Shown piece after piece: positions 1 to 64,000 of a stretch of DNA of 64,000 nt. This DNA is from a virus (Duplodnaviria; Caudoviricetes). A model generated the notes under the pieces. It worked only from the letters and a program-made list of their open reading frames with translations, made no database searches and had not been told where the DNA came from. How positions within the stretch are numbered: the stretch's first letter is position 1; each line of letters opens with the position of its first letter. A program made the translations under genes and the position numbers. The stretch lies in the IMG/VR virus record IMGVR_UViG_2636416124_000002, positions 1 to 64,000 of that record. One strand, 5' to 3'.

Positions 1-1
1 T

Positions 2-22
2 TGAACATCCCTTTCATGTTCA
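2..22. other. Possible att core: TGAACAT-7 bp-ATGTTCA inverted repeat
   Basis: A perfect 7-bp inverted repeat flanks a 7-bp spacer, 75 bp downstream of the integrase stop. This is the geometry of tyrosine-integrase core sites. The partner att site is not in the window. Confidence 0.35.
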
Positions 23-96
23 TACGATTCCCCCTCAAACGGCCCTGACCTGCAAGGGAAGAGCGCCAACGCGTGCCAATGGGAGACGAGTGGGAG

Positions 97-1367
97 TTAG
101 CCCCAGATCGCGTCACCCAGCCGCACCGGCACTGATTCCCACCGGTCCTGCAGCGACTTCATGATGGCCCGCTCCATCGGAACAGTGACGCTGCTGTAGA
201 CGCCCTCAACCCCCGGCACCTCGTGCCCCATTCGCGACTCCACTGCGAACCGGCTGTGCCCGTCCTCGTCAAGCCACGCCTTCGCGCTGTGCCGCACCAA
301 GTAGAGCCGCTTCCCCGCAAAAGCAGGCACTGCAGGCAGCGGAGACCGGTCACCCGTCGGCCTCGCCCCCTCGCCAGCCTTCGTGCCGTCTGCGATCTGA
401 CGCCAGTACCGGTAGCCGAAGTTGGTCGCCCTCAGGTTTCCGCCCGTTGGCGTGCAGAAGACGTCGTTGGAGTCATGGTCCTTCAGGAGGCGTTCCAGCA
501 TGTCTGCCAGGAACGGCGGGATGACCAGGGTTCGATGGGAGTCGTACTTCGGGGGTGGAACTGCAGCGTCCTGCCCGAGTACTGGTATTGCCGCTCCACT
601 CGGATCGCAGGCATCAGGCCCTCGCCCTTGCCGTACCGGACCATGTCCTCTGCATAGCGGTCGGACTCCTCGGGATCCAGGTGCAGGTCGGACCCGGGCC
701 ACGTCGGGTAGCAGAACTCGCGGGTGAGGCCGTAGAGCTCCGCCGGCCGCATGCCCGTCACTGCCATGGTCCAGATGAACACGTACCCGGACGGCCCGAT
801 GACTGTATGGGCGTTGCGGGCGAGTGCTTCGATGACGGTGGGGTCGGTGTCCTTCTTTCGCTCCCGCTTCTTCTTCGTGTACTTGCCGCGGCGGCGGTGG
901 CGTTCCACGGGTGAGGCCTTGCGAAGCTCTGCGCCGACTGCATCATCCATGGCCATGCTGAAGACGTTCAGGATGGACTTCTGGCTGTTCTCGCTCGGCA
1001 GGACGGCCTTGAGGTGCTTCTTGAAGGCCCGGTGGTCCATGATGCCGAGGTCGCCAACGGTGCGGTTCTTGAAGAACGGTTTGATGTGTACTCGAATCGC
1101 GGACTCATACGTCACCATCGACCGGTGCGCCAGGTCGAGCGAGGCGTACCAGGCGTCCAGCCAGTCGGCGAGGAGCATGGCGCCGTCGCGGTTGGTGATG
1201 TGGGTTCCGTGGCGGACCTCGTATTCCATGTCCTGGCCGTGCTGGAGCGCCGCGTCCTCGTCGGTGAAGCCGCCCTTGGATTCGTACCGTTTGCGCCCGT
1301 TGGCGTGGTGCTCGCCGGTCCACCACTTGACTCGGCACGTTTCTCCGCGCCACTCGACGTGCGGCAT
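97..1367 (-). CDS. int: Tyrosine integrase (one apparent frameshift in a C run near 551-555)
   Basis: The ATG at 1367 has a GGAGG RBS. Catalytic motifs are TGMRPAEL, LYLVRHS, MGH and a downstream Tyr (GVYS). Adding one C joins ORFs 483-1439 and 97-702 as ...QFHPPKYDS... Confidence 0.9.
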
Positions 1368-1435
1368 GGGGCCTCCTGGTGGTGAGCGTGGTGTCCGGCT
1401 AGCTTCCCCGCTGCCGGACCACCCGCTTGACTGCT

Positions 1436-1642
1436 TCAATCCGGCTTGCCCATGGGGCAGTTACGGCATCCTGAGCAGTCTCCTCCTTCGCGCCGGACCA
1501 GTTCTCGCATGACGGCCCTGACTGCCGGATCATGCTCGAACCGGGGCGCTGCTACACAGACGATCTTCTCAGATGTACGGCCCACCCAGGCGTAGAACTC
1601 CGGGCCGTAGTCCCTCAGTACCAGATCACCGCGCATCACCAT
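1436..1642 (-). CDS. Small hypothetical protein with C-terminal CxxCxxC
   Basis: MVMRGDLVLRDY...GGDCSGCRNCP, between the repressor and integrase on the same strand. Confidence 0.55.
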   Translation of the reverse strand: MVMRGDLVLRDYGPEFYAWVGRTSEKIVCVAAPRFEHDPAVRAVMRELVRREGGDCSGCRNCPMGKPD

Positions 1643-1800
1643 GGTCCCCCCTTCGGGACGGGAGAACCCCCCAAGGTGTGCTGTTGACTCTGCCATGTTC
1701 AGGGCCGGTTGGGACCGGGTCGGAGCGATGTTGGGGCCGGAAGTTTCGTAACAAAGTACTTACGTGCAAAAGGTTGTAGTCCAAATGGGTGAATGTTCCG

Positions 1801-2208
1801 TCAAATGATCCCCTTCTCCTCAAGATCCTCGATGATGCGGGCGCTCAACGCGCGGATCTGTGGTGCGTCAAGGTCTGTCACGCCGATGGAGGCACTCTCG
1901 ATGGCCTGCCGAACAGCCGCCACTCGGTCCACGCCGTCGGCGATGACGACGTTCGGGGCGGTGTCGGAGTCGCTTGCGCGGACGGGCCGGCCGCCTTCTG
2001 CGATGGAGTTGCAGCTGCCGGTTGCCCATCCGAGGGCGTGATCGATCTTTGCGTAGTTCAAGGGGCGAACTGGGTTCGCCTCTTCGACGCGCTTCCAGGT
2101 GTCTTTGGCGATGCCGGCTTCGGCGGCGGCCTTGGTTCTGGCGAGGCCGAGCTGGTGGCGGCGGGCCTTGACGGCTTGCCCTAGGCGTGTGAGGTCGCGG
2201 GGTGGCAT
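1801..2208 (-). CDS. Immunity repressor, XRE-family HTH
   Basis: MPPRDLTRLGQAVKARRHQLGLARTKAAAEAGIAKDTWKRVEE is an XRE HTH. The gene is divergent from a Cro-like gene. Confidence 0.8.
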   Translation of the reverse strand: MPPRDLTRLGQAVKARRHQLGLARTKAAAEAGIAKDTWKRVEEANPVRPLNYAKIDHALGWATGSCNSIAEGGRPVRASDSDTAPNVVIADGVDRVAAVRQAIESASIGVTDLDAPQIRALSARIIEDLEEKGII

Positions 2209-2333
2209 GGCCCCATCTTGGCAGGGCCGGGCGGGGCCAGCTAGGACCAGTTGCCAGTACGGCTGGAACTTTGACAAGCGCCTGACGTGCACGAATGCGC
2301 CGGGCGTGAAGTCGGCGCGCCCCTGATGGTCAT

Positions 2334-2381
2334 CTAGGGCTAACTAGAGGGCAACTGGAGCTAGACAAGAGGGCTAACTAG
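2334..2381. promoter_or_regulatory. Repressor/Cro operator region
   Basis: AGGGCTAACTAG occurs at 2336-2347 and 2370-2381, with a degenerate AGGGCAACTGG at 2348-2358, in the divergent intergenic gap. Confidence 0.6.
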
Positions 2382-2396
2382 GGATAGCTTCATGGC

Positions 2397-2642
2397 ATGC
2401 GCCAACCCCAACCCACCTTCGAAGTGGACGGGGCGGAAATCCGCCACCGCCGCATGCAGATGGGCCTCGAAATGACCGAGCTGGCCGAACGCGTGGGCAT
2501 AAGTCGGCGCTACCTCAGCCACCTCGAAAACGGCACCCGCACACGCATGAGGCCGAGCCGATACGCGGCCCTCTGCAAGCAGCTCGACGCGCACACCGAA
2601 GACCTCCTCGCCCCACAGGGGACCCAACCACTTAAGGAGTGA
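2397..2642 (+). CDS. Cro-like XRE HTH protein
   Basis: EIRHRRMQMGLEMTELAERVGISRRYLSHLENG. First gene of the rightward early operon. Confidence 0.8.
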   Translation: MRQPQPTFEVDGAEIRHRRMQMGLEMTELAERVGISRRYLSHLENGTRTRMRPSRYAALCKQLDAHTEDLLAPQGTQPLKE

Positions 2643-2643
2643 C

Positions 2644-2951
2644 ATGCCCGGCGACAAGTACGAGAGGTACGGCCGCCCGATTCCCCCGCCGACCCGCACC
2701 AGGAGTACATGACCGTCCAGGAGACGGCCCACGTCCTGTCGGTCTCCGTGTCCTGGCTCCGCCGGTTCCTGAAGGACCACCCGAAGATGCATTCCCGTCT
2801 CGGTCGGCGGATCGTCACGGACCGCGCCGACCGGGCTGCGATCTACGGGGCGAAGCGTCTGGGTGGCACGGCGCACCGGGGGAGTAAGCGTCGGCCGGTT
2901 CGCCGGTCGAGCGCCTCGGGTCGAACGGCTCCGTTGAAGTCCGCTGCTTGA
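2644..2951 (+). CDS. Excisionase-like (MerR/HTH_17-type) protein; probable frameshift near 2682
   Basis: YMTVQETAHVLSVSVSWLRRFLKDHP...RLGRRIV is a wHTH pattern. The RBS AAGGAG precedes ATG 2644. Confidence 0.6.
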
Positions 2952-3040
2952 GCAGCTGTGAGGCCGCCCCCGTAACGACCAAGTCCGGGAACGGCCTCTG
3001 AGTCCCACCCTCACCTGTCATGACGAAAGGCGGGCCTACT

Positions 3041-3727
3041 GTGCCCCAGAATCCCACACCTGCTGCTGCGGGTGACACGAACCCCACGACTCCGATGCCC
3101 GGCGAGGATGCGATCCGGGAGCAGGTGCGCCGACTCCTGGCGGCTGCCGACGGCTTCGGCTTGGACGGCTTGGAGCCGCACGACTACCAGAAGCACGCGA
3201 GCGTCGTGCTCGACATGATCCGCCCGCTGGTCTTCGCGCTCGGCCAGTATCAGGCGCTGGAGCTGGGCACCCCCGAGGGGCGTATCTCCGCGAAGTGCGA
3301 CGACTCCTCGCACCCGGTGTGGCTGCGCGACCTGGACGACATGCGGGGCTGCCCGTGGTGCCGGGTCGCCGAGCTGGAGGCGCAGGCCGAGAAGACCGCC
3401 GCGTTCTGCGCCCAGCGTGCCGAGTACGTGACCAGCATCCTGAACTGCCACCCGGACAACGCGCACGACTACTACCGCTGGCAGGGCCACGCGGAGGCGC
3501 GACGTCAGCTGTCGCAGTCGCTCGGCCTGCCGGTGGGGTGGCCCGCCGAGGACAAGCAGGCCACCACGCCCACCCCGGCGGAGGACCCGCACGACGGGCC
3601 GTTGCATCACTCGTACGCGCTGGGCCGCGACCTCCCCGAGGTGACGCCCGACGAGCAGGCGCGCCGGGACGAGTCCGTCGCGAAGCTGCGGGCGCTGCTC
3701 GCCCGCCAGTCGGGCGGTGCGTCGTGA
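3041..3727 (+). CDS. Hypothetical phage protein (CPWC motif)
   Basis: Long ORF with phage-like codon bias whose stop overlaps the next GTG. Confidence 0.6.
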   Translation: MPQNPTPAAAGDTNPTTPMPGEDAIREQVRRLLAAADGFGLDGLEPHDYQKHASVVLDMIRPLVFALGQYQALELGTPEGRISAKCDDSSHPVWLRDLDDMRGCPWCRVAELEAQAEKTAAFCAQRAEYVTSILNCHPDNAHDYYRWQGHAEARRQLSQSLGLPVGWPAEDKQATTPTPAEDPHDGPLHHSYALGRDLPEVTPDEQARRDESVAKLRALLARQSGGAS

Positions 3728-5895
3728 CTGCCGCCGACATGGAGCGCCTGGACGTCCCGCTGAATGTGCTCCTCGCGCAGGTGGATCAGATCGCCACCGA
3801 GAGGGACGCACAGGCCCGCGCCGAGGCCTACGCCGAGAACCGGCACCTCCTCTACGACGCCGACCCGACCGACACCGCCTTCGCCCTGCTGCCCTGCCCG
3901 CACCCCGAGCTGTGCTCCACCGGTGCGGACTACCCGGGCTTCGACGCCTGGATCACCCAGCAGCAGAACCTCAACACCGCAGCACGGAGGACCCGATGAG
4001 CAGCTACTACGCGGACATCGCTCCGCAGGCCTACGAGATCACGTGGCACGCCGGGCATGTCGAGACGGTCATCGCCCACCAGGTCTCTCACGACTCGCGG
4101 CGCATCCGGGTGTCGGCCCTGCCGGGCGGCGAGTTCGCGACCGAGGCGGACGGACAGCGCATCAAGTTCCACGCCGAGGTCGACGGCCAGTGGACGTTGC
4201 AGCTGTCCGCCATGGAGTCCGACATCCGCACGATCCGCAACATCACGAACGGCGAGCAGCTCCCCGGAGGCAACCGATGAACACCTTCAACCTCTCCTGG
4301 GGCGACCGCCCGATCGTGCTGGAGACCGAGGGTGCCCGCACGTTCCTCCGTCTCGGCGCCAACCTGCGGGTTGATGTGACGGACGCGTCGCTGGACCAGC
4401 TCGACCGGCTGGCCCAGGTGACGGCGGACCTCGCGGACGTCTGGCGGGACCAGATCCGGGCCGCCCGGGTGGCGGACGAGGTCGCCGCCGAGGACGGGTT
4501 CCCGTACCGGCGCAGGCAGGTGGCGGCATGAACGCCACGTTCGTTCACGAGGGCATCGAGTTCGACCTGACCCTCACCTACGCCGACTGCACTGGCGTCG
4601 AGTGGGTGTGGACCGGCGAACAGGTCGACGGCGTACCGCTGATGGCCCAGAAGCGGGCCCCGCACGGCTGCAGGGCACCGTGGAAGCTCACCGACCTGTA
4701 CTGGGAGCTGGGCCCGCTCATCGCGATCCACGACCGGCCGTCGAACACCGACTTCCGGAAGGCGATCGACCCGAACTACGAGGACACGGTGGCCGCCGGG
4801 TACGTCGAGGCGCCAGCCGCGTTCGGCGCCCGCATCGCGACGACACCGGTCCCGTCTCCGGCGGTCCCGCAGTTGACCGCCAACCACCTGCCGCCCAGCC
4901 CGCTGGAGCAGACCGGGTTCCGGCGGTTCATCCGCAGCCTCCAGAAGGGCGGCGCGTGATGGATGAACTGAGGAACGCGCAGGCTCGAATCACCGAGCTG
5001 GAGGCCGAGTTGGAGCGGTACGTGGGTAGGGAGCCGACGGTCCGCGACGAGATGGCCTACCTCCAGCGGTGCCTGAACTCGGTGCTGGAGCGGTGCGACC
5101 AGGCCGCCGCCCAGGCGGTCCGGTGGGAGAACCCGCTGCCGGTCCCGGAGTGGGTGATCGCGGTCCGGGAGGCCGCCTCGGGTGAACGCCCGGACAACCC
5201 GGCCGACAAGCGGCGGCGCATCTACATCGACGGCAACGGCAGCGGGTGGGTCGACCTGTCCGTCGACAACCACGGTCTGCTCTGGCTGCGCCGCATCAGC
5301 AACTCGGACGCTCATGCAACCCCGGGTTCGATCCGCGCCGAGACCGGCGGTCTGTACGAGATCGGCCGGTGCTGGTGACCGCCTACGTCATCACCGCCAC
5401 CGCCATCGGCGTCGTGTTCTGCGCGATGGCGGTGGCCCCCAGCCTCACCCGGAAGGGCAAGTCATGAGCTTCAGCAGCCTCATATCCCGCAGCAAGCCGA
5501 AGCACCGAGCCGCCGACAAGGTGGCCCAGTTGCAGGCCGAGAACAAGGCACTTGTCCGGCAGGCGTTCGGCGCCATGGAGTACATCGGCCAGCTCGAAGT
5601 GGTCAACGGGTGCCTCGCGGACACGGCCCGGAAGCTGACGGAGCAGCGCGATTCCGTATGGGGTGAGCTGGACGACCTGCGGATCGAACTCAGTGCTGCC
5701 AGAACGCGTCTCGCCCCGATGCTCGCGGCGGAGGCCAACGCGAACGCGATCACCGTGCCCGCCCCGATCCGGGACAGCAGCCGGTTCGAGGACCAGACCA
5801 CCGAGACGATCCGCGTGCGCCCCCTGTGGGAGGCGATCGGGCCCGTGGTCCGCACCGAGGGCAGTGCTGATCCGGTGCACCTGCCCACCGCATGA
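3724..5895 (+). CDS. Run of coupled small early genes: 3724-3999, 3996-4280, 4277-4531, 4528-4959, 4959-5378, 5375-5467, 5464-5895 (all hypothetical)
   Basis: Each start overlaps the previous stop (ATGA/GTGA/TGATG) and has a purine-rich RBS. Confidence 0.7.
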
Positions 5896-6005
5896 GCCCG
5901 CCGGGCGGGCGGTGACCACACCACCCTCCCGCCCGGCGTACCAGAACACCCCGCGAGTCGTGATCGCGGGGCGTCCACCACCAGCATCCCAGAAGGAGCC
6001 CCACC

Positions 6006-6470
6006 GTGGGTTACACCACCGAGTTCACCGGTCACGTCACCGTCGACCCGCCGCTCAACCCGGCCGAGATCGCCTACCTCGACAAGTTCGCCGACACCCG
6101 GCGGATGGCACGCAAGCTCGGCCCCTACTTCGTCGACGGCAGCGGACCGTTCGGCCAGGGCCAGGACGCGGACATCGTCAACTACAACCGCCCGCCGGAG
6201 GGGCAGCCCGGCCTGTGGTGCAAGTGGCAGCCCACCCCGGACGGCACCGCCATCCAGTGGAACGGGGCCGAGAAGTTCTACGACGCCGACGCGTGGATGG
6301 CGTACCTGATCGACCACTTCCTCCAGCCCGGCGGCAAGGCCCAGGGGCAGCCCGGCTTCGAGGGCTTCACCTTCGACCACGTCGTCAACGGCGAGATCAA
6401 GGCGCAGGGCGAGGACCCGGACGACACCTGGACGCTCCACGTCACCAGCAACGCCGTCACCCGCACCTGA
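6006..6470 (+). CDS. Conserved-looking hypothetical phage protein (MGYTTEFTGHV...)
   Basis: AAGGAG RBS, clean 154-aa ORF, strong GC3 bias. Confidence 0.7.
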   Translation: MGYTTEFTGHVTVDPPLNPAEIAYLDKFADTRRMARKLGPYFVDGSGPFGQGQDADIVNYNRPPEGQPGLWCKWQPTPDGTAIQWNGAEKFYDADAWMAYLIDHFLQPGGKAQGQPGFEGFTFDHVVNGEIKAQGEDPDDTWTLHVTSNAVTRT

Positions 6471-6567
6471 CCCACCTCCCGGCAGGCGTCCGAGCCCGGC
6501 TCCGTCTGCCCGCTGCGGGCCGCCAACCCCCAGGCGGCCCGCAGCAACCCCGTACCAGGAGAGCCAC

Positions 6568-6675
6568 ATGAGCCCCATCGAATGCGCCCGCTGCCACAGC
6601 ACCAACGGCCCGTTCGCCAAACGCCCCGAAGGCCCCGTCTGCGAAGACTGCCTCAACGAACAGGACCAGCGATGA
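6568..6675 (+). CDS. Tiny CxxC...CxxC zinc-binding protein
   Basis: MSPIECARCHSTNGPFAKRPEGPVCEDCLNEQDQR. AGGAG RBS; stop overlaps the next ATG. Confidence 0.55.
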   Translation: MSPIECARCHSTNGPFAKRPEGPVCEDCLNEQDQR

Positions 6676-7540
6676 CCACCACCCTCGAACCCCCGGTCAC
6701 CGCACCCGTCGTCATCGACGGCATGACCGCCGAGAAGTACCACGCGGACAAGACATCCATCTCCTCCTCCGGACTCCGCGCACTCCTCAACCCCGGCTGC
6801 CCCGCCCAGTTCAAGTACGACCGCGACCACCTGCAGCCCCCAAGCGGGAGTTCGACCTCGGCAACGCCGTCCACACCGCGGTGCTCGGCGAAGGCCACGA
6901 CATCGTCGAGATCGACTACCCGAACTACCTCAAGGCCGACGCCCGCGCGGCCCGCGACGACGCCTACGCCGCAGGCAAGGTCCCACTCCTCCCGAAGGAG
7001 AAGGCCCAAGTCGACGCCATGGAGCAGGCCGTCCGCGAGCACCCGCTCGCCGGCCCCCTCTTCGCCCCCGGCACGGGCATGGCGGAACGCTCCATCTACT
7101 GGACCGACCCCGACACCGGAGTCCGCTGCCGGGTCCGACCTGACTGGCTGAAGCAACTCCCCGGCCTGACCCTGTGCGTCGACTACAAGACGATCAAGTC
7201 GGCCGACCCGGACACCGTCTCCAAAGCCATCCGGGACCACGCCTACCACCAGCAGGACGCCTTCTACACCGACGGCATCTGGGCCGCACTCCAGCCCGAG
7301 GACGTCCGGTTCATCTTCGTCTTCCAGTCCAAGACCGCCCCCTACCTGATCACGGTGCGCGAACTCGCCGACCAAGACCGGGACATCGGCCGGGCCCGCA
7401 ACGAACGAGCCCTCCGCACCTACGCCGAATGCATGGCCACCGGTATCTGGCCCGACTGGACCGGACCCGTCACCGACATCCCCACCATCTCCATGCCCAC
7501 CTGGGCCGTCCTCAACGAAACCGAGGAGTACCTCCGGTGA
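6672..7540 (+). CDS. RecE/ExoVIII-like PD-(D/E)xK exonuclease (frameshift in C run 6837-6841)
   Basis: ISSSGLRAL...FDLGNAVHTAVLG...AERSIYWTD...CRVRPDWL...VDYKT...YHQQDAFY. Confidence 0.85.
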
Positions 7541-8379
7541 ACAACGAACTCGCTACCCGCGCCGACGAAACAGCCGCCGTTGTCAACTACCTTGCGGCCG
7601 ATCCGCCGACCGAGTCGGAGCTCGAAGCGTGGGCCCGCGACGCCATCGCGATCTCCCAGATCTCCGCGAACATCGCCACAACTAGCCTCGCCGGCGCCTA
7701 CCGCGGCAAGCCCGACGAGGTCACCGCCGTGATCCTCGCCGGGCACGAGCTCGGCATCCAGCCCATGACCTCGCTGAAGTCGATCGACGTCATCCAGGGG
7801 CAGCCCGCACTGCGAGCCCACGCCATGCGAGGCCTGCTCCAGTCGAAGGGCCACGAGATCGAGCTGATGGAAGCCACGGCCTCCTACTGCAAGATGCGCG
7901 GCCGGCGGAAGGGCGCCGACGTGTGGCAGGAGGTCGAGTGGGACATCGACCGAGCCCGCCTGCTGGGGCTCCTCGGCAAGGACCAGTGGAAGAAGCAGCC
8001 GAAGACCATGCTGATCAACCGGGCCACCGGTGAGATCTGCCGGCTCGTCGCTTCGGACGCCCTGCACGGCATGCCCTACGCGGCCGAGGAACTCGACGGC
8101 TACACCCACGGCGAGGTCACCCAGCCGAAGCGGGCACCGCTGTCCGTCGCTTCCATCGCCGACCCGGGGCAGCCTCGCGCCGACTCTGGCGTGGTGGACG
8201 TCGACACCGACGACGAGCACGCCGCCGCCGTCCAGGCCCTCCGAGACTTCGGCCGCCAGCAGGGGGTCGACGACATCGAGGCCCTCGCCCACGAAGAACT
8301 CGGCGCCCCCGTCGAGCACGTCTCCGCCCAGGCCATCCGAGACCTCATCGACCGGCTCCACAAGGCCATCGCCGCCTGA
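7537..8379 (+). CDS. RecT-like single-strand annealing protein
   Basis: Directly follows the RecE-like gene. GHELGIQPMTSLKSIDVIQGQPAL...WKKQPKTML...A is a recombinase-type pattern. Confidence 0.7.
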   Translation: MNNELATRADETAAVVNYLAADPPTESELEAWARDAIAISQISANIATTSLAGAYRGKPDEVTAVILAGHELGIQPMTSLKSIDVIQGQPALRAHAMRGLLQSKGHEIELMEATASYCKMRGRRKGADVWQEVEWDIDRARLLGLLGKDQWKKQPKTMLINRATGEICRLVASDALHGMPYAAEELDGYTHGEVTQPKRAPLSVASIADPGQPRADSGVVDVDTDDEHAAAVQALRDFGRQQGVDDIEALAHEELGAPVEHVSAQAIRDLIDRLHKAIAA

Positions 8380-8391
8380 CCCGCACACGAC

Positions 8392-8422
8392 GGGACGCCC
8401 CGCGGGCATTGCGGGGCGTCCC
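8392..8422 (+). terminator. GC-rich hairpin
   Basis: GGGACGCCCCGC-7 nt-GCGGGGCGTCCC, a 12-bp perfect stem after the RecT-like stop. Confidence 0.6.
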
Positions 8423-8440
8423 ACCCCAAGGAGAACACAG

Positions 8441-8974
8441 ATGACCAACGAGCAGGCCGAGCCCACCACCATCATCGCGACCTCCACCCTCCACGACATG
8501 GGGGACGCCAACGCCCTGCTTCGCCGCCGGAACAGTGCGATGCGAGAACTGATCGCCACCCACATCGCGAAGGCCCTCGACAGCCGCGAGAAGGGGCGGT
8601 GGGTCGCCGCCGTCGAACTCGCGAAGGCCCTCGATGAAGCCGACTCCAACGTCGACCAGCAGGTCGACGACTGGCTCGAAGAGAACGGCTGGGACCCCCG
8701 GTCCGCCTGGAAGACCCCCGCAGACCTCACCCCGCACGCCGACCCGTGGGCGCCGAAGCCGGACATCACCGCCGACGTTCCGGAGCCTGTCCGCCGGGTC
8801 ATCGTCGAGCGCCTCGCCGACATGCTCCTCGACCGCGGCGACGACTGGCACGCCGAGCAGGCCCGCCGCCTCACGTTCGCTCTCAAGGCCGAGGGTGCGG
8901 ACCTGACAGGGGCGATCGAGAAGCGCATCACTGCTCTCACCCTCGGCCCGGACCCCAGCGACCCGCCGTTCTAG
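8441..8974 (+). CDS. Hypothetical protein
   Basis: AAGGAG RBS and a 177-aa ORF. Confidence 0.65.
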   Translation: MTNEQAEPTTIIATSTLHDMGDANALLRRRNSAMRELIATHIAKALDSREKGRWVAAVELAKALDEADSNVDQQVDDWLEENGWDPRSAWKTPADLTPHADPWAPKPDITADVPEPVRRVIVERLADMLLDRGDDWHAEQARRLTFALKAEGADLTGAIEKRITALTLGPDPSDPPF

Positions 8975-8988
8975 CCCACCCGCACTTC

Positions 8989-9023
8989 GGGGCAGCCCCG
9001 TACCCGACATACGGGGCTGCCCC
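8989..9023 (+). terminator. GC-rich hairpin
   Basis: GGGGCAGCCCCGTA-7 nt-TACGGGGCTGCCCC, a 14-bp perfect stem. Confidence 0.6.
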
Positions 9024-9094
9024 ACCCCAAGCACACCACACCGAGGGGAGCACGTTATGGCCCACCCGGCCGTCAACCTGAGAGGAGTCTGCTC

Positions 9095-9628
9095 ATGAGT
9101 CGCATCCCTCGCGTCATCCAGGCCGGCGAGCGATACGGACGTCTTGTCGTAGCAGTTCAGCGAGAGCCTGGCCAGAAACGCGTCCAGTGCCGCTGCGACT
9201 GCGGTCGCGAGCATTCTGTAGTGCTTCAGCAGTGGGGGAAAAGCCAGTCCTGCGGATGCCTGAGGACGGAGCTTCTCGTCGCTCGGTCCACCACTCACGG
9301 GCACAGCGGAACGTCGGTCTACATGACGTGGGGCGACATGGTGAACCGGTGCAGTAACCCGGGCCATCCGCGCTGGTCCAGCTATGGAGGCCGCGGCATA
9401 TCGGTCTGCGACCGCTGGAGGAAGTTCGAGAACTTTCTCGCGGACATGGGTGACCGCCCCGAGGGCTTGTCTCTCGACCGCGTCGACAACGACGGCCCCT
9501 ACTCCCCTGACAACTGCCGCTGGACGGACTTGTCGACACAGTCGAAGAACCGCCGCCCCTCGGCCTACGCAGGCTCCACTCGACACCCAGAGACCGGGCA
9601 GTTTCTCCCGAAGGGGCGTGCAGCGTGA
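9095..9628 (+). CDS. HNH homing endonuclease
   Basis: CRCDCG...SCGC N-terminus, YGGRGISVCDRW, and LSLDRVDNDGPYSPDNCRW. Confidence 0.85.
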   Translation: MSRIPRVIQAGERYGRLVVAVQREPGQKRVQCRCDCGREHSVVLQQWGKSQSCGCLRTELLVARSTTHGHSGTSVYMTWGDMVNRCSNPGHPRWSSYGGRGISVCDRWRKFENFLADMGDRPEGLSLDRVDNDGPYSPDNCRWTDLSTQSKNRRPSAYAGSTRHPETGQFLPKGRAA

Positions 9629-10329
9629 GCTGGCACACAGGCCGTTTGGCTGGCTTTGACCTGGAGACAACGAGCCCCGACCCGCTGACCGCCCGCATCG
9701 TCACCGCTTGCATTGTCCAACTCGGCGGCCAGCAGCCCACCGTGGCAGCGAACTGGCTGACCGACGTCGACGGCGAAGAGATCCCCGACGGGGCCGCCGC
9801 GGTCCACGGCATCAGCACCGAGAAAGCCCACGCCGAGGGGGTGGACCTGCGGGCCGCCGTCGAGGAGATCCTCGGCGCCCTCACCCAGGCGATCCTCGCC
9901 GGGATCCCGATCGTGGCCATGAACGCGCGCTACGACTTCAGCGTCCTCGACCGGGAAGCCCAGCGGTACGGCTTCCAGCCCCTGCCTGACGCCGTCGTCA
10001 TCGACCCGTTCGTCATCGACAAGCAGGTCGACCGCTACCGCCCGGGGAAGCGCACCCTGACCGCCCTGTGCGACCACTACGACGTCCGCCTCGACGGTGC
10101 GCACAGCGCAGACGCGGACGCGGTCGCCGCCTGCCGGGTCGCATGGCGGCAGGCCACCCGGTACCCGCAGCTCGCCGCCATGACCCTCGACGAGCTGCAC
10201 GCGGCGCAGGTCGGGTGGGCCGCCGAACAGGCCGCCAGCTTGCAGGAGCACTTCCGGAAGACCCGGCCCGACGCTGTCGTCGAAGGCGCATGGCCGCTCA
10301 TCCCCAGGCAGAGGGAGGCAAGCCAGTGA
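9625..10329 (+). CDS. DnaQ-like DEDDh 3'-5' exonuclease
   Basis: GFDLETT (ExoI), AMNARYDF (ExoII), AHSADADA (ExoIII). Confidence 0.9.
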   Translation: MSWHTGRLAGFDLETTSPDPLTARIVTACIVQLGGQQPTVAANWLTDVDGEEIPDGAAAVHGISTEKAHAEGVDLRAAVEEILGALTQAILAGIPIVAMNARYDFSVLDREAQRYGFQPLPDAVVIDPFVIDKQVDRYRPGKRTLTALCDHYDVRLDGAHSADADAVAACRVAWRQATRYPQLAAMTLDELHAAQVGWAAEQAASLQEHFRKTRPDAVVEGAWPLIPRQREASQ

Positions 10330-11286
10330 GGGCCTTCTACCGCGGCTACAACGCCGCTACCGGCCGCCGAGCCCAGCAGGTCCGCAACCTCCACGTCATG
10401 CGCGAGGACGGGAAGTTCGCGGGCAAGCAGGGGCTGTGCGGCGCCCCGGGATGGGGTGTCACCCATTCACCGCCCATGGTCATCGACCCGCTGCCAACAG
10501 CTCCGCCCGACGGGCTGGCCTGGTGTCGGTCCTGCGTCGGCCACGCCGCCGCACTCATCGGCCAGTTGGATGCGTTCGCCCGCATCATCGCCGCTCTGAA
10601 CGACCTCGCAGACGAGGAGTCCGCCTCATGACCGCGTCCGTGCAGCCCACCCTCGACGGCACCACCCCACCCGCACCCGCCGACTACGAGACATGGCTGG
10701 CCGTCGTCTGGCCCGTCTTCATAGCCGCCGCGGCGACCGGCAGGACCTTCACCTGTTACTCGGTGGCCGACGCCAACAAGCTCCCCAACCCGCCGAATCC
10801 GCAGGCTCACTGGGGCCGGTTGATCACTCTCCTCAAGGAGGAGGGCTACATCCGCACCGCCGGATGGGCGCGCTCCGACCGGCCCACCACCCACCACTCC
10901 GGCGTCCGCACCTGGAAGGGCACCACAGCGGCACGACGGGAGGCCGCCGCGTGAGCCTCGACACCCTCCTCGCCGCCAGCCAGGCCGTCGCCACCATCCA
11001 CACCATCGTCGACGGGTTCATCAACGCCGCCCTGTACTACGGGCCCGGCGTGCTGGCCACCGCCGCGGTCGCCGCGACCTGGCGCACCTCCCGGTGGGCG
11101 TCCCACCGGTACGACCAGCTGGCCCAGGACCGGGCCGACCGGCGGGAGTACACCGCTCGTGCGTACCGGCTCTGCCGCGTCGCCGACAACGCCGACGCCG
11201 TCACCGCGCTCCCCGAGATTGACCTCATCACCTACCTCGACAACAAGTACGACGCACCAGACCTCGCCCCGGAGGAGGGCCGATGA
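10326..11286 (+). CDS. Three coupled hypothetical genes: 10326-10631, 10628-10954 (wHTH-like), 10951-11286
   Basis: Overlapping start/stop codons and phage-like codon usage. Confidence 0.65.
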
Positions 11287-12158
11287 CCACCACCCGTAGC
11301 CGCCGCCCGATCGCCGACCACGGCACCCTGTCCCGCTACAAACACCACGGATGCAAGTGCGACACCTGCCGTAACGGATACACCGCCTGGCAGCGCAACC
11401 GGTACCGGCGGCGCGGCTACGGCACCTGGCAGCCCTTCGTCGACGCCGAACCCATCCGCCAGCACATCCTCACCCTCCACGGCAGCGGCATGTCCTACGC
11501 CTCCATCGCCCAGGCAGCCGGCATGTACGAAGCCACGCTCAGGGGCTTCCTTTACGCACTCGGCCCGAAGAGCCCCCGAAAGGAGAAGGCCACCCACGAG
11601 ATCGCCGCCCGGATCCTTGCCGTTACCCCTGACCCGATGCTGTCCGGGTGGGTCGACGCCACCGGCACCCGCCGCCGTATCCAGGCCCTTGCAGCGAACG
11701 GCTGGCCCATGAGCGCCCTCGCCACCTTCATCGGCGTCAACTCCGGCTCTGTCAACCGCTTCACCCGGCAGACCCGGGTCTACGCCGACACCGCCCGAGC
11801 GGTCGCCGAGGTGTACGGCAAGTACGCCACTGCCTCCCCGCAGGACCACGGTGTCCCGCAGTGGAAGTCCGACCGGCACCGGCGCGAAGCGCAGACCAAG
11901 CAGTGGCCCGACCCCACCTGGTGGGAGGACATGGGGCGCATCGACGACCCCACCTTCGACCCGCTGAAGATTGTGGAACGCCGGCTCAACCGCGACGAAC
12001 TGGCCGCGGTCCGCCGGGCCGAGGTCGAGCACCTCGCCAGTTACGGGTACGACGCCGACGAGATCAACAAGCGGGTCGACCTGTCAATCTCCACGATCCG
12101 CGGCATCCTCCTGGAGCTCCGCACCGGCCAGCGTCGCGACCGTAGGCAGGCGGCGTGA
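11283..12158 (+). CDS. Multi-HTH DNA-binding protein with N-terminal HG..Y..GC.C..C motif
   Basis: DHGTLSRYKHHGCKCDTC, followed by several HTH-like segments (GMSYASIAQAAG; GWPMSALATFIG; GYDADEINKRVDLS). Confidence 0.65.
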   Translation: MTTTRSRRPIADHGTLSRYKHHGCKCDTCRNGYTAWQRNRYRRRGYGTWQPFVDAEPIRQHILTLHGSGMSYASIAQAAGMYEATLRGFLYALGPKSPRKEKATHEIAARILAVTPDPMLSGWVDATGTRRRIQALAANGWPMSALATFIGVNSGSVNRFTRQTRVYADTARAVAEVYGKYATASPQDHGVPQWKSDRHRREAQTKQWPDPTWWEDMGRIDDPTFDPLKIVERRLNRDELAAVRRAEVEHLASYGYDADEINKRVDLSISTIRGILLELRTGQRRDRRQAA

Positions 12159-12559
12159 TCGCGACGCGGCCTGGCGCCGCCACCCCACCCCGCTTCTACC
12201 CGTCCACCACCCTCACCTCCGACGGCGACCTCGACCTCATCGCGATCGAGTACGCCATGAACGGGGAGCCCGTCACCCTGACCCGCGGCGAACGCATCGA
12301 AGCCGCACGTCAGCTCGACGCCCGCGGCATCCAGGCCGCAGAGATCGGCCGCCGGCTGGGAGTCACCCGCGACACCGTCGCCACCTGGCGCAAGAACAGC
12401 TGGACTCTCCCGCCCGCCACGGACCCCGAGCCCATCGATATCGGCGGGGCCACCCACGGGCGGTCCGGGTACAGCAAAGGCTGCCGGTGCCGTACCTGCA
12501 AGAACGGGGCCAGTGCCGCACAGCGGGCCTTCAAGGCCAAGAAACGGGCGGCCGCGTGA
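12155..12559 (+). CDS. HTH protein with C-terminal HG..Y..GC.C..C motif
   Basis: GIQAAEIGRRLGVTRDTVATWR is an HTH; the C-terminus has HGRSGYSKGCRCRTC. Confidence 0.65.
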   Translation: MIATRPGAATPPRFYPSTTLTSDGDLDLIAIEYAMNGEPVTLTRGERIEAARQLDARGIQAAEIGRRLGVTRDTVATWRKNSWTLPPATDPEPIDIGGATHGRSGYSKGCRCRTCKNGASAAQRAFKAKKRAAA

Positions 12560-12705
12560 ACACCTGCCTGACCGGCAAGCGCCGGTACCGCAACCGGCTC
12601 GATGCCCGCATCGCGCTCGCCAACACCCGGCGCCGCGACCGGGCAGAGAAGCGCGTCTACCAGTGCCCCGGCTGCCACGGATGGCACCTCACCAGCAAGC
12701 CGTAA
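12556..12705 (+). CDS. Small zinc-finger-like protein
   Basis: CLTGKRRY...RVYQCPGCHGWHLTSK. Confidence 0.6.
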   Translation: MNTCLTGKRRYRNRLDARIALANTRRRDRAEKRVYQCPGCHGWHLTSKP

Positions 12706-12785
12706 CCACGGCGGGCCACCACACGTGGCCCGCCCACACGCACAACAACCCCGCCGGGGCGGGGGAGGGAGGAGGGGAAGTGACG

Positions 12786-13025
12786 TCAGTCCGAGTCGGC
12801 GCTGCGGGCACGGTCGACCGCGCCCTTCGGGACCTTCACGGTGCGCTTCTTCGGCGCGGGCGGCTCGATGCCGTTGGCCTTACGCCAGGCGTTGACCTCG
12901 CGGACGACGTGCATGCGCATGTCGGCAGCACGCGCGATGCCCTTCTCGGCGCACAGCTGGCCGTATGCGTCCCACGTTTCGTCGTCGATCCGGACCACTC
13001 GGCCGGGGAGCCCCTTCGTCGTCAT
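12786..13025 (-). CDS. Ribbon-helix-helix-like small repressor, counter-oriented, probably leaderless
   Basis: GRVVRIDDETWDAYGQLCAEKG.ARAADMR is an RHH-like pattern. GTGCGC-18-TACGCT lies 6 nt upstream of the ATG. Confidence 0.65.
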   Translation of the reverse strand: MTTKGLPGRVVRIDDETWDAYGQLCAEKGIARAADMRMHVVREVNAWRKANGIEPPAPKKRTVKVPKGAVDRARSADSD

Positions 13026-13048
13026 GTCGACAGCGTAGCTGACTGCCG

Positions 13049-13107
13049 GGTGACCGCGCACCCCCCAGCGGGTGACCGGTCAAAAGGCCTACTGGTGACC
13101 GGTCACC
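13049..13107. promoter_or_regulatory. Three GGTGACCGGTCACC-type operators
   Basis: A perfect 14-bp palindrome at 13094-13107, and 12/14 copies at 13049-13062 and 13071-13084. Confidence 0.7.
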
Positions 13108-13223
13108 TTGCGCTAGAGTCGAAGCACGCCGAGAGGCCCGCCGACGCGAAAACCGGCGGCCACAAGGGCCTGGTTCCGTGCGCCCACTCGGCCCCCATGA
13201 CCACCTCCGCGAGAGGGATCGAG

Positions 13224-13655
13224 ATGACCATCGCCGACGACCTGAACCGCATCGGAAACGACCTGCTGCGCCAGCGTGTACGCGCCGCCGAAGCCGTTGC
13301 CTGGCAGGCACTCAACATCACCCCCAACCCCGGCGAGACCGCCACCGAGGTCCTCGCCCGCATCCGCTACGCCGCCGAACGCAACCACCCCGAACTCCTC
13401 ATCCGGTTCGAGCACAGCCGGCAGGAAATCCTCCCCATCGCCGACGACTGCGGCTGCGACCCGAACAGTGACGGCTACGACGACGACCACTGCGAGTCCG
13501 ACCAGGGCGGCGAGTACCTGTGCGCCCGCCGCCACCTCGGCTGGGTCTGCGGCACCTGCGTCAACAAGGACGACGACGGCCCGAGCTGGCGGCCCGACCG
13601 CCACGAGTGGCCCTGCCCCGTCGTGGCCGCCCTCGACGCCGGGGCCGCCGCGTGA
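13224..13655 (+). CDS. Hypothetical Cys/His-rich protein
   Basis: GAGAGGGA RBS. C-terminus CGTC...HEWPCP. Confidence 0.6.
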   Translation: MTIADDLNRIGNDLLRQRVRAAEAVAWQALNITPNPGETATEVLARIRYAAERNHPELLIRFEHSRQEILPIADDCGCDPNSDGYDDDHCESDQGGEYLCARRHLGWVCGTCVNKDDDGPSWRPDRHEWPCPVVAALDAGAAA

Positions 13656-13747
13656 CCGCCCGCCCAGACCCCGCCCCCACCTGACCCAACCGCGGGCCCC
13701 ACACCGCAGCCGCCCGAACCTATCCGTACCGCCAGGAAGAAGAACCC

Positions 13748-14716
13748 GTGAGCACCGAGGCAGTCGACTGGGCCATGGACAAGGCGCCCATGCCGCGCAC
13801 CGAGAAGGGCAAGCCCGACACCACGGGCCGGCACGTCCTCCAGGTGCTCGCCGAGTACGCCAATCCGGCGGGCGCCAACACTCACCCCTCGGTGCTTCGG
13901 ATCCAGTTCCGGACCGGCTACGACCGGACGACGGTGCAGCGGGCGCTGCGCCGGTTGGAGAAGGCCGGGCTGATCCGTCGGGAGGGCTCGGTCGATGGGC
14001 GGACGCGGTGGCAGCTGGCCCTGGAGATGGTGCGCCCGGCTTCGGACTGGACGGATCTGGAGCGCGAGGAGAACGAGTACCGGGCTGCGGCTGCGGAGCG
14101 GAAGCGCCGGTCTCGATCGAAGGGTGTCACAGGCGCAGAGTCTGTGACCGTCACGGACTCAAAGCCTGTGACTGTCACGGACGCAGAGTCTGTGACAGGC
14201 GATGTCACAGACTCTGCGCCCAGCCGTCACGCACTTAACGCCCAGCCGTCACGCACTCAACGCCGCCCTAACCACCAACAACCACCAGTCAACCAACTAC
14301 ATAAAGACTCTTCTTCGCCTCCGGCTCAGCAAGACACCGCAGCAGCCCCGGAAGAGGCCAAGCCGACCGGCAAGCCGCGCGCCGCCAAACCGGCCAAGAA
14401 CGAACACCTCGACGCCTTCGGAGCCTTCTGGCTGAACTACCCGAAGAAGAAGGCCCGCGAGGAAGCCCGCAAGGCATGGATCGCCGCCCTCGGCCGCGGA
14501 GCAGACCCCCAGCACATCGTCACCGCCGCCGCCAGCTACGCCCGCGAACGAGCCAACGAAGACCCCAAGTACACGAAATACCCGGCGACCTGGCTCAACA
14601 AGGGCTGCTACGACGACGAACCCGACCAGCCCGCACGCCCCCACCTCCGCGCCGTCGGCGACTACCAGCCCTGGCGCAACCCCGAAGACCACTCCAGCTA
14701 CTACGAGGAGCTCTAG
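13748..14716 (+). CDS. Phage replication initiator (N-terminal wHTH, internal iterons)
   Basis: N-terminal wHTH (HPSVLRIQFRTGYDRTTVQRALRRLEKAGLI). The C-terminus FWLNYPKKKA...KYPATWLN is typical of phage initiators. The gene precedes DnaC/DnaB. Confidence 0.85.
   Translation: MSTEAVDWAMDKAPMPRTEKGKPDTTGRHVLQVLAEYANPAGANTHPSVLRIQFRTGYDRTTVQRALRRLEKAGLIRREGSVDGRTRWQLALEMVRPASDWTDLEREENEYRAAAAERKRRSRSKGVTGAESVTVTDSKPVTVTDAESVTGDVTDSAPSRHALNAQPSRTQRRPNHQQPPVNQLHKDSSSPPAQQDTAAAPEEAKPTGKPRAAKPAKNEHLDAFGAFWLNYPKKKAREEARKAWIAALGRGADPQHIVTAAASYARERANEDPKYTKYPATWLNKGCYDDEPDQPARPHLRAVGDYQPWRNPEDHSSYYEEL
14124..14263. repeat. Iteron array / probable replication origin 1
   Basis: CGCAGAGTCTGTGAC at 14134 and 14182, with an inverted copy at 14204-14218. 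GCCCAGCCGTCACGCACT at 14218 and 14240. Several further GTCAC/GTGAC cores. Confidence 0.7.
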
Positions 14717-14719
14717 ACC

Positions 14720-15430
14720 ATGGACCTGATCCCGCCCTACGACCCCGCCCAGCACGGCCTCCTGCCGCTGCTCGCCCGCCAAGGCCGTACCGCCGACTGG
14801 TTCACCACCGACACCGGCGACCCGTTCAGCGAACCGAACATCGCCCGCTGGTCCGCACACACCACCGCCAAGAACATCCCGTTCATCTACCAGCGGGCCG
14901 TATCCGAACGCCCCGAGATCAGCCAGTGGATCACCGCCCTCGCCGACCAGGCCCGCAAGGTCCAGGCCGAACGAGGTGCCCCCGTCCCCAGCGTCGTCCG
15001 CGGCCCCTCCCTGCTGCTCCTCGGCCCCACCGGGGTCGGGAAGACCTACGAGGCGCACGCCGCGATCCGGGAACTCGCCGTCACCGGCGTCGTCGCCCGG
15101 TGGACCGTCACCACCGCCGCCGACCTCTACGCCAAACTCCGGGCTCGCCACGGCGTCGACACCGAAGCCGAGTTCCACAGGTTCGTCAACGCCACCGTCC
15201 TCCTCCTCGACGACATCGGTGCCGCGAAGGTCAGCGAGTTCACCGAGGACATCAACTTCCGGCTCATCAACCACCGGTACGAGAACCAGCTCCCCACCCT
15301 CCTCACCTCCAACGTCGCACCCAAGGAACTCGCCAGCCGCGTCGGAGACCGGGTCGCGTCCCGCCTCAACGAAATGTGCCAGCGCGTCGTCATCACCGGC
15401 CCCGACCGCCGCAGGGGACAGGCCGCATGA
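14720..15430 (+). CDS. DnaC/IstB-like AAA+ helicase loader
   Basis: Walker A GPTGVGKT, Walker B LLLLDDIG, and PTLLTSN...DRVASRLNEM. Confidence 0.9.
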   Translation: MDLIPPYDPAQHGLLPLLARQGRTADWFTTDTGDPFSEPNIARWSAHTTAKNIPFIYQRAVSERPEISQWITALADQARKVQAERGAPVPSVVRGPSLLLLGPTGVGKTYEAHAAIRELAVTGVVARWTVTTAADLYAKLRARHGVDTEAEFHRFVNATVLLLDDIGAAKVSEFTEDINFRLINHRYENQLPTLLTSNVAPKELASRVGDRVASRLNEMCQRVVITGPDRRRGQAA

Positions 15431-16799
15431 GCATCGACACCGACCTCTGGGCCCCCGCCGACACCGCACCCGTCGCCGACTTCGAGCGGATGCCCCCGCC
15501 AACCTCGACGCCGAAGTGTCCGTACTCGGCGGGATGATGCTCCACCCCCACGCCATCGGCGAAGTCCTCGACGGGCCCCTCGAAGCCGACGACTTCTACC
15601 GACCCGCCCACGCCATCGTGTACGGAGCCATCACCGGCCTGTACGCCAAGGGCGAGCCCGTCGACCCGATCACCGTCACCAACGAACTCCGCGAAGCCGG
15701 GCTCCTCGAACGGGCCGGAGGCATCACCGCCGCCTCCAACCTGGTCCAGCAGACCCCCAGCGCCGCACACGCCAGCTACTACGCCGACATCGTCCACGGC
15801 GCCGCGAAGCTCCGACGCATCGTCCAAGCCGGCAACCGCATCACCCAGCTCGGCTACGCCGGGGGAGACCCCGACGAAACCGCCGACGCCGCCCAGACCG
15901 AACTCAACAACGCCGTCCAGACCACCGAAGACCCCGACTCCGCGCCCATCGGAGACGACTTCGAGGAGATGGTCGACGAGCTCGTCGAACTGGAGAAGAA
16001 CGGGGCCGCCATGGGTGTCCCCACCGGATTCGCCGACCTCGACGAACTCCTCAAGGGACTCCACCCCGGCCAAATGGTGATCATCGCCGCCCGGCCCGCC
16101 ATGGGAAAGTCCACGCTCGCCGTCGACTTCCTCCGCGCCTGCTCCATCAAGCACCAGCAGCCGTCCGTGCTGTTCAGCCTCGAAATGAGCCGACGGGAAG
16201 TCCAGCACCGCATCATGTCCGCCGAAGCCCGCGTCGCCCTGCACCACATCCGCGGCGGGAACATGACCGACTCCGACTGGGCCCGGTTCGCCCAACGGCT
16301 CCCCGACGTCACCGCCGCGCCCATCACCATCGACGCCACGTCGACGCTGACGATGACGCAGATCAAAGCCCGCGCCCGGAAGATCAAGCAGCGCACAGGG
16401 CTTGCCCTTGTCGTCATCGACTACCTGCAGCTCGTCAGCTCCGGCAGCGGGCGCCGCGCCGAGAACCGGCAGCAGGAAGTCTCCGACATGAGCCGTGCGA
16501 TCAAGCTCATGGCGAAAGACCTCGAGGTGCCCGTCGTTGTCCTCGCCCAGCTCAACCGCGGCCCCGAGCAGCGCCAGGACAAGAAGCCCACCAAGTCCGA
16601 CCTCCGTGAATCCGGATCCCTGGAGCAGGACGCCGACGTCGTGATCCTCCTCCATCGCGAAGACGCCTACGAGAAGGACTCGGCCCGCGCCGGCGAAGTC
16701 GACCTCATCGTCGACAAGCACCGCAACGGTCCCACCGCGGTCATCACCGTCGCCGCTCAGCTGCACTACAGCCGCTTCGTTGACATGGCGCGCACATGA
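15427..16799 (+). CDS. dnaB: Replicative DNA helicase (frameshift in C run 15493-15497)
   Basis: PANLDAEVSVLG N-domain, AARPAMGKS, FSLEM, VIDYLQL, LAQLNR, DLRESGSLEQDAD, KHRNGP. Confidence 0.95.
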
Positions 16800-16951
16800 C
16801 CGACAACTGCCCGAGCTGTACTCGGGAATCCGTGCAGCCGGTCGCCGAACACCGGGGCGCCACCCAGGTCAGCCACCTGTACCGGTGCCCGGCGTGCGCT
16901 GAGACGTGGTCGACGAACCGGGACCTGCGGGCCTACGGGGAGGCGGCGTGA
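16796..16951 (+). CDS. Small zinc-ribbon protein
   Basis: CPSC...YRCPACAETW, coupled to the dnaB stop. Confidence 0.6.
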   Translation: MTDNCPSCTRESVQPVAEHRGATQVSHLYRCPACAETWSTNRDLRAYGEAA

Positions 16952-17186
16952 CGGCCTCGGCGAGGGGGACCGGTCATCGGGTGGGGCGCGGGCGCGAGGG
17001 CTCAGAACCTCCATCGCGGGACAGAAACCGGCCTCTCGCGGGCGAACAGGCAATCAAAGCCCCCAGGGTTCACCCGCCCCGAGAAAGCCCGCGAGGCACC
17101 CGCACAGCCGATCCGATGTCAAAACCGATCCCCGGGCAGACCGAACTGCCCCTCACCTACCGCCAAGTGACCCTCTGGAGCCTCTG

Positions 17187-17390
17187 ATGCCTACCAGCCT
17201 CGCCCCATCGCCGTCCGGCCTGTCGTCCACACCCGACGAGGGCCTCGATCACATCTACTGCTGCGACCCCGACACCGCCTTGTGCGGAACGGACATCAGC
17301 GGCTACGTCGAGCGCCCCGCCCTGGGCGATGTGGACTGCATCGTCTGCGACGACCTGGAGTTCAAGCCGTGCCTGACCTGCGGCACGTGA
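17187..17390 (+). CDS. Small Cys-rich hypothetical protein
   Basis: HIYCCDPDTALCG...CIVC...CLTC. Confidence 0.55.
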   Translation: MPTSLAPSPSGLSSTPDEGLDHIYCCDPDTALCGTDISGYVERPALGDVDCIVCDDLEFKPCLTCGT

Positions 17391-17464
17391 CCCACGCACA
17401 ACCGGCTGCCCCTGAGGAAAGCAGGGGCAGCCGGCCCGCCAACCCAACCACAGAGGAGTCTCTG

Positions 17465-18072
17465 ATGCCCACCACCCCTGACCGCCCCGCCTCGGCCGAG
17501 CTGACCGAGGAGCAGCGCGACGCCCGTCGTACCCGCGCCCGTGACCTCATCGAGGAGCGACTCACCGAGACATGGCCCGCGTGGCGGCGCCCCGGCCGCA
17601 AGCCGAACCTGTCGCTCGCCGCCGACATCGCCCTCGACGCCCTCGGAGACCTCGCCGCCGAGATCCTCGTCGACGGCACGATGATGCGCTCCCTCACCAT
17701 CAAGGACGGCGTCGCCACCCTCGAACTCGCCGAGGCCACCGAGATGGTGCGGATCTTCGCCGCCGGAATGCGCGGCGTCCTCGACGGCCACGGAGCCTCG
17801 AACTACGTCGAGATGGAGATGACCGACGGGTCGACCGGCGAGGGATTCACCGTCACCGTCCGCCGCCGGGAGCGCCCGACCCGCACGAGTTCCGGCTCCG
17901 CGCCGAGGACAAGGCGGCCGAGCTGGAGAAGCAGCTCGCTCAGTACGAGGTCATGAACCCGCAGCAGTGCCCCGCCGGGAAGCACGCCGACTGGCTCGTC
18001 GACTCGGAACACACCCACGCGTGCCCCTGGTGCCGCATTGAGCAGCTCGAAGCCGAGGAGGCAGCACGATGA
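17465..18072 (+). CDS. Hypothetical protein (frameshift near 17878)
   Basis: GAGGAG RBS. Adding one C joins ORFs 17282-17956 and 17572-18072; the product ends in a CPWC motif. Confidence 0.6.
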
Positions 18073-19538
18073 CCGACACCACTCCCACCCCTGACCGCCC
18101 CGCCGACCAACTGCGCGCCGCCGCCGAGCTGCTCCGCCAGACCGCGACCGCAGCTGGCGGTGAGGCCTGGACCGCGGAGCACTTCCCGGAGGGAACGATC
18201 GTCCGCCCGGCGGCGAACACGCACAGCCTTTTCCGCCTCGCCGCCCACGGGAACCGTGCGGCTGGCACTCCGTGCGTCACCCCGCAGGTCGGCACGCACA
18301 TTGCCCTGCTGCACCCCAAGGTTGGTTTCGCCCTGGCCGCCTGGCTGGAGTCGGCGGCCGAGCGGTTGGGCGGCACGGAGGCGCCTCTCGCCGCGCTGCT
18401 CGACCCGTCCGCCCTGGCGGTGGCCCGGCAGCTCCTCGGCACCAGCACGGGCGAGGACACGGGCGCCGACGCCCAGACCGTCAGCTACTGGCAGCAGAAG
18501 CTCAGCGCTGTCACCGACGGCCGTGACCACCTGAAGCGGGAGAACGACCGGCTCCGGAGGGAACTGGCCCAGTCGGAACGCATCCGGGAGAACGCCGACT
18601 TCCACCTCGGGCAGGAGATGGCCCGCCGCCAGCTCGCCGAGAAGGCGACCGCCGTCCCGCCCGCGCCTGCCGACCGGGCCGCCCACTACCGCGACGCCGC
18701 CGACCACATCGACCACCTTCGCGCCACCATGGGCGCGCCCACCGTCCGGGACTGCTTCGCGAACGGGCTGGGTCACGCAGCCGCAGACCTCCGTCGCCTG
18801 GCCGACGCTGCCGCCGGGGTGCAGCCGCCCACCACGACCGAGGCGGACGACATGCGCGCCCGGTTCGAGGCGCTGGCCGCCGAGTGGGAGAAGCGCGGCG
18901 AGTACGGCGACTCCTGTTTCCTCTGGGGCGCACGGGGGATCCGGGCCGTCCTCGCCGCCGAGGCGCAGTCCGCTCGCCGTCGTCTCACCCCGGCCGAGCA
19001 CGACCGGGCCTGGCACGCCATCGAGGGCTCCGCCGGGGAGGAGGGGGCCGACCCGGGCACGGTCCTCAACGCCGTGTTGCACGCCCTCCGCATTGACCCG
19101 CCCACTGCCGCCGAGGAGCAGGCCGCCAGCCCCCGCAACCGTCTGGCCGGTGAGGCTGCCGCCGGGGCACACCAGACCGAACAGGCGGATACCGTGCTCG
19201 CCGCCGCGATCCCCGAGTGGGAAGCCGTGTACGAGCCGGGCAACGTGTCCGACTACCTCATCGGCTACGCCAACAGCGAGGCCGCCGCGAAGGGCGCAGC
19301 GATCGCCTGGGTCCTCTCCCAGTCGGACAAGAACGCCGACCGCCTGGAGTGGGTGCCGCAGAACTGGAACGACCGCCACGACGCGTGGTTCGACCTGATC
19401 GAGCGGCACGACGACGGGATCGACACCGGGGTCGGCGTCACCGTCCGGCACCGGCTCCACCCGTACACCGCCGCCGACTTCACACCCGAGGACGACGCCA
19501 CCCCCGCTGTCCCTGCCGCACCCGAGGAGACCCGGTGA
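18069..19538 (+). CDS. Large mosaic hypothetical early protein
   Basis: 489-aa Ala-rich ORF coupled at both ends, apparently made of several short modules. Confidence 0.65.
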   Translation: MTDTTPTPDRPADQLRAAAELLRQTATAAGGEAWTAEHFPEGTIVRPAANTHSLFRLAAHGNRAAGTPCVTPQVGTHIALLHPKVGFALAAWLESAAERLGGTEAPLAALLDPSALAVARQLLGTSTGEDTGADAQTVSYWQQKLSAVTDGRDHLKRENDRLRRELAQSERIRENADFHLGQEMARRQLAEKATAVPPAPADRAAHYRDAADHIDHLRATMGAPTVRDCFANGLGHAAADLRRLADAAAGVQPPTTTEADDMRARFEALAAEWEKRGEYGDSCFLWGARGIRAVLAAEAQSARRRLTPAEHDRAWHAIEGSAGEEGADPGTVLNAVLHALRIDPPTAAEEQAASPRNRLAGEAAAGAHQTEQADTVLAAAIPEWEAVYEPGNVSDYLIGYANSEAAAKGAAIAWVLSQSDKNADRLEWVPQNWNDRHDAWFDLIERHDDGIDTGVGVTVRHRLHPYTAADFTPEDDATPAVPAAPEETR

Positions 19539-19797
19539 CCGCCCGGCCCCTGCTCTGCACCAAGTGCGGCGAACCCGTCGGTGTCGTCGAGGAGGTCGTC
19601 TGCCGGATCGTCTGGGACGAGGCGGTCATCGACGCCGACGGCACTGTCCGCCCCGCCGAGCAGCACATGGAGTTCTGGAAGGGCGACCCGCACCGCACGC
19701 TCGCCGTCTGCGACAACCCCACCTGTCGTCATCGGTGGACGCTGCGCAGGACGTTCGAGCCCGAGGCGCCCAACACCCCGCCCCTGCTGCCGGGTGA
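19535..19797 (+). CDS. Zinc-ribbon hypothetical protein (3' end uncertain)
   Basis: CTKC...CDNPTCRHRW. Confidence 0.5.
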
Positions 19798-19823
19798 TCC
19801 CGGCCCACACCACGGAGACCCAC

Positions 19824-20203
19824 ATGACCACGCCCACCCGCATCCAGCGCCGCCGCACCAAGGGCTGGCGGCTCCCCGAGAACGCCGTCATCGTCAGCCG
19901 ACCGTCCCGCTTCGGGAACCCGTTCCTGATCAAGGACGCCATCGAAGCCGAGATGGGCAACCCGCACAGCGCCTGCACCCAGCTGTACAGCGAGTGGCTG
20001 CGCGTCGGCACCGAAGGCGACTGGTACCAGGAGACCTACCAGGTCGGCCGCCAGGTCTTCGACCGCCGCCGCGTCCTCGACGAACTTCACCTGCTGCGCG
20101 GCAAGGACCTCGCGTGCACCTGCCCGCTCCCCGCTGAGGGCGAGCCGGACCACTGCCACGCCGCCGTCCTGCTGGCCCTCGCCAACGCCACCCCGCCGCC
20201 TGA
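19824..20203 (+). CDS. DUF4326-like protein (stop restored by one extra C near 20192)
   Basis: RIQRRRTKGWRLPENAVIVSRPSRFGNPF...LRGKDLACTC...CHAAVLL. Confidence 0.75.
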
Positions 20204-20267
20204 CCCCTGTCTGCTGTGTGGCCGCCTGTGGTGGGGCGGCCACACCAACCCGGAAGGACCACCCGCC

Positions 20268-22277
20268 ATGGCCGACACCGCCGCCTTCACCTTCACCGCC
20301 GACCGAGGCCCCTGCATCGTCTACGCCTCCAGCACCGGCGACGCCATCACCCTCGTCGACCACATGCCCGTCTCCGACGCCCGCGAGCGGGCCATCTGCC
20401 GGGCGCTCCTCGTCCACGCCCTGACCCTGCTCGACGACGACACCACCGAGGGGGCCCGGTGACCACCCAGCCCGGGAAGCCCCCGCTCGCCGACCTCTTC
20501 GCCGCCGCCCTCCGCAAGCGCGACGAGAACGGTGGCCGCCACCTCCACCACCGCGACTGCATCCACAACCTGCCCCCAGAACGGCAAGTCGCCATGCGCG
20601 GCAAGACCACCGAGTGGTGGACCCGGATCATCGGCCCGCTCCCCGTGCAGATCACCCCCGATCAGTGGGAGACCGAACCACCGCAGTGGGAGGAAACGTG
20701 ACCCAGCCCCAGCGCGACGAGCGTCTCCATCACCTCCTCGACCGGCTGCTCCGCGGCGTACTCCTCCCCGAGGAAGCCGAGCAACTCGCCGGAGCCGTCC
20801 GGGTCCTCCAGGCCCGGGTCAACGACCAGGACGGGGCCGCCAGCGTCGCTGTGAGCGCCGTCCGGCTCATGAACCAGGCCGGAGCCCAACGCGACCGCGC
20901 CGAGGCCCGTATCCGCGAGCTGGAGGCCCAGGTCGCCCGGCTCGCCCCCGGGACCACCCCGTGAACGGGCCCCCGCCCTGCGCCTACGGGCACCCCTGCC
21001 ACTGGGACGACGAGGCGGGCGCCTGCCCCTGCGACGACGACGTCCCGCCCGAGGACGAGCCCGAACCCCGGCCCGTGGTCGACGTGCCCGTCGGCCACTA
21101 CCTCTGACCCAAGGAGCCCCATGACCCGCCGCGAACCCACCATCCACAACCCGGCCCTTACCGTCACCTGCCCGCACTGCCGGTGCGTCCCCGGCGCCCC
21201 CTGCCTCGACAAGCGCGGTAGCCGGCTCAAGGAAGGCCGGGTCCACCGTCGGCGGACCACCGAGTACAACCGGCGGAACACCGCCAAAACCACCCGATGA
21301 CAGGCCCATCCACCACACCCCGGGGCGAGCACGCCGGCCGCCCCGGGGCCGGGTGGGAAACCGTCCTCCAGCCCGGCGCCGAACAGCACATCCCCGACGA
21401 CCAACCCCAGCCGCGCGCCAACCGGGCCGCGCGCCGAGCAGCACGGAAGAGGAACCGATGAGCAGCAAGAAGAACGGGCGCCGCACCAGCGGCGACCCCC
21501 GCAAGTCCGGTGGCGACATTGCTGGCCCTGGAGGCCCACAAGACCGTCACGGCGTCATCCTCGACGACCGCAACGCCGTCCTCCTCGACCACTCCACCGT
21601 CACCCTCGTCGAAACCCGGAGCGGCGGACCCGTCCCCGCCATGCTCCTCGAAGGGCGCATCAACAAGAGCCCGGACCGGGCCCGGAACCTGTACCTGATG
21701 AACGAGGACGGGGCAGCCGCGATCGTCACCGAACTGATGGCCCTGGCCAACCGGATCAGCCCCGAGTTCGGGGACCGGTTCACCGCCCGCATTCAGCACC
21801 TCATCGACACCGGATCGTTCGGCCACGGCCAGCAGGGAGACCTCACATGAGCCAGCCCAGGCGCTTTCACCTCCAGCGCAACTTCGACGTGACCGGGGCG
21901 TCCGGCACTGGCCGAGTGGCCGACGGCGTTCTCTGGCCGGACGGGACGGCCACACTGCGGTGGCGGGGTGAGCGGGCATCGACAGTCAACTGGGACCGCA
22001 TCGAGGACGCAGAAGCCGTCCACGGGCACGGAGGGCACACCGTCATCGTCTGGGACGACCCCGAGGAGTGTCCGTGATCCCCCGTCTCGCTGGTCGTCTC
22101 GCGACCGCCCTCACCCGGTACGCCCACCAGCACGGGGCTTACCACTACCTGTCCACTGGCTGCTTGCACGGGGAGCACGAGTACTGCCAAGGGAACACCG
22201 GGAAGGCGGGGGCGAAGAAGCCCGCCGAGTGCAAGTTCTGCCAATCGCACTGCCAGTGCGGTTGCCACCACAACTGA
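20268..22277 (+). CDS. Run of small hypothetical early genes: 20268-20462, 20459-20701, 20698-20964, 20961-21107, 21121-21300, 21297-21461, 21458-21850, 21847-22077, 22074-22277
   Basis: Coupled starts and stops with RBS motifs; several products have Cys/His clusters. Confidence 0.6.
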
Positions 22278-22335
22278 CCCCGGACACACCGCGGCCCCCA
22301 CCGGTTGGTGGGGGCCGCGGTGTGTCCGGGGTCAG
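22274..22335. terminator. Bidirectional terminator, 29-bp perfect stem
   Basis: CTGACCCCGGACACACCGCGGCCCCCACC-GGTT-its exact reverse complement. It spans the stop codons of two convergent genes. Confidence 0.8.
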
Positions 22336-22718
22336 CGGCGGCCGTCGCGAATCTGGTAAATCCGTGACCGTGACAGGTCGGCGTGGGTGGCGATGGCCGT
22401 CACCGAGATCCGAGCCGCGACGGCCTGACGGATGAGCTGGTCTCGTCGCTGCTCGCCCTCACTGATGGCGTGCGCCACGTTGGAGATCTCGTCGAGGAGA
22501 TTACCCTCGGCGGTGGGGCCGGGGTGGGCTCCGGGCAGCTCGCTGTTGACCTGGTCTGCGAGTACCTGCCAGGACTCTTCGGTGGGGGTGCCGTCGTCGT
22601 CGGTGTCGAAGTCGAGGCCTTCGAAGTCTTCGAGGGCGACGGGCGCGTAGTCGTCGCCGCGGTTGATGGTGCCGCCGTTGGCCCAGAGGTTCTTGATCTG
22701 CTCCACGGTGACCTGCAT
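22332..22718 (-). CDS. Small protein with C-terminal HTH, counter-oriented
   Basis: GAGGGGAG RBS. C-terminus RRDQLIRQAVAARISVTAIATHADLSRSRIYQI. Confidence 0.7.
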   Translation of the reverse strand: MQVTVEQIKNLWANGGTINRGDDYAPVALEDFEGLDFDTDDDGTPTEESWQVLADQVNSELPGAHPGPTAEGNLLDEISNVAHAISEGEQRRDQLIRQAVAARISVTAIATHADLSRSRIYQIRDGRR

Positions 22719-22741
22719 AACGCTCCCCTCCGCCGCCACCC

Positions 22742-22801
22742 TGTGTAGCGCGCTACACAAAGACTCCTCCATGACGGGGTGACTGTCAAGCACGCTACAC
22801 A
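22742..22801 (-). promoter_or_regulatory. Promoter with palindromic operators
   Basis: An 18-bp perfect palindrome TGTGTAGCGCGCTACACA at 22742-22759, a half-site copy at 22790-22801, and TTGACA (minus strand) at 22784-22789. Confidence 0.7.
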
Positions 22802-22937
22802 GTTCAGATCGCCGACCTCTATCCCGCAGGCGGCTATGGGCAGGACCATGGCCCGGCCGCCTGAGGCGCCCCGCCGGCTGTGTCCCAGTCCGTCGTCACC
22901 TCCGTACCCGGGCAACAAGGGGCATAGAGCGTGGGGA

Positions 22938-24077
22938 TCAGAACTTCATGGATGGGTGACACCTAGGGCACGGCACCGCCGCAGGCAGCCCATCCCAGCC
23001 AGTCTCGTCCCGCCGACGGGTGACCTCGTCACACTCGGGGTCCCCGCAGTGCTTCCACTTCTCCCACCCTGTCGGCCGCGCCCCAGTGGCAGCCTCCTCC
23101 AGGCGCCGCCACGAGTCCTGATACGGCCTGTGCGGGCCCGAACGCCCGGCAAGCTGCATCCACCCGTCCACGACCGCATCCGTGCCCTGCAGGGGCCTCC
23201 TGGCCGCCTCGCGGAAGGCTGCCGGGTCCGGGAGTTCATCCACGGCCAGCCGGTGCACGTACACCGCCGCAGCAGAGTTCACCGCCGCACCCCCGAGGTC
23301 GAGGTACGTCTTCAAGTCCTGCTCCATCCAGCCGGCGTCCAGGGCGGCAGCGACCAGAGCGACCAGCCGCCCCCGCTGCTTCGACCCCGGTGGACGGCCC
23401 CGGAAGTCCAGGGCGGCCACGAAGGGCTCGGCCAGCGGGTGAAGCTCGCCCGAAGGGGGAGCCACCGCTGCCCCATGCCCGGCGGAAGGCCCAGTCGTGG
23501 CTGTCCCTTCGAAGAAGGAATCGCCACCGCCTCCGCCCTCGGCTGCCGACTCCCGGGCCGCAGGGGAGGACTCCGCCGCGGGGGAGGAGGTGTTAGAGGG
23601 GGTCTTGAAAGAGGAGATAGGAGGAGTAGGGGTCACCTGAGAGATGACCCTTTCCTCACCTGTCAGGTGACCCTTTCGCTCAAGAGGGTCACCTGAGGAG
23701 TGATCCTTCTCGCGGCCGCCTTCTGAAAGGGTCACCTCCGGGGTGACCCTCTCCGGCCGGGTGCAGTGCCCCCTCCAACCGTCATGCGGAGACTCCGGGC
23801 ATAGCTGTGCAAGCCTGTACACCGCAACCTGGCCGACACGCCCCTGCGCGTGCTGAACCAGCACACCCTTCTTCAGCAGCTTGCTGATCGAGTTCTTCCA
23901 GCCCGCCGCCGACTTGTTCGCCCGATGCAGCATGTACTCCTCATGCACCGGACCCCACGTCAGCCGACTCCCATCGTTCGCGTTCTCCGCGAGCAGCAGA
24001 AGGTCGCTCCGCTCGCCCGCGGTCAACCCGGCGTCCTGCCAGTGATCCAACACCTCGACGATCAAACGCACGCCCAC
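22938..24077 (-). CDS. Second replication initiator-like protein with internal iterons
   Basis: N-terminal wHTH (ERSDLLLLAENAND...WKNSISKLLKKGVL), low-complexity linker coinciding with repeats, and C-terminal CxxxxC...CPRC. Confidence 0.65.
   Translation of the reverse strand: MGVRLIVEVLDHWQDAGLTAGERSDLLLLAENANDGSRLTWGPVHEEYMLHRANKSAAGWKNSISKLLKKGVLVQHAQGRVGQVAVYRLAQLCPESPHDGWRGHCTRPERVTPEVTLSEGGREKDHSSGDPLERKGHLTGEERVISQVTPTPPISSFKTPSNTSSPAAESSPAARESAAEGGGGGDSFFEGTATTGPSAGHGAAVAPPSGELHPLAEPFVAALDFRGRPPGSKQRGRLVALVAAALDAGWMEQDLKTYLDLGGAAVNSAAAVYVHRLAVDELPDPAAFREAARRPLQGTDAVVDGWMQLAGRSGPHRPYQDSWRRLEEAATGARPTGWEKWKHCGDPECDEVTRRRDETGWDGLPAAVPCPRCHPSMKF
23630..23750. repeat. Iteron array / probable origin 2
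   Basis: About 7 copies of (A)GGGTCACCT or its complement in alternating orientation, at 23630, 23643, 23665, 23685, 23699, 23728 and 23741. Confidence 0.7.
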
Positions 24078-24221
24078 AGCCGGCCCCCTCTCGCCAGGCC
24101 CGGCACGGCAACGGACAGCACAAACACAGCACTCCTACGGGGATAGCTCGGGACTCGCCCGCCGATCTGGAAACGGCCGGGCAGCAGACGCCGCCCGGCC
24201 GTGAGAAACCGCAGGGGCTGA

Positions 24222-24647
24222 TCAGCCCATCTGGCGGCGAAGGACCCGCAGGGTGTCCACGAACGCCTGCATCTGCGCGATGAGGATGTCGGCGCCATCC
24301 TTGTCGACCTCGACGTCCGACTCCCCGCCCAGGTACATGACGAACGTGTCCTCATCCGGACTGCGGTCGATCTTGAGGAGTTGGGCCTTGATGAGCGCGT
24401 CAGACGAGTCGCCGTCGAGCGGATCGGGGTTTGCCACACTGTGCTCCGCCGACAGGTGGATCGTCATGCCCAGGGTGGCGCACGCCGACGCCAAGTGCTT
24501 CTCACGGCACCAGGCGGCACAGGGGGTGGGATGTGACACCGGAGCCGGCGGCTGCGGAGGAACCGGAGCCGACAGGACCGGGGCGGGAGCGGGCGCAGTG
24601 GCCCCACCGGCAGCCACCGCAGAGTTTTCGATATCGGATACCATCAC
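24222..24647 (-). CDS. DUF6907-like hypothetical protein
   Basis: PTPCAAWCREKH...HLSAEHSV pattern, as I recall from Streptomyces mobile elements. Confidence 0.5.
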   Translation of the reverse strand: MMVSDIENSAVAAGGATAPAPAPVLSAPVPPQPPAPVSHPTPCAAWCREKHLASACATLGMTIHLSAEHSVANPDPLDGDSSDALIKAQLLKIDRSPDEDTFVMYLGGESDVEVDKDGADILIAQMQAFVDTLRVLRRQMG

Positions 24648-24776
24648 GACGAGACCTTCTTCCTGGACGAAGCGGGTTGAAGACCAGACGGATGGTGCCG
24701 CTGGTCACAGGCCGGGCGGACCCAAACCGCCCGGCCTTTTAGCGCCCCCGGGGTGGTGAGCCCCAGGGCCCTGCAG

Positions 24777-24972
24777 CGTCGGCTGGTGAGGCCGACGACG
24801 TGGGAAGAACCTAGATCAGGCCACAGGGGGCCTACACAACATTCAGACCCCTGAAAGTGCGCCTCGACTATCAACGTTGATAGAACAACGAAGAGTCGAA
24901 ACCGCAGGTCAGTACAGTCTTAATAGACAAACGCGGCCCCCTGACCACCAGGTTTCCCGATAACGGGAAACC
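24777..24972. promoter_or_regulatory. Lower-GC intergenic cluster of inverted repeats
   Basis: CGTCGGC/GCCGACG, TTCAG/CTGAA, a perfect palindrome CTATCAACGTTGATAG (24868-24883), GTCT/AGAC, and GGTTTCCCG-ATAA-CGGGAAACC (24951-24972). Confidence 0.55.
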
Positions 24973-25208
24973 CCCTCCGTTGTGTAACTGGATTTCGGTA
25001 TGTACCTTCACCGGCCCGCCAAACCTGGCCGAAACGCGACCGTGGCTGCAGTCACCCCACGAACCTAGCCTCCCGTCAGAACCGGCCATCGAAAACCGGC
25101 GACGCTTCTAACTTGATCAAGAGGGGGCTGCGGTGACATATTCTCAATTTCGGGCAAATCGCAGGTCGCTGACCTGGGACATGTACCTGAGGTATATCCA
25201 TGTAGCGC

Positions 25209-25844
25209 TCACGTACAGCCGAAAGACGTGTCCTGAATTCGATCATGGCGGCGGGTCCTGGAGTGCGCCGCGTCGCACTCAACCCGCAGGACTCTCGTGA
25301 ACCAGGGGTCGGTGCGCACTCCGGAAACGGCGGGCACATCGGAGGGCGGGGCGCTCCCGCCCGGCGTCGGGGCCTTGAAGTGGTGGCCCCACTTCGCGAG
25401 TCGCCCTTCCTCGGCCAGCTTCGCCAGGGCCGCCCGGGATGTAGAGGACGATGCGTTGAACTCGCGGCCGACGTCGGACCCGTACAGGGGAGTGCCAGGT
25501 GCGTACCCTCCACGCTCAAGTGTGGCTTCGATTCCGGCGCGCACCCGGCGCTGGTCTTCGGCGTCGTCGTACTTGTGGGCCTTGCCGGGCCAGCCTCGCC
25601 CGAGGTGGTGGTACCCGTTGTAGAGCGGGCGCTCGCTGGTGATGGCGTCGTTCTCCGCGGTGAGTGCGGACTCCCGGTCGTCCAGCCACTGGACGTCCTT
25701 CCGTGTGACGTGGTGCCACCAGTTCTTGTCGCCAGCGTGCTCGATGAACCGGGTCTTCGGGAACGCGCTGATCCCGATGTAGAGCAGCTGGTCGTCGGCG
25801 TCGTAGAGGCGGTAGAGCGCAGTGCGCTCGGGCGGTGCGGGCAT
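25209..25844 (-). CDS. GIY-YIG nuclease fused to a GntR-like winged HTH
   Basis: ALYRLYDADDQLLYIGIS...RFIEH...E..AI.SERPLYN, then YAPGTPLY...VGREFNASSSTSRAALAKLAEEG. Confidence 0.75.
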   Translation of the reverse strand: MPAPPERTALYRLYDADDQLLYIGISAFPKTRFIEHAGDKNWWHHVTRKDVQWLDDRESALTAENDAITSERPLYNGYHHLGRGWPGKAHKYDDAEDQRRVRAGIEATLERGGYAPGTPLYGSDVGREFNASSSTSRAALAKLAEEGRLAKWGHHFKAPTPGGSAPPSDVPAVSGVRTDPWFTRVLRVECDAAHSRTRRHDRIQDTSFGCT

Positions 25845-25939
25845 AGAGGTTCCCTCCGTTGCCGTGGGTGCGGCTACCAGAAGAACCGTATCGGTATTTG
25901 TGAATAGTCGCTAGCGACTCTGATGAGAAGAACGAGAAA

Positions 25940-25967
25940 GCGCCCCAACTCGCGGGGGTTGGGGCGC
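25940..25967 (-). terminator. Hairpin after the GntR gene
   Basis: GCGCCCCAAC-8 nt-GTTGGGGCGC, followed on the minus strand by TTTCTCGTTCTTCT. Confidence 0.65.
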
Positions 25968-25979
25968 CTGAAGTGCAGG

Positions 25980-26756
25980 TCAGAAGTCGTACCGCAGCGA
26001 GTAGAGGTGGCCCGCTTTCGCCATGGTCGTCACCTCGATCACGCGGTCGCCCGTGCTGTGGACCACCCGAAACGTCCGGAGGATGGCTACCTGGCGCGGC
26101 AGCTGCAACGCCTCGTACTCCTCGTTCGTCGCTTCCTCGGCTGTCACGTGGTCCACGGTGCGCAGCGGTGGAAAACCGAGGCTGGCAAGTAGAGTCGGGC
26201 TCCCGCCCTTGATCTTCGCCTTGCCCTCCAGTGCGGTACCCGCCGCCAGCTCTAGCGGGTAGTACGAGTGCACGAGCTCGCACGGCTCGCCCTGGAGCGA
26301 CAGGAGCTGCTTGCGCAGGACTGCTCTCCCCGTCGGTTCAAGGCCCATGGCTGCCCGGACGTCGGCCGGAGGGGTCGTCTCCGCTACTTCCAGGAGGCGG
26401 ATGCTGGGGCGTCGGCCGTTCTTCTCGGCCTCGCTCAGCCATCGGTACGGCTGCCCAGCCTCGGAGGGCTTCGAATAGGCCGCTGGCGTCATGGTCTGGC
26501 GGCGCACCTCGAGCGCCTTGACGGATGAGCCGGCTCGCCCTTCCAGCAGCCCCTCGGCTTTGAGCATTGAGACGGCCTTCTGGATGCTGGCGCTGGACGC
26601 CCCAAAGCGCTCCTTGAGCTGTCCGGTGCTAGGGATCGCTTCGCCAGCTGGTAGGTCGCCGACGAGGATCGCGCGACGGAGGTCGGTCGCGATGCGCTCG
26701 TGAAGGGGCCTGGGGTCTGCCGCGTCGCTGGGGGTGCGGTTCTTCGCTTCCGGCAT
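25980..26756 (-). CDS. GntR/HutC-family regulator with UTRA domain (KorSA/TraR-like)
   Basis: LHERIATDLRRAILVGDLPAGEAIPS...ERFGAS..SIQKAVSMLKAEGL, plus a C-terminal UTRA-like domain. Confidence 0.9.
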   Translation of the reverse strand: MPEAKNRTPSDAADPRPLHERIATDLRRAILVGDLPAGEAIPSTGQLKERFGASSASIQKAVSMLKAEGLLEGRAGSSVKALEVRRQTMTPAAYSKPSEAGQPYRWLSEAEKNGRRPSIRLLEVAETTPPADVRAAMGLEPTGRAVLRKQLLSLQGEPCELVHSYYPLELAAGTALEGKAKIKGGSPTLLASLGFPPLRTVDHVTAEEATNEEYEALQLPRQVAILRTFRVVHSTGDRVIEVTTMAKAGHLYSLRYDF

Positions 26757-26757
26757 C

Positions 26758-27302
26758 TCAGTGCACCTTCATTTCGTATCGGAGTCTCCGGAGTTTGGCG
26801 GGGGCCACCATCACGTCCGCCTGGACCGGTCGGCCCGCCTCGTCCAGCGAGAGGCGTTCGATGACCACGACCGGCTCGTGATCAGTGAGCTGGAGTTGCT
26901 GCTGCTCAGTCTGCGAGGAGGGGCGGGCTGTGACGTCTTCGATAACGCGCGTGGCGACGTGGCCCAGCTTGGCGAGCAAGGTGATCGCACCCCCCTTGAT
27001 CTTTCGCGGCTCGGCGAGCGCGGTGCCCTTTGCGATGTCGCGCGGGTAGTACGTGTCTGCGAGCTCAACCGGCGCGTCATCGGAGTAGATCGTGCGCCCG
27101 CGAACGATCGCGGTCTCGCCGGCCGCCAGGCCGAAAGCGTTCGCCACGGTCGCGGGCGGAACCGTCTCGCCGGTGCGGGTGAGCTCCTGGCTCCCCTTCG
27201 TGGACTGGCGGTTGGCCTCTTCCGTCCAGGCGTCCGCCGCTCCTGGGGGCGGGGCTTGGTGTAGTCCGCCGACGTGCTGACCCACTCGTTTTCGCTGGCC
27301 AC
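26758..27302 (-). CDS. Stand-alone UTRA-domain protein without HTH (frameshift in G run near 27245)
   Basis: GTG at 27302 with GAAGGAG RBS gives MASENEWVSTS..., and one extra base joins it to the UTRA fold (VELADTYYP...KIKGGAITLL...VVVIERLS). Confidence 0.75.
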
Positions 27303-27390
27303 TGGCGTCTCCGTCTCCTTCTCCGTAGTACGAACCTAGCTGGTTATCACGATAAGCAGGCGTGCCGGGCATCCGGATGTCGCGAGAAGC

Positions 27391-27419
27391 TTGCTGCTTT
27401 TTAGAAATAGCAGTACGGT
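27391..27419 (+). promoter_or_regulatory. HrdB-type promoter of the transfer operon
   Basis: TTGCTG-17 nt-TACGGT, overlapped by a CTGCT/AGCAG inverted repeat, in the gap divergent from the GntR genes. Confidence 0.6.
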
Positions 27420-27463
27420 TGCGAAGTCAGCCCGACACCAACCTCGGATTGGAGGACTTCGCG

Positions 27464-27703
27464 ATGGCGCTTCCCCAAAAGCTGCCGACGCTGTCCGTCA
27501 AGGAAGCGGCCACCGCCCTGGACGTACACCCGTCGACGATCTACCGCTGGGTGGACGAAGGCGAGCTCACCGCCGTCCGCTACGGCAAGAGCCCCAGCGA
27601 GGGCAGCAAGAAGAGGGGCGGCGAGATCCGCATCCCCGAGCACGTCATCGCCGACCGCATGCGTCGTGGCCCCGTCGCCGAGATCGTCGAGGCTGCGGCA
27701 TGA
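27464..27703 (+). CDS. Excisionase-like HTH_17 protein
   Basis: GGAGG RBS. LSVKEAATALDVHPSTIYRWVDEGELTAVR...EIRIP. Confidence 0.8.
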   Translation: MALPQKLPTLSVKEAATALDVHPSTIYRWVDEGELTAVRYGKSPSEGSKKRGGEIRIPEHVIADRMRRGPVAEIVEAAA

Positions 27704-28010
27704 CCCCGCCGCTCACCCCGCCGTCCGCCCTGCTCTCCGATGCCGACATCGCCGCCCACGCCGCCGGCTCTTACGTCCGCCGCCCGGCCCGGGTTTCCCG
27801 CGAGTCGGTGATTCTCCCCGTCGCCCCGGCTGCTCGCCGTCGGCTGATCGCTCTCCGGCGTCTGTGATGGCGACGGCCGAGCAGCCCCGTGAGAACAAGG
27901 TTGTCGCGGAGCGTGCGACTCCGGATGCGTGCCGCCGCGATTACGAGGCTGGTGCTCAGGTTCGGGCCCGGTTGGCCCGGCAGGAAGCCCGCCGCCGCAA
28001 GACCACCTAG
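27700..28010 (+). CDS. Two small basic hypothetical genes (27700-27867, 27867-28010)
   Basis: Coupled starts and stops. Confidence 0.5.
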
Positions 28011-28082
28011 ACCGCCGCTCCTGCCCGGTGTCCCCCCGTCCCGGGCAGGAGCGGCTTCCCACCCCAACCGAAGGGAACCCTC

Positions 28083-28532
28083 ATGGTCGCCAGCATCATC
28101 TCCGCCACCTCCGCCCTGTTAGGTGTCGGCCTGACCCTGTTCTTCCAGCAGCGGCAGGCCCGGCAGGTGCGGGCTGAGGGGCTGGCCGGTGAGCTGCGAC
28201 GGGACACGCTGCAGGCGGTTGCGGAGCTTGCTGCTGCTGTTGCGGATCACCGCCGGACCATGTGGGTGAGGGAAGAGAAGCGGCTGAACGGCGAGGACTG
28301 GGCGCAGGATCGTGCCGCGTCGCATGCCACCCGGTCCGCGATCACTATCCCGTACACCCGGCTGTGCATCCTCGCCCCGGTTCTTGACCGGGCGGCGAAT
28401 GACGCCCTCGCAGCGACATACGCGATGCGGAACGCCACCACCATCCTTGAGCTCGAAGACCAGCGGGATCTTGCGTTCGTTGCCCAGGCCCGCCTGATGG
28501 CGGCAGCCACTGCCGAACTCAACCCGAACTGA
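28083..28532 (+). CDS. kilB: KilB-like plasmid spread/kill membrane protein, copy 1
   Basis: N-terminal TM (SIISATSALLGVGLTLFFQ) then AELAAAVADHRRTMWVREEKRL, matching my recollection of the Streptomyces plasmid KilB family. Confidence 0.65.
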   Translation: MVASIISATSALLGVGLTLFFQQRQARQVRAEGLAGELRRDTLQAVAELAAAVADHRRTMWVREEKRLNGEDWAQDRAASHATRSAITIPYTRLCILAPVLDRAANDALAATYAMRNATTILELEDQRDLAFVAQARLMAAATAELNPN

Positions 28533-28583
28533 ACCCCAGCGCACCTCGCTGTACCCCACCCAAGCCAACCGAAGGGCACCCCC

Positions 28584-30305
28584 ATGTCTCCGTACCTGAT
28601 GTCCGCGCCCCGCCTCGACCTCCTGTCTGATGCCGATGATGCCGCCACGTCGGTGTCCGCGGTGTGGCGCAGGGCGAACACGACTGTCGCCCAGGCCGAG
28701 GAGGCCGCCGAGGGTGCTGACCGTGACCGGCTTGCGGTGTCCCTGCTCTCCGAGTACCGGGACGCCCGGTCGAAGAACGACCGGGACCGCATGTCGCACG
28801 TCCTCCTCGCCGCGACCGACCTTGACCACGCGTCCCCCGGTTGGCCGCGGCTGATGGACGAGATTCGCGGCCTGAACACCCCGGCCGCCGCCTGACTCTT
28901 TTCGCCCTCCATCGCCGCCATCACCTGGAGCCCCACATGAGCATGCCCCGCCCCATTGCCGACCTGATCTGCCTGGGTCGGGACCTTGTCCGCCACCCGC
29001 GGATGGTGCTCCTGAACCGGGGGCATCACCGGTGGACGCCTGCCGGGCTGATCGCCGCAGCCGCTGTCGCCTCGGCTGGCACCCCGGTCGGCTACCACGT
29101 CCTTGCCGCCGCGGTGCTCGTCGCCGGGCCGTTCTGGGCGCTCGACATGATCGGCGCCCTCGCCCACGGGCTGTGGCAGTCCGGGCGGATCTGGTCCGAC
29201 CTGGAGTGCCAGTGCTGCGGCGACGACCCCGACGACGAAGACGACGACCCCGTACCGGACGAGCCGGAAGACGACGGCGGACTCGCCGCCGACATCGAGA
29301 CCTGGCTCAAGACCCAGACCACCCACCACTGAAGGGCCCCGTCATGATCACGCAGACCGCCTGGCCCGAGAACGTCATCGCCCGCTACCTCACCGCCGGC
29401 GGAGCCACCGTCGACCTGACGCACCGGCTCACCGTGCATAACCCGCCCGAGCCGTTCGCCACCCTCGCGACATGCACAGGCTGCCCCGTCACCGAGGAGC
29501 GTGGCCACTACCGCACCTACTACCCCTCGGGCGGCTTTCTGGGTGACGCGGTCGAAGAGCACGAGCCCGAGGCGGCCGACGCACAGGCCCGTGCCTGGGC
29601 GCAGTCCCACGCCGAGACCTGCCGCGCCATCCCCAAGCCCGCCTGACCCGAAAGGAGCGACAGTGCCGAGCGATCCCATCACCGGACTTCGACTGAAGGA
29701 CGGCAGCACCATCACGGTCAACCCACGAGACCCCCGCGACTGCCACACCATCAGCCACACCTTCTTCCGGGCGACGGTCCGCTGCGCCGCAACAGGTGCG
29801 GTTCGGCGAATCAAGTGGCGGAACGTCGTGCGCGTCCGCCGGACCTCCGAAGACGGCCACTACTGGACCTCCTGAACACCCCTCACTCAAAGGACACCGC
29901 CATGGCACTCCTGATCACGATCGCATTCCTGTCTCCCATGATCGCCGTCACCATCTGGCTCGCCTTCAGCCAGCCGGTGAACCGCGACGACTCCTGAACC
30001 AAGCAACCCAGAAAGGACACCGACCCGTCGTGACCACGCAGATCATCGAGCCCGGCCGCTATGACTACCGCCTCACCGTCAAGTTCCCCAGCACCTACAC
30101 CCCCGACCACACGCCGCCCGCGTTCCGCTTGGCCGCCGCGTACCCGACCAAGCGAACCCGCAGCGTGTTCGGGCAGTTCAACCTCACTGCGCGCATGCCG
30201 CATGACCTCATCCGCGATCACTTCGTCCGCCGGGTCACGGATGAGCTGCTGCTGACGAGCGGTGACATCGAGCTTGTCAGCTTCACCCTCGACCAGCCCG
30301 CCTGA
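28584..30305 (+). CDS. Small genes of the transfer operon: 28584-28895, 28937-29332 (membrane), 29344-29646, 29663-29875, 29902-29997 (membrane), 30030-30305
   Basis: Each has an AAGG/GGAG-type RBS; two have hydrophobic helices. Confidence 0.6.
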
Positions 30306-30340
30306 GCAACCACCCCACACCAGGAAGGAATAGACCCGTC

Positions 30341-31714
30341 GTGACGACCAGCCCGCCCCAGGTGAACGGCCACCGCCGCCGCATCCCCGTGATCACGGAG
30401 TGGCAGACGCTCCTCGCGGCAACCGCCGAGGAGCCGGTCGCCACCACCGAACCCCAGCCCGAACCGGCCCCGCCCACTGTGGACCTCATCGCCCAGGCCG
30501 AGGCCGACGCCATCCGCACCAAGGCCTACGCCGACGCCGAAGAACAGCGCGCCCGAGCCGAAGCTGAGGCCGAGGCCCTGCGCATCAAGGCCGAAGGCGA
30601 GGCCAAGGCCGCCGAGATCAAGGCGGCCGAGGAAGCCCGCAAGCTGAAGCTCGCCAACGACAAAGCCCAGGCCCGCGCCATCGAGGAACAGGCCGCCCGG
30701 GACGCCCGCATCGCCGAAGCCAACCGGAAGCGCGCCGAAGCCGAACGTGGCCAGCGGGACGACGAGCGCGCCCACCGGGAGCAGCAGCAGACCGCCGCCG
30801 CCGCCGAAGCTGAGATCGCGAAGGCCGCCAGCACCTGGCGCGGGTACGCCATCGCCTTCTACGCCGTGTGCGCGGTCGTCGCCCTCCCGGTGCAGATCGC
30901 AGCGTTCTGGGACCCGGACGCACCCTGGCTCGTCATCGCCCCGCTCATGCTCGAAGGTGCCGCGCTCGTCGTCACCAAGGGCGCCGCCGCAGCTGTTGCC
31001 GCGACCCGCCCGCACTGGCACTACCGCACCGTCGCCTGGATGTTCGCGTTCATCGCCGCCGGGATCAACCTCGTCCACGGGCTCGACGCGTTCGATCCCG
31101 CCACCGCGATCGGCACCGCCTTTGCGTCCCTCGCCGGCCCCGGGGTGTGGGACCTCCACGAGCACGGGCGGATCCGGCGCCGCGACGGTGTTCTGACGCG
31201 GCGGCAGCGGAAGGCCCAGGCTGCCGCGGCCAAGGCGGAGCTCAGGCAGAAGGCGGCCGAAGAGAAGCGGAAGGCCAGCGAGAAGGAAGCCGCGGAGGAG
31301 GCTGCCCGGGAAGCCGCCGAGGCGCTCGCCAACTCCCGCGCCGAAGAGTTCCCGGAGGTGTGGGACGAGGCGGAGAAGATCGCTGCGGCAGTCGGCGAGA
31401 TCACCGTCACGGAGGCCGTTTGGAAGCGCGCCTACCGCAACATCCAGGGCGCCGAGCCTGGCGAATCCATTGAGTCCATCACAGCCCGCCGGAAGGCCGA
31501 AGGGCGAGTCGCAGCAGCCCTCTCCGGGACCCCAGTCGCCACCCTCAGCAAGAACAAGAACGCGCAGCGTGCAAACCAAATGCCCCGGGTTCAGCGAGGG
31601 CCTGCACGCAAGCCTCCCGTCCGCCGCCCGGGAGACACCGCGAAGTACGTCCAGGCCGCCCGCAAGCAGGCCGCCATCACCGCCAAGAACGCCTCCACCG
31701 AGGAGCAGAAGTGA
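30341..31714 (+). CDS. DUF2637-like coiled-coil/multi-TM spread (Spd-type) protein
   Basis: Long Ala/Glu coiled coil, then four TM helices (YAIAFYAVCAVVALPVQ...APLMLEGAA...AFIAAGIN..H...), directly upstream of traA/traB. Confidence 0.7.
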   Translation: MTTSPPQVNGHRRRIPVITEWQTLLAATAEEPVATTEPQPEPAPPTVDLIAQAEADAIRTKAYADAEEQRARAEAEAEALRIKAEGEAKAAEIKAAEEARKLKLANDKAQARAIEEQAARDARIAEANRKRAEAERGQRDDERAHREQQQTAAAAEAEIAKAASTWRGYAIAFYAVCAVVALPVQIAAFWDPDAPWLVIAPLMLEGAALVVTKGAAAAVAATRPHWHYRTVAWMFAFIAAGINLVHGLDAFDPATAIGTAFASLAGPGVWDLHEHGRIRRRDGVLTRRQRKAQAAAAKAELRQKAAEEKRKASEKEAAEEAAREAAEALANSRAEEFPEVWDEAEKIAAAVGEITVTEAVWKRAYRNIQGAEPGESIESITARRKAEGRVAAALSGTPVATLSKNKNAQRANQMPRVQRGPARKPPVRRPGDTAKYVQAARKQAAITAKNASTEEQK

Positions 31715-31742
31715 CCGTCCGAATCAACACTGAGGAGACTCG

Positions 31743-32336
31743 ATGAGCACCCCCTCCGAGCAGGTCCGTAACTTCGCCCAGCAGCAGGCCGACCAGCCCT
31801 TCACCGCCCCGCCCCGCCCCCGCAAGGCGCCGACGAACGGTACCCACCAGGGCGGGGACAACAACTCGAAGACGCGTAACGGCGGAGGGTTCAACCCGAA
31901 GGTCGGCCTGACCCTCAACAAGACCGTCGTCCAGGGTGCTGGCACAGTCGGCGCCACCCCGGGCGCGGGCACCCGCTCCGGAACCGGCGGGAAGGTCCCG
32001 GGTTCCGACTTCATGTCGAACGAGGACATCCGGGCGTTCTGCGAGCACCACCGCAAGCAGTCCCGGAACGGGGCCACCGAACTCGCCCTCGACGCAGACC
32101 ACCTGGAGACAGTCCTCCGCGCGATCCGCGACCCCAACGGCACCATCGGAGGGTCCCGGGCCAGGGCCCGCCGTGTCACCCGGTGGCTGAAGAAGGCTGC
32201 CGCCGCCCAGAAGGCACAGCAGAAGTACTTCGCCGCCCTCTACGCCACGTTCGAGCGGGAGTTCGACTCCAACCTCCGCACCGTCGGCAAGGCTCGCTCC
32301 CAGCAGCGCCCCACCCGCAACTTCAACTGGCAGTAA
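31743..32336 (+). CDS. traA: Plasmid transfer protein TraA-like
   Basis: FMSNEDIRAFCEH...ARARRVTRWLKKAA...YATFEREF. Located immediately upstream of traB, as in pJV1-type plasmids. Confidence 0.6.
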   Translation: MSTPSEQVRNFAQQQADQPFTAPPRPRKAPTNGTHQGGDNNSKTRNGGGFNPKVGLTLNKTVVQGAGTVGATPGAGTRSGTGGKVPGSDFMSNEDIRAFCEHHRKQSRNGATELALDADHLETVLRAIRDPNGTIGGSRARARRVTRWLKKAAAAQKAQQKYFAALYATFEREFDSNLRTVGKARSQQRPTRNFNWQ

Positions 32337-32360
32337 CCGTCCCTGACTGGAGTACATCCC

Positions 32361-34357
32361 GTGGCTGACAGCCCCAAGGCCGACCTGTGGAAGGCCATCA
32401 AGCACCCCCGCATGAGGCCCTGGCTGACAGTCGCCGCCGAGGTCCCCGCCACCTTCGCCTCCCACCACTACTGGGGCGACTCCGTACCCGCAGCGATCGG
32501 CCTCACCGTCGCCGCCGGGGTACTCACCGCCGCAACCTGGTGGGCGGCAGAGGGCACCCGGCCCGGCAGGCGGATCCACGCCACCCTGTCCACCGGCCTC
32601 GGAACCTCCTACCTCGTCGTCGGGACCGTCACCGGCCCGTTCGACCCGGCCATGGCATCCACCCTCGTCATCGGCGGTGCGGTCGCCGCGGGGTCCTGGA
32701 ACATCCGCCAAGCGTTGCGCGTCAACGTCGACCCCCAGAAGACAGGCGGCAACGCCGAGACCGGTGTACTCGTCAAGGCCATCGGTGACGCCAAGGTCGC
32801 CCTCCGAAGCAAGCCGAAGATCGAACCTAACAAGGTCACCGCACCCCTCCAACTCGCCGCCGGACAGGTCACCTCCGACGACCTTGGCAACCGCATCAAG
32901 CACATCGCCGGCGAACTCGGCGTCTCCCCGACCAGCATCCGCGTCATCCCCGACCCCGACGACGCCGCCCGCGCCACCCTCGTCGTCGTCCCCAAGGACG
33001 AACTCAAGCAGCCCACCCCTGGCCCGGCCCGTCCAGCCCGGGTGGCAGCATCACCGAGCCCGTCGTCCCCGGCATCTACGAGGACGGTGAGGAGGCGACG
33101 CTGTGGTTCCCCGCCGGACCCGGCCGGAACGCCACGCACTTCCTCACCGCCGGGATGAACGGCTCCGGGAAGTCCGCCGGCCAGTCCGTTGCCATCACCG
33201 AAGCCCTGACCCGCCGCGACGCCATCGTGTGGGCCGTCGACCCGTCGAAGGGCATGCAGACCTTCGCCCCGTTTCTGCCCCACCTGGACTGGGTCGAGAT
33301 GACCGAGGCCGGCGGCAACGAGATGATCGACGCCCTGTCGCAGGTCATCACTGCCCGCGCCAACCGCCTCGGCCAGCACGGCTACAAGAACTGGACCCCG
33401 GACGCGTTCGACCAACTCGGCATGCCGTACCTGATCGTGTGGATCGAGGAAGCCGCCAAGTTCTTCCGCAACGGCACCGAGATGGAAGGCTTGGTCATGG
33501 AGGCCAGGTCCGCCGGGATCAGCGTCATCATCAGCCTCCAACGCCCGTCCGCCACGTCGATGCCGACCGACGTCCGCGAGCAGCTCGGCGGCGTCCTCTG
33601 CTTCGGCGTCAAGGGCTCCACCACCGCCGACATGGCCCTCCCCGACGACGTCCGCGACGCCGGCGCCCGCCCCGAAGCATGGGAGAACCGCAAGCCCGGC
33701 TACGCCTACCTCGTCGCCCCCGGCGTCGACGAAGACCGCTACGCCACCCCGCTGCGCACCTACCTCATCGACGACGACCAGATCACCGGGGCCCTCGCCA
33801 TCCTGCCCCGCACCCCCATCGACCCCGTCACCGCCGCCGCAGCCGGTGACGCCTACGCCAACCGCACCCAATACGACACCGACAGTCCACTGACCAGCGG
33901 TGACACCGACAGGCAGGAGCCCGTCCTCATGACCAAGGACGACAACGAGCAGGCAGAGAAGGCACTGCTGGAGAAGCAAGTCGACCGCGAGATCGACGCC
34001 ATGGTCGGCGACGACCCCGACGACGACGGACACGTCCCCGATGTCGACGCCGACCAGGAAATCGCCGCGGTGAGCGAGGTGTGGTCGTTCGGCCAGGCCC
34101 AGGCGACCGTGGAGGAGAAAACACCGGAGGCCGGGATGGAAGCCCTGATGGTGATGCTCGACGAGTTCCGGGCCGAGGAGCGGGAGACGATCGGACCGAA
34201 GGACTTCAGCCCCTACGGCAAGGGTTCACGCATCGGAAGGGCCCGTTCCTGGGTGTCAGGGGCCCTCGGAGACCTGTCAGATGCCGGGATTCACCTGTCA
34301 GAAACGGACAAGCCGGGGGTGTACCGGCTGCTGTACCCGGAGCTGGCGGAGGTCTGA
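32361..34357 (+). CDS. traB: TraB, FtsK/SpoIIIE-like conjugative dsDNA translocase (frameshift in C run 33017-33020)
   Basis: N-terminal TM helices, Walker A GMNGSGKS, DPSKG, Walker B IVWIEEA, ARSAGISVIISLQR, and a C-terminal wHTH (RIGRARSWV). Confidence 0.9.
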
Positions 34358-34535
34358 CACCCGGGGGTGTCAGCGCTGACACCCCATCTGACCTGCGGTG
34401 ACACCGTTCTGACAGGGTTCTGACACCCCGAAGGTGTCAGGACCGGTGTCAGAAGCCCTCCGGAGGGCCGATCTCTATAGGTCATGCGCGTGCGCGCGCA
34501 TGACCCGCCCCTCCGTGACACCCCAACCTGACACA
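34252..34535. repeat. clt-like locus (TraB recognition repeats)
   Basis: CTGACACC or its complement at 34252, 34354, 34366, 34376, 34420, 34433 and 34445. Variants GTGACACC, CTGACAGG and CTGACACA at 34273, 34294, 34398, 34409, 34515 and 34528. Confidence 0.8.
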
Positions 34536-34547
34536 GGAGACAAACCC

Positions 34548-34977
34548 GTGAAAAGCCCCGAACCGGACGGAGGTCGGGCCAAGGTACTCGCCGCAGCACT
34601 CCGCACCTGGACCACCGTCGACAACGACCCCAACCCCCGTCGCACGCCTCGAAATCCGGTATCCACCCCACTGGGCCTTCACCCACACCAACCCCATCAC
34701 CGCCCGCCAGCAGACCCGGCTCCTCGCCTTCCTCCGCGACGACCTCGCCGAGAACCGGCCCACCCACTCCACCCCCGAACGAGCCGCCGCCGTCATCCAA
34801 GGGCTCCTCGCCGAGCACGCCGCGGCCGGCCGTAGTCGCATCACTACCGCAGACCTTGCGCAGGCTGCGCCGCGCATCGGCCGGTCCCGGGCCTGGATCG
34901 CCGCTCACATCACAGACCTCATCGACGCCGGAGTGCTTCGCGAGACCAGGCGCCCCGACACCTTCCGCATCACCTAG
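34548..34977 (+). CDS. Small protein with TraB-like C-terminal wHTH (frameshift near 34635)
   Basis: AGGAGA RBS. C-terminus APRIGRSRAWIAAHITDLIDAGVLRETRRPDTFRI aligns by eye with the TraB C-terminus. Confidence 0.6.
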
Positions 34978-34987
34978 GAGCCTTCTC

Positions 34988-35476
34988 ATGCAGCTGCCCG
35001 AGCAGCCCGTCGCCGGGCAGCCCGACCCCACCGTCCGTCGCAACGCCGACCAACTGATGGCCGCGGTCGACGAGGCTCTTCTCGCCCGGCAGGCCACCTT
35101 TCACCGTGACGACCGCCCGCTCCCCGCCGTGGGTACGGCACCGCCTGTTGCCCAGCCTGGGACTCCTCCGATGTCGCAGTGGGCCACGGACGCGAGCGGC
35201 GTCCTCAAGGCCGTGTCCGTGGCGGCCCTGCCGATCGGCGGCGCCCTGTGGATCGTCGGCCAGGTCGATCCGCTGACCCTCGGCATCATCTTCGGCTCCC
35301 CGGCCGTCGCGGCCCTGGCCGTCGCCCGGCTCGTCGCGAAGGTCAAGGACGCCAACCAGAACGCCCCCCAGCCGGTCACCAACCACTTCCACGGCACCGT
35401 CCACCAGGACACCCACACCGTCACCAGCACCACCCGGGGGATCATCGCCAACACCCGCAACCAACACGGAAACTGA
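34988..35476 (+). CDS. Putative spread-type membrane protein
   Basis: Pro-rich linker (PAVGTAPPVAQPGTPPMSQ) and two TM helices, within the tra operon. Confidence 0.55.
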   Translation: MQLPEQPVAGQPDPTVRRNADQLMAAVDEALLARQATFHRDDRPLPAVGTAPPVAQPGTPPMSQWATDASGVLKAVSVAALPIGGALWIVGQVDPLTLGIIFGSPAVAALAVARLVAKVKDANQNAPQPVTNHFHGTVHQDTHTVTSTTRGIIANTRNQHGN

Positions 35477-35705
35477 GCAGCCACCCCAAACCGACTCACA
35501 ACCCCGACAAAGACGGGACGATCGAAAAATGACCCACAAGCCCAACAGCAACCAAGACGAGCAACCACCCGCTGCTACGCCTCCACTGGACCCACATGAG
35601 AACCAGGCAGAGTCCGACCACATGCGTGACGTCGACTTCTGGGATGGCACCGGAGACCCGCTCGACTTCTACGACCCCTGAACCGCGACCTGAAGGAGCC
35701 CACAG

Positions 35706-36224
35706 ATGTGGGACAGCATCATTGCCGTCACAGGCACCCTCGCGGGTGGCCTCCTCGTCACGGTGACCCAGCAGTGGACCGCCCGGCGCGCCCGGCGCGA
35801 GCAGCACCGACAGCAGGTGGCAGACCTCACCGGCCAGCTACTCAGCGCGGCGCTCCGCTACCGCCAGCTCTACTGGCTCCGGGTCGACTCCCTTCGGGAG
35901 GGCGAGCCGGACCCGGTCGCCCGCGGCGACTTCTACCAGGCCCGGTCCGACGTCACCGAAGCCCGCGACCGGCTCGCCCTGGTGGTCACCGACGAGGCGC
36001 TGCTCCGGGCAGCTGGTCGAGCGGCGTGGTCAGCACTGGACCTCTCCGACATCGACCCCGGCCACCCGCAGGACGGCCGGTACGCCCCGGAGGTCGAGGC
36101 CCGCCTCGACGCCGCACGGGAACGCAGCCGAGACGCCCACACGGAGCTACGACAGGCCGCTACCGGCTACGGCACCCGGGCAGCACCTGGTCGCGCCGTC
36201 GATACCCGGTCGCAACGCACCTGA
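35706..36224 (+). CDS. kilB: KilB-like protein, copy 2
   Basis: MWDSIIAVTGTLAGGLLVTVTQ...QLLSAALRYRQLYW; same architecture as 28083-28532. Confidence 0.6.
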   Translation: MWDSIIAVTGTLAGGLLVTVTQQWTARRARREQHRQQVADLTGQLLSAALRYRQLYWLRVDSLREGEPDPVARGDFYQARSDVTEARDRLALVVTDEALLRAAGRAAWSALDLSDIDPGHPQDGRYAPEVEARLDAARERSRDAHTELRQAATGYGTRAAPGRAVDTRSQRT

Positions 36225-36413
36225 TTCGAGCGCAACGAGGCCCCGGACCGTCTGGTCCGGGGCCTTCTGTGTTGCACGGGCGATCCACGAGTCACCGAGA
36301 CTGTTCGTGGGCCGGAGGGTGACCTGTACGTCGAGCCGGCTGCACAGGTCGTCCAGCGCTTGCTGGCATTCGTCGTGAGTGCTGCCGTGGACCGTGAACC
36401 TCGCCATGAGCAC
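36147..36413 (-). CDS. Small hypothetical protein (3' end doubtful)
   Basis: MARFTVHGSTHDECQQAL... Last gene of the minus-strand operon; it reads through the terminator into kilB-2. Confidence 0.4.
   Translation of the reverse strand: MLMARFTVHGSTHDECQQALDDLCSRLDVQVTLRPTNSLGDSWIARATQKAPDQTVRGLVALESGALRPGIDGATRCCPGAVAGSGLS
36238..36265. terminator. Hairpin ending the transfer operon
   Basis: AGGCCCCGGACC-GTCT-GGTCCGGGGCCT between convergent genes. Confidence 0.7.
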
Positions 36414-36438
36414 AGTCTGCCGGGGGAGTATGGGGGCG

Positions 36439-36870
36439 TCAGGTGTTTTCCGCTTCCCAGGGAGCCCAGTCGGCCTGGTAGTCGGGGTGGTCGGCGTACA
36501 GGGCGGCGAAACAGCGGAGGGTGTACTCCAGTGCGGCCCGGTAGCCGCTGACGAAGATGGCGGGCGGGTAGACGCCCTGAACGTGGTCGGGGTGCGGCAA
36601 CGCTTCGTTCCGCACGGCGATGTCGTAGATGCCGATCAGCTGCCGTTTCGCTTCGACTTCCCGCAGGGTGCGGGCCGGGTCCTGGCGGGCAATGTGGGCT
36701 CCCTCGTCTGCCCAGGTGTGCCGCGCTACGGGAGCCCCGTCGCCGGCGAGAACAGTCGCCCCTTCCAGCCTCCAAGAGGCGCCGCCTTGTTCGCGGCTGG
36801 CCGCCTGCCGCGCCACCTGCTCGTCGTCGTCGAGCCGGGCCTTGAGGAAGGCCACCAAGTCGTCGGTCAT
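36439..36870 (-). CDS. DUF6221-like protein
   Basis: DLVAFLKARLDDDE...HIARQDPARTLREVEAKRQLI...LYADHPDYQADWAP. Confidence 0.75.
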   Translation of the reverse strand: MTDDLVAFLKARLDDDEQVARQAASREQGGASWRLEGATVLAGDGAPVARHTWADEGAHIARQDPARTLREVEAKRQLIGIYDIAVRNEALPHPDHVQGVYPPAIFVSGYRAALEYTLRCFAALYADHPDYQADWAPWEAENT

Positions 36871-37388
36871 GAGGACTCCTGGTTCTGCCGCCGCAGTTCG
36901 TCGAGCAGCGACGGGTTGACGATCCGGACGATGGTCTCAATGTCACGGTCTACGGCGGCAGGCCACAGGATGTCCCGGGCCGCCCGGTACTTGGAGGCCA
37001 GCCGGGTCCGCTGCTCCTCGGGCAGCTTGACCGCCCGGTCGGGGTGGCTGTTGTGCGCGTTGTCCGCGACCTTCAACAGAACCGCGTCACGGCCCCGCCC
37101 GGTGATGCGGGCCACCTTCTCCCCGTAGGGCACCCCGCGCTCGTTCGTGACCGCCTCCACCAGCGCGACCACGTGATCCGGGACCCCTGTCTCACGCAGC
37201 TGCTCAGCCGTCCAGTCGGTGTCCTCGATGACGTCGTGCAACAGCCCAGCCATCACCAGCTCGTCACCGAACGGGACCAGCCCGGCAGCCACCGCACGCA
37301 CGTGCTCGATGTACGGGACGCCGACCTTGTCCACCTGGCCGGCGTGCGCGGCCGAGGCCAGGGCGTCAACCTCGGCGACGGACTTCAT
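36867..37388 (-). CDS. HD-domain hydrolase of the RelA/SpoT (small alarmone hydrolase/Mesh1-like) type
   Basis: AHAGQVDK.GVPYIEH..AV, AGLLHDVIEDT, VEAVT, LKVADNAHN. Confidence 0.85.
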   Translation of the reverse strand: MKSVAEVDALASAAHAGQVDKVGVPYIEHVRAVAAGLVPFGDELVMAGLLHDVIEDTDWTAEQLRETGVPDHVVALVEAVTNERGVPYGEKVARITGRGRDAVLLKVADNAHNSHPDRAVKLPEEQRTRLASKYRAARDILWPAAVDRDIETIVRIVNPSLLDELRRQNQESS

Positions 37389-37627
37389 ACCTGCTCCTTC
37401 TCGGCCTGACTGGCGGCTCGCTCCCTGTCGATGCGGTCGGCGATCTTCCGTGCCCACTCGCGGCTGTACGGCGTGTGCTTGGCGATCGTCATGAGCGGAA
37501 CCCCGGCGGCCCTGGCGTCCGCAATCAGGTCGTCGAGGTTAGCCCGCGCTTTCTCGTGGGCGGAGGTTGCGCGGTCGAGGCGGCGGAGCCATGAGGCTTC
37601 GACGTCGGGTTCGGGGCGTGGCGTCAT
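37385..37627 (-). CDS. Small HTH regulator (could start as far up as 37711)
   Basis: NLDDLIADARAAGVPLMTIAKHTPYSREWARKI, resembling the C-terminus of 22332-22718. Confidence 0.65.
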   Translation of the reverse strand: MTPRPEPDVEASWLRRLDRATSAHEKARANLDDLIADARAAGVPLMTIAKHTPYSREWARKIADRIDRERAASQAEKEQV

Positions 37628-37651
37628 ACCGTCGATGATCTCACGCGGGCC

Positions 37652-37773
37652 TGCCAAGTCGGTGGGCAGTGATCCGCCAACCTTGTGGGCGCTGATTCTC
37701 GGATTCGTCATGCCAACTATGTTGCACCCGGGTGGGCCTCTGTGTCACTATCGAAGTGCCAAGAAAGTTGGCA
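37652..37773. promoter_or_regulatory. Four TGCCAA-N5-TTGGCA-type operators over divergent promoters
   Basis: Copies at 37652, 37675, 37711 and 37757 (the last is perfect). Plus-strand promoter TTGCAC-18-CACTAT; minus-strand promoter GTGACA-18-CAACAT. Confidence 0.65.
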
Positions 37774-37793
37774 GTCGAACCCGAGGGGGACCC

Positions 37794-38132
37794 GTGATCG
37801 CCAGCAACCGCACCCGCCGCGCCACACTCCGCGCCCGCCAGCTCGCCAACCGGGCCGCCGCCCGCATCCGCCGCACCGGCACCGGCACCCTCGCCACCCA
37901 CTGTTTGGCCGCTGGCCTCACGCCCCGCGAAGCCCAGTCGGTCGCCGGCTCCCTCCGGAAGAACGCCAAGAAGGCCGGGGTTCTCGGCACGGTCGGCCGC
38001 ACGTTCCGGAAGGGCGCCGCCCGGGTCTGCACCCGCTACACCCGGGCCGCTGTCGCCCTGATCGCCGCGATCTACCGGCCCCGCAAGGCCGCGTACAAGG
38101 TCGCCGCCGCCAAGCTCGCACTCGTCGCCTGA
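37794..38132 (+). CDS. Arg/Lys/Ala-rich basic hypothetical protein
   Basis: GAGGGGG RBS before the GTG; highly basic sequence. Confidence 0.65.
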   Translation: MIASNRTRRATLRARQLANRAAARIRRTGTGTLATHCLAAGLTPREAQSVAGSLRKNAKKAGVLGTVGRTFRKGAARVCTRYTRAAVALIAAIYRPRKAAYKVAAAKLALVA

Positions 38133-38161
38133 CCCTCGCCCCGCCTTCGGAAGGACACCCG

Positions 38162-40308
38162 ATGACCGACACCCCGATGACCCCGGACCGCGAGCAGGAG
38201 ATCCGCACCTTGGACCTCCTGGAGCTGATGTCCGACCGTGCGGCTCCTGTGATCAGCGGCCACCTTGCCGCACTGCTCGGAGAGGTCGACCGGCTGCGTG
38301 CCCGGGTTGCCGAGCTGGACGACGCGAACGCCCAGTTGAACCAGCAGATCGCCGCCCAACGATCCACCGCCAAGCAACTCCTCGGGCGGGTCTCTGAGCT
38401 GACCGCCGCCCCGGTAGACGAGGCGGTCGAGATGGCCGAGGCGGAGGTGGAGCTGGAGGCCATGCGCCGCGAGCACCCCGCCCCGTGCAGGGTCCCCGAC
38501 TCCCCGGACTGCACCTGCCCGTCGACGGAGCGCCTCTTGGCCAGAGACGAGTTGAAGAAGGCGCTCCGTGGACACCTCTTCGGCGGCGGCACCCCGTGAC
38601 CCCGCCGCCCGCCCCGGCCCCGTTGCCGCCGTGGGAGGAAACCCTGGACGAGATCAAAGCCTGGGACCGGTACGTGTTCGACCGGGACTATGACAACAAC
38701 GACGAGGACTGACATGAACGAATACCCGCACCTCCCCGCCGAATGCCGTAACGGTCGCTGCGACCACGAACCCAACCGGTGCGTCCGCTACAGGTCTCGG
38801 CGTTGCCTCTCCGGCGAATGCACCCACGCCCGCCAAGACCTGATCTGCGCCGTGAACTACCCTGCCGGCGGCGATAAGCAGTGACCGCCCCGAACCCGAT
38901 GGGCTGCCGCTGGTGCGGTATCGACCGGCGGGAACACATGCAGCAGTGGAAGCCGCCCGCTGGCTGGCACCAGTGGACCCAGCCCACTCAAGACCAGATC
39001 AAGGACCGGATGCGTGCACGGCGGGTGGCCCGTCCGAAGCGCGTCCGGCACTCCGGGCCCGACACCAAGTTCTGCGTCCTCTGCCTGTCAGGGGAACACC
39101 AGCGCATCGACGAAGAGGAGTAGACCGATGGCCATTAAGAAGCCCCGGAAGCCGTGGCGGGTCATCGTCACCGGGCCGGACGTGAACGCCACCTCCGACC
39201 ACACCAGCGAGGACAACGCCTACACCCTGGTGCGTGCCGCGCTTGGCGGTGACAGCCCCGCTGAGCAGGCCCGCATCGAGTACTGGAAGGACGGCCAGTG
39301 GCGGTGGTTCGAGACCGTCACCGCCGACGAAATCCCCTGACCCACCCGCGAGGAGCAGACCGATGAGCGCACGCGACGACCTGACCACCTACGCCGCAAC
39401 CACCCGCACTATCACCGCTGACAGCATCGCCCCGTACATTGACGCCGTCGAGAAGGCCGCCTACGACCGGGCCATCGAAGCCGTCCGCGCCGAGTACCTG
39501 ACCGACGACACCAGCACCGCCGAAGACGAGGCGTACAACCAGGGAATCAGCGATTCCGTCGTCGCCATCCGAGACCTCAAGGAGTAGACCGATGAGCGAG
39601 CAGGGCACCCACTTCTGGTACATGAGCTTCTTCGCCCACAACTCGATCGGGCTCACCGCACAGGAGCGCAGCGGCCACTGGACCCGCCCCCGGCATGACT
39701 CGCATGGACGCCATGAACGAGCTGCGACGCCAAGTTGACGAAGCCTCGCCGCACCTGACTAACGCCGTGATGCTCAGCTTCGACATCCAGCTCAACCAAC
39801 TGCCCTGACCGTCCCTGGGCTGCCGTGTACGGCACGGCAGCCCACAACCCGAGGAGAACCCCATGCTCGCCGTCTCGGAACGCGTCCCCGGCTACGGACG
39901 TACCCCCGACCAGACCGTCTGGCACAAGCCCGCCGCTGGCCACCGGTGCACCGGGGAGTGCGACTTCCACCCCATCGCATGCAGCGAGGAGGAAGGGATC
40001 GTCTTCCCCGGCCCGAAGCAGGACGTCCCGATCCGACTGGACCAGGAGAACGAGGCGTGGTGCGCCGACTGCCTCAGCCTCCACCGCCAGCAGCAGCGGA
40101 CCACCACCCAGAAGCCCCCGCGATGATCCAGCACGGACAGACCGGCACCCCCGACAGCGACGTCGTCGTCACGAAGAAGGGCCACCCGCTCTACGCGCTC
40201 ACCGTGTCCAGAAACCGCATGGAGCGCTACAAACTCACCGAAGCCGACGTCAGCACCACCCGCGACGGGACGCCCCGCCGCACCGGATACGTCCTGGAGG
40301 ACACATGA
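38162..40308 (+). CDS. Array of small hypothetical genes: 38162-38599, 38596-38712, 38714-38884, 38881-39123, 39128-39340, 39363-39587, 39592-39809 (frameshift near 39688), 39863-40126, 40123-40308
   Basis: RBS motifs and coupled junctions; several products are Cys/His-rich. Confidence 0.65.
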
Positions 40309-40371
40309 GGACCTGCCCGGTGACGCAGAAAGGCCCCGTCCGGTAAGGTCGGGGCCAGGCGGTCATCTTCA

Positions 40372-40495
40372 GGATGGGTCCGGTTCGTCACCGGAACCGC
40401 CACTGTGCGGGAGATCCCGGTTCAAGTCCGGGCCAGTCGACTCAGTCGGCTAGTAGCTCAATGGCCAGAGCGTCCGCTCCTAACGAACCGCATCC
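40372..40495 (+). ncRNA. Circularly permuted tRNA-like RNA (YrlA/Y-RNA architecture, or a permuted tRNA gene)
   Basis: Order is GCGGG / AGAT / T arm CCCGG-TTCAAGT-CCGGG / CCAGTCG / linker ACTCAGT / CGGCTAG / TA / D arm GCTC-AATGGCCA-GAGC / G / TCCGC. The acceptor and anticodon stems pair. The flanks pair as CGGTTCGT:ACGAACCG and GGATG:CATCC. Confidence 0.8.
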
Positions 40496-41351
40496 CGGCC
40501 AGCCTTCAGCTCCATGGGCGTCATGGCCAGGTCGCGGTAGTACGTCATCGCGTGCCCCTGGAGCCGCTGTACCACCCGGTCCTGTTCGGGACCACTCAAT
40601 CCGTGACCGGCGGGCGCCGCGTTGAACCTTCGGCGGCTGACCGCCGTCGAGCTACGGTAGTCGCGAGCGATGGCCTCCGCCCACTGGGCGCGGGTGAGGG
40701 CACGCTGGACTCGCCCGTTGATCTCATGAGCCGACTCCTTCGTCACCGCCAACGTTGCCATGATCTCGGGCCAACCCAGCGTCGGCGGCATGTCGACCTT
40801 CGTGTACGTGAAAGGCCGCCCTGCGAGGCTCTCCCACCGTGTCACCGCTGCGGGCGACAGCCCTTTCCACCGGTCGATCAGCTTCTTGTTGACCTTTCCG
40901 GCTCCGTGCATCATCGCGTTGCGCCACGTCAAGCAGAAGCCCAGTAGCTCGTCTGCGACGGTCTCGGCTTTGCCGAAACGCAACGTCTCATGGAGTGCTG
41001 GCACCGGCCAGCCCCCGGAGCTGACTGCTTCGTGATCAAGGGCGGGAAATGCTGGCACTCAACGATCGTGCCCACACACAGTTCGATGTGCAGTGCCATG
41101 ACTTGAGGGATGGCGAGAACCGCCATGTCGGCCGCCGCCGAGCCGAAGATCTTTGTCGCGTCGGCGACCGTGACGTCGAGTCGCTCCGCCTGCGGCACCG
41201 CGTTCAGTATCGTGCTCGCCCTGATCTCGGGGTCTGGAGCCTGGTCCATATCCTGCTGGATGTGATGCGCCCCTACCGACAGGGCCAGGATGCTGTTGTT
41301 CGAGCGCTTCTGCATGGCCTGCCACGTCCGAAACGCGCTGTACTGGATCAA
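40480..41351 (-). CDS. Lower-GC accessory protein, candidate HEPN RNase (frameshift near 41050-41080)
   Basis: TTG start at 41351. An all-helical-looking sequence carries LTWRNAMMHG (R-x4-H). ORFs 40929-41351 and 40480-41058 overlap in different frames. Confidence 0.5.
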
Positions 41352-41411
41352 GTCGCCCCCTGGTTATCGGTGTTGGTACAGCCTAGTGCGCGTGACTCCG
41401 CGTACCCCCAC

Positions 41412-41448
41412 CCTCGGGCCCGTCCTGAACCATCAGGCGGGCCCGAGG
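41412..41448. terminator. Hairpin
   Basis: CCTCGGGCCCG...CCTGA-ACCA-TCAGG...CGGGCCCGAGG. Confidence 0.5.
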
Positions 41449-41501
41449 CGTTGTGCACAGCAGGTCGGCGGGAACACTCCAGGGAGACCACGGAGGTGAC
41501 C

Positions 41502-41669
41502 ATGCCAGGCCGACGACACACCGGCTTCAAATCCAAAGCACAGTGGAAGATGTTCTTCGCCAACCCCCGGCTCCGCCGCTACGCCCGCCAGAAAGCCCGC
41601 GCCACCAAGGGTGGAAAGATCACCCGCTACCGGCGGCTCCCCGCCCGCAAGGGCACCCGCCGTCGCTAA
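41502..41669 (+). CDS. 55-aa very basic protein
   Basis: GGAGGTGA RBS. MPGRRHTGFKSKAQWKMFFANPRLRRYARQKARATKGGKITRYRRLPARKGTRRR. Confidence 0.65.
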   Translation: MPGRRHTGFKSKAQWKMFFANPRLRRYARQKARATKGGKITRYRRLPARKGTRRR

Positions 41670-43357
41670 GCCGCCAACTCCGGACGCAAGCCCCCGCCCA
41701 CCAGCTCGTCCGGCTCCTCCGACTGGCCCTCATCGAAACCCGGCTCAATCCCGTCGTCCGGCCGTTCCTCGGCCAGCTCTCCGCCACCCGTGCTGAACGG
41801 ATCCCCGGCCGGAACCGCCGCAGCCTTGTCGTCCCGGATCCGCCGCACCTCCGCCAACACCTCCGCGTCCCCCCACGACGGCTCCCGCATCTTCACCTTC
41901 ATGAACGTCGAGATCGCCCCCGCCGACTCCAGCAACGACAACGACCGAGCCGTCGCCTCCGGATCCGGCTGCACCGCCTGCGGCCACGACGCCGTCAGCT
42001 CCGCCGCCGGGTCCACACCCTTCGCCCCGCAATGCGTCACGTCCACCCACATCAGGGTCGTCAGATGCTCCAGCAGCGCCGGACGCTGGTAGAGGATCTT
42101 CAGGCCCCGGGTCGTCAGCGACTCCTCCTTGCGGGCCGCCACCTCCGTGGCAGTCACCGCCACCGAGCCCTCCTCCCCATACGACTGGGCCGAGTAGCCG
42201 GCCGACGCCAGGATCTGACGGCGCAACGCCTTCGCCGTCCGCTCGTGATCCTCCACGCGGATCGCGAACTGCACCTCGGTGATCGAGTCCTTCATCGACT
42301 TGTCGTCGCCCAGGAACCCGGACACCGACACCAGCAGCTCCTTGTCCAGGTCGAACGACGCACCATTCCCCGGCCCGTTGGTGTCGAGCATCTCCTGCGG
42401 CACCACCACCCTGGCCTTCCCCAGGCGCAGGTCACGCATCCACGACGACCACGTCTCGTCCAGGCTGTCCATCATCGGTTCGATGCCCGCGTAGTCGCTG
42501 CGCCCGAGCGGCGCCGTGTCCGGCACCCCGTCCCACACCCGGTTCGGGAGGACGTTCGGCATGTGCGTGATCAGCAGCCGGTCGACCCCCGTCGCCTGCC
42601 GACCCTTGCCGTCGGTCCGGCTCGTCAGGAACTCGGTCTCGTGATGGTCCGCGAACCCCATCTGCATACCCAAAGTGCCGTGGTCACCCTTGTACACCCC
42701 GTACTCGATCAACCCAGGCGTGTGGTACTCCAACAGCCGCCACACACCCCCACCGTCATCCAGCGGCTCCAGCTCCCGCCACACCGTCGCCGCCGCCAAC
42801 ATCCCCCAACGCCACTCCGGCACCACCGCGTTCGCCTGGATCACATCCGACCACGGGCGCGGGCGCAGCGACGTGTCCCACACAGCCCGCAGGTACACGT
42901 TCGACAACCCGGCGGCCAACTCGGCGGCCTCACGCATCTTCGCGTGACCCCGGTCATCCAGGTACCGGCCGATCTGAGCCTGCGTGGTCTCCGCCGTCGC
43001 CTTGTCTGTCGAGTCCACGTCGACCGTCACCGTGGGGACGTCCGACCACAGCAGGTTCGCGGACATCTCCGCAATGTCCCCGCCTATGGGGACGTGGAGT
43101 TTCGCCGCCTGCTGGCCCGGCGACGGCTCCTGGCCCCAGAACATGCGCAGCTCATCACCGCCCACCGCCCGGCGCGCATCCACGTCGAAGAAGGCACGGG
43201 CGATGCCGTTCCGGGTGTAGCTCGCCGGCCCGCCGTACACCTGCGCCAAATGCCCGGGGTCACCGGCGTACCAGGCCCGCCACATGTCCATGTCGGCATG
43301 CGGGATCTCCAACTTCGGCGGGGGCCACGGGGTGTTCCCAGACGGAGGCAGCGGCAT
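41666..43357 (-). CDS. Phage portal protein (A118/SPP1-like)
   Basis: 563 aa, directly downstream of terL. WRAWYAGD, LGRSDYAGIEPMMDSLDETWSSWMRDLRLGKAR, TATEV motifs. Confidence 0.85.
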   Translation of the reverse strand: MPLPPSGNTPWPPPKLEIPHADMDMWRAWYAGDPGHLAQVYGGPASYTRNGIARAFFDVDARRAVGGDELRMFWGQEPSPGQQAAKLHVPIGGDIAEMSANLLWSDVPTVTVDVDSTDKATAETTQAQIGRYLDDRGHAKMREAAELAAGLSNVYLRAVWDTSLRPRPWSDVIQANAVVPEWRWGMLAAATVWRELEPLDDGGGVWRLLEYHTPGLIEYGVYKGDHGTLGMQMGFADHHETEFLTSRTDGKGRQATGVDRLLITHMPNVLPNRVWDGVPDTAPLGRSDYAGIEPMMDSLDETWSSWMRDLRLGKARVVVPQEMLDTNGPGNGASFDLDKELLVSVSGFLGDDKSMKDSITEVQFAIRVEDHERTAKALRRQILASAGYSAQSYGEEGSVAVTATEVAARKEESLTTRGLKILYQRPALLEHLTTLMWVDVTHCGAKGVDPAAELTASWPQAVQPDPEATARSLSLLESAGAISTFMKVKMREPSWGDAEVLAEVRRIRDDKAAAVPAGDPFSTGGGELAEERPDDGIEPGFDEGQSEEPDELVGGGLRPELAA

Positions 43358-43372
43358 GACGAATCCTTTCGA

Positions 43373-44629
43373 TCAGGCGGCCAGGGCGAGCTGGCGCTGC
43401 CACAGAGCACGAGTGGTAAATAGGGCATAGCGGGCCGAGTCAATTCCATGATCGGCAACCTTGATCGGACGGTCCTCGCCCTTCTCAGCCGCCTTGTCAT
43501 CCCAGGCGTAACCAGGCATCTCGCCGATCAAGCCCTTGCACGACGAATGAACGAGGAGCCTCCCCGACGCCAGAAGGCTCGCCATCGTGCGGATGCCGTC
43601 CAGCACGTCGTTCTTCGCAGGCGTCGGCGTCAGCTTGTCCCGGCGCAGCTGCGCGCTGAAGCTCGCCGCGGACGGGTCCACCGTCACGAACTGCGGGCGC
43701 ACCGGACCAATCCCCGGCACGTCACCAAGCCAGCCGCGCATCCGCTCCGAGTACTCGGCATCCGTCAACTGGCGGCGCTGATGGCGCCCGTCGTACCGCC
43801 ACTCCGACGCCACATACAGGCGCCGATCCGTCCCCAACCCCAGCAGCGTCGCGTGGAACGGGTTACTCGTTCCATAGTCAACGCCCACAGAAAGCCACCG
43901 GTGCATCCGCGGCAGAGTGCCGACAACATGACGCTCGTCATCCCACATGTCGAATACGGCCCCCTCGGCCGCGATCCACTTGCCCTCGATGAACCGCTTG
44001 AAGAAGAGCGTTCCCTCCCCATACTCGGCCTTAATCGACTCCGTGTATTCGAGAGTGAGAGACGGGTTGTCGTCGAGCGTGAAGTGCCAATGCCCGATGC
44101 CCAACTCAAGGGCCCTGTCAATGAAGTCCCGCTTCAACCAGTGCGCAGAGCTATCAGGGTTCGTTGTACCGAGCAGACGGGCGCCCGGCACAGAGAGCCG
44201 GCCGAGGAGCTGCTTGAAGAACGCCTCCGGGAGGAGGGTGATCTCGTCCGCTATGGCCAGGCACACGCTGGCCCCACGAAGCCTCCCCTCCGCTCGGGCA
44301 TCCGATGCGCCGATGAGGTGCACGGTCCGACCCAGGATGACCGCAGTGGTTGAGCCTCTGGTGTGGACCACGTGGAGGGACAGCGCCCCAAAAATCGCGG
44401 GGTCCTGCAGTGGCTCAATAAGGTTCCGCTCGATCGTCTGAAGTGATCGGCCAGCAATGATCACAAGGCCCGTAGAGGGAGCTACGGACAAAGCGATCAG
44501 GAAGGCAACCAGGGAGGCGATCGTCTTACCTGAACGAATTGCCCCCGACCAGATCGCAATCCGGTGCCGTGCAGACTGCGCAATAGACCGCAGCTGCTTA
44601 CGCGACATCGGAAGCGACGACAGGTTCAC
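43373..44629 (-). CDS. terL: Terminase large subunit, PBSX type
   Basis: GAIRSGKT, AIADEITL, GTTNPDS, VGVDYG, VDPSAASF, DHGIDSARY. Confidence 0.95.
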   Translation of the reverse strand: MNLSSLPMSRKQLRSIAQSARHRIAIWSGAIRSGKTIASLVAFLIALSVAPSTGLVIIAGRSLQTIERNLIEPLQDPAIFGALSLHVVHTRGSTTAVILGRTVHLIGASDARAEGRLRGASVCLAIADEITLLPEAFFKQLLGRLSVPGARLLGTTNPDSSAHWLKRDFIDRALELGIGHWHFTLDDNPSLTLEYTESIKAEYGEGTLFFKRFIEGKWIAAEGAVFDMWDDERHVVGTLPRMHRWLSVGVDYGTSNPFHATLLGLGTDRRLYVASEWRYDGRHQRRQLTDAEYSERMRGWLGDVPGIGPVRPQFVTVDPSAASFSAQLRRDKLTPTPAKNDVLDGIRTMASLLASGRLLVHSSCKGLIGEMPGYAWDDKAAEKGEDRPIKVADHGIDSARYALFTTRALWQRQLALAA

Positions 44630-45171
44630 TCATCGCCGCTTTCCGGCACGTCATCTTGCGCGGCAAGTTCCGCGATGCCTTGGGCAAGCTTCCCGAGCAT
44701 GGACTTGGCATCGTCTGCACCGCTACTGCCTGTCTCCGTCGGCGCGAGCTTGAGGGACTTGTCGACGGCTATGCCGACGGTGCTCATGAGGGAGCGCTTG
44801 TCGGCGGGCGGTGGTTCGTCGACCAGCTCCTTGGTGAAGACGTTCTGCGCCCCTCCGAAGGCGTACACGAACGTGGGCTCCCAGAGCTTCCTCCGGAGGC
44901 GTTCGGCGTCGCTGGTGAGCTGTTCGGCGAGGATGCTGCGCCGCTCGGCAAGGTCAGCGAGACGGGCGGCGGTTGCGGCCTCGATGCGGGACCGGTCGAA
45001 GGTGAGCTCCAGGTGCTCGGCGGTCCGCGACACCACCGCATTGCAGATCCCCATCTCGCGGCTGATCGCGTTGCGGCCGAGCCCTTGGGCGTGCAGTTCG
45101 CGGAACCGTTCCCACTTCGTCGAGGCCATTACTCCGTGGGGCACGTCGGTCTCCTGCGGGTCGTCAGGCAT
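44626..45171 (-). CDS. terS: Terminase small subunit (N-terminal HTH)
   Basis: FRELHAQGLGRNAISREMGI HTH; coupled to terL. Confidence 0.75.
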   Translation of the reverse strand: MPDDPQETDVPHGVMASTKWERFRELHAQGLGRNAISREMGICNAVVSRTAEHLELTFDRSRIEAATAARLADLAERRSILAEQLTSDAERLRRKLWEPTFVYAFGGAQNVFTKELVDEPPPADKRSLMSTVGIAVDKSLKLAPTETGSSGADDAKSMLGKLAQGIAELAAQDDVPESGDE

Positions 45172-46042
45172 CAGGCCCTCCGTTCGGTTCGTGCGGCCCG
45201 GCGTAGCAGGGCGGGTAGTGGTGTGCCGTCGATGGGCCAGGTGGGGGAGTAGGGGATGGTCCAGCACCGGCAGTGCGGGTGGAGGGGTGGCCCGGTGGGG
45301 CGGTGGCGAAGACGGTGCGCCGCGGGTCGAGGGAGAGTGCGGCGGGGAACCGGCGGCCAGCGACGACGCTGCGCCCGGCGTAGGCAGCACAGGCGGGGCA
45401 TGCCCCGGGTTCGGCCACCCATAGGAGCCGGGTGGTGGGCCCGATCGCGCGGGCGACCGCAGCAGCGGCGTGTGCGGCGGCGCTGGTGACGGCGACGGCA
45501 GCGTGCCGGGCGATGCGAGTGACAGCACGGCGGGCCCGGCTGAACACCCCTGTGACGGCGGAGAAACCGAGGGCGGTGACGCTGGCCGTGGTGAGGAGCG
45601 CCAAGGCCCGCTGGTGCTCGTCCGCGACCGCTGCTGGAACGGCGTCAGCTGCGTTTGCGGCGTTGGGCCCGATGACGGGCTGGACGGGTGGGGCGGGCGT
45701 GCCGCTCATCATGGCGGCGAGCGCGGAGGCTTGACGGGCGCTGGCTTGGGCGGAGTTGAACGCGGCGATGCGGATTGCATCCGCCGCGATCTTCCCCTTG
45801 CCTCGGAACGCGTCGGCGAGGCCCTGCTTGACGGCGGCGATGTACCGGTCGAGTGCTGCTGGTGCGGGCAGCGTCTGCCGGGGGCCGGTGGCCTGGAGCC
45901 ACTGCCGGGTGGCGGTCTGCTGGGCGGTGGCGAGCGCGGTGGCGAGCGGGGCTGCGGCGTCGCGGGCTGCTTGCTGTTCCAGGCGGCGGAGCGCGGCGGG
46001 GTGTTGCCGTGCGATGTCGGCTATGCGGTTGCTGCTGACCAC
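45171..46042 (-). CDS. Minor head/morphogenesis protein (SPP1 gp7 / Mu F-like); frameshift near 45290
   Basis: WVAEPGACPAC and PPLHPHCRC motifs, split across ORFs 45164-46042 and 45171-45422. Confidence 0.75.
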
Positions 46043-46069
46043 CCTTACCCACCCCCTTGATCCTTGGAT

Positions 46070-46110
46070 TCAAAGGATATCTTGCGCTATGACCTTTGAT
46101 TGTGCAGCAT
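46070..46110 (+). promoter_or_regulatory. AT-rich divergent late control region
   Basis: TTGCGC-17-CAGCAT (46082-46110), overlapped by the inverted repeat TCAAAGG/CCTTTGA. Confidence 0.55.
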
Positions 46111-46199
46111 TGTGGTGGGTTCAGGGTTAACATCTGGGCTAACACGCCAGCGGACAAGGCGCCGCTGACCGCGTGTAGGCCGCCCAAGGAGGCACCGAG

Positions 46200-46990
46200 A
46201 TGACGACCCCGCCCCGCAGCACCCGAGGGAACAACGACGGACCCCGGCACCCAGCCGGCCAACCCGCCCAACCCCCGGCCGCACCACCCGCACCGGCCCA
46301 ACCGGAGCCGGCCGCACCCACCACCGCCGAACCGAGCGAACCGAACCAGCCCGAACCGAAGGCCAAGGCGCCCAAGTTCGAAGGCGACTTCGACCCCGCC
46401 CGGTTCGAGAAGCTCGTCGAGAACCTTCGCGGCGACGTCGCAGCCGAGAAGGCCAAGCGCGAAGCCCTGGAACAGAAGGCCAAGGACGACCAGGACGCCC
46501 TCATGAAGCGGGTGGCCGCAGCGTTCGGCCTGGAGACCGACGAGGCCAAGCCGCCCACCCCCGAAGAGCTCGCCAAGCAACTGGACGAGGCCCGCGGAGA
46601 GACCAAGGAGTCCCGCGCGCAGGCCCGCCAGACGCAGGTCGAACTCGCCGTCTACAAGACGGCCGGGAAGCACGGTGGCGACCCCGACGCACTGCTCGAC
46701 TCACGCACCTTCGCCAACGCCATCTCGAAGCTCGACCCGGCCACGGACGACTTCAACGAGCAGGTCGGCAAGGCAGTGAAGACGGCAGTCGACAGCAACC
46801 CGAAGCTCGCGGCCAAGGCGCCGCAGCCGAAGGAGCCGGAGCCCACCCCGCAGGGGGCGCACCGATGGACGGGGCCGGTGGGAGCAAGAAGCAGCTGGGC
46901 GAGGCGGATCTAGCTCGCATGACTCCCAAGCAGATCAACCAGGCCATGGCCGAAGGGCGGTTCGACCGCTACCTGGGCAGGGCCGGATAA
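46200..46990 (+). CDS. Capsid scaffolding protein (frameshift in G run near 46853)
   Basis: Pro-rich N-terminus, coiled coil, GGDPDALLDSRTF; directly precedes the capsid gene. Confidence 0.8.
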
Positions 46991-46999
46991 GGACCCACC

Positions 47000-47860
47000 A
47001 TGTCCGTCGCGCTGTTCAAGCCTCAGATCTGGTCCGCCCAGATCCTGGCCGGTCTGGACGAGGCACTCGTCTACGCGCAGCCCCAGATCGTCAACCGCGA
47101 CTACGAGGGCGAGATCACCTCGCAGGGCCAGTCGGTGCGGATCGTCACCATCGGCGACCCGTCGATTTTCCCGTACAAGTCCGGCGACACGATCAACTAC
47201 GAGGACATCGACACCGCCGGTCTGGACCTGCCCATCGACCAGGGCGACGCGTTCGCGTTCAAGCTCGACGACGTCGACAAGGCGCAAGTCGCCCTCAACC
47301 CGATGGCCAAGACCACCCAGCGCGCGGCCCGGAAGCTCGCCGCCCAGGCCGACCGGTACGTCGCCTCCCTGTACACCGGGGTCGCCCCGTCCAACGTCGT
47401 CGGCACCAGCGGTGCCCCCATCAACATCACGACGAACCCCAAGGACGCCTGGGACAAGGTCCTCATCCCACTCCGCACCAAGCTCAACCGGGCCAACGTC
47501 CCCGGCATGGACCGGTACGTCGTCGTGTCCCCCGAGTTCACCGGGGCGCTCCTTCAGGACGACCGGTTCGTCCGCGTCGACGCCTCCGGCAGCGAGCAGG
47601 GCCTCCGCAACGGCATCGTCGGCCGCGCCGCAGGCTTCGACGTCCTGGAGTCCAACGTCACCCCGAACCCGTCGTCGGACACCCAGGTCATCCAGGCCGG
47701 CTACCCCGGCGCCCTGACGTTCGTCGACCAGATCCTGGAGACCGAGGCACTGCGCCTGGAGTCGACGATCGCCGACGCCGTCCGTGGACTCCACGTGTAC
47801 GGCGCGAAGCTGGTCCGCCCCGAGGGCATCGCCGTCGCCTACGTCGACCCGTCCGCCTGA
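47000..47860 (+). CDS. Major capsid protein (P22-coat/N4-gp56-like)
   Basis: FKPQIWSAQIL...NRDYEGEI...GQSVRI...GIVGRAAGFDVLESN...VRGLHVYGAK. Confidence 0.9.
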   Translation: MSVALFKPQIWSAQILAGLDEALVYAQPQIVNRDYEGEITSQGQSVRIVTIGDPSIFPYKSGDTINYEDIDTAGLDLPIDQGDAFAFKLDDVDKAQVALNPMAKTTQRAARKLAAQADRYVASLYTGVAPSNVVGTSGAPINITTNPKDAWDKVLIPLRTKLNRANVPGMDRYVVVSPEFTGALLQDDRFVRVDASGSEQGLRNGIVGRAAGFDVLESNVTPNPSSDTQVIQAGYPGALTFVDQILETEALRLESTIADAVRGLHVYGAKLVRPEGIAVAYVDPSA

Positions 47861-47900
47861 TCCCTCCCACCACCTCGTCGGCGTTCTCTCTGGAGGAATC

Positions 47901-48275
47901 ATGCCGCGCACTGCTCTCACCCCGACCAACCTCGGCGCCACCGATGTCGCTGACCCGACCGGCACCGCGATCGACTCGACGCTCGTGACGAACGGTGTCG
48001 TCATCAACGCCGCTGACCCGTCGCGCACCATGCTGCGGGTCGCGAACTCGGCCGGCTCCACCAAGAAGATCACCATCCGGGCGGGCGGTAAGGACGGCCC
48101 GGCCTGGATGCGCACCCAGGGTGACACTGAGGTGTCCGTCGCCGCTTCCGGTACCCGGTGGATCGGCCCGTTCTCCGAGGCCCGCTACCTCCAGCACGGC
48201 GGGAAGCTGAACCTGGACTTCGAGTCCGGGTTCACCGGCACCATCACCGCTTTCAAGATCGCGCGGCATCTCTGA
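47901..48275 (+). CDS. Probable capsid decoration/head protein
   Basis: GGAGG RBS; beta-rich 124 aa directly after the capsid gene. Confidence 0.6.
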   Translation: MPRTALTPTNLGATDVADPTGTAIDSTLVTNGVVINAADPSRTMLRVANSAGSTKKITIRAGGKDGPAWMRTQGDTEVSVAASGTRWIGPFSEARYLQHGGKLNLDFESGFTGTITAFKIARHL

Positions 48276-48952
48276 TGGCGGCCCGCGAGTACGTCGGCGC
48301 GGGTGGCATGCGGGTCCTGCTCGACGAGCCGCTCGACCCGATGATGGCCGCCCAGGTCCACCGGGGCGAGCTGCGCCTAGCGGAAGACGGTGACCCACTG
48401 CTGGACCCGGACCAAAGGGTGCAGCCGCAGGTCATCCAGCACGGCGCGGACGCCCCCGCAGCAACCCGGGTCGGGAAGAACGTGCACGGCGCCGCCGAGA
48501 AGCCGGAACCGGGCGACCACACAGGGGCATGGGCCACCTACGCGGTACGGCTCGGGCTCCTCGCCACGAAGGCGTCCACCATGTCCCACCGGCAGCTGCT
48601 GGAGTGGGTCGACGCCGTCGAGGAGACCGACACGGGTGTGGTCGGTGACGCGGGCGAGGGTGTCCGCGGCCCGGAGCACGCGAGCGTCGACGGCCGCCCC
48701 AGTGAGGTGCGCGGCGACGTGCACCCGAAGTCGGAGCCCCGACAGTCCGAGCCGGCCGACGACGAGCCGACGACCGGCCTGCCGAAGAAGCCGGCGGTGA
48801 ACGCCAAGGTCGACACGTGGCGGGAGTACGTCATCGCCCTGGGCATGGACCCGGATCAGGCGAAGGACGCCACCAAGCAGGAGTGCCAGGACTACGCCCA
48901 GGTCGTCGAGGACTCCCGCGAGACCGCCGTCGACCCCGAGGGCCAGGAGTAG
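48275..48952 (+). CDS. Hypothetical head-region protein with two small helical repeats
   Basis: P..G....W..YAV.LG and P..N.....W..YV..LG segments. Confidence 0.6.
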   Translation: MAAREYVGAGGMRVLLDEPLDPMMAAQVHRGELRLAEDGDPLLDPDQRVQPQVIQHGADAPAATRVGKNVHGAAEKPEPGDHTGAWATYAVRLGLLATKASTMSHRQLLEWVDAVEETDTGVVGDAGEGVRGPEHASVDGRPSEVRGDVHPKSEPRQSEPADDEPTTGLPKKPAVNAKVDTWREYVIALGMDPDQAKDATKQECQDYAQVVEDSRETAVDPEGQE

Positions 48953-48955
48953 CCG

Positions 48956-50632
48956 GTGCCCTACGCGACCGTTCCCGATCTCGCAGCGTGGCTGGCCCCT
49001 GAGCCGGCCCCGCCGAACGCCATGCGCCTGCTGACGTTGGCGTCGCAGCGTGTCGACCGTGCCCTGTTGGGGGCGTGGTACGAGGCGGACGACGCCGAGG
49101 TGGTGGAGGTGCTGCGGCAGGCGACGGTCCAGCAGGTGCATTGGATGCTGGAGCGGGGAGACGAGACCGAGGCGCAGGCTGATCTGCAGTCGATGTCGAC
49201 GGGGTCGCGTTCGTTCACCCGGCGCACGGTCGGCCAGGGGGCGGGACAGTCTATGCAGTTGGCCCCGTCGGTGGTGGATCTGCTGCGGACCTGCGGCCGG
49301 CTCCGGTTCGATCCGCTGGTGGTGGGCTGATGCCGGGCCACATCGGACGCCAAACGGTCGTGCTCCTCGATGCACCGTTGGTCGCCGGGGACTTCAACAC
49401 GGAGGTGCGGGACTGGGCTCATGCCACCCGTACCCCGGTGTACGGGTGCACTGTCGACTACTCGTCGTCGTCGGAGTTGCGTGAGGCCCGGGATCAGACG
49501 GTGACGGCCGCGTACCTGTACATGCCGCGCCGCGCCCCCAGGGTGTCGGAGTGGTCCCGGGTGGAGTGGGGCGGCCGGACCTGGGATGTCGACGGGGTTC
49601 CGAAGGACGTCCAGGAGGCCGGTCCGCTGTCGGGGCAGACGGTGCGGCTGCTGGAGGTGGCGGGATGAGCCGCATCGTCGTCGAGGTGGACGAGGGCGCT
49701 ATCGCCGGGCTGGTCCACGACGAGGCTGTGCAGGCCGACTTGGGTGACCGGATGAAGCGGGCGGAGGTCGTGGCGAAGGCTACGGCCCCGGTCGATACGG
49801 GCGAGTACCGGTCGAAGATCCACGTGGTGGAGCAGGCCGACCCGGACGGCACCCGGCACATGGACGCAGACGCCGACCACTCCATCTACGTCGAACTCGG
49901 CACCCGGCAGACCGACCGGAACGGCCGCCGTATTCACCTGCCGAATCACACGCTCGGCAACTCTCTCGACGCCACAGGAGGCGACCACGATGTCTGACAC
50001 CGTGAAGATGAAGCTCACGTTCCCCCGGGGAAGGCGATGCCCGGCGAGATCGTGGATGTTCCGGCCGACGAGGTCCACCGCTGGAAGGGCTTCGCCGAGC
50101 CCGTCGAGGGCGACCCGAAGGCCGACGAGCCCGCCAAGGCGTCCGCCGACAAGAACCCGACGACCGGCAGCGTGCCGCAGAAGGCCGCAGGCAAGTAGCC
50201 ATGGCCACCCCGCTGGTCCTCCCCAACTCGAAGCAGATGGTCATGGATCTGCTGTCCGACGCCATGCCCGGCGTTCGGGTCACGTCGAAGCTCCCCGAGG
50301 GCAAGACGCTCAACGGTGCTCTGCCCATCGTGAGGGTGCTCAGGGTTGGCGGGATCAGCGACATGCGCGGCTGGTCGGACCCGGCGACCCGGGACCAACC
50401 CCGGTTCTCCGTCGACTGCTTCGCTTCCGATGAGGGCGCAGCCATGCGCCTCGCCCTCCGGGTGTGCGCCGAGTGGGAGCTGCTCCCCGGCCAGTCCACG
50501 GAGGACGGCATCGTCGCCGGGATCTCGCAGGAGACCGGCCCGCAAGACCGACCCGAAGAGCCCAACACCGGCATCAGCCGTGTCGGCATGATCCTGGGGA
50601 TGAGCGTCCGCCCACCCCTCCCGAACAGCTAG
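48956..50632 (+). CDS. Head-tail joining and neck genes: adaptor 48956-49330, stopper 49330-49668, HK97-gp10-like 49665-49997, small 49990-50198 (frameshift near 50025), tail terminator 50201-50632
   Basis: Canonical position and sizes. MPYATVPDL adaptor start; APVDTGEYR in the gp10-like protein. Confidence 0.75.
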
Positions 50633-50642
50633 GAGGCCCGTC

Positions 50643-51229
50643 GTGGGCGACTCTGCGAACATCATCGTCGGTACGGCGGGCAAGGCCTACGCCGCGCCGG
50701 TTGGCACGACTTTCCCGGCCGGTCCCGAGGTCGCCTGGCCGAGCGGTTTCGCCGACATGGGGTTCATCACCCCGGACGGCCTCGAAGAGGCCATGGCCGA
50801 AGAGCGCACCCAGCTCGACGCGTGGGGTGAGGACGCCCCCGTCGTCGACCTCGCAAAGAAGCGCACCCAGACGTTCAAGCTGACGTTCCGGGAGACGACC
50901 GCCCGGATCCTGTCCCTGTACTACCAGGTGCAGATGGCGAACATGACGTCGACCGCAGCGGCCGTAGGCCCCCGGCGACCAAGCAGTTCCTGTCCTTCGG
51001 GAGCGGTTCGGTCACGGACACGGTCGAGATCGCGCTCGGCCTGGACGTCATCTACGGCGGCAAGCGCCACCGCATCATGATCGCCCGCTGCGGTGTGTCC
51101 GACCGAGGCGCCCGCCAGCACAGCGCGGACGACAGCTCGAACTTCGAGCTCACCTTCACCGCGCTGTCCGCGCCGGGTGGCGCCCAGTCCGTCCAGCACA
51201 TGATCACGGACGTCACCCTGCCCGCCTAA
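50643..51229 (+). CDS. Major tail (tube) protein (frameshift in C run near 50970)
   Basis: IIVGTAGKAYAAP...MGFITPDG...KLTFRET, followed by the hairpin GGGCGGGGGC...GCCCCCGCCC. Confidence 0.8.
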
Positions 51230-51323
51230 CGACTGGTGATCCGCTGCGCTCAATCCCTGGGCGGGGGCGGCACAGCGGATCACCTGCAAGCCCCCGCCCG
51301 CCCCTGCCCAAGAAGGACAAGCC

Positions 51324-52153
51324 ATGTCAAAGCCCAACCGCAAGATCATCAAGCTCCAGCAGATGCGCGCCCAGCAGGCCCAGGCCGCGAAGATCAAGCA
51401 CGTCGACGTCATCTACGAAGTCCCGGGCGACGAGGTCGGCACCGTGCAGGAGAAGAGGTGCTCATTCCTCACCCAGGACTACTGGCCCGTCAAGGTCGTC
51501 CGCGCCGCCAGCGAGGATGGAGGCGTCGAGCAGATCGAGCTTCTCCGTAAGGTGGCCAGCCCGCCCGAGGCGTTCGACGAGCTGGTCAGCGTGGCCGACC
51601 TGACCTTCGCCGAGTTCAAAGAGCTCATCGAGGAACTCCAGATGGAGGCGGGTACCGACGAGGGGGAAGACTCCGGCTCCTCCAGCTCCTCGATGAGCAC
51701 GCAGGAGCCGTCCGCGCAGACCTCCAGCGGTACTACGGCCGCCGCCTAGAGGAGTTCTGGGCCATGTCCTGGGGCGAAGGGGCCATGTCCTGGGCCGAGC
51801 TCCGGGACCTGGTCGAGCACCTCCCCGAGGACTCCGCGACGAAGGCGGCCACCGCCGGAGACGTGGACGGAAGGCGGTGGACACAGGGCACCTACCTGCA
51901 AGCCGCCACGTACAACGCCCTCCTCCTCATGATCCGCGTCCTGTGGGCCGCCCACCTCAAGGGCGAACCACCAGACATGCCGCCCGTCGAATCGCCCACC
52001 ACCGAAGCAGACGAACGGCAAGCCGAACTCGAAGCCGCCGCCGTGGCGTACAGCGAGGCCCTCCTCAACCAGTACTCACCCGGCACCCAGACCGATCAGG
52101 CGGAGATCGACTACTGGGAGCAGAAACTCCGCGAACTCGAACCAACACCGTAA
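51324..52153 (+). CDS. Tail assembly chaperones G (51324-51749) and GT (-1 frameshift at GGGGGAA, 51662-51668)
   Basis: G GGG GAA is in the zero frame. The -1 frame is open and reads RLRLLQLLDEHAGAVRADLQRYYG..., continuous with ORF 51764-52153. Confidence 0.85.
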
Positions 52154-52167
52154 GAGGGGAGGGCAGC

Positions 52168-55100
52168 ATGGCCGAGCCGACACTCGTCGGACGCACCCGC
52201 GTTTCACTCGTCCCCGACACGCGACAGTTCGGCAGCCGGCTCCGCGTCGAGCTGCCCTCCGCGATCCGCCAGCCGGCCAAGATGGCTGGGCAGGTTGCTG
52301 GGGAGCAGATCCTTGACGGGATCCAGCGGAAGCTCGCCGCCGCCACCCCCACCGTCCGGGTTGGTGTCGACCTGGTGACGACGGTTGCCGAGGCGAAGCT
52401 CACCAAGCTCACCAAGGCCCGCACCGTCAAGGTCGCTGCCGAGCTTGACGACAAGGCCGTCACCTCCGGCCTGACCCGGGTGACCCGGGACCGCACGGTG
52501 ACGGTCCGGGCCGAGCTGGATGACCGTGCGGCCCGGATCGGCATCGGCAGGCTCATCGACCAGCGGACTGTCAGGGTCCTGGCCCAGCTGGATGACCGGG
52601 CGGCAAGAGCGGGGATCGCCCGCCTCATCGACCAGCGCACCGTGCGGGTCGTCGCCCAGCTCGACGACACCGCCGCCAAGGCCAAACTTGCCGGGTTCGG
52701 GCAGGCCACCGCCGACGTCGTTGCGAAGATCGACGAGGCGTCGTTCAAGAAGGCACAGAAGGCCCTCGACAAGCTCACCGCGGACCGGCTCGTCCAGATC
52801 AGGGCCACCGTCGACACCCGGGTCGCCGCGAACGAGATCCGTGCTCTCGGTCAGCGCCAGCGGGTCCGCCTCGGGGTGGATGTAGACACTCGGGTTGCTG
52901 CGAACGACCTGGCGAACCTGACCCGGCGCCGTACCGCCAGCATCGATGCCCGCGCCGTCACCGCCGCGGCGAACACCGCCCTCAACCATGCGGCCCGCGA
53001 CCGGGTCGTCAACATCCGCACCCGCCTGTTCGGGCTCGCCGGGATCACCTCTTCCCTCGGCTCGTTCGGCAGCAGCGGCGGCGACGCCTCTGCCCAGGCA
53101 GGGATCCTCTCGGGGCGCATCGCGAAGATTGCTGCTGCTGCGCTCCTCGCTACACCCCAGCTGTCCGCCATGGGTTCCGCGATCGGGCAGCTCGGCCCAC
53201 TCGCCGCAGTTGCCGCACCCGGCATCCTCACACTGGTCAGTGCGTTCGCTGCGATCAAACTCGGCACGGCGGGTGTCGGCGACGCCATCAAGGCCGCGTT
53301 CAACCCCGCACCCGCCGAAGCCAAGGCGGCCGTGACCGCGGCCCGGCAGGTCGAGTCCGCGCAACGCTCCCTCGCCACCGCCCAGCGCGGTGTAGCCGAC
53401 GCCGAACGGAACCTGTCCCAGGCGCAGCGCACCGCCCGCCAAGCCCAGCAGGAGCTGTCCGCCGCCCGCAGGCAGGCCACCCGCGACCTGGAGGACATGA
53501 ACCAGCGCCTCCGCCAAGGCGCCCTCGACCAGAAGCAGGCTGCGCTCGACATCGAGCAGGCCGAACTCGACCTCGCGAGGACCCGCTCCGACCCGACCGC
53601 CACGCAGCTTCAGATCCAGCAGGCCGACCTTGCCGTGCAGAAGGCGCGGGCCGCCGCCGAGGAGCAAAAGCGGCAGCAGAAGCGCCTCCAGGTCGACACC
53701 GCCGCCGCGAACAAGGCCGGGGTCGCAGGCTCCGACGCGGTCGTGAAGGCGCAGGAGCGGATCCGGGCGGCGAACGAGCAGGTCGCCGCCCAGGAACGCT
53801 CCCTGGCTGACGCCCACCGGGCCGTGGCCGACGCCACCCGCGCCGTCGCAGAGGCCCAGCAGAACGCCGCCGCCCAGACCACGAAGCTCGACGACGCCCT
53901 CAGCAAGCTGTCCCCGAACGCCCGCCGCTTCGTCGGCATCCTCCAGGAGATGGCCCCCGCCTGGCGGGCCATGAAACTCGACGTCCAGGACACCCTGTTC
54001 GCTGGGCTCGGCGAACGCCTCCAGGCCGTCGGCGGGCGAATCCTCCCCACCGTCCGGGCCGGACTCGTCGGAGCCGCCACCGAACTCAGCACCATGGCGA
54101 AGAACGCCCTGTCCGCCGTCGACAACCTGGAGCGCAGCGGTCAGCTCCGGGGCACCTTCGACGTCATCCGCAGCGGCCTCGCCAACATGAACAGGATCCC
54201 GGGCCAGATCCTGACGGGCCTGTCCCAGCTCACCATCGCCTCCAAGCCCGCATGGGACCGCATCACCAACGGCGCCGGCGAGGCCATGGACCGGGTCATG
54301 GACAAGTTGGCCAAGGGGCTGGAGAACGGGCGCCTCGAAGAAGCCATCAGCACCGCCCTCGATGTGGCGGTCAGCTTCGGGCGGGTACTGGCGGACCTTG
54401 GCGGCATCATCAAGAACATCTTCGGGGCCGCAGCAGACGGCGGCGGCGACTTCTTCGCCGTGATTGGCGCCGCTCTGGAAGAGATCCGCCGGGTCACCGC
54501 CCTCCCGGAGGTGCAGGAGTCCCTCAAGGCCATCTTCGCCGCTGTGCAGGCCTTCGCGGGGCTCCTCGCCGGAGCCTTGGGTTCTGCTCTTCAGGCCGTC
54601 ATGCCCGTCCTGGCGGCGCTCGCCCCGTCCGTCATCCAGATCACCCGACTCCTCGGCCCGGTCGTCCGCGACCTGATGGAGACACTCGGGAAGGCGCTCC
54701 TGCCTGTTGCGGAGGCCCTCGGCCCGGTGCTGGTGGTGGCCGCCAGGGCTGTCATCGCCCTGGTGAAGGCGGTGTCCCCGATGCTGCCGGTCCTCGGGAA
54801 GCTGATCGGTGACCTGCTTCCGCTCGTGACGCCCATCTTCGACACCCTCGTCACCGTCTTCACGAACTTGATCCCGGTCGTCACCCGCATCGCAGGGATG
54901 CTCGGGCCGGTCCTCAGCCCCATCATCGAGGGCCTGTCCGCGGTCATCGGGGAGCTGGCGCAGCAGTACGCGGCGATGTTCATGCGGGTCCTGCAACAGC
55001 TCCTGCCGATCATCCCGATGCTCGTGCCGCCGCTGGTACAGATCGGGAAGAGCATCGGCGACATCCTCATCGCCCTCGCCCCCTACTCCCGCAACTGGCT

Positions 55101-58031
55101 TTGCTGGGCACGGAGTTCCTGCTCCAGTTGCTGCCTGCGATCCTGCCGCTGCTGCCGCCGCTGATCCAGCTCACGATGCTCATGACGCAACTGGCCACCG
55201 CAGTCATCCTGCGGGTCGTCATCCCGGCGGTGGCATCGTTCGTCCGGCAGATCACCGGCCTCGGCAAGGCGCTGCGGCCCGGGGTCGACGCGGCGAAGTG
55301 GCTGACCGAGAACATCGCCCGCTCCTTCAAGTGGCTCGACGGCGACCTCCTCGGAGCGAAGGGCCGCATCCCGGGCCTGGTCGGCGGGGCGCTGCGCTGG
55401 TTCACCGACCTGCGAACCAAGTCTGTTCTGCTCTTCACTGCCCTGAAGGACAAGGTGGCCACCACGTGGTCCAGCCTGTGGTCCGACATCAACCTGATCG
55501 CCACCGCATCGTGGGGAGTCGTCCGCGCCGGGTTCGACGCGTTCGCAGAGCGACTGTCCGGGGCTTTCAACACCCTGAAGAAGGGCCTCGGGAAGATCTG
55601 GTCCGGGCTGAAAGACCTGGTCAAAGAGCCGATCAAGTTCTGGATCGACGTCGTCTACAACAAGGGCATCGTCCCCGTCTGGAACAAGACCGCGGCGAAG
55701 ATCCCCGGTGTCACCGACCTCAAGCCGATGCCGACCCCGAAGGGATTCGCCCGCGGCGGGATCCTGCCCGGCCAGTCGTCATGGCGGCAGGGTGATGACC
55801 AGCTGGTGCCGATGCGCCGCGGCGAGGGCGTGTACGTCTCCGAGGCGATGCGGGACCCGTATGAGCGGGCCCGGCTCCACGCCGTCAACCAGGCGGCCAT
55901 GCGCGGCCAGTCACTGCGCGCCTTCCGTGGCTTCGCGGAGGGCGGCATTTTCGACGGCATCACCAACGCTGTCGGGAGCGTCCTGTCCAAGGGGGCGGAC
56001 GTCGCCCGCGGTGGTCTCGCGGACCTGGCCGAAGCGGCGCTCTCCCCGGTCAAGAGCGGCATCACGAAGACCCTCGGGAAGAACAAGGGCACCTGGCCCG
56101 GCATGATCGCCCAAGCCCCTATCGGGCTCATCAACCGGGCGATCGACTACATCCGCGGCAAGGACATCGTGGAGGGCACCGGCGACTGGCTGAAGCCCGT
56201 CTCCGCCCCTTACGGCACCCCGTTCGGGAAGGCCGGGCTCATGTGGAGTTCGGGCCGGCACACCGGTCTGGACTTCCCTGCGAAGACCGGCACGCCGATC
56301 CGGGCCGTGGACTCCGGGATTGTCCACAAGGCGGTCGACTCCGGGCCTTACGGCAAGCACGTCGAGATCAACCACGGGTCGGGCCTGTCTAGCCTGTACG
56401 CCCACATGTCCGCGATGCTCGCCAAGGCGTCGGACACGGTGAAGCGCGGCCAGCAGATCGGGCGGGTCGGAGCCACCGGCAACACCACCGGCCCCCACCT
56501 CCACCTCGAAGCCCGCATCACCGGCCGCACCGTCGACCCCATGCGGTACCTGGAGGGCGGCACCGGCGGGGACGCCGGGGCGGGCGTGGAGCGCTTCCGA
56601 GGTGTGGTCACCCAGGCCCTGGGGCAGGTCGGCCAGTCTCTGTCCCTGGTGAACACGACGCTCCGCCGCATGAACCAGGAGTCCGGCGGCAACACCCGGG
56701 CGGTCAACCGCAACGACATCAACTGGATCAACGGCACGCCCAGCGTCGGGCTGATGCAGGTTATCCGGCCCACGTTCGACGCCTACGCCGGGAAGTACCG
56801 GAAGACCGGGCCCAAGCTGTACGGGGTCAGCGTTGATCCGATGGCGAACATCTACGCCTCCATGCGGTACGCCCTCGCCCGGTACGGGTCCCTGTCCGCG
56901 GCGTACAACCGGATCGGCGGGTACGCCCGCGGCGGCATCGTCGGCGGCGTGCAGATCAGTACCGGGCTGCGCAGGGGCGGCGGGTACGCCACCGGCGGGA
57001 TCATCCGGGTCGGTGGCAAACGCATCGACACCGGGCCGATCGCCGCCTCCGTAGGGGCGAACTTTTTGAAGACGCTGGCCGGTACGGCGTCCGCGATCGA
57101 CAAGGCCATGACGACCGTGGCCACCGCGGTGAAGAGCGCGTTCAAGGGCGTCAAGACCACCCTCGATGACCGGCTCATCAAGAACCTCACCGCTCAGAAC
57201 AAGACCCTGCAGAGCCTCGCCACCCAGCGCGACAACCTCCGGGCGAAGATCGCCCAGGCCAACACGTTCGCTGCGGAGACGACCGCGTCCGCCTCGTCGT
57301 TCGCCTCCCTCACCGGGCTGCCCAACTCAGGTTTGCCGTTCGGGGTGGACGGCATCCTCAACGGGCTCAAGGTGCGCCTCGGGCAGCTCCAGGCGTTCTC
57401 CTCCAACATTGCCACCCTCGGCAAGCGGGGCCTGTCCAAGGAGTTCCTCGGCCAGCTCATCGCCGCTGGCCCGGACCAGGGCGCCCCGTATGCCGCGGCC
57501 TTGGTCAAGGCGACCGATGCGCAGCTGAAGAGCATCAACGCGACGCAGGTGCAGATCGGGAAGGCCGCTACCGCCTACGGGCAGAACGCCGCCGACGTGA
57601 TGTACGACGCCGGGGCCATGTCCGGGAAGGGCTACCTGGCGGGGCTGAAGGCGCAGGAAGCCTCGATCGTGAAGGCGATGGCCGACCTGGCGAAGAAGAT
57701 CCAGAAGACCATCAAGGTCGAACTGCGCATCAAGTCCCCGTCCCAGGTACTCGCCGCACTCGGCCGGTTCACGGGCCTTGGCTTCGCCCGCGGGGTCCGC
57801 GACACCATCCCGCAGGCCGCCGCCGCAGCCGCCACCATGGCCCGCACCGTCCGGTCCACCGCCGCAGCCACCGTAGCCCGCACCGAGGTCAGCACCGTCA
57901 ACAACACCAACGCGGAGCGGATTCTCAACTACCACGCCCGCGTCACCGAGGTCGCCCCGAAGCGCAGCATCCTCGACGCCCTGGCGCAGGAAGACATGCT
58001 TCACCGCCCGGTCATGAGCGGAGCTAGCTGA
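52168..58031 (+). CDS. Tape measure protein with M23 peptidase and lytic transglycosylase domains (frameshift in C run near 55080)
   Basis: About 1950 aa of helical repeats. HTGLDF...YAHMS...GPHLHLE (M23) and QESGGN...VGLMQVIRPTF (SLT). Confidence 0.9.
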
Positions 58032-58969
58032 TGCCGATTCTTGTCGCCTCATCGACTCCGCCCGTAGAGCAGCCGCCGTGGGAGTGGCCGCAGCGTCCGG
58101 TCGAGATGCCGCTCCTGTCGTTCACCGACCCCGGTGGTGTGACGACGCTCCTCACGGACTGGGAGCGCGGCTGGGTGGTGCAGCCGGGCATCAAGGGGCT
58201 GGACATGCCCGCCTATGTCATGGCCACCGACGAGTCCCCGGGGATCGACGGGTACGAGGTGCGGCAGGTCCGCGCCCAGGGCAAGGCGATCTCGATTCCG
58301 TTGGCGTTCTGGGCCAACGACTCCCGGTCCGCCTACCTGAACCGGAGGCGGACGTTCATTCGCGCCCTCAATCCGAAGCGCGGCCAGGGCACCCTCACGC
58401 TCACACAGCCCGACGGGGCCACCCGCAGCATCGGCGTCCGCTACCAGGACGGCATGGAAGGCGACGAGTCCCTCGACGCCGCAGGCCGCCGCTGGTGCAT
58501 CGGCGTCATCACGTTCGCCGCCCCAACCCCGTACTGGGCGGGCGGCGAGGTCACCCACGCGTGGAAGACCGACCCCGGCGGCGACTTCTTCCCGTTCCTG
58601 CCGCTCGTCGTCGGCGACTCCCAGGTGCTGGGGTTGGTCACGGTCGACAACGACGGCGACGACGACGCCTACCCCGTCTGGACGATCACCGGCCCGGCCA
58701 CCTCGGTGACCCTCACCAACGTGACGACCGGGCAGACCCTCGTCCTGAGCCACACCATCACCGGCACCGACACGATCGTCATCGACACCCGCGAGCGCCG
58801 CCAGACCGCACTTCTCAACGGGGTCACGAACCTGTGGCCCGACCTCTCCGACGTGTCCTCGCTGTGGCCGCTGGAGACCGGCACCAACGAACTCACGCTC
58901 ACCGTCGCCGGATCCACCGCCGACACCGAGGTCCGCATGACCTACCAGCCCCGCTACCTGGCCGCCTGA
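58031..58969 (+). CDS. Distal tail (Dit-like) protein
   Basis: First gene after the TMP. FAAPTPYW, PVWTITGP, LWPLETGTNEL. Confidence 0.8.
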   Translation: MPILVASSTPPVEQPPWEWPQRPVEMPLLSFTDPGGVTTLLTDWERGWVVQPGIKGLDMPAYVMATDESPGIDGYEVRQVRAQGKAISIPLAFWANDSRSAYLNRRRTFIRALNPKRGQGTLTLTQPDGATRSIGVRYQDGMEGDESLDAAGRRWCIGVITFAAPTPYWAGGEVTHAWKTDPGGDFFPFLPLVVGDSQVLGLVTVDNDGDDDAYPVWTITGPATSVTLTNVTTGQTLVLSHTITGTDTIVIDTRERRQTALLNGVTNLWPDLSDVSSLWPLETGTNELTLTVAGSTADTEVRMTYQPRYLAA

Positions 58970-58982
58970 GAGGAGGACACCC

Positions 58983-60155
58983 ATGCCCAGCACCGCACTC
59001 CGCGTCTACGTCCGCAACCCCACCCTGGAACGCATCGGGCAGATCGACGACTACACCAGCCTCACCGTCATGCCCCGCTACAACGGAATCGGCAGATTCA
59101 CCCTCGAAGTCTCCGCCGACTCGAGCAAGGCGAATCTCCTGGCCGAAGGCAACGGGCTGATCATCCGCACTGCTGACGGCACCCTCGTCGACTCCGGGCC
59201 GATCCGCGCCGTCGACTGGTCCCGCTCCAATGACGACTCTGGCGCCGGGAAACTCACCGTCAACGGGCTTTCCGACACGGAGATCTTGGACCGCTACACC
59301 TGCTGGCCTGCCCCCGGCAGCGCGATCGGGTCGCAGACGGACACGGTCTACAAGATCAGCGCCGTGGTGGCCGAGACGGCGATGCGGACCCTCGTCAACG
59401 CTAACGCCGGGCCCGGAGCACTGGCTGCCCGCAAGAACCCGCTTCTCACCCTCGCCGCCAACGGGAACCGTGGGCCGACGATCACCCGGCAGCTCAACCA
59501 GTTCGACAGCCTCCTCGTCGTCCTCCAGGACATAGCGAACGCCGCCGGGCTCGGGTTCCGTGTTGTTCAGGTCGGCGGCGGCCTTCAGTTCCAGGTGTAC
59601 GAGCCCGTCGACCGGTCCGGCACCGCACGGTTCGCGTTCAACCTCGGGAACCTCACCGACGCCAACTACACCACCACGCCACCCACATGCACCCGGGCCA
59701 TCGTCGTCGCCGGCGGGCAGACCTCCCCGCGGTCCTGCAAAACAGTCGACCGGGCGGACCCGCTCTTCCCTGGGTTGGTCCTGGAGCAGTTCGTCGACTT
59801 GACCAGTGTCGACACGGCATCGGTCGACCTGGTGGCGCAGATGGATCAGGCAGCCAGCGAGGCCCTGACCGCCGGTGCCGGGCAGGGCTCGCTGGCGATC
59901 AGCCCGATCGATATTCCGCTGCTCCAGTACGGGCGGGACTACCAAGTCGGCGACACGGTGTCCGCGAAGGTCCGCGAGACGTGGATGACCGACGTCGTTC
60001 GCGAGGTCACCCTGTCCTGCACCGCCGGGGACGGCACCACCGTCAAGGCCGCCGTCGGATCGACCGACGGCGACGGCACCGTGGCCCGCATCTACAAGTA
60101 CCTCGCCCAGGTCAAGAAGGACCTCGGGCGCGTCAAGACCAGGAAGGCGGCCTGA
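58983..60155 (+). CDS. Minor tail/baseplate hub protein (Gp37-like)
   Basis: Position, plus YGRDYQVGDTV near the C-terminus. Confidence 0.75.
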   Translation: MPSTALRVYVRNPTLERIGQIDDYTSLTVMPRYNGIGRFTLEVSADSSKANLLAEGNGLIIRTADGTLVDSGPIRAVDWSRSNDDSGAGKLTVNGLSDTEILDRYTCWPAPGSAIGSQTDTVYKISAVVAETAMRTLVNANAGPGALAARKNPLLTLAANGNRGPTITRQLNQFDSLLVVLQDIANAAGLGFRVVQVGGGLQFQVYEPVDRSGTARFAFNLGNLTDANYTTTPPTCTRAIVVAGGQTSPRSCKTVDRADPLFPGLVLEQFVDLTSVDTASVDLVAQMDQAASEALTAGAGQGSLAISPIDIPLLQYGRDYQVGDTVSAKVRETWMTDVVREVTLSCTAGDGTTVKAAVGSTDGDGTVARIYKYLAQVKKDLGRVKTRKAA

Positions 60156-60157
60156 GC

Positions 60158-61176
60158 ATGGCCGAGTTCAGTGCGCCGTTCGACGAGTCGCCGATCGCCA
60201 CCCAGTCCCAGTGGTCCCGCATGGCCCGACGCTGGGGGCTCGACGGTATTCACGCCCCGACCCCGACAGCACCACGCTGAAGGTCGCCGGGAACGGCACC
60301 GGCAACGTCACCCTCCAGCCGGGCGAGGCGTTCGTCAACGGGTTCTACTACCTCAACGACGCCGTCAAGAACATCGCCGTCACCCCCAACGCCGGAACCG
60401 TCGCCCGCATCGACCTCGTCGTCCTCCGGGCCAGCATGAGCGCCAAGTCCGTCGTCGCCGCATACAAGACCGGCGGCAGCAGCGCCCCCACGCTGTCCGC
60501 CGACGAGGACGGGGTGTACGAGATCCCGCTCGCCCAGTGCACCGTCGCCGCCGGATCCTCCGTCGTCACCGCCGTCAACGTGCTGGACCGCCGCTGGTTC
60601 ACCGACAGCGGGGCCACCCCCAGCCTCCCCGGGGCCCGCCGGCCCAGCGTCCGCGGACGGCTCCTCACCGAGAGCGGGCGCCTGTACATCGGGGACGGGG
60701 CCACCTGGCAGTGGATCGGATCCCCGGGCGTGGAGGAGGGCACGTACACCCCGCAGTGGTCCGCTGGTACCAGAAACTTCCACTGGGGCACGGACGCCGT
60801 CAATCGCGGGATCTACCAGGTGCGTGGGCGGCGTGTTGATGTGTCGATCCGTGTGCTCGTGGCGTCCAACCCGGGCGGCTCCGGCTACCCGGATCCGCTC
60901 GGGGTGTCTCTCCCGCCGGGCTATCCGTGCACGACGACGGAGCGGTCGCTGTTCGTGTGGAACTACACCTCGGAGAACGGTGAGGGGTCCGCGATTGGGG
61001 TGGCGACGACTCTCCCGACCACGTCCACCACGAAGATCGCCCGCCTGCGGTACTCCATGACGAACGGCGCCAGCCAGTCCGCGGTGCCGAACGCCTACAG
61101 CATGTTCGTCAATACCCCTTTCAACATCCGCAACGGCGACGTCATCGACATCACCGGCTCCTACTGGACCACCTGA
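60158..61176 (+). CDS. Minor tail protein (frameshift in C run near 60256)
   Basis: VTLQPGEAFVNGFYY...RIDLVVLR...YEIPLAQ..V pattern of actinophage minor tail proteins. Confidence 0.75.
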
Positions 61177-61195
61177 CCCCTGAAAGGAACTCTCC

Positions 61196-62974
61196 ATGCG
61201 GCACCTCTTTGGGGGATCTACCAGTGACTACGCCATGGAGCAGGTCGGCAACCAGCTCCTGCTCCGGCCCGGGGCAACCGGCACCGTGTGGGATGCGGTG
61301 ACCGGTGGCACCCAGCTCACCGACCTGACCGACACCAGCGGCCTCCCCATCACCAGTGTGGTCGCAGCAGCGGACGGGTTCGTCGCCTTCTACGGGCCTG
61401 AGGACGCCACCACGGTCTACCTCGATTTTGGGCTCGGCCGCCGGTACGCCATGGTCGCCTCGGACATTGCCGAGATCGTCTCCGCACGGGTCGCCGGAGT
61501 GCAGTCCGCCGCAGCCGATGACGCAACCGCAAAGGCTGCCGACGCACAGTCCGCAGCCATCGCCACGGCCGGAGCGAATGCTGCCGCCCTGTACCTGCCG
61601 AACGCCATCACCACGATCGACAGCATCATCAACCCCGCCACGCCCGTCGCCCCCGTGTACTTCGCTCACAGGGGTGGCGGCATGGTCCGCCCCGAGCACA
61701 CCCTGGTCGCCTACCGGGCTGCTGCCGCGATGCGGTACCCGCTCGAAATCTCCGTCAACGTGGACGCCAGCGGCGAGCTGTGGTGCCTGCACGACCCGAC
61801 CGTGGACCGGACCACGAACCGGACGGGGAACCTCAACGGGTACACGACGGAGGAGATTGGGCAGCAGATCCAGACGAACTCCCGGTCGCTGCTCGGCGCC
61901 GGCTGGGCGGAGCAGCGGCTGGTGCCGCTCAGGCAGGTGCTGGATGAGTTCTTGGGCCGGGTGCCGATCCTGCTAGAGCCGAAAGCAAATGATGCGGTGG
62001 TGCCCACCCAGCAGTTGCTGGACGCCTCGTACCCGCACGCCCCGCGCAGCGTGATTTGGAAGTGCCACATAGGCACCCTGTCGCTGCCGTGGGCGAAGGC
62101 GCGTGGCTACCGGACGTGGGTGTATCTGGATGCGGGGACCAGCGACTCGACGATGGACGGCAAGGACAGCCTCGTCGACTACTGGGGTGTGAACACGACG
62201 TTCACCGACACCCGGATCAGCCAGGTTGTGGCCCGGGGGAAGCCCGTCTTCGCGTGGGCGGTGTACAGAAGGTCGCAGGTCGCGCGACTGACCGGGCTGG
62301 GTGTGGTTGGCATCATGGCGTCTGATCCCCGGTATGTGTCGACGTCGGCTCCGATGCGCACGGCGTCCCGGTGGGATTTGCAGATCAAGGAGCCTGGGTG
62401 CACGCCGACGATCGACTACGACCCTGACTACGCGCTGCAGTTCGCCCCGTCGCCGGACGTGGGTTGGGTGTCGATTCCGGCGGTGCCGTTCCAGTCGGTG
62501 GGCCTGGGCACGTACTGCCCGGTGGCTGCCGGGGCGGGTGGGTACCGGATCAGCTTCGACATGAAGTTCAAGGTGCTGCCGGGGACGAGCACTCTGCACG
62601 GCGGGATCTACTTCGGGAAGCAGAGCGACGATGCGTACAGGTTCAGCCAGTCGAACGCGACGGGCGGTTATCACCTGGTGATGCGGGCGAACGGCCAGAT
62701 GCAGCTGAACAAGCACACGGCGGGGTCGACGTCGGGTACGACGATGGGTTCGGCGATTGCGACGACGGCTCCGACGGCTGATGGGGTGATGTCTTTCCAG
62801 GTGAATGTGACGCCGACGACTGTGGAGGTGCGGCGCACGGACGGTACGGGGTGGACGACGGGCGCCCTGGCGGATACGACGTACCGGGGCGGGTATTTCG
62901 GCCTGTCGAACGGTTCGATCACGGATGTGGCGACGCGCCCGTACTGGCGGAACCTGGTGGTGACCCAGCTGTGA
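61196..62974 (+). CDS. Tail spike with glycerophosphodiester phosphodiesterase (GDPD)-like domain
   Basis: FAHRGGG...PEHT..AY, LHDPTVDRTT, ILLEPK, AWAV...GVVGIMASDP; beta-rich C-terminal domain. Confidence 0.8.
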   Translation: MRHLFGGSTSDYAMEQVGNQLLLRPGATGTVWDAVTGGTQLTDLTDTSGLPITSVVAAADGFVAFYGPEDATTVYLDFGLGRRYAMVASDIAEIVSARVAGVQSAAADDATAKAADAQSAAIATAGANAAALYLPNAITTIDSIINPATPVAPVYFAHRGGGMVRPEHTLVAYRAAAAMRYPLEISVNVDASGELWCLHDPTVDRTTNRTGNLNGYTTEEIGQQIQTNSRSLLGAGWAEQRLVPLRQVLDEFLGRVPILLEPKANDAVVPTQQLLDASYPHAPRSVIWKCHIGTLSLPWAKARGYRTWVYLDAGTSDSTMDGKDSLVDYWGVNTTFTDTRISQVVARGKPVFAWAVYRRSQVARLTGLGVVGIMASDPRYVSTSAPMRTASRWDLQIKEPGCTPTIDYDPDYALQFAPSPDVGWVSIPAVPFQSVGLGTYCPVAAGAGGYRISFDMKFKVLPGTSTLHGGIYFGKQSDDAYRFSQSNATGGYHLVMRANGQMQLNKHTAGSTSGTTMGSAIATTAPTADGVMSFQVNVTPTTVEVRRTDGTGWTTGALADTTYRGGYFGLSNGSITDVATRPYWRNLVVTQL

Positions 62975-63014
62975 TGCCGGGCAGGGGATACCGGCCACGG
63001 GCGCTCGCCTCCTG

Positions 63015-63599
63015 CTACTTGGCCGGGACGTCCCACTCCAAGGGTTCGTCCAGTGCGTCGGGGGCGTAGACGATGCGGGCGGGCCGCTGGCCGCTGGGGA
63101 CGGGGAAGGGGATCTTCCCGCGCACGCAGCGATCCGTCTTCACCATCACGTCGTTGGGGAATTCGGGCTTGGGCATGTCGCCGCCGCTGAGCCCAGTGGC
63201 TTGGATACGGGTGCCGCCCTCGTAGTCGAGGGACCAGGGGAACTGGCTGACGCTGATGGTTTCGCCCTTGACGTTGCAGACCTTGGCCTCGACGGTCGCC
63301 CAGACGTCGCCGCCGAGCTCGCTGGTGGGTGGCTGGGGGCCCTGGACGGGCTGTGTATAGGCGATGACGGTGGCGTTGAAAGTGACGTTGTTGGGCGCGT
63401 CGTTGATGTCTGCGGTGTCGCCGATATCGAAGGTGGTCTGCTGCTCGGGCTCGGGCGTCGGGCTGGGCGTGGTGGGCGACGGTTCGGGTGTGGCGTCGCT
63501 CTTGGTGACGGTGGCCTTCTCGGGTTCGCTGCTGCACCCGGTGAGGGTGAGCAGGGCAGCCGCGAGGGCGACGGCGGTGATGGTGGTGCGGGTGCGCAT
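63015..63599 (-). CDS. Lipoprotein, DUF4352-like (lysogenic-conversion moron)
   Basis: Signal peptide with lipobox LTGC, Pro/Thr linker, and an Ig-like domain (WATVEAKVCN...CVRGKIPF). Confidence 0.75.
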   Translation of the reverse strand: MRTRTTITAVALAAALLTLTGCSSEPEKATVTKSDATPEPSPTTPSPTPEPEQQTTFDIGDTADINDAPNNVTFNATVIAYTQPVQGPQPPTSELGGDVWATVEAKVCNVKGETISVSQFPWSLDYEGGTRIQATGLSGGDMPKPEFPNDVMVKTDRCVRGKIPFPVPSGQRPARIVYAPDALDEPLEWDVPAK

Positions 63600-63656
63600 G
63601 GTCCCCCCAGGGATGGTGGCGTAAGTGGCCATCATCGGGGGCGGTGCGGGCAGCTG

Positions 63657-64000
63657 TCAGGCGTTGTCGCTATCAAGCTCTGCGCGTAGCCGGTGAAGTC
63701 TCTCGCCTGCCCAGCACCGGGAGGTCTTTGCGGCAAGGGTTCGAACCGCCTCGTCAGAGGAGTGGTAGGCGGCGGCCAGGAGGCGGAGCCACTCGGACTC
63801 AGTCCACGCTGTGCTGTTGTGGTAGCAGGTCACCTTGGCCCGGTGGTCGCGACTGGGCGGGCAGCCGACCTCGACGAGAGGGTAGGAGTAGCGGCCGATG
63901 ATGAGGTCGCAGTGCGGGTGCCCGTCGACTCCGGCGGCGACGGCTTCCTCGGCGCCTTCGGCGCGGCGCCAGTCCCCGTCGATGATGATGGCCGGGTCGT
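63657..64000 (-). CDS. Hypothetical protein, 5' end outside the window
   Basis: Open frame ...DPAIIIDGDWRRAEG...RAELDSDNA* runs to the window edge. Confidence 0.5.
   Translation of the reverse strand, partial: DPAIIIDGDWRRAEGAEEAVAAGVDGHPHCDLIIGRYSYPLVEVGCPPSRDHRAKVTCYHNSTAWTESEWLRLLAAAYHSSDEAVRTLAAKTSRCWAGERLHRLRAELDSDNA

Follow-up and report, generated by a model that had tools for sequence, protein, structure and literature searches.

Does a phage that integrates into the Streptomyces chromosome own a TraB-type conjugation module, or do the two only share a stretch of DNA? The question is raised by an 82,122-bp viral record (IMGVR_UViG_2636416124_000002; CheckV completeness 100%), most of which is covered by the 64-kb stretch analyzed here (64,000 nt, the window). 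A tra block at 22.9–36.3 kb of the window is flanked by a phage replication module on one side and by the genes for the large terminase (TerL), portal, capsid and tail on the other, in agreement with the first-pass annotation, which had placed phage genes on both sides of it (Table 1). In addition to TerL, portal, major capsid protein (MCP), tape measure (TMP) and minor tail genes, the record carries an amidase gene. The marks by which a temperate tailed phage was recognized (TerL, portal, MCP, tape measure and lysin) were all found, with the int/att duplication seen on siblings, and the sibling provirus G005 has the same phage genes, all uninterrupted.

The sequence supports the view that the element carries a full virion gene set together with a kor-kil-spd-traA-traB-clt module of the pSN22/pWTY27 type. 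We consider it likely that this is a ~82-kb temperate siphovirus-type Streptomyces prophage with a conjugation/spread module built in, a judgment that takes in the mechanism proposed below. We infer that the virion genes and the tra module would be functional, in virion production, transfer and chromosome mobilization.

Table 1. Features of the element, numbered from the first base of the record
Feature	Position	Strand	Evidence or remark
att core TTGAACATCCCTTTC	1-15		Record starts on the core and ends just before the expected second copy
Tyrosine integrase	97-1367	-	SAM-like N-terminal domain; split in the record by a 1-base deletion near 552-555
Phage replication module (O-like initiator, DnaC-like loader, DnaB helicase)	13748-16799	+	Pfam and PHROG matches
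379-aa ORF, candidate initiator or regulator	22938-24077	-	Internal GGGTCACCT palindrome cluster at 23630-23751
GIY-YIG endonuclease-like gene	25209-25844	-	Pfam GIY-YIG; PHROG 3312 endonuclease
GntR+UTRA repressor (KorA/TraR-like)	25980-26756	-	Pfam
UTRA-only paralogue of the GntR gene	26758-27372	-	Pfam; GntR/HutC-type, tandem
Excisionase-family HTH gene	27362-27703	+	HTH_17; TIGR01764, 40 bits (cut-off 28.8); divergent from the GntR genes
KilB homologue 1	28083-28532	+	N-terminal membrane anchor, TM residues 2-20
SpdB2-like membrane protein, 457 aa	30341-31714	+	Coiled coil, 3 or more TM segments, C-terminal domain
traA	31743-32336	+	NCBIfam plasmid_TraA (NF041213), 113 bits (cut-off 80)
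traB, FtsK-like dsDNA translocase	32361-34357	+	Split into 32361-33158 and 33155-34357
clt-like array, (C)TGACAC(C) repeats	34252-34540		Both orientations; starts inside the traB 3′ end
Small gene, C-terminus like the TraB wHTH	34548-34977	+	Frameshifted in the record
SpdA-like gene	34988-35476	+	PHROG 19266; 2 TM segments
KilB homologue 2	35706-36224	+	33% to pIJ101 KilB, E 3e-5; paralogue of homologue 1
Portal	41666-43357	-	PHROG 533, E 1e-99
Large terminase (TerL)	43373-44629	-	PHROG 2, E 2e-45; Pfam Terminase_6N
Scaffold-like gene, connectors, minor tail genes	within 46200-62974	+	
Major capsid protein (MCP)	47000-47860	+	
Tape measure (TMP)	51877-58031	+	Split in the record; one 2018-aa ORF in G005

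Composition of the transfer module

The GntR regulators divergent from an xis-like gene, the two kilB genes, traA, the clt-like repeats and the spread-like gene, all named in the first-pass annotation, were confirmed where it had placed them. The GntR+UTRA repressor is 26–30% identical to pWTY27 GntR, pSN22 TraR and pIJ101 KorA. KilB homologue 1 shows 42% identity to pIJ101 KilB (E 1.6e-16) in an alignment of 136 of 147 aa, most of the protein; the second copy is a weaker match. Sibling G005 lacks conserved counterparts of the GntR, kilB and xis-like genes, so the regulatory wiring is variable. A second replicon had also been proposed, and its repeats are present, with all four exact GGGTCACCT copies of the window falling inside the 379-aa ORF; the replicon itself is unproven, since this ORF gave a language-model (Atlas) lead to HTH_36 but no Rep-family match in Pfam, NCBIfam or PHROGs.

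A SpdB2/DUF2637 protein was defined by a Pfam DUF2637 match, or by four TM helices plus a coiled coil at the N-terminus. The 457-aa protein, earlier called DUF2637-like, gave no Pfam match even at E 1; its architecture fits and its gene is syntenic with the DUF2637 gene of pWTY27, and it gave a weak match to pIJ101 SpdB (E 0.005) and an Atlas lead to ‘putative SpdB2’ (0.86). The traA product was assigned to plasmid TraA by its score above the cut-off and by its place directly upstream of traB, from which it is separated by 24 bases. The call of traB holds as to identity, with 72–76% to pCQ3/pCQ4 TraB in two frames, but not as one open frame, the gene being split by a 1-base deletion near 33012–33020. 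Owing to this frameshift, TraB falls in two pieces on the NCBIfam plasmid_TraB model (NF041214), with 251 bits for model positions 2–215 and 482 bits for 256–638; intact G005 TraB scored 830 bits (cut-off 800). The Walker A motif GMNGSGKS (~33143–33166), which marks the P-loop, was read in the second of the two frames, in alignment with pCQ3 TraB. Pfam FtsK_SpoIIIE remained below threshold on the TraB clade of the record (14 bits). At the C-terminus, alignment with pWTY27, pSN22 and pCQ3 TraB keeps the R-x-R-S/P-W-V/I-S helix.

Seven of the eight exact CTGACACC words in the 64-kb window are clustered at the end of traB (34252–34452, 200 bp), and even where relatives have a TraB of only 55–68% identity, traB is followed by the array. 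The same 7-mer, TGACACC, was identified by footprinting as the repeat that the translocase binds in the functional clt of pWTY27 (PMC3583192). With a winged helix and cognate short repeats adjacent to its gene, a clt is predicted here. Intact versions of the small gene that follows (143 aa in G001, 145 aa in pCQ3) are 28–32% identical to TraB residues 586–657 (E ~2e-8 to 3e-7), and the SpdA-like gene matches the gene that follows pSN22 traB at 29% identity (E 2e-5).

The order GntR, spd/DUF2637, traA, traB, clt and spd is that of the pWTY27, pSN22 and pJV1 transfer regions, and by its gene content the module is of the pSN22/pJV1/pWTY27 class. TraA and TraB are 33–40% identical to those of pSN22 and pWTY27, and the pWTY27 clt, which uses the same TGACACC repeat, likewise starts within the 3′-terminal part of its tra gene. 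They differ from the record in being plasmids or AICE-like elements of only 11–14 kb that lack a virion module, although pWTY27 carries a single capsid-like gene, and their TraB falls in the other deep clade of the tree.

Proposed routes of spread

Arguing by analogy from the pSN22, pJV1 and pWTY27 plasmids, we propose that GntR/HutC-type repressors would hold the module off, following kil-kor logic. After excision, hexameric TraB would bind the clt repeats through its C-terminal winged helix and pump the circular double-stranded element into a neighboring hypha. The SpdB2-like, SpdA-like and KilB proteins would spread the element across cross-walls, and the integrase would reinsert it. By these steps the element would have both a virion route and a contact route. 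More tentatively, an integrating phage lineage may own the phage-associated TraB clade with clt and Spd, as a virion-free and receptor-independent route, pCQ3 and pCQ4 being derived members and not its source; host DNA might also be mobilized, as integration of the prophage places clt in the chromosome. If this is true, the lineage would have a route between hyphae and through the mycelium that needs neither virions nor receptors.

A serious but somewhat unlikely competitor is that the Tra/Spd module serves not mating between mycelia but distribution of the phage or prophage genome within a single multicellular mycelium, many compartments being lysogenized or infected from one infection or one excision. 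TraB and Spd proteins drive intramycelial plasmid spreading, and the core conserved across siblings comprises the spdB2-like gene, traA, traB, clt and the spdA-like gene, with the regulators absent; sibling phages also keep some FtsK-like translocase at the tra position. In plasmids, however, the same proteins mediate both steps, so that the two roles are not exclusive, and passages in PMC4170104 and PMC3583192 report that the plasmid-phages pZL12/phiZL12 and pFP4 conjugate and form infective particles.

Interrupted reading frames

At least 10 genes of the assembled record, among them traB, int and the tape measure gene, are interrupted by single-base deletions, with homopolymer sites at 552, 33016, 46875 and elsewhere. 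The TraB system had been described as complete; the assembled record does not bear this out, since frameshifts, probably sequencing errors, interrupt traB and int. Among 49 genes shared with G005, 9 are split in the record and 0 the other way. All 9 scored events are 1-base deletions, most of them in G/C runs; neither insertions nor larger indels were seen among them.

It is improbable that this copy is a decaying, defective prophage in which the frameshifts are real and neither route works. The number of interrupted genes would fit such decay, and G007 carries, at the same attB, a clearly decayed relative with truncated int, damaged traB and duplicated 397-aa genes. However, single-base deletions in G/C homopolymers, all in one direction, are the signature of homopolymer under-calling rather than of mutational decay, and nucleotide identity elsewhere is ordinary. 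The frameshifts in the record are probably sequencing errors, and traB is intact in 10 of 10 viral-contig relatives.

Integration and relation to known elements

The att core is 13–14 bp long, adjoins the tyrosine integrase gene and sits at base 1 of the record. The record integrase is 89–94% identical, in two frames, to the intact 423-aa integrase of G005, which matches PHROG 1 integrase (E 4e-29). The syntenic provirus G005 lies in the chromosome between attL and attR, with host flanks and the same core, and the empty attB of G006 equals the G005 left flank, the core and the right flank. The decayed relative in G007, a complete chromosome, is enclosed by two cores at a distance of 37.7 kb. 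The core overlaps the start codon of a conserved host gene beside an ABC-transporter operon. Searches for ParA (AAA_31) and ParB_N found neither in the 82-kb record. The tyrosine integrase, the core at the record ends, the sibling inserted at the same core, the matching empty site and the lack of parAB together support an element of the integrating kind, as had been claimed, with insertion itself seen on siblings. A second integrase was said to be absent, and none was found in the block; a small serine invertase/resolvase gene lies at 71732–72355 of the record, outside the window.

The traA-traB genes of pCQ3 (NC_013449) and pCQ4 (NC_019307) are 56–76% identical in protein and ~80% in DNA to those of the record (TraA is 56% identical to pCQ4 TraA). 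As in the record, CTGACACC repeats and then a small wHTH gene follow traB, and terminase, portal and capsid genes lie downstream of the tra block. In contrast, pCQ3 and pCQ4 are circular plasmids of 85 kb that encode ParA/ParB and differ in backbone; few window genes other than traA/traB match them, and weakly, whereas the record has int and att at its ends and no par genes were found in it. The pZL12 and pFP4 elements are reportedly kept as episomes and require the major tra gene and adjacent genes for transfer. For these plasmid-phages, pZL12/phiZL12 and pFP4, PMC4170104 and PMC3583192 cite Zhong et al. 2010 (J Bacteriol 192:3747) and Chen et al. 2012 (Plasmid 68:170). The novelty first ascribed to the element was overstated, because its traA/traB resemble those of the phage-gene-bearing pCQ3/pCQ4, and pZL12 and pFP4 are experimental precedents in the passages cited above (PMC4170104, PMC3583192). 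Comparison of the pZL12 translocase with the record TraB gave no GenBank phage match at E 1e-8, and only a 56-bp match in DNA.

That the record is itself an extrachromosomal plasmid-phage like pCQ3, pCQ4 and pZL12, with an integrase that only resolves multimers, is decidedly improbable. The record is exactly one unit long, without host flanks and with one core, at its start; its first base is T, the phage-arm type, as opposed to A or G on the host side in four genomes. It also has the candidate second initiator with repeats, and pCQ4 likewise has a tyrosine recombinase. Nevertheless, the break point of the record is the exact att core used by the integrated siblings, and four relatives are classed as proviruses by IMG/VR. 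The plasmid-phage class, episomal and with a partition system, was rejected, as the 82-kb record yielded no ParA/ParB, unlike pCQ4, and the siblings are integrated. The element is probably the integrating counterpart of the free-replicating plasmid-phages.

AICEs (pSAM2, SLP1, pMEA300) share with the record site-specific integration, an FtsK-like Tra, Spd and a GntR-type Kor repressor (PMC2440964, PMC3218068). They are, however, 9–24 kb long, usually lie in tRNA genes, replicate by RepSA/RepAM/Prim-Pol and form no virions, whereas the record is 82 kb long, has its site in the 5′ end of a protein-coding gene and carries the genes for a complete tailed-phage particle. General Pfam scans of the block ORFs gave no match to RepSA, RepAM or Prim-Pol. 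Assignment to the AICEs was rejected: int and Tra are present, but so is a full head, tail and lysis set.

Had the block been a separate element, att or target duplications of its own might flank it; neither an att-like duplication nor direct repeats were found around it, and sibling prophages have another FtsK-like gene at its position. The block therefore seems to belong to the phage itself rather than to a nested AICE. That a transfer region from an AICE or plasmid entered the prophage and still behaves as an independent element is very improbable: the block has its own excisionase-family gene, GIY-YIG gene and candidate initiator, and the module is mosaic between siblings, but no integrase was found in it, related phages hold a translocase at the same position, and the association with phages extends to the whole TraB clade. 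In the TraB tree, the window-type proteins form a separate clade (SH-aLRT 100) with 18 of 28 rows phage-linked and with pCQ3/pCQ4 nested inside it. The TerL and portal genes that follow traB on contigs of 0.3–8 Mb belong to various PHROG families.

The putative transfer module and its clt-like array

The first-pass annotation had described an integrating, virion-forming phage that also carries a TraB conjugation system. Nearly all the genes named in that tra block were verified within 22.9–36.3 kb (see the table). The traA product scored above the NCBIfam equivalog cut-off, and TraB showed 72–76% identity to the TraB proteins of pCQ3 and pCQ4, plasmids with phage genes. The gene order of the block equals that of the transfer region of pWTY27; the domain layout of SpdB2 proteins has been described (PMC4447253). 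When compared with GenBank phages, the whole-block DNA gave nothing beyond a 56-bp match to pZL12, a plasmid-phage, and the TraB protein gave no match at E 1e-8. A backbone kinship with pCQ4 was rejected, the two elements having in common no more than traA/traB and some few weak matches. A gene resembling GIY-YIG endonucleases, with a weak HTH of the GntR type, lies among the block regulators (25209–25844), and a ∼28-nt motif (CCAACCGAAGGG.ACCC.CATG) was observed directly 5′ of three start codons (28058–28085, 28559–28586 and 29319–29346).

The 64-kb window contains eight exact CTGACACC words, of which seven are clustered at 34252–34452, in both orientations. This clt-like array, on which TraB would dock, begins within the 3′ end of traB and spans its stop codon. 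A CTGACACC cluster was present 3′ of traB in 10/10 IMG/VR relatives and in pCQ3/pCQ4, even where TraB was only 55–68% identical. The experimentally defined clt of pWTY27 has four TGACACC repeats footprinted by the translocase (PMC3583192), which we located at 9805–9842 of the plasmid, and its position relative to traB is the same as that of the array here; the pJV1 repeat differs, TGACACC belonging to pWTY27 (PMC3583192). Directly after clt there is a small gene, also conserved in pCQ3/pCQ4, whose product has a C-terminal winged helix 28–32% identical to the C-terminal DNA-recognition domain of TraB. It is possibly a clt-binding accessory or competitor.

A second replicon had also been proposed in the block. 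Its palindromic repeats were confirmed, but the Rep assignment found neither profile-library nor pairwise support. In the candidate ORF (22938–24077) third-position GC is good towards either end, and the central stretch (23630–23751) is occupied by six GGGTCACCT-type palindromic repeats. A language-model search placed the ORF near HTH_36 proteins, a family to which the O-like initiator of the phage also belongs; profile libraries yielded no family match, and neither that initiator nor the HTH protein of pCQ4 showed similarity to it in pairwise comparison. The repeats could be iterons or, equally, operators.

Integration site and phage gene set

The record (G000) opens with TTGAACATCCCTTTC, its first base being of the phage-arm type, and ends just short of the expected second core copy. 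The syntenic sibling provirus G005 shares 74–93% identity with G000 over most of its length; in G005 the att core is found on both sides of the element, with an intact 423-aa integrase inside the left end and, outside the right end, a small host gene with its start codon in the core followed by an ABC-transporter ATPase. In a further genome (G006) the site is uninterrupted, and it aligns unbroken to the G005 left flank, core and right flank. The complete chromosome of Streptomyces sp. NBC_01590 (G007; 8.7 Mb) has two copies of the core, spaced 37.7 kb apart (1689451–1727174; L058–L060). The relative between them has decayed: its int is truncated, its traB is damaged, and it contains two 397-aa genes that are nearly identical and probably represent an IS pair. 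Four relatives are classed as proviruses by IMG/VR. No ParA or ParB was found in the 82-kb record, whereas pCQ4 has both. The cores in G005 and G007, the empty site in G006, the provirus relatives and the lack of ParA/ParB indicate, on sequence grounds, that the element is of the integrating kind. Circular permutation of the record was rejected, because the G005 flanks do not match the other G000 end.

The attB site and the start codon of a conserved host gene (∼146 aa) overlap; the gene lies upstream of an operon for an ABC transporter. In the integrated state the phage arm contributes a TTG start and a purine-rich sequence resembling an RBS to this gene, which would thus be rebuilt with phage-derived upstream signals.

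The window covers bases 1–64000 of an 82,122-bp IMG/VR record, which is classed as 'linear' and has a CheckV completeness of 100%. Window GC is 65–72%, genes were called by third-position GC, and no tRNA genes were found in the window. PHROG 1 matches the integrase; a search against PDB sequences gave no match, and Pfam Phage_integrase was not detected across the whole record. A large serine integrase beyond the window was considered and rejected, the 207-aa protein being of the small DNA invertase type (PHROG 125) and the next ORF separate. Among isolated phages, the closest portals share only about 38% identity with this one. At 41666–46200 the terminase and portal genes occupy the minus strand and diverge from the scaffold-capsid-tail operon, an order unusual for a siphovirus.

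Features of the element (window positions unless stated otherwise)
Feature	Position	Strand	Remarks
attB-related sites	1–15; record end 82100–82122; L023 ∼4500–4950; L054 ∼1500		L023, L054: other loci
Tyrosine integrase	97–1367	minus	very end of record
PDDEXK recombination nuclease, exonuclease	left 22 kb		
O-like replication initiator, DnaC-like loader, DnaB helicase	left 22 kb		
Repressor	25980–26756		GntR and UTRA domains; 26–30% identity to pWTY27 GntR, pSN22 TraR, pIJ101 KorA
UTRA-only paralogue	next after the repressor		
Excisionase-family HTH protein	27362–27703		divergent from repressors
KilB homologue	28083–28532		42% identity to pIJ101 KilB, 136 residues, E 1.6e-16
SpdB2-like protein	30341–31714		N-terminal coiled coil, at least 3 membrane helices, C-terminal domain; sequence support weak
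Small wHTH gene	34548–34977; G001 (IMG/VR relative) 36757–37188; pCQ3 (L001) 14220–14657		frameshifted in window
Gene resembling post-traB gene of pSN22	34988–35476		
Second KilB homologue	35706–36224		weaker
Portal, large terminase	from 41.6 kb	minus	
Scaffold-like, major capsid, connector genes	right of 41.6 kb		
Tape measure protein	51877–58031		M23 and SLT domains
Minor tail genes	right of 41.6 kb		
Amidase endolysin, small serine invertase	beyond window		
Single-base deletion sites	552, 33016, 46875, 50970, ∼55130, 60262		vs. G005
Single-base deletion sites beyond window	record 64714, 65276, 68759, 74511		vs. G005

Frameshifts and the place of the module in the lineage

The claim of a complete TraB system does not hold for this copy as assembled, since traB is interrupted. 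Two different frames are needed to align the N-terminal 225 and C-terminal 445 residues of TraB with the pCQ3 protein, one base being missing near 33012–33020, and the Walker A motif sits right at the start of the second traB ORF. In 10/10 IMG/VR relatives traB is a single intact frame. Of 49 genes shared with G005, nine are split in G000 and none in the reverse direction, and all events are one-base deletions, the majority in G or C runs. The tape measure gene is also split, and is a single 2018-aa ORF in G005 (51066–57122), with M23 peptidase and SLT lytic transglycosylase domains. At least 10 genes are split in total. This one-sided homopolymer pattern argues for under-called homopolymers rather than decay: the assembly probably under-calls such runs, and the traB break is probably a sequencing error.

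As had been reported at first reading, no second integrase was found inside the block. Nor were convincing flanking repeats found that could represent att sites or target duplications of its own, the arrangement named earlier as speaking against a conjugative prophage. Five sibling ∼80-kb proviruses (L137, L138–L140, which are G011–G013, and L141), with portals 84–88% identical, are without window-type TraB. At the equivalent position they have a different 672–741-aa ORF with a weak match to the TraB model; three of these five ORFs (737–741 aa) score high enough to attain the cut-off for Pfam FtsK_SpoIIIE. These data suggest that (i) the translocase looks like a standing feature of the phage lineage, since an FtsK-like ORF occupies the equivalent position in siblings; and (ii) translocase modules may be swapped inside one phage lineage.

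Distribution of phage-linked TraB and its precedents

Phages and conjugative elements are usually held to be separate routes of gene flow, and the known phage-conjugation hybrids in Streptomyces are few and are free plasmids. Window-type TraB was found on chromosomal contigs of 0.3–8 Mb; the terminase and portal genes that lie within 6–10 kb after it belong to several different PHROG families. The plasmid_TraB model scored above cut-off in 28/301 sampled Streptomyces genomes. The proposed survey for co-occurrence of traB and phage genes, carried out at 20 loci, was positive at three, where TerL had a portal or capsid gene nearby (two loci with TraB about 60% identical to that of the window and one long-branch outlier), but not at the loci with 35–41% identical, pSN22/pWTY27-like TraB. 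The panel comprised only 13 proteins (TerL, portal and MCP); it detected no phage gene at the latter loci, which, with so limited a panel, does not imply absence.

In a quick maximum-likelihood tree, rooted at midpoint only and built without a fragment (L050) and identical rows (L009, G005, G001), TraB forms two deep clades (SH-aLRT 100). One contains pSN22, pWTY27 and the loci at which no phage gene was seen. The window type makes up the second clade, with pCQ3/pCQ4 nested within it; 18 of its 28 rows are phage-linked, and the other ten include short or end-of-contig loci. A phage-associated TraB clade seems fairly widespread.

The first-pass observation is largely right, and its reading as a prophage with both virion and hypha-to-hypha spread is supported as far as sequence reaches. 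[quoted passage not shown] Actinophage SpdB2 homologues were proposed to aid the spread of phage DNA (PMC4447253), and prophages were left out of AICE surveys by design (PMC3218068). The full-text literature covered yielded no account of an integrated tailed prophage that carries TraB/clt, though an earlier one may exist. The element extends the plasmid-phage idea by a new variant that integrates. A prophage lineage of this kind, with an intact TraB/clt/Spd module, blurs the boundary between prophages and AICEs. It would explain how a temperate phage colonises compartmented mycelium or a receptor-less host, and would add a new candidate to the possible drivers of chromosome mobilisation in antibiotic producers (compare PMC11571958). 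The att site and clt motif are now defined and intact copies are known in siblings, which makes this directly testable in laboratory Streptomyces strains. In pWTY27 (L143) a phage major capsid gene (10642–12102) lies right after traB-clt, a further link of this type of transfer module to phages (PMC3583192).

Follow-up and report, generated by a model that had tools for sequence, protein, structure and literature searches.

A repeat array at the 3′ end of traB as the probable clt of a Streptomyces phage-plasmid

The tra region and its repeat array

The stretch of DNA analysed here (the window) corresponds to positions 1–64,000 of an IMG/VR record of 82,122 bp that is rated complete by CheckV, and has a G+C content of 68.6%. 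Searches with PHROGs placed structural genes from 41.6 to 63 kb, namely those for a portal, a major head, a tape measure, a Dit and minor tail proteins and for a tail fibre. The window also carries a transfer region, in which traA, traB and a third gene, orfX, are accompanied by a dense array of short repeats, and a gene for a DnaC-like loader is located about 20 kb from this array. The nearest annotated relatives of the transfer genes reside on pCQ3 and pCQ4, which are 85-kb circular plasmids from Streptomyces sp. W9 and W75. The plasmid-phages pZL12 and pSLE1 share this general make-up with the element (PMC4487206). The siphovirus genes, the pCQ3/pCQ4-like transfer genes and the pZL12/pSLE1 make-up identify the element, as judged by gene content, as a pZL12/pCQ3-like Streptomyces phage-plasmid with a TraB-type conjugation module. 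The features of the region are as follows; repeats and the 14-bp palindrome were read directly from the sequence.

31743–32336, plus strand: traA, a small transfer gene before traB, intact (NCBIfam NF041213 plasmid_TraA, 113 bits against a cut-off of 80)
32361–33017, plus strand: N-terminal part of traB (membrane and oligomerisation region), frame 0 (NF041214 profile positions 2–213)
33018–34357, plus strand: C-terminal part of traB, frame 2, to the stop codon at 34355–34357 (NCBIfam NF041214 plasmid_TraB positions 256–638, 482 bits)
34252–34259, 34273–34280 and 34294–34301, minus strand: copies inside the traB coding sequence, 21 bp apart
34354–34361, 34376–34383, 34398–34405, 34409–34416, 34420–34427, 34515–34522 and 34528–34535, plus strand: copies
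34388–34395, plus strand: conserved CTGACCTG variant copy, the fourteenth
34366–34373, 34433–34440 and 34445–34452, minus strand: copies after traB
34354–34373, both strands: face-to-face pair CTGACACC-CGGG-GGTGTCAG
34354–34452, both strands: left arm, nine 8-mers in the order + - + + + + + - -
34455–34468, no strand: GC-rich perfect 14-bp palindrome GCCCTCCGGAGGGC
34480–34505, no strand: central imperfect palindrome, 26 bp (opposite-strand self-match of 92%)
34515–34535, plus strand: right arm, direct copies GTGACACC and CTGACACA
34548–34977, plus strand: orfX, whose C-terminal half is a free-standing TraB winged-helix paralogue (homologue of pCQ3 HS084_RS00180, in two frames)

The names traA and traB rest on NCBIfam, as Pfam fell short and returned only sub-threshold FtsK_SpoIIIE matches for the traB pieces. 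The traA product is 57% identical to TraA of pCQ3. The N-terminal part of TraB is 71% identical to residues 1–229 of pCQ3 TraB (tblastn), and the C-terminal part, which comprises an FtsK-like motor (Walker A near 33152), an acidic linker and a winged helix in the last ~75 residues, is 76% identical to residues 214–675. DNA alignment with pCQ3 and two other relatives (L008 and L016) places a 1-nt deletion near 33017 in a run of C residues. The possibility of programmed frameshifting in traB was rejected, as 24 of 25 relatives have the gene in one uninterrupted frame, the exception being L033. In orfX, comparison with L008 and L016 places a disrupting 2-nt deletion near 34632. If these deletions are real mutations, the site would work only with TraB supplied in trans.

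Structure modelling was applied to the part of TraB whose coding sequence overlaps the array. An AF2 model of the last 90 residues, built with 26 homologues, has a pLDDT of 79 and a helix-helix-helix-hairpin topology, and the leading Foldseek/VIA-align matches of the TraB C-terminus are all winged-helix domains (Z 6–7.4), namely PhiH1 repressor-like, Fur, CRP/FNR, GntR, Z-alpha and MCM WH. Foldseek gave nothing at E ≤ 0.001 for this region, FtsK-gamma is absent among the Foldseek/VIA-align matches listed for it, and a profile search of it against PDB sequences found no match. These models support a winged-helix fold class for the TraB C-terminus but not a particular family. The linker between motor and winged helix is ~85 residues long with 29% Asp+Glu, and is of low confidence in a 400-residue model of TraB (pLDDT 62); this composition and modelling hint at a disordered or flexible segment. 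The C-terminal half of OrfX is related to the TraB C-terminus by profile–profile comparison (hhalign probability 98.4%, E 4e-15), and the sole NCBIfam match of OrfX is the TraB profile, at positions 562–632.

A first-pass annotation had described about 13 copies of (C/G)TGACA(C/G) in both orientations at 34252–34535, beginning in the winged-helix-coding end of traB, including its stop codon and containing a face-to-face pair around CGGG. All of this was borne out: there are 13 matches and one CTGACCTG variant from 34252 onwards, the traB stop TGA (34355–34357) is contained in the plus-strand copy at 34354–34361, and the pair lies at 34354–34373. Eight copies are in the plus orientation (seven without the variant) and six in the minus. 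The array begins ~100 bp before the end of the winged-helix coding sequence, spans the stop codon and ends at the ribosome binding site of orfX (GGAG, 34536–34539), which is abutted by the last copy of the right arm, CTGACACA. Centre-to-centre spacing in the left arm is 9–14 bp, or roughly one helical turn. The palindrome GCCCTCCGGAGGGC is mostly kept among close relatives, and the core of the central palindrome (34483–34502) is a 20-nt tract of alternating purines and pyrimidines. A scan of 34100–34800 for sigma-70 promoters found none.

The density of the array is far above chance. On both strands of the 64-kb window there are 41 matches to (C/G)TGACA(C/G), 13 of them within the 285 bp at 34251–34535, and the next densest 300-bp stretch holds three. 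The corresponding Poisson tail is ~5e-22 per 300-bp stretch, and the largest cluster in 200 Markov-1 simulations of the window had at most four matches. TGACAC is rarer in the window than in shuffled sequence (22 occurrences against a mean of 32), with 10 of the 22 inside the array at 34253–34534. Similarly, seven of the nine perfect copies of CTGACACC in the 82-kb record are in the array.

Conservation of the word and its layout

For comparison, 26 loci whose TraB proteins are 58–93% identical were gathered from virus and genome collections, and pCQ3, pWTY27, pRL1, a S. canus plasmid, an Amycolatopsis plasmid, pJV1, pSN22 and the NBC_00104 plasmid were added. Every one of the 31 loci in the CTGACACC class has a cluster of the word after traB, with copies in both orientations (179 plus and 97 minus in total). 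The mixed polarity that the first-pass annotation had singled out was therefore a fair remark, but it is not peculiar to the window, being a conserved rule across the class. The array directly adjoins traB in 30 of the 31 loci, with one small inserted ORF between them in L014, and the tra stop codon falls within a copy in ~24, including the window, pCQ3 and pWTY27. From 259 copies in 28 loci, the consensus is C-T-G-A-C-A-C-C, exactly 8 bp with uninformative flanks, and the spacing between neighbours has modes at 10–13 and 21–22 bp. Oppositely oriented neighbours are variably spaced, convergent pairs mostly by 12–16 bp and divergent pairs by 9 or 12 bp.

The loci also share a layout, in which direct copies from the stop codon are followed by inverted copies (one to three, up to six in some loci), often one direct copy, an alternating tract, and a final direct block of two to four copies. 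An alternating purine-pyrimidine tract of at least 12 nt (12–20 nt) is present at the equivalent place in 24 of 31 loci, including the Amycolatopsis plasmid. In seven close relatives the spacers vary, while no change is seen in the 8-mers or in the central block, from TATAGGTCAT to the end of the GC-alternating tract. The same word follows traB in pRL1 and in the S. canus and Amycolatopsis plasmids, where TraB identity is 33–39%, and is replaced in pJV1, pSN22 and NBC_00104 by CCGCACA repeats in one orientation. In this stretch of the window only traA, traB and orfX match pCQ3. By these comparisons, the array is one that travels with traB between otherwise unrelated backbones.

Iterons and type Ib/II centromeres characteristically have short phased direct and inverted repeats ~11 bp apart. 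As its repeats follow this pattern, the array might be taken for a set of iterons for replication of the plasmid form, or for a centromere for its partition, to which a Rep or ParB/ParR-type protein would bind in place of TraB. We regard this as highly unlikely, given that the array always abuts traB, whether in the theta plasmid pWTY27, linear pRL1, phage-plasmids or chromosomally integrated copies, and that it is flanked by traB and orfX with no adjoining rep or par gene. Moreover, the iterons of pWTY27 lie elsewhere, beside repAB, and its TraA protein footprints the repeats considered here (PMC3583192).

The three copies inside traB encode V-S-G, L-S-D and L-S-E, with serine specified by TCA in each. 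This codon accounts for only 13 of 306 serine codons in 18 ORFs of the window, and four of the 13 fall within the 25 codons at 34226–34298. The in-gene copies are invariant across seven relatives, in which nearby synonymous sites vary; in pCQ3, similar residues are encoded without TCA and the three copies are absent. These copies are, on the evidence of codon use and invariance, selected at the DNA level. The rare TCA codons and the invariance together imply that a clt at this location would extend ~100 bp into the coding sequence of the very domain predicted to bind it.

The in-gene copies also bear on an explanation at the level of RNA, in which hairpins of the array would make up the 3′ end of the traB transcript or terminate it, and the word would be a by-product of the stems. 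The single strand does fold well, at -60 kcal/mol (z = -6.7 against shuffles). However, most copies are direct repeats unable to pair with each other, conservation is of the 8-mer sequence and not of pairing with compensatory change, and three copies lie 55–105 nt before the stop codon, within coding sequence. The plus strand of the array has no T-run terminator, the sole terminator-like site being on the minus strand inside traB, and an Rfam search of the array gave only a chance-level match (E = 0.93). An RNA element thus has very little probability as the main function of the array.

A probable site of TraB action

The closest characterized counterpart of this array is in pWTY27, transfer of which needs a TraB-family gene (there named traA) and a 175-bp clt consisting of 16 bp in the gene and 159 bp after it (PMC3583192). 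This clt has four TGACACC repeats together with repeats of CCCGCCC and inverted repeats, and a fragment carrying it is specifically shifted in gels by purified TraA, the TraB homologue (PMC3583192). Deletions in clt cut transfer 10- to 1000-fold, and removal of 10 bp in the gene, or of 129 bp of clt, lowers it ~1000-fold (PMC3583192). DNase footprints were reported at 9797–9849 and 9867–9897 (PMC3583192); the coordinates are consistent, because 9803 + 16 - 1 gives the annotated gene end of 9818. Mapped on the sequence, the first footprint covers the four direct copies and the second covers the inverted copy GGTGTCAC and a variant, CTGACAG. As the second footprint covers inverted GGTGTCAC, the pWTY27 homologue binds the inverted word in vitro.

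In the window, as in the pWTY27 class of clt, repeats above chance density lie at the traB 3′ end, TraB ends in a predicted winged helix, and the array is conserved among relatives. The first-pass annotation had interpreted the repeats as clt, and this interpretation is supported by the clt of pWTY27, which has the same word in the same place. By this analogy, the array is in all probability the clt of the element, where TraB would grip the phage-plasmid for transfer to a neighbouring cell. We infer that both the binding and the requirement in cis proven for pWTY27 hold for the present element.

The array could alternatively be mainly an operator, through which OrfX or the TraB C-terminus, acting as a repressor, would control orfX and downstream spread genes; palindromic pairs would then be dimer sites, and transfer would be secondary or absent. 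Several observations are in keeping with such a role. The last copy abuts the orfX ribosome binding site, OrfX and TraB have the recognition-helix start RIGRSRxW(I/V) in common, and the window contains perfect 18–20-bp palindromes made of two copies. In ten relatives, moreover, a second array of three to six direct copies brackets the ribosome binding site and start codon of traB; of this upstream array the window retains only a lone copy, CTGACAGC (32365–32372), overlapping the GTG start. However, orfX follows the array in 13 loci and is not found within 3 kb in the others, pWTY27 among them, where mixed arrays have the same layout. The spacing of opposed neighbours varies, unlike that of a fixed dimer operator, and an operator would not need as many as 13 sites over 285 bp, with three of them set ~100 bp back into the upstream gene. 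Finally, deletions within the site in pWTY27 abolish transfer (PMC3583192).

We consider it unlikely that the array is mainly an operator, and more likely that operator function is an added role than an alternative. The position of the array at the orfX ribosome binding site and the traB-start arrays of ten relatives imply that its function may be partly gene regulation; together with the OrfX homology, these sequence features suggest that the word also serves in autoregulation, and the last copies may also act as the orfX operator. The clt reading is not displaced by such a role, because loci without orfX have arrays laid out in the same way and because transfer of pWTY27 depends on its site.

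As the clt, the array would function as a landing pad, with CTGACACC as the unit and predicted recognition sequence of TraB, present in 13–14 copies mostly one helical turn apart. Specifically, the C-terminal winged-helix domains of TraB subunits would bind single copies, which would concentrate TraB on the element and nucleate assembly of an FtsK-like ring on duplex DNA, and the assembled ring would pump duplex DNA into the recipient hypha. The orientation of the copies would carry little directional information, because a winged helix that hangs on an acidic linker of ~85 residues should transmit it poorly; alternatively, the two orientations may load rings both ways. The second pWTY27 footprint, with its inverted copy, shows that the TraB winged helix accepts either orientation, and the variable spacing of opposed neighbours is as expected for independently tethered domains and not for a rigid dimer.

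A more elaborate proposal is that the layout is a loading device with a geometry of its own. Two TraB rings, head-to-head or back-to-back, would be loaded by opposed 8-mers around a Z-DNA-prone and structurally labile centre, which would allow pumping in both directions, and OrfX would compete for the words and so gate conjugation against the phage cycle. We view this proposal as speculative and rather improbable. If true, bidirectional loading of TraB would bear on an open question in the field, namely whether the mobilisation of chromosomal DNA by integrated elements is unidirectional or bidirectional (PMC11571958).

Under the clt reading, CTGACACC arrays after traB would identify the transfer site throughout a TraB clade that takes in Streptomyces phage-plasmids, small plasmids and integrated elements and extends to Amycolatopsis. 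A search for the word could locate the clt of such elements, as well as possible sites on chromosomes that resemble clt. The second footprint of pWTY27 can be reinterpreted as inverted and variant copies of this word, not as the 'DC2' repeat alone. Binding in both orientations and the conserved layout make the loading of an FtsK-like ring on circular or integrated duplex DNA testable by orientation swaps.

Comparison with known systems

The array resembles FtsK/KOPS and SpoIIIE/SRS in that a motor of the FtsK family would recognise an 8-bp word through its C-terminal winged-helix (gamma-like) domain. However, KOPS and SRS are dispersed on the chromosome and polarised, whereas the copies here are clustered in 285 bp in both orientations, and an acidic linker of ~85 residues separates the winged helix from the motor. 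The single orientation of KOPS and SRS was found neither in the window (7–8 plus and 6 minus copies) nor in any of the 31 loci, all of which are mixed. The mixed orientation of the copies speaks against a simple KOPS-like directional loader.

Among conjugative systems, the recognition motif of pSVH1 TraB is reportedly GACCCGGA, which differs from CTGACACC; a literature search for GACCCGGA returned unrelated papers only. In the brief accounts of the work of Vogelmann et al. (2011), pSVH1 TraB is an FtsK-like hexameric pump with a C-terminal winged helix, whose helix 3 reads repeated 8-bp motifs at the traB 3′ end (PMC4447253, PMC3583192), and within the terms of those accounts the mechanistic model is the same as the one proposed here. 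More broadly, clt regions hold 8-bp repeats read by the cognate TraB, and the 8-bp length and helical phasing of the present array match TraB recognition sequences as described (PMC4447253).

The first-pass annotation had attributed TGACACC to pJV1, which is wrong: the word is proven for pWTY27, and the pJV1 clt repeat is CCGCACA(C/G)(C/G) (PMC3583192), as can also be read directly in the pJV1 sequence. The clt of pJV1 and pSN22 consists of nine direct repeats of this word flanking imperfect inverted repeats. These plasmids share with the window the traA-traB family, a clt directly after traB, and phased repeats in two blocks with a central inverted repeat (PMC3583192), but differ in the word and in having essentially all copies in a single orientation. 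In nine sequences that are not independent, the recognition helices of TraB from the pJV1 and CTGACACC classes are told apart by two class-specific positions, with Asp/Glu versus Ser/Ala before the conserved Arg and Lys/Arg versus Gly/Ala after WVS.

With regard to the element as a whole, pZL12, pCQ3, pCQ4 and pSLE1 are likewise 80–90 kb in size and combine siphovirus structural genes with a tra module. The similarity to pCQ3 extends to a TraB that is 76% identical and an array of the same type. The differences from pCQ3 are its lack of the three in-gene copies and the restriction of protein similarity detected with the window to traA-traB-orfX when the 13-kb tra neighbourhood (L001) was compared.

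The likeness to pWTY27 is in the word TGACACC (here extended to the 8-mer CTGACACC), an array that begins within the 3′-terminal part of a TraB-family gene and has the stop codon in one of its copies, a traA-traB pair upstream, and copies in both orientations. In contrast, TraB identity is only ~34–36%, and pWTY27 has four named and about three further copies compared with 13–14 here. The array described here also extends ~100 bp into the coding sequence, where its copies use rare TCA codons; it is centred on a 20-nt palindrome of alternating purines and pyrimidines and is followed by a gene for a TraB winged-helix paralogue, and its carrier is an 82-kb phage-plasmid rather than a 14-kb theta plasmid. 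The pWTY27 'DC2' word CCCGCCC was considered as a common element and rejected, as it has a single occurrence here and is not kept in relatives.

The clt class itself, proven in pWTY27, is already known, and the picture of Streptomyces conjugation is unchanged. What is new comes from comparing sequences: the 8-bp consensus, a layout in both orientations around an alternating centre, in-gene copies written in rare codons, the proposed reinterpretation of the pWTY27 footprint, and the upstream arrays in relatives.

Phage module and traB reading frame

The record is confirmed as a phage-plasmid by the siphovirus-type structural module that it carries:

41669-62971, siphovirus-type structural module

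The module comprises genes for a portal (on the minus strand), a major head protein, a head-tail connector, a tape measure protein of 1072 aa with a peptidase domain, and the tail components Dit, minor tail proteins and tail fibre. In the window, traB is split between two frames because a single base is missing from a C run (33008-33022) when compared with the annotated plasmid-phage relative pCQ3 and with the traB loci of two further relatives, L008 and L016. The gene is intact in 24 of 25 relatives, and the deletion could represent either a sequencing error or real inactivation. The traB of a chromosomal relative from Streptomyces sp. NBC_01590 (L033) is also frameshifted, at a different site (approximately 3339-3341 of that locus), and its array is intact.

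Repeats at the traB start and the central palindrome

Ten relatives (L012, L013, L014, L015, L017, L022, L028, L029, L031 and L032) carry a second array, at approximately 2120-2210 of each locus, that flanks both the ribosome-binding site and the start codon of traB. It consists of three to six copies of CTGACACC, every one oriented as traB, an arrangement that points to either autoregulation or a second site for loading. At this location the window retains only CTGACAGC (32365-32372), which overlaps the GTG start. Upstream and downstream arrays share a recurring composite, CTGACACC-N3-CTGACCTGC-N2-TGACACC.

The downstream array, read as clt, includes a palindrome:

34480-34505, 26-bp palindrome with a 20-nt core of strictly alternating purines and pyrimidines

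The core is prone to form Z-DNA or a cruciform. The palindrome does not vary among close relatives, and a similar alternating tract occurs in 24 of the 31 loci compared, including that of an Amycolatopsis plasmid.

orfX and variant layouts

The winged helix at the C-terminus of TraB has a free-standing paralogue (hhalign, 98.4%), encoded by the first gene after the array:

34548-34977, orfX, with a break near 34632

Two nucleotides are deleted from the window copy; orfX is intact in L008, L009, L016, L018, L020, L022, L025 and pCQ3. At L014 (4201-4440), an extra small ORF separates the traB stop codon from the repeat array, and direct abutment of the two is therefore not obligatory.

Three loci (L010, L011 and L019, at approximately 4210-4330 and 5030-5215) encode another small TraB-winged-helix paralogue ahead of orfX. 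Here most copies of CTGACACC are replaced by the variants TAACACC and TCACACC, and also by an inverted repeat of 11 bp, GGATTCACACC...GGTGTGAATCC, reminiscent of the central repeat of the pJV1-type clt.

What the first reader, a model, noticed from the sequence alone, without database searches (positions are those of the whole stretch)
40372..40495. Circularly permuted, anticodon-less tRNA mimic with no Ro/Rsr partner in view
Seen: the 3' half of a tRNA (40407-40440) precedes the 5' half (40447-40477), joined by ACTCAGT, so the acceptor stem (CGGCTAG:CCAGTCG, one G-U and one mismatch) is closed by a loop. Tertiary-contact residues are kept: U8, A14, G18-G19, A21, T54-T55-C56, A58, G53-C61 and an A15-U48 Levitt pair. 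The anticodon stem (TCCGC:GCGGG) opens into an internal loop and then 8-bp and 5-bp terminal helices. Known: this T-acceptor-D order is the architecture of bacterial YrlA Y RNAs, normally encoded beside Ro60/Rsr. True permuted tRNA genes are known from some algae and an archaeon. No Ro-like ORF is in this 64 kb. Inference: an orphan phage Y-like RNA acting as a decoy for host Rsr/PNPase, for tRNA-targeting defence nucleases or for tRNA sensors; or a permuted tRNA gene in a bacterial element.
Basis: partly seen in the sequence, partly recalled or inferred. Interest (0 to 1): 0.9.

Follow-up and report, generated by a model that had tools for sequence, protein, structure and literature searches.

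The report
tRNA-shaped RNA partnered with HEPN nuclease
The rearranged, anticodon-less tRNA look-alike is real, but it is not an orphan Y RNA: it is the small-RNA half of a conserved, mobile two-gene module whose other half is an uncharacterised HEPN-type (RNase-like) protein, most likely a toxin held in check by a tRNA-shaped RNA.

Summary
Observation confirmed. At 40407-40477 (+) the order is anticodon-stem 3' strand, 4-nt variable loop, T arm, closed acceptor hairpin, D arm, anticodon-stem 5' strand. The tRNA elbow residues are present. There is no anticodon loop and no Ro60/TROVE gene in the 82-kb record.

The interpretation needs revision.
1. The RNA is longer, about 40357-40484. It has a conserved HrdB-type promoter and a conserved 5' three-helix domain.
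2. It lies in a roughly 1.1-kb mosaic insert, convergent with a roughly 290-aa gene. That gene is split in this window by one missing base in a C run.
3. The protein has an invariant R-N-x3-H motif, and its predicted fold matches HEPN domains best.
4. The RNA accompanies the gene in 20 of 21 distinct loci. These range from Streptomyces prophages and islands to a metagenomic homologue 26% identical. In 20 aligned RNAs, 16 of 31 base pairs show compensatory changes.
5. It fails the YrlA criteria other than the tRNA-like domain.

Best reading (about 0.45): a type III-like toxin-antitoxin or abortive-infection pair, in which the RNA is an uncleavable tRNA mimic that restrains the nuclease. Core-only copies sit beside tRNA genes in Microbacterium and jumbo phages and may be decoys. 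Another first-stage note of this scan (e1-5916054) had proposed the HEPN pairing on this same DNA. No paper describing it was found.

The parts
40320..40349 (+). Predicted promoter of the small RNA. The -35-like GTGACG(C) is at 40320-40326, followed by a 17-nt spacer and the -10 TAAGGT at 40344-40349.
   Evidence: A TAnnnT hexamer lies 7-14 nt upstream of the first conserved RNA base in every locus. Most Streptomyces loci outside phages also have TTGAGN 17 nt upstream of it. The generic sigma-70 scan found nothing here. This is inference from conservation.
40332..40357 (.). GC-rich hairpin GGCCCCG...CGGGGCC that encloses the -10. On the minus strand it is followed by TTTCT, so it could terminate the minus-strand operon.
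   Evidence: Sequence. It is conserved only in the phage-context loci L130, L205, L206 and L218. The terminator scan did not call it.
40357..40401 (+). 5' domain of the RNA, a three-way junction. P1 is GGCGGT 40358-40363 paired with ACCGCC 40396-40401. P2 is the hairpin CATC 40364-40367 / GATG 40373-40376. P3 is the hairpin CCGGT 40380-40384 / ACCGG 40390-40394, with a TTCRYNA loop.
   Evidence: 100% paired. Five of six P1 pairs and three of four P2 pairs show changes on both sides. RNAalifold predicts the same helices. In phage Percival this position is taken by the T arm and 3' acceptor strand of a real tRNA-Lys.
40402..40406 (+). Conserved linker ACTGT between the 5' domain and the tRNA-like domain.
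   Evidence: Nearly invariant in alignments A4 and A6.
40407..40477 (+). Permuted tRNA-like domain: anticodon-stem 3' strand, variable loop AGAT, T arm, closed acceptor hairpin, U8 A9, D arm, G26, anticodon-stem 5' strand.
   Evidence: The D stem is invariant. The T stem and anticodon stem show compensatory changes. The acceptor hairpin varies from 0 to about 12 bp.
40478..40484 (+). 3' tail TCCTAAC. It overlaps the stop codon (CTA 40480-40482 read on the + strand) of the convergent gene. The true 3' end of the RNA is unknown.
   Evidence: In distant relatives a 9-97 nt spacer, and in three of them a hairpin followed by a U-rich run, comes after the RNA instead.
40480..41351 (-). HEPN-like gene of about 290 aa. 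In this window it is split into ORFs 40929-41351 and 40480-41058 by one base missing from a C run (CCCCC at 41012-41016 on the + strand; the relative L130 has six). The R-N-x3-H motif (WRNAMMHG) lies in the downstream ORF.
   Evidence: Intact homologue at L130:5999-6871. Motif invariant. Fold matches.
40320..41404 (.). Mosaic insert carrying the RNA gene and the HEPN-like gene, between the portal-side minus-strand genes and the plus-strand operon that ends at 40308.
   Evidence: Among 76 portal-related loci, only L130 aligns across this stretch. L129, L131-L133, L138, L142, L146 and L154 match on both sides but not inside it.

Best explanation
The element is the small-RNA gene of a two-component module carried by Streptomyces prophages and genomic islands. 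The RNA is about 125-130 nt. A 5' three-helix domain is followed by a permuted, anticodon-less tRNA-like domain. It is transcribed from its own promoter, towards and up to the end of a roughly 290-aa HEPN-type RNase gene.

Proposed mechanism (inferred, not shown): the pair works like a type III toxin-antitoxin or abortive-infection system. The RNA binds the HEPN protein as a tRNA-shaped substrate mimic. Because it has no anticodon loop it cannot be cut, so it keeps the nuclease inactive. When the RNA is lost, for example through transcription shut-off or attack on it during infection by another phage, the nuclease is freed to cut cellular tRNA or other RNA.

Shown here: the RNA structure and its covariation; the strict genomic coupling to the gene in a convergent arrangement; the conserved promoter-like hexamer; the conserved R-N-x3-H motif and HEPN-like predicted fold; and the mobile, sporadic distribution.

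Inferred: expression of the RNA, toxicity of the protein, RNA-protein binding, tRNA as the target, and the direction of regulation.
For: Coupling:
- The RNA lies convergent to the gene in 16 of 17 distinct Streptomyces loci.
- It is also there in all 3 distant Streptomyces homologues with protein E-values near 1e-20.
- It is also there in a metagenomic homologue only 26% identical.
- In surveys of Streptomyces species genomes, strong RNA matches occurred in 2 of 151 and close protein homologues in the same 2 of 401.

RNA:
- 99.4% of cells are paired and 16 of 31 pairs show compensatory changes.
- RNAalifold gives the same helices independently.
- A -10-like TAnnnT lies at a fixed distance upstream in all loci, and distant members have terminators after the RNA.

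Protein:
- R144 is invariant and N145 and H149 are at least 90% conserved across 48 members at 19-58% identity.
- AF2 model mean pLDDT is 84.
- The twelve best VIA-align matches are all HEPN domains, Z 8.2-9.9, and lower rows include Csm6, AbiA, HepS and RnlA.
- Weak supporting hints: PADLOC RTasHEPN at E = 0.012 over the motif, and nearest ESM clusters named RiboL-PSP-HEPN at 0.87.

Mobility and context:
- The module is a 1.1-kb insert absent from most sister phages.
- Neighbours elsewhere include Schlafen-AlbA_2, DEAD/ResIII, RES and SIR2_2 genes.

Precedent: the HEPN (Abi_2) toxin AbiF of C. difficile is neutralised by the ncRNA RCd22 through direct binding (bioRxiv 10.1101/2025.04.15.648962).
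Against: - There is no expression, binding or toxicity data.
- HEPN assignment rests on fold and motif only. No Pfam or NCBIfam family matches, Foldseek found nothing, and Z near 10 lies within the range the tool warns can be generic for helical bundles.
- The layout is convergent. Known type III systems have the RNA upstream on the same strand, and the RNA is not repeated here.
- One locus (L220) has the gene without the RNA, which is unexpected if the RNA is an essential antitoxin. That contig is only 3.9 kb.
- In five RNAs the T-loop reads G55 and the D-loop lacks GG, so canonical tRNA elbow mimicry is not universal.
- In this window the gene carries a frameshift, so this copy of the module may be inactive.
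Confidence: 0.45

Rival explanations
1. The same two-gene module, but the RNA is a sensor or co-factor rather than an inhibitor. It could be a tRNA-shaped bait that phage tRNA-directed enzymes modify or cut, which switches the nuclease on. Or it could be a scaffold that the protein needs in order to act.
For: The coupling and structure evidence is the same as for the best explanation. Strong conservation of the D arm and the T-loop/D-loop pair suggests the RNA must look like tRNA to some third party. One locus keeps the gene without the RNA (L220), which a toxin should not tolerate if the RNA were its only antidote.
Against: Nothing here separates activation from inhibition. Precedents for HEPN-RNA pairs outside CRISPR are inhibitory (AbiF/RCd22). 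The acceptor hairpin, a main handle for tRNA enzymes, is dispensable.
Confidence: 0.2
2. A cis-antisense (type I-like) regulator. Convergent transcription of the RNA across the 3' end of the HEPN mRNA controls that mRNA by duplex formation or transcriptional interference. The tRNA-like fold only stabilises the RNA.
For: In the close Streptomyces family the RNA body ends 2-3 nt from the stop codon, and no terminator is seen before the coding region.
Against: In distant members 9-97 nt separate the RNA from the stop codon, and in three of them a hairpin followed by a U-rich run lies after the RNA, so overlap is not conserved. The elaborate, covarying structure and the invariant D arm are more than a stabiliser would need.
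Confidence: 0.1
3. An orphan Y RNA (YrlA-type) that works with the host's Ro60/Rsr and PNPase, or titrates them.
For: The T-acceptor-D order is the same as in YrlA, with a weak Rfam YrlA match of 19 bits. Three of five host genomes carrying the module encode a TROVE protein elsewhere. Phage YrlA RNAs exist next to Ro60: 10 of the 11 motif-bearing viral loci found here have TROVE in the record (PMC4201824).
Against: No TROVE gene in the 82-kb record. No GNCGAA motif in any of the 20 RNAs. No basal stem formed by the 5' and 3' ends. The conserved neighbour is the HEPN-like gene, not Ro60. No TROVE was found in two of five host genomes.
Confidence: 0.04
4. A true circularly permuted or split tRNA gene. 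Its halves would be processed by RNase P and a 3' nuclease, given CCA, and used in translation or as an aminoacylated two-piece tRNA.
For: This window's copy has an 8-bp acceptor helix with G2:C71, G3:U70 and A73, resembling alanine identity. M. smegmatis YrlA with a 7-bp acceptor stem is cut by RNase P and receives CCA in vivo (PMC4201824). The Percival copy has ACCA in its loop.
Against: No anticodon loop can be formed from the flanks. The acceptor hairpin ranges from none (L229) or about 4 bp (L216) to about 12 bp, often with UUCG-type loops, and G3:U70 is not conserved. Neither RtcB nor any other ligase family was found in the record.
Confidence: 0.02
5. A decaying relic without function in this particular phage: a dead module, given the frameshifted gene.
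For: One base is missing from a homopolymer run, which splits the gene.
Against: This copy of the RNA keeps every conserved helix and the canonical T and D loops, and scores 140 bits against the family model. A homopolymer-length difference may be an assembly error. A phage could also profit from keeping only the RNA.
Confidence: 0.1

Closest known systems
YrlA bacterial Y RNAs (Rfam RF02553; Chen et al. 2014, PMC4201824)
   Same: A permuted tRNA-like domain in the order T arm, closed acceptor stem, D arm, with conserved elbow residues and nearly invariant D and T stem sequences. YrlA also occurs in phages. The acceptor hairpin is of variable length in both.
   Different: No Ro60 gene, no GNCGAAN0-1G Ro-binding strand, and no basal stem joining the 5' and 3' ends. 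The score is 19 bits against a gathering score of 69. This RNA has a distinct 5' three-helix domain, and its conserved partner is a HEPN-like protein in convergent orientation.
AbiF / RCd22 (Abi_2 HEPN toxin with an ncRNA antitoxin; abiF RNA motif; bioRxiv 10.1101/2025.04.15.648962)
   Same: A prophage-borne HEPN-type toxin paired with a dedicated structured small RNA. In that system the RNA neutralises the protein by direct binding.
   Different: The protein matches no Abi_2 model (no Pfam match at all). The RNA is not the abiF motif (no Rfam match), is tRNA-shaped, and is convergent rather than upstream on the same strand. Nothing has been tested experimentally here.
Type III toxin-antitoxin systems (ToxIN, CptIN, TenpIN)
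   Same: An endoribonuclease toxin with an RNA antitoxin, acting in abortive infection. Phages can escape by carrying antitoxin look-alikes.
   Different: Those antitoxins are tandem repeats upstream of the toxin and are processed by it, and the toxins are not HEPN. Here the RNA is a single tRNA-like copy and is convergent.
HEPN anticodon nucleases (PrrC, RloC, HepS of Gifsy-1; HEPN-MNT toxins)
   Same: The Rx4-6H motif and helical-bundle fold. HepS and HEPN-MNT toxins are among the structural matches. They are prophage- or island-borne, and tRNA is the substrate in several.
   Different: Those are controlled by proteins (EcoprrI, MNT, a phage tail-tip trigger), not by a dedicated RNA. There is no detectable sequence similarity.
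Permuted tRNA genes of Cyanidioschyzon and split tRNAs of Nanoarchaeum
   Same: The 3' half is encoded before the 5' half.
   Different: Those yield functional tRNAs with anticodon loops, by splicing and ligation. Here there is no anticodon loop, and the acceptor stem is closed and dispensable.

Membership tests
YrlA / bacterial Y RNA | tRNA-like domain in the order T arm, closed acceptor, D arm | tested here: met
YrlA / bacterial Y RNA | Reaches the Rfam RF02553 gathering score (69 bits) | tested here: not met
   No match at gathering score. 19 bits, E = 0.16, over the core only.
YrlA / bacterial Y RNA | GNCGAAN0-1G motif on the 5' strand of the Ro60-binding helix (PMC4201824) | tested here: not met
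   Absent from all 20 aligned RNAs.
YrlA / bacterial Y RNA | Encoded within about 4 kb of a Ro60/TROVE gene on the same strand | tested here: not met
   No TROVE in the 82-kb record. As a control, true phage YrlA loci found here do have TROVE, 10 of 11.
YrlA / bacterial Y RNA | Long basal stem formed by the 5' and 3' ends | tested here: not met
   The proposed terminal helices are 72-75% paired with 0 compensatory pairs. Local P1-P3 are supported instead.
tRNA gene (normal or permuted) | Anticodon arm with a 7-nt loop, and a 7-bp acceptor stem with processable ends | tested here: not met
   ARAGORN finds none. There is no loop, and the acceptor varies from 0 to about 12 bp and is closed.
HEPN superfamily (the protein partner) | Conserved Rx4-6H motif with a polar residue after the R | tested here: met
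   R144 is invariant and N145 and H149 are at least 90% conserved in 48 diverse members.
HEPN superfamily (the protein partner) | HEPN helical-bundle fold | tested here: inconclusive
   The twelve best VIA-align matches are all HEPN domains at Z 8.2-9.9. Foldseek found nothing, and Z below 13 may be generic for helical bundles.
HEPN superfamily (the protein partner) | Match to a curated HEPN family model | tested here: not met
   No Pfam or NCBIfam match. PADLOC RTasHEPN at E = 0.012 only.
Type III toxin-antitoxin | RNA antitoxin made of tandem repeats upstream of the toxin on the same strand | tested here: not met
   The RNA is single-copy and convergent in all loci.
Type III toxin-antitoxin | The RNA binds the toxin and neutralises it | not testable with these tools
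   Needs co-expression, pull-down or a structure.
AbiF / abiF-motif system | Abi_2 domain protein plus the abiF RNA motif | tested here: not met
   No Pfam match and no Rfam match.

The most novel reading that the evidence does not exclude
A tRNA-shaped RNA antitoxin. It would be an uncleavable substrate mimic (a tRNA body without an anticodon loop) that restrains a tRNA-targeting HEPN nuclease of a previously unnamed family of about 240 clusters. Lytic phages (Percival, Gretchen, Floof and jumbo phages) would carry core-only copies in their tRNA clusters as counter-defence decoys. More broadly, permuted tRNA-like RNAs would be a general protein-partner scaffold well beyond Ro60. Partners or settings seen here are the HEPN-like protein, a DUF7873/SWIM/SNF2 locus, and orphan copies in phage tRNA arrays.
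Probability: 0.3. Interest if true: 0.9.

Novelty: new variant of a known kind. Interest (0 to 1): 0.78.

Why it matters
Permuted tRNA mimics have been known only as Ro60 partners (YrlA), and their function is still unsettled. This RNA shows the same architecture recruited by a different protein, a HEPN-type nuclease, in a compact mobile module. That offers a simple genetic handle on what the tRNA-like fold is for.

If the RNA is an antitoxin, it would be a substrate-mimic mode of nuclease control that I could not find described. It would add a family of about 240 protein clusters to the candidate defence systems of actinobacteria. It would also give a concrete reason for the unexplained tRNA-like genes that sit inside phage tRNA clusters. 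Separately, the covariance model built here finds RNAs that ARAGORN does not call as tRNAs and that do not reach Rfam's YrlA gathering score.

Tried and rejected
- attP or tRNA-fragment reading: rejected. The 5' half follows the 3' half with matching acceptor strands, lytic Microbacterium phages carry the element, and no duplicate of it exists in the record.
- The only ARAGORN tRNA in the record, tRNA-Met at 78075-78147 outside the window, is unrelated.
- RtcB link: suggested by Percival's RtcB gene about 1.8 kb away, but the own record has no RtcB.
- tblastn of the two ORF halves against 50,697 phage records: no match.
- Pfam on the neighbouring ORFs: only terminase. PHROGs: portal, major head protein and an HD hydrolase.
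- Foldseek against the PDB: nothing significant. Profile against PDB sequences: nothing.
- Promoter and terminator consensus scan of 39800-40800: nothing called.
- Relaxed ARAGORN run: noise only.
One contig could not be fetched.
- Genus survey starting from a locus id needed a genome handle first.
- Complex prediction was not used, because it takes no RNA.
- Literature searches for a tRNA-like RNA paired with HEPN, or a tRNA-like antitoxin, found none in the held library.

Full report
**1. The observation**

The window belongs to an 82,122-bp IMG/VR virus record rated complete. It is about 68% G+C. Its large terminase is about 60% identical to those of Streptomyces phages.

- GCGGG 40407-40411: anticodon-stem 3' strand.
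- AGAT 40412-40415: a 4-nt variable loop.
- T arm 40416-40432, with loop TTCAAGT.
- A closed acceptor hairpin 40433-40453, with G3:U70 and a C67.A6 mismatch.
- T8 A9 at 40454-40455.
- D arm 40456-40471, with loop AATGGCCA.
- G26 at 40472, then TCCGC 40473-40477.

ARAGORN finds no tRNA in the window. Rfam finds nothing at gathering scores. In E-value mode the only relevant match is YrlA, at 19 bits against a gathering score of 69, covering exactly the T-acceptor-D core. The whole record has no TROVE domain and no RtcB. Folding energy alone is unremarkable (z = -0.62). Whether this is more than chance therefore has to be answered by comparison with relatives.

**2. Relatives among phages: two kinds of permuted tRNA mimic**

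blastn against phage records hit only Microbacterium phages Percival and Gretchen, precisely over 40406-40475. A later search also found Floof. In these phages the element is unannotated. It starts 2-4 nt after a normal tRNA gene: tRNA-Lys in Percival and Gretchen, tRNA-His in Floof. The element is about 95% identical between Percival and Floof, while the upstream tRNA has been exchanged.

A pattern scan of viral contigs for a T loop followed by a D arm returned mostly ordinary tandem tRNAs. About 25 hits were stand-alone elements whose two acceptor strands pair at 6-7 of 7 positions and which ARAGORN does not call. They fall into two classes:
- Eleven carry extra conserved motifs, and 10 of these have a TROVE/Ro60 gene in the record. 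These are the phage YrlA RNAs of Chen et al. 2014 (PMC4201824).
- Twelve, including Percival and several complete jumbo-phage genomes, have neither the motifs nor TROVE.

None of those scanned reaches the Rfam YrlA gathering score.

**3. The turn: the element is part of an insert with a gene**

Seventy-six loci related through the portal protein were fetched. None contains the element in canonical form. blastn shows that 40320-41404 is missing from nearly all sister phages, although both flanks match. Only L130 aligns across it.

The insert holds the RNA plus a minus-strand gene. In the window that gene appears as two overlapping ORFs, 40929-41351 and 40480-41058. In L130 it is one 290-aa ORF. 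The difference is one base in a homopolymer: five C at 41012-41016 against six. This may be a real frameshift or an assembly error. An earlier first-stage note of this scan (e1-5916054) had pointed to the R-x4-H motif and the shift, and I tested both.

**4. The protein**

The protein has 31 close homologues, all in Streptomyces, at 51-100% identity. A full HMM search found 241 representative clusters at E <= 1e-3 and 169 at E <= 1e-10, typically 275-295 aa. No Pfam or NCBIfam family matches. PADLOC gives only RTasHEPN at E = 0.012, over the motif.

R144-N145-x3-H149 is invariant in the close set. Across 48 members at 19-58% identity, R144 is invariant and N145 and H149 are at least 90% conserved.

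The AlphaFold model is all-helical, with mean pLDDT 84 and pTM 0.80. Foldseek against the PDB found nothing. The exhaustive VIA-align search ranks HEPN domains in the first twelve places: HEPN toxins of HEPN-MNT pairs, SO_3166, the sacsin HEPN domain and others, at Z 8.2-9.9. Csm6, AbiA, HepS and RnlA follow further down. The tool warns that such Z values can be generic for helical bundles, so fold alone is inconclusive. The ESM Atlas's nearest named clusters are RiboL-PSP-HEPN at 0.87, which is a lead only. Taken together with the motif, I read the protein as a HEPN-type RNase of an unnamed family.

**5. The RNA travels with the gene**

Contigs were fetched for diverse homologues. They show the element convergent to the gene in 16 of 17 distinct Streptomyces loci. 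Its body ends 2-3 nt from the stop codon. The exception is L220, a 3.9-kb contig.

The contexts range from the portal-adjacent slot of prophages to islands with HTH_3, DEAD/ResIII and Schlafen-AlbA_2 genes.

The coupling also holds at greater distance:
- Three distant Streptomyces homologues (protein E near 1e-20) each have a full-length RNA match in the same convergent position.
- So does a metagenomic homologue only 26% identical.

In surveys of Streptomyces species genomes, the RNA was found strongly in 2 of 151. Close protein homologues were found in the same 2 of 401, and distant ones in 3 more. The module is therefore rare, sporadic and mobile.

**6. RNA structure**

The RNA is longer than the finding. 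A 5' domain precedes the tRNA-like domain:
- P1: 40358-40363 with 40396-40401.
- P2: hairpin 40364-40376.
- P3: hairpin 40380-40394, with a TTCRYNA loop.
- Linker ACTGT.

On an unfitted MAFFT alignment of 11 sequences my model is 95.7% paired, with 8 pairs changed on both sides. Their 3' strand is simply the antisense of the coding end.

On 20 sequences aligned to covariance model R1, 99.4% of cells pair. Sixteen of 31 pairs show changes on both sides, against no more than 5 for any slid control. That alignment is fitted to the model. However, RNAalifold on the unfitted alignment recovers P1, P2, P3, the anticodon stem, the T arm and the D arm by itself.

Other features:
- The D stem never varies.
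- The acceptor hairpin is the most variable part: absent in L229, about 4 bp in L216, up to about 12 bp in L214, and often capped by UUCG-type loops.
- T-loop G55 occurs only together with a D loop lacking GG. This affects five RNAs in two separate lineages. That looks like coupled change of the elbow contact. This is inference.

Every locus has a TAnnnT hexamer 7-14 nt upstream of the first conserved base. Most non-phage Streptomyces loci also have TTGAGN 17 nt before it. In the window this is TAAGGT at 40344-40349. Three distant members have a hairpin followed by a U-rich run 9-97 nt after the RNA. These features argue for an independent small-RNA gene, and against conserved antisense overlap.

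Model R1 aligns Percival's tRNA-Lys T arm and 3' acceptor strand onto the 5' domain. The 5' domain may therefore be a degenerate tRNA, and 'tRNA followed by permuted element' may be the ancestral layout. This is inference. Rfam's tRNA model does not match the 5' domain.

**7. What it is not**

YrlA membership fails on four criteria: the gathering score, the GNCGAA motif (absent in all 20 RNAs), Ro60 proximity, and the basal stem. Two of five host genomes with the module show no TROVE gene, and in the other three it lies on another contig.

A functional permuted tRNA is excluded by the missing anticodon loop and the dispensable acceptor stem.

The Ro-less phage copies, Percival included, lack the HEPN-like protein.

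**8. Mechanism**

The best-supported reading is a type III-like toxin-antitoxin or abortive-infection pair, in which a tRNA-shaped but uncleavable RNA restrains a HEPN RNase. The closest experimental precedent is AbiF/RCd22, a HEPN toxin neutralised by an ncRNA.

Expression, binding, toxicity and target are all inferred. Rivals are a bait or activator role, cis-antisense control, and a dead copy in this phage.

The core-only copies in lytic phages would make sense as decoys. Two other notes of this scan suggested decoy RNAs in phage tRNA spacers. I did not test those notes, and they are not evidence.

**9. Novelty**

No paper in the held library pairs a tRNA-like RNA with a HEPN protein or describes a tRNA-like antitoxin. 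I rate this a new variant of known kinds: a YrlA-type architecture combined with a HEPN-plus-RNA module.

Noticed in passing
L232:4090-4206 (-) = G023:C24:47089-47205; L233:3979-4089 (+) = G024:C25:57478-57588: A second, different permuted tRNA-like RNA on contigs of two Streptomyces genomes (variable loop AGAU, T arm, closed 8-bp acceptor, D arm GGUC/GGAC). It lies just downstream of a DUF7873 gene that follows SWIM zinc-finger and SNF2 helicase genes. No TROVE-family hit among the large flanking ORFs scanned.
   Followed up: partly
L017, L018/L098, L027, L031, L061/L120, L063, L114 (viral contigs up to 467 kb): Orphan permuted tRNA-like elements sit inside the tRNA arrays of large phages. 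ARAGORN does not call them, and the records have neither a TROVE gene nor the HEPN-like protein. Some are followed by an extra T-arm-like hairpin.
   Followed up: partly
L001:2924-3085 (Percival), L237:530-695 (Floof): In these Microbacterium phages the unannotated tRNA-like element is about 95% identical, while the tRNA gene directly upstream differs (Lys versus His). It lies near the right genome end, before an HNH endonuclease. Percival and Gretchen also have an RtcB-like ligase gene about 1.8 kb upstream.
   Followed up: partly
window 41666-44629 (-) and 47000-47860 (+): The portal (41666-43357) and large terminase (43373-44629) are on the minus strand. The major head protein (47000-47860) and the large downstream ORFs that follow it run on the plus strand, so the head module is split into divergent operons.
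   Followed up: no
window 36867-37457 (-): A protein resembling a metal-dependent (HD) phosphohydrolase, PHROG 990 at E = 3e-43.
   Followed up: no
G000:C1:78075-78147 (outside the window): The only tRNA that ARAGORN calls in the record is a tRNA-Met(CAT) with an irregular acceptor stem. It is unrelated to the element.
   Followed up: partly
L220 (Streptomyces sp. NPDC005899, 3.9-kb contig): The one locus where the HEPN-like gene is present but the RNA gene downstream is replaced by unrelated sequence containing a GC-rich hairpin.
   Followed up: no

What the first reader, a model, noticed from the sequence alone, without database searches (positions are those of the whole stretch)
40372..41351. 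Candidate HEPN RNase convergent with and overlapping the tRNA mimic
Seen: a lower-GC minus-strand gene of about 290 aa with WRNAMMHG, whose stop (40480-40482) lies inside the RNA's terminal helix. Known: HEPN domains use R-x4-6-H, and several (PrrC, RloC) cleave tRNA in abortive infection. Inference: a prophage defence RNase, with the anticodon-less tRNA mimic as an uncleavable RNA antitoxin. That would be a new type III-like toxin-antitoxin pair. The adjacency could also be coincidental.
Basis: inference. Interest (0 to 1): 0.7.

Follow-up and report, generated by a model that had tools for sequence, protein, structure and literature searches.

The report
HEPN-like nuclease gene with tRNA-mimic RNA
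A Streptomyces prophage carries a broken copy of an uncharacterised RNA-cutting-type (HEPN-like) gene that, in almost every relative found, sits tail-to-tail with its own small RNA shaped like a tRNA without an anticodon, which points to an undescribed protein-RNA toxin/antidote or phage-defence pair.

Summary
The gene is real. It lies on the minus strand at 40480-41351 and is split by one missing base in a G-run (C5 at 41012-41016). Intact ~290-aa relatives exist in Streptomyces.

The family has 245 representatives and no Pfam, PHROG or PADLOC assignment. R-N-x3-H is essentially invariant. An AlphaFold model (pLDDT 86) puts the motif at the end of the third core helix, as in HEPN domains, and an all-against-PDB structure search ranks HEPN domains first (Z 8-10). 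Sequence-profile links to named HEPN families stay below threshold.

The RNA (40357-40477, plus strand) is a separate gene with a conserved -10 box. It has a 5' three-way junction followed by a permuted tRNA body (T arm, closed acceptor, D arm, no anticodon loop). In 16 sequences, 28 of 38 pairs show compensatory changes.

- **Linkage:** of 22 gene loci, down to about 20% protein identity, 19 have the RNA convergent at the stop and one is split by an IS-like insertion. Scans for the RNA alone returned only gene-bearing loci.
it is not conserved.
- **Function:** toxicity and the antitoxin role are untested.

Closest known are AbiF plus its RNA antitoxin, and YrlA Y RNAs. Other first readers flagged this stretch and this RNA on this same genome.

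The parts
41017..41351 (-). [quoted passage not shown]
   Evidence: ORF 40929-41351. It aligns to residues 1-112 of intact 290-aa homologs.
41012..41016 (-). Frameshift site: a G5 run on the coding strand where intact homologs have G6 (one base missing)
   Evidence: DNA alignment with L010, L001, L011, L004 and L005. The window gene is 872 nt, which is not a multiple of three. Sequence read.
40480..41011 (-). C-terminal part of the HEPN-like gene, including the stop codon at 40480-40482
   Evidence: ORF 40480-41058. It is 84-89% identical to Streptomyces homologs P0001-P0004.
40906..40923 (-). R-N-A-M-M-H, the Rx4H catalytic-type motif of HEPN domains
   Evidence: Read directly from the sequence. 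R is present in 116/116, N in 113/116 and H in 115/116 members of A3. The motif lies at the C-terminal end of helix 132-149 in the AF2 model, which is where HEPN domains carry it (PMC3710099).
40344..40349 (+). Putative -10 box (TAAGGT) of the RNA gene, 7 nt before the RNA start
   Evidence: A TANNNT box sits at the same distance from the RNA start in L001, L002, L004-L011 and in distant loci (TAGAAT, TAAGCT, TATTCT). The generic sigma-70 scan found nothing.
40357..40401 (+). 5' domain of the RNA: a three-way junction. P1 is 40358-40363 with 40396-40401. Hairpin P1a is 40364-40376. Hairpin P1b is 40380-40394, with conserved GUUC.
   Evidence: RNAalifold and pair counts: all 16 pairs are kept, and 14 of them show compensatory changes across the 16 sequences.
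40407..40477 (+). Permuted, anticodon-less tRNA-like body. In order: 3' strand of the anticodon-like stem (40407-40411), variable loop, T arm (40416-40432), acceptor-like stem closed by a loop (40433-40453), D arm (40456-40471), 5' strand of the anticodon-like stem (40473-40477).
   Evidence: Partial match to Rfam YrlA: 19 bits, model positions 28-81. Covariation is seen in the anticodon-like stem, T stem and acceptor stem. ARAGORN calls no tRNA here.

Best explanation
The region holds a two-part mobile module.

- **Part 1, the protein.** A ~290-aa all-helical protein from an unnamed family of the HEPN superfamily, carrying an invariant R-N-x3-H site. I infer that it is a metal-independent endoribonuclease that acts on tRNA or other cellular RNA.
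- **Part 2, the RNA.** A dedicated RNA of about 125 nt, transcribed from its own promoter towards the 3' end of the gene. It consists of a 5' three-way junction fused to a tRNA-shaped body in which the acceptor stem is closed and the anticodon loop is missing.

Most likely (inferred, not shown), the RNA binds the protein as a pseudo-substrate and keeps the nuclease silent, as the RNA antitoxins of type III toxin-antitoxin systems and of AbiF do. Loss of the RNA, or an infection signal, would free the nuclease to stop translation. That would give abortive-infection defence or addiction to the prophage.

The copy in this window is inactivated by a one-base deletion in a G-run, or that deletion is a homopolymer sequencing error. 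The RNA gene here is intact.
For: **Gene and frameshift:**

**HEPN assignment:**
- The motif is invariant in 116 sequences of 17-35% identity.
- The AF2 model has pLDDT 86 and pTM 0.81. The motif lies at the end of core helix 3, there is an insert between helices 2 and 3, and position 90 in helix 2 is D or E in 67 of 116 members. These match the description of HEPN domains in PMC3710099.
- In the VIA-align search against 48,161 chains, 10 of the top 12 hits are entries titled or described in the literature as HEPN domains (5yep_B Z 9.8, 7ae2_A 9.7, 2hsb 9.5, sacsin HEPN 9.3). Csm6, AbiA, HepS, LsoA and RnlA rank below them.
- Weak hits to HEPN models recur: RTasHEPN x8 (on residues 139-157 of P0001), DUF3644 x8, CARF_HEPN, AbiA and Cas13a; DUF4145, HEPN_Swt1 and Ribonuc_2-5A. 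The nearest named ESM Atlas clusters are EC042_2821 and HEPN_RiboL-PSP.

**RNA is real and structured:** 95.8% of cells are paired, 28 of 38 pairs show compensatory changes, and 0 of 500 shuffles reach the observed values. The promoter box is conserved, and distant loci have a terminator.

**Linkage:**
- The RNA is convergent at the stop in 19 of 22 gene loci. A further locus is split by an insertion with inverted repeats.
- The loci lie in different contexts: prophage, chromosome-end region, restriction/AIPR island, CBASS/methylase island, and an operon with an AAA_15/21 ATPase.
- The RNA-only pattern found 2 viral contigs and 1 metagenome contig, all carrying the gene.
- None of 150 other Streptomyces genomes has the full RNA.

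**Precedents:**
- A HEPN toxin neutralised by an adjacent RNA: AbiF/RCd22 (PMC12373285).
- A prophage HEPN that cleaves tRNA anticodon loops: HepS (PMC13043305).
Against: - No experiment or expression data exist. Toxicity, RNase activity, RNA binding and the direction of the RNA's effect are all inferred.
- No Pfam or PDB sequence match passes threshold. Foldseek found nothing. Z values of 8-10 are within the range the tool warns can arise from generic helical bundles. hhalign against two EC042_2821 proteins was not significant.
- Two family members with the motif intact (L025, L043) have no detectable RNA. The RNA is therefore not an obligatory antidote for every member, or it is replaced there.
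- The layout (convergent, single RNA unit) differs from known type III systems.
- The tRNA-like core occurs elsewhere without this gene.
Confidence: 0.5

Rival explanations
1. The RNA is a positive partner rather than an inhibitor. It would be a scaffold, sensor or specificity subunit of a ribonucleoprotein, much as Y RNAs tether Ro60 to effectors or a crRNA arms Cas13. The nuclease would need the RNA in order to act.
For: The same co-occurrence data fit equally well. The RNA body is YrlA-like, and YrlA RNAs are protein-tethering RNAs (PMC4201824). In the window the RNA stays intact although the gene is broken, which fits either reading. One branch sits in an operon with an AAA_15/21 ATPase that could be the regulator instead.
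Against: Two members lack the RNA but keep the catalytic motif. No variable, guide-like segment was seen; the variable parts are hairpin loops. For HEPN proteins with a dedicated non-CRISPR RNA, the known example (AbiF) uses the RNA as an inhibitor (PMC12373285).
Confidence: 0.22
2. Antisense (type I-like) control. The RNA's 3' end overlaps the 3' end of the gene's mRNA, either directly in Streptomyces or through a shared bidirectional terminator elsewhere. The resulting duplex would trigger degradation or block expression. The tRNA-like body would only stabilise the RNA or recruit tRNA-processing enzymes.
For: The convergent geometry is conserved, with the RNA ending from -28 to +48 nt of the stop. 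In the Streptomyces clade there is no room for a terminator between the RNA and the stop. In the window and its closest relatives, the antisense tail can also pair with the RNA's own 5' domain.
Against: The elaborate, covarying tRNA-like fold is more than antisense control would need. The overlap itself is not conserved in length or sequence. In one genome an IS-like insertion separates the two genes and both remain intact. Type I toxins are small membrane peptides, not 290-aa enzymes (established knowledge).
Confidence: 0.1
3. The protein is a catalytically inert or non-nuclease HEPN-like RNA-binding protein, for example a chaperone or processing factor for this RNA. The module would then have a role unrelated to toxicity or defence.
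For: Several HEPN-fold families are not nucleases (MtlR, substrate-binding domains of nucleotidyltransferases; PMC3710099), and some of them appear among the structure hits. Sequence matches to catalytic HEPN families are all sub-threshold.
Against: The non-catalytic HEPN families have typically lost Rx4-6H (PMC3710099). Here R, N and H are near-invariant. The family is patchy, found in 1 of 400 other Actinomycetota genomes, and sits in prophages and defence-island-like contexts, which fits a conflict system.
Confidence: 0.1
4. The adjacency has no functional meaning. The RNA would work with another partner (host Ro60/Rsr, or as a decoy against other tRNases) and merely travel next to the gene.
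For: The tRNA-like core occurs without the gene in Microbacterium phage Percival next to tRNA-Lys and an RtcB-like ligase, on an IMG/VR contig, and at a conserved Streptomyces chromosomal site. Two of the three Streptomyces host genomes searched (G002, G003, not G001) encode a TROVE protein elsewhere.
Against: The pair is kept in 19-20 of 22 loci at 17-90% protein identity, in unrelated neighbourhoods, always in the same geometry. The full RNA was never found without the gene. There is no TROVE gene in this virus record, and no Ro-type terminal stem is present.
Confidence: 0.05

Closest known systems
AbiF / Abi_2 HEPN toxin with its RNA antitoxin (abiF motif; RCd22 of a C. difficile prophage; PMC12373285)
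   Same: A prophage-borne HEPN-type protein paired with one dedicated, adjacent structured non-coding RNA. In that system the RNA binds the protein and neutralises it.
   Different: No Abi_2 Pfam match and no abiF Rfam match were found. The RNA here is a tRNA mimic with a 5' junction domain rather than abiF motifs. It is convergent and downstream of the gene, not upstream in the leader. Its function here is untested.
YrlA-type bacterial and phage Y RNAs with Ro60/Rsr (Rfam RF02553; PMC4201824)
   Same: The same permuted tRNA-like module in the same order (T arm, closed acceptor stem, D arm), with the anticodon arm replaced by other RNA.
   Different: The score is far below the family threshold (19 against 69 bits) and covers only the tRNA-like part. 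There is no stem formed by the 5' and 3' ends; a 5' three-way junction takes its place. No TROVE gene is present in the record. The conserved neighbour is a HEPN-like gene.
Type III toxin-antitoxin systems (ToxIN, CptIN, TenpIN)
   Same: The proposed logic is the same: an endoribonuclease held inactive by direct binding of a cognate structured RNA, giving abortive infection.
   Different: Those toxins are not HEPN proteins. Their antitoxins are tandem repeats upstream in the same operon and are processed by the toxin. Here the RNA is a single unit, convergently transcribed (established knowledge).
HEPN anticodon nucleases of defence systems (PrrC, RloC; prophage Gifsy-1 HepS, PMC13043305)
   Same: HEPN RNases, some of them prophage-encoded, that cleave tRNA anticodon loops to abort infection. 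The HepS structure 9oik is among the structure hits (Z 7.5).
   Different: Those are regulated by proteins (EcoprrI, a phage tail tip) and none has a dedicated tRNA-like RNA partner. There is no detectable sequence similarity.
EC042_2821 / DUF3644 HEPN family (PMC3710099)
   Same: This is the nearest named family by weak profile hits (DUF3644 model, 8 members, best E 8.7e-5) and by language-model features. It has the same R-N-x3-H type motif.
   Different: hhalign against two members was not significant. Those proteins are fused to wHTH or REase domains and sit in restriction-modification operons.

Membership tests
HEPN superfamily | Rx4-6H motif with a polar residue (N/D/H) directly after R | tested here: met
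   The window has R-N-A-M-M-H. R is present in 116/116, N in 113/116 and H in 115/116 members of A3.
HEPN superfamily | [quoted passage not shown] | tested here: met
   The AF2 model (pLDDT 86) has core helices 5-37, 72-99, 132-149 and 194-218. The motif occupies residues 144-149, and the insert spans 100-131. This rests on a predicted structure only.
HEPN superfamily | Structural similarity to solved HEPN domains | tested here: met
   In the VIA-align wide search, 10 of the top 12 hits are entries titled or described in the literature as HEPN domains, with Z 8.2-9.8 and 115-137 aligned residues covering whole targets. Foldseek gave nothing. Z is below the tool's caution level for helical bundles.
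HEPN superfamily | Significant sequence-profile match to a curated HEPN family | tested here: inconclusive
   Only sub-threshold hits were found: DUF3644, RTasHEPN, CARF_HEPN, AbiA, DUF4145, Swt1 and Ribonuc_2-5A. hhalign against EC042_2821 proteins was not significant.
HEPN superfamily | Conserved acidic residue in helix 2 | tested here: inconclusive
   Position 90 is D or E in 67 of 116 members, and E is invariant in the Streptomyces clade.
HEPN superfamily | Metal-independent endoRNase activity | not testable with these tools
   This needs a biochemical assay.
Type III toxin-antitoxin system | The RNA antitoxin binds and inhibits the protein toxin directly | not testable with these tools
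   Inferred only, from co-occurrence.
Type III toxin-antitoxin system | The antitoxin is a tandem-repeat RNA upstream of the toxin in one operon | tested here: not met
   The RNA is a single unit, convergent and downstream of the gene, in all loci.
YrlA / Y RNA (RF02553) | tRNA-like domain in the order T arm, closed acceptor, D arm | tested here: met
   the order matches PMC4201824.
YrlA / Y RNA (RF02553) | Reaches the Rfam gathering score, and has a Ro-binding stem formed by the 5' and 3' ends | tested here: not met
   The match is 19 bits against a threshold of 69, over model positions 28-81 only. The 5' end folds into its own three-way junction.
YrlA / Y RNA (RF02553) | Encoded next to a Ro60/Rsr (TROVE) gene | tested here: not met
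   There is no TROVE match in the 82-kb virus record. In two host genomes the TROVE gene lies on other contigs.
AbiF / Abi_2 with abiF RNA | Abi_2 (AbiD/F) protein domain and abiF RNA motif | tested here: not met
   No Pfam or PADLOC Abi_2 hit was found. No abiF Rfam hit appeared at E<=10.

The most novel reading that the evidence does not exclude
This is a previously undescribed class of protein-RNA conflict module. A Ro60-independent, Y-RNA-like permuted tRNA mimic is the dedicated partner of a HEPN tRNase. The RNA occupies the enzyme's tRNA-binding site but offers no anticodon loop to cut. If so, tRNA mimicry would be a general way of caging or decoying anticodon nucleases, and the orphan tRNA-like RNAs of other phages (for example Percival) could be anti-defence decoys.
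Probability: 0.35. Interest if true: 0.85.

Novelty: new variant of a known kind. Interest (0 to 1): 0.72.

Why it matters
The finding defines two unannotated families: a HEPN-like protein family of about 245 clusters, and a covariation-supported RNA of about 125 nt that is absent from Rfam. It also shows that the two travel together.

If the RNA is an antitoxin, this would be a second, independent case of a HEPN nuclease controlled by RNA, after AbiF, the proposed ancestor of Cas13. It would also be the first case in which the controlling RNA is a tRNA mimic.

The finding gives a concrete function to test for the YrlA-like tRNA mimics that occur without Ro60 in phages and Actinomycetota. It also offers a simple two-part system for experiments in Streptomyces phage defence.

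Tried and rejected
**Searches that gave nothing**
- Pfam, PHROGs and PADLOC on the window's two ORF pieces and on intact homologs: no family.
- tblastn of both pieces against 50,697 phage records: no match.
- PDB sequence-profile searches: only chance-level hits.
- Foldseek against PDB: nothing with E<=0.001.
- hhalign of the family profile against two EC042_2821 proteins: not significant.

**Ideas tested and dropped**
- A true tRNA or tmRNA: ARAGORN finds none.
- A canonical Y RNA with Ro60: no TROVE gene, sub-threshold YrlA score, no terminal stem.

**Technical problems**
- A loose T-arm/D-arm DNA pattern mostly picked up tandem tRNA genes. Secondary hits of the RNA model in host genomes were likewise partly tandem tRNAs.
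- L003 first looked like a gene without the RNA. It turned out to be split from the RNA by an insertion with about 33-nt inverted repeats and a duplicated CTAA.

Full report
**1. What is in the sequence**

On the minus strand, two overlapping ORFs, 40929-41351 (140 aa) and 40480-41058 (192 aa), together align end to end with ~290-aa hypothetical proteins of Streptomyces at up to 89% identity. The window gene is 872 nt long. Against the 91%-identical copy in a related IMG/VR prophage (L010), it lacks one G of a G6 run, which is C5 at 41012-41016 on the plus strand. The gene is therefore frameshifted here. A homopolymer sequencing error cannot be told apart from a real mutation.

WRNAMMHG is present (R at 40921-40923, H at 40906-40908), and the stop codon is at 40480-40482. 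The record is an 82-kb IMG/VR virus. The gene lies between a block of small plus-strand genes and the minus-strand portal and large terminase genes.

**2. The protein**

No Pfam, PHROG, PADLOC or PDB sequence match passes threshold. An exhaustive profile search finds 245 cluster representatives, mostly 275-300 aa. In an alignment of 116 of them, at 17-35% identity to the Streptomyces protein:

- R144 is invariant.
- N145, H149, W173 and W224 are present in 113-115 members.
- Position 141 is R in 96 members.

An AlphaFold2 model built from 32 homologs is confident (pLDDT 86, pTM 0.81) and all-helical. It fits the published anatomy of HEPN domains (PMC3710099) in three respects:

- The motif sits at the C-terminal end of helix 132-149.
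- A variable insert separates the second and third long helices.
- Position 90 in the second long helix is acidic in 67 of 116 members.

Foldseek found nothing. The all-against-representatives VIA-align search ranks HEPN domains first: 5yep_B Z 9.8, 7ae2_A 9.7, 2hsb 9.5, sacsin HEPN 9.3, HI0074, 4nqf and 8xdj. Csm6, AbiA, HepS, LsoA, RnlA and Csx1 rank further down. These Z values lie within the range the tool warns about for helical bundles, so the weight rests on the enrichment for HEPN entries together with the motif.

Weak HMM hits point the same way:

- RTasHEPN on residues 139-157, DUF3644, CARF_HEPN, AbiA and Cas13a.
- DUF4145, HEPN_Swt1 and Ribonuc_2-5A.
- The nearest named ESM Atlas clusters are EC042_2821 and HEPN_RiboL-PSP.

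Profile-profile comparison with two EC042_2821 proteins was not significant. I conclude that this is an unnamed family of the HEPN superfamily with an intact catalytic-type motif (about 0.8). RNase activity is inferred.

**3. The RNA**

ARAGORN calls no tRNA in the window. Rfam gives only a partial, sub-threshold YrlA match over the T arm, closed acceptor and D arm (19 bits).

The same RNA lies directly after the stop of the homologous gene in other loci. Eleven Streptomyces copies gave a covariance model. Sixteen copies, including distant ones, gave an alignment with these properties:

- 95.8% of cells pair.
- 28 of 38 pairs carry compensatory changes.
- No shuffle (0 of 500) and no slid register comes close to the observed values.

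The fold has two parts:

- A 5' three-way junction (P1 plus two hairpins, 40357-40401).
- A permuted tRNA body (40407-40477): 3' strand of an anticodon-like stem, variable loop, T arm, acceptor-like stem closed by a loop, D arm, then the 5' strand of the anticodon-like stem. There is no anticodon loop.

A TANNNT box sits 7 nt before the first nucleotide in all clades. In distant loci an intrinsic-terminator hairpin follows the RNA. The RNA is therefore an independent gene.

Within the Streptomyces clade it pairs in 116 of 132 cells without any double change, and its 3' strand is the coding sequence of the gene's last codons. It pairs in only 6 of 12 cells in L002, and it cannot exist where a terminator and a 26-48 nt gap separate the RNA from the stop.

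**4. Linkage of gene and RNA**

I obtained DNA for 22 distinct gene loci:

- **RNA adjacent (19 loci).** The RNA is convergent, ending from -28 to +48 nt of the stop. These are the window, L001, L002, L004-L011, L023, L024, L026, L027, L041, L042, L049/L050 and L053.
- **Split by an insertion (1 locus, L003).** An insertion with about 33-nt inverted repeats and a duplicated CTAA separates the gene from an intact RNA that lies on another contig of the same genome.
- **No RNA found (2 loci, L025 and L043)**.

The partners are conserved together down to about 20% protein identity and in unrelated settings:

- prophages;
- a chromosome-end region with TniQ and helicase genes;
- a methylase/AIPR/DUF5677 island;
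- a methylase/GIY-YIG/SMODS island;
- an operon behind an AAA_15/AAA_21 ATPase, next to HicB.

No other gene is consistently adjacent.

In the reverse direction, a DNA pattern taken only from the RNA's 5' domain hit two of 2.9 million viral contigs and one metagenome contig. All three carry the gene in the same geometry. In five genomes the only strong RNA matches are at gene loci. None of 150 other Streptomyces genomes has the full RNA. The protein occurs in 1 of 400 other Actinomycetota genomes.

The bare tRNA-like core, without the 5' domain, does occur without the gene:

- directly after tRNA-Lys in Microbacterium phages Percival and Gretchen, near an RtcB-like ligase in Percival;
- on an IMG/VR contig;
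- at a conserved Streptomyces chromosomal site.

**5. Mechanism**

*Shown:* a conserved gene-RNA pair; a HEPN-like fold with an invariant catalytic-type motif; a tRNA-shaped RNA that lacks the loop which anticodon nucleases cut; a patchy, mobile distribution in prophages and defence-type neighbourhoods.

*Inferred:* the protein is an RNase, and the RNA binds it as a pseudo-substrate and silences it. On that reading the module works as a toxin/RNA-antitoxin or abortive-infection unit.

Two precedents exist. The prophage AbiF HEPN toxin is neutralised by its adjacent RNA, RCd22 (PMC12373285). The prophage HEPN protein HepS cuts tRNA anticodon loops (PMC13043305).

The rivals are an activating or scaffolding RNA, antisense control through overlapping 3' ends or a shared terminator, a non-catalytic RNA-binding protein, and coincidence. 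They are weighed in their own sections of this report.

The broken gene beside an intact RNA in this window fits the usual decay order of toxin-antitoxin pairs, but it is a single case.

**6. Comparison and novelty**

This is not a member of Abi_2/abiF, of the ToxIN-type type III systems, or of the YrlA/Ro60 family, because defining features were tested and not met (see the membership table). It works most like AbiF with its RNA, and it borrows the RNA architecture of YrlA.

I found no paper describing a HEPN protein paired with a tRNA-like RNA in the library I could search. Earlier notes of this scan report other permuted tRNA mimics beside unrelated protein genes on other genomes. I did not test those.

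I class this as a new variant of a known kind: an RNA-controlled HEPN module, with a new protein family and a new RNA family.

Noticed in passing
L018:1501-1629 (+) and L019:1501-1595 (-): Two different Streptomyces genomes carry a second permuted tRNA-like RNA (38-40 bits to R1; T arm, closed acceptor, variant D arm). It sits at the same chromosomal site, between an aminotransferase gene and a conserved ~270-aa gene of unknown function. No HEPN-family gene is nearby.
   Followed up: partly
L012:3001-3075 (Microbacterium phage Percival, MH271308.1 about 46671-46745); also phage Gretchen: An unannotated minimal permuted tRNA-like RNA (anticodon-like stem, T arm, closed acceptor, D arm) starts 2 nt after tRNA-Lys(ctt), about 1.8 kb downstream of an RtcB-like RNA ligase gene. 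The phage record has no TROVE gene and no homolog of the HEPN-like protein.
   Followed up: partly
L030:4426-4486, 4711-4768 (+) and 7610-7767 (-): An IMG/VR contig (UViG_3300044946_000428) holds several permuted tRNA-like units but no member of the HEPN-like family within the 12-kb locus.
   Followed up: no
L049:540-3093 and L050:180-2523: In a distant branch of the family, the HEPN-like gene follows an AAA_15/AAA_21 ATPase gene in the same orientation, with a 29-nt gap. The tRNA-like RNA is convergent right after the stop, and a HicB gene lies beyond it. This may be a three-part version of the system.
   Followed up: partly
L003:3176-3930 and L044:about 1300-1500: In one Streptomyces genome, an element with about 33-nt inverted repeats (beginning TACTCCAGC) has inserted exactly at the CTAA between the RNA and the gene's stop, duplicating CTAA (an IS5-like target). 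Both partners remain intact.
   Followed up: partly
window 41503-41669 (+): A 55-aa, very basic ORF (Arg/Lys-rich) lies between the HEPN-like gene and the portal gene and overlaps the portal gene's end by 4 nt. It has no PHROG match.
   Followed up: no
window 40484-40495 versus 40372-40388: The complement of the gene's last codons can pair with two strands of the RNA's own 5' domain (12 of 12 pairs in the window; 116 of 132 across Streptomyces copies, through G-U changes only). Equivalently, the 3' end of the mRNA resembles part of the RNA's 5' domain. This could be chance, or a clade-specific alternative fold.
   Followed up: partly
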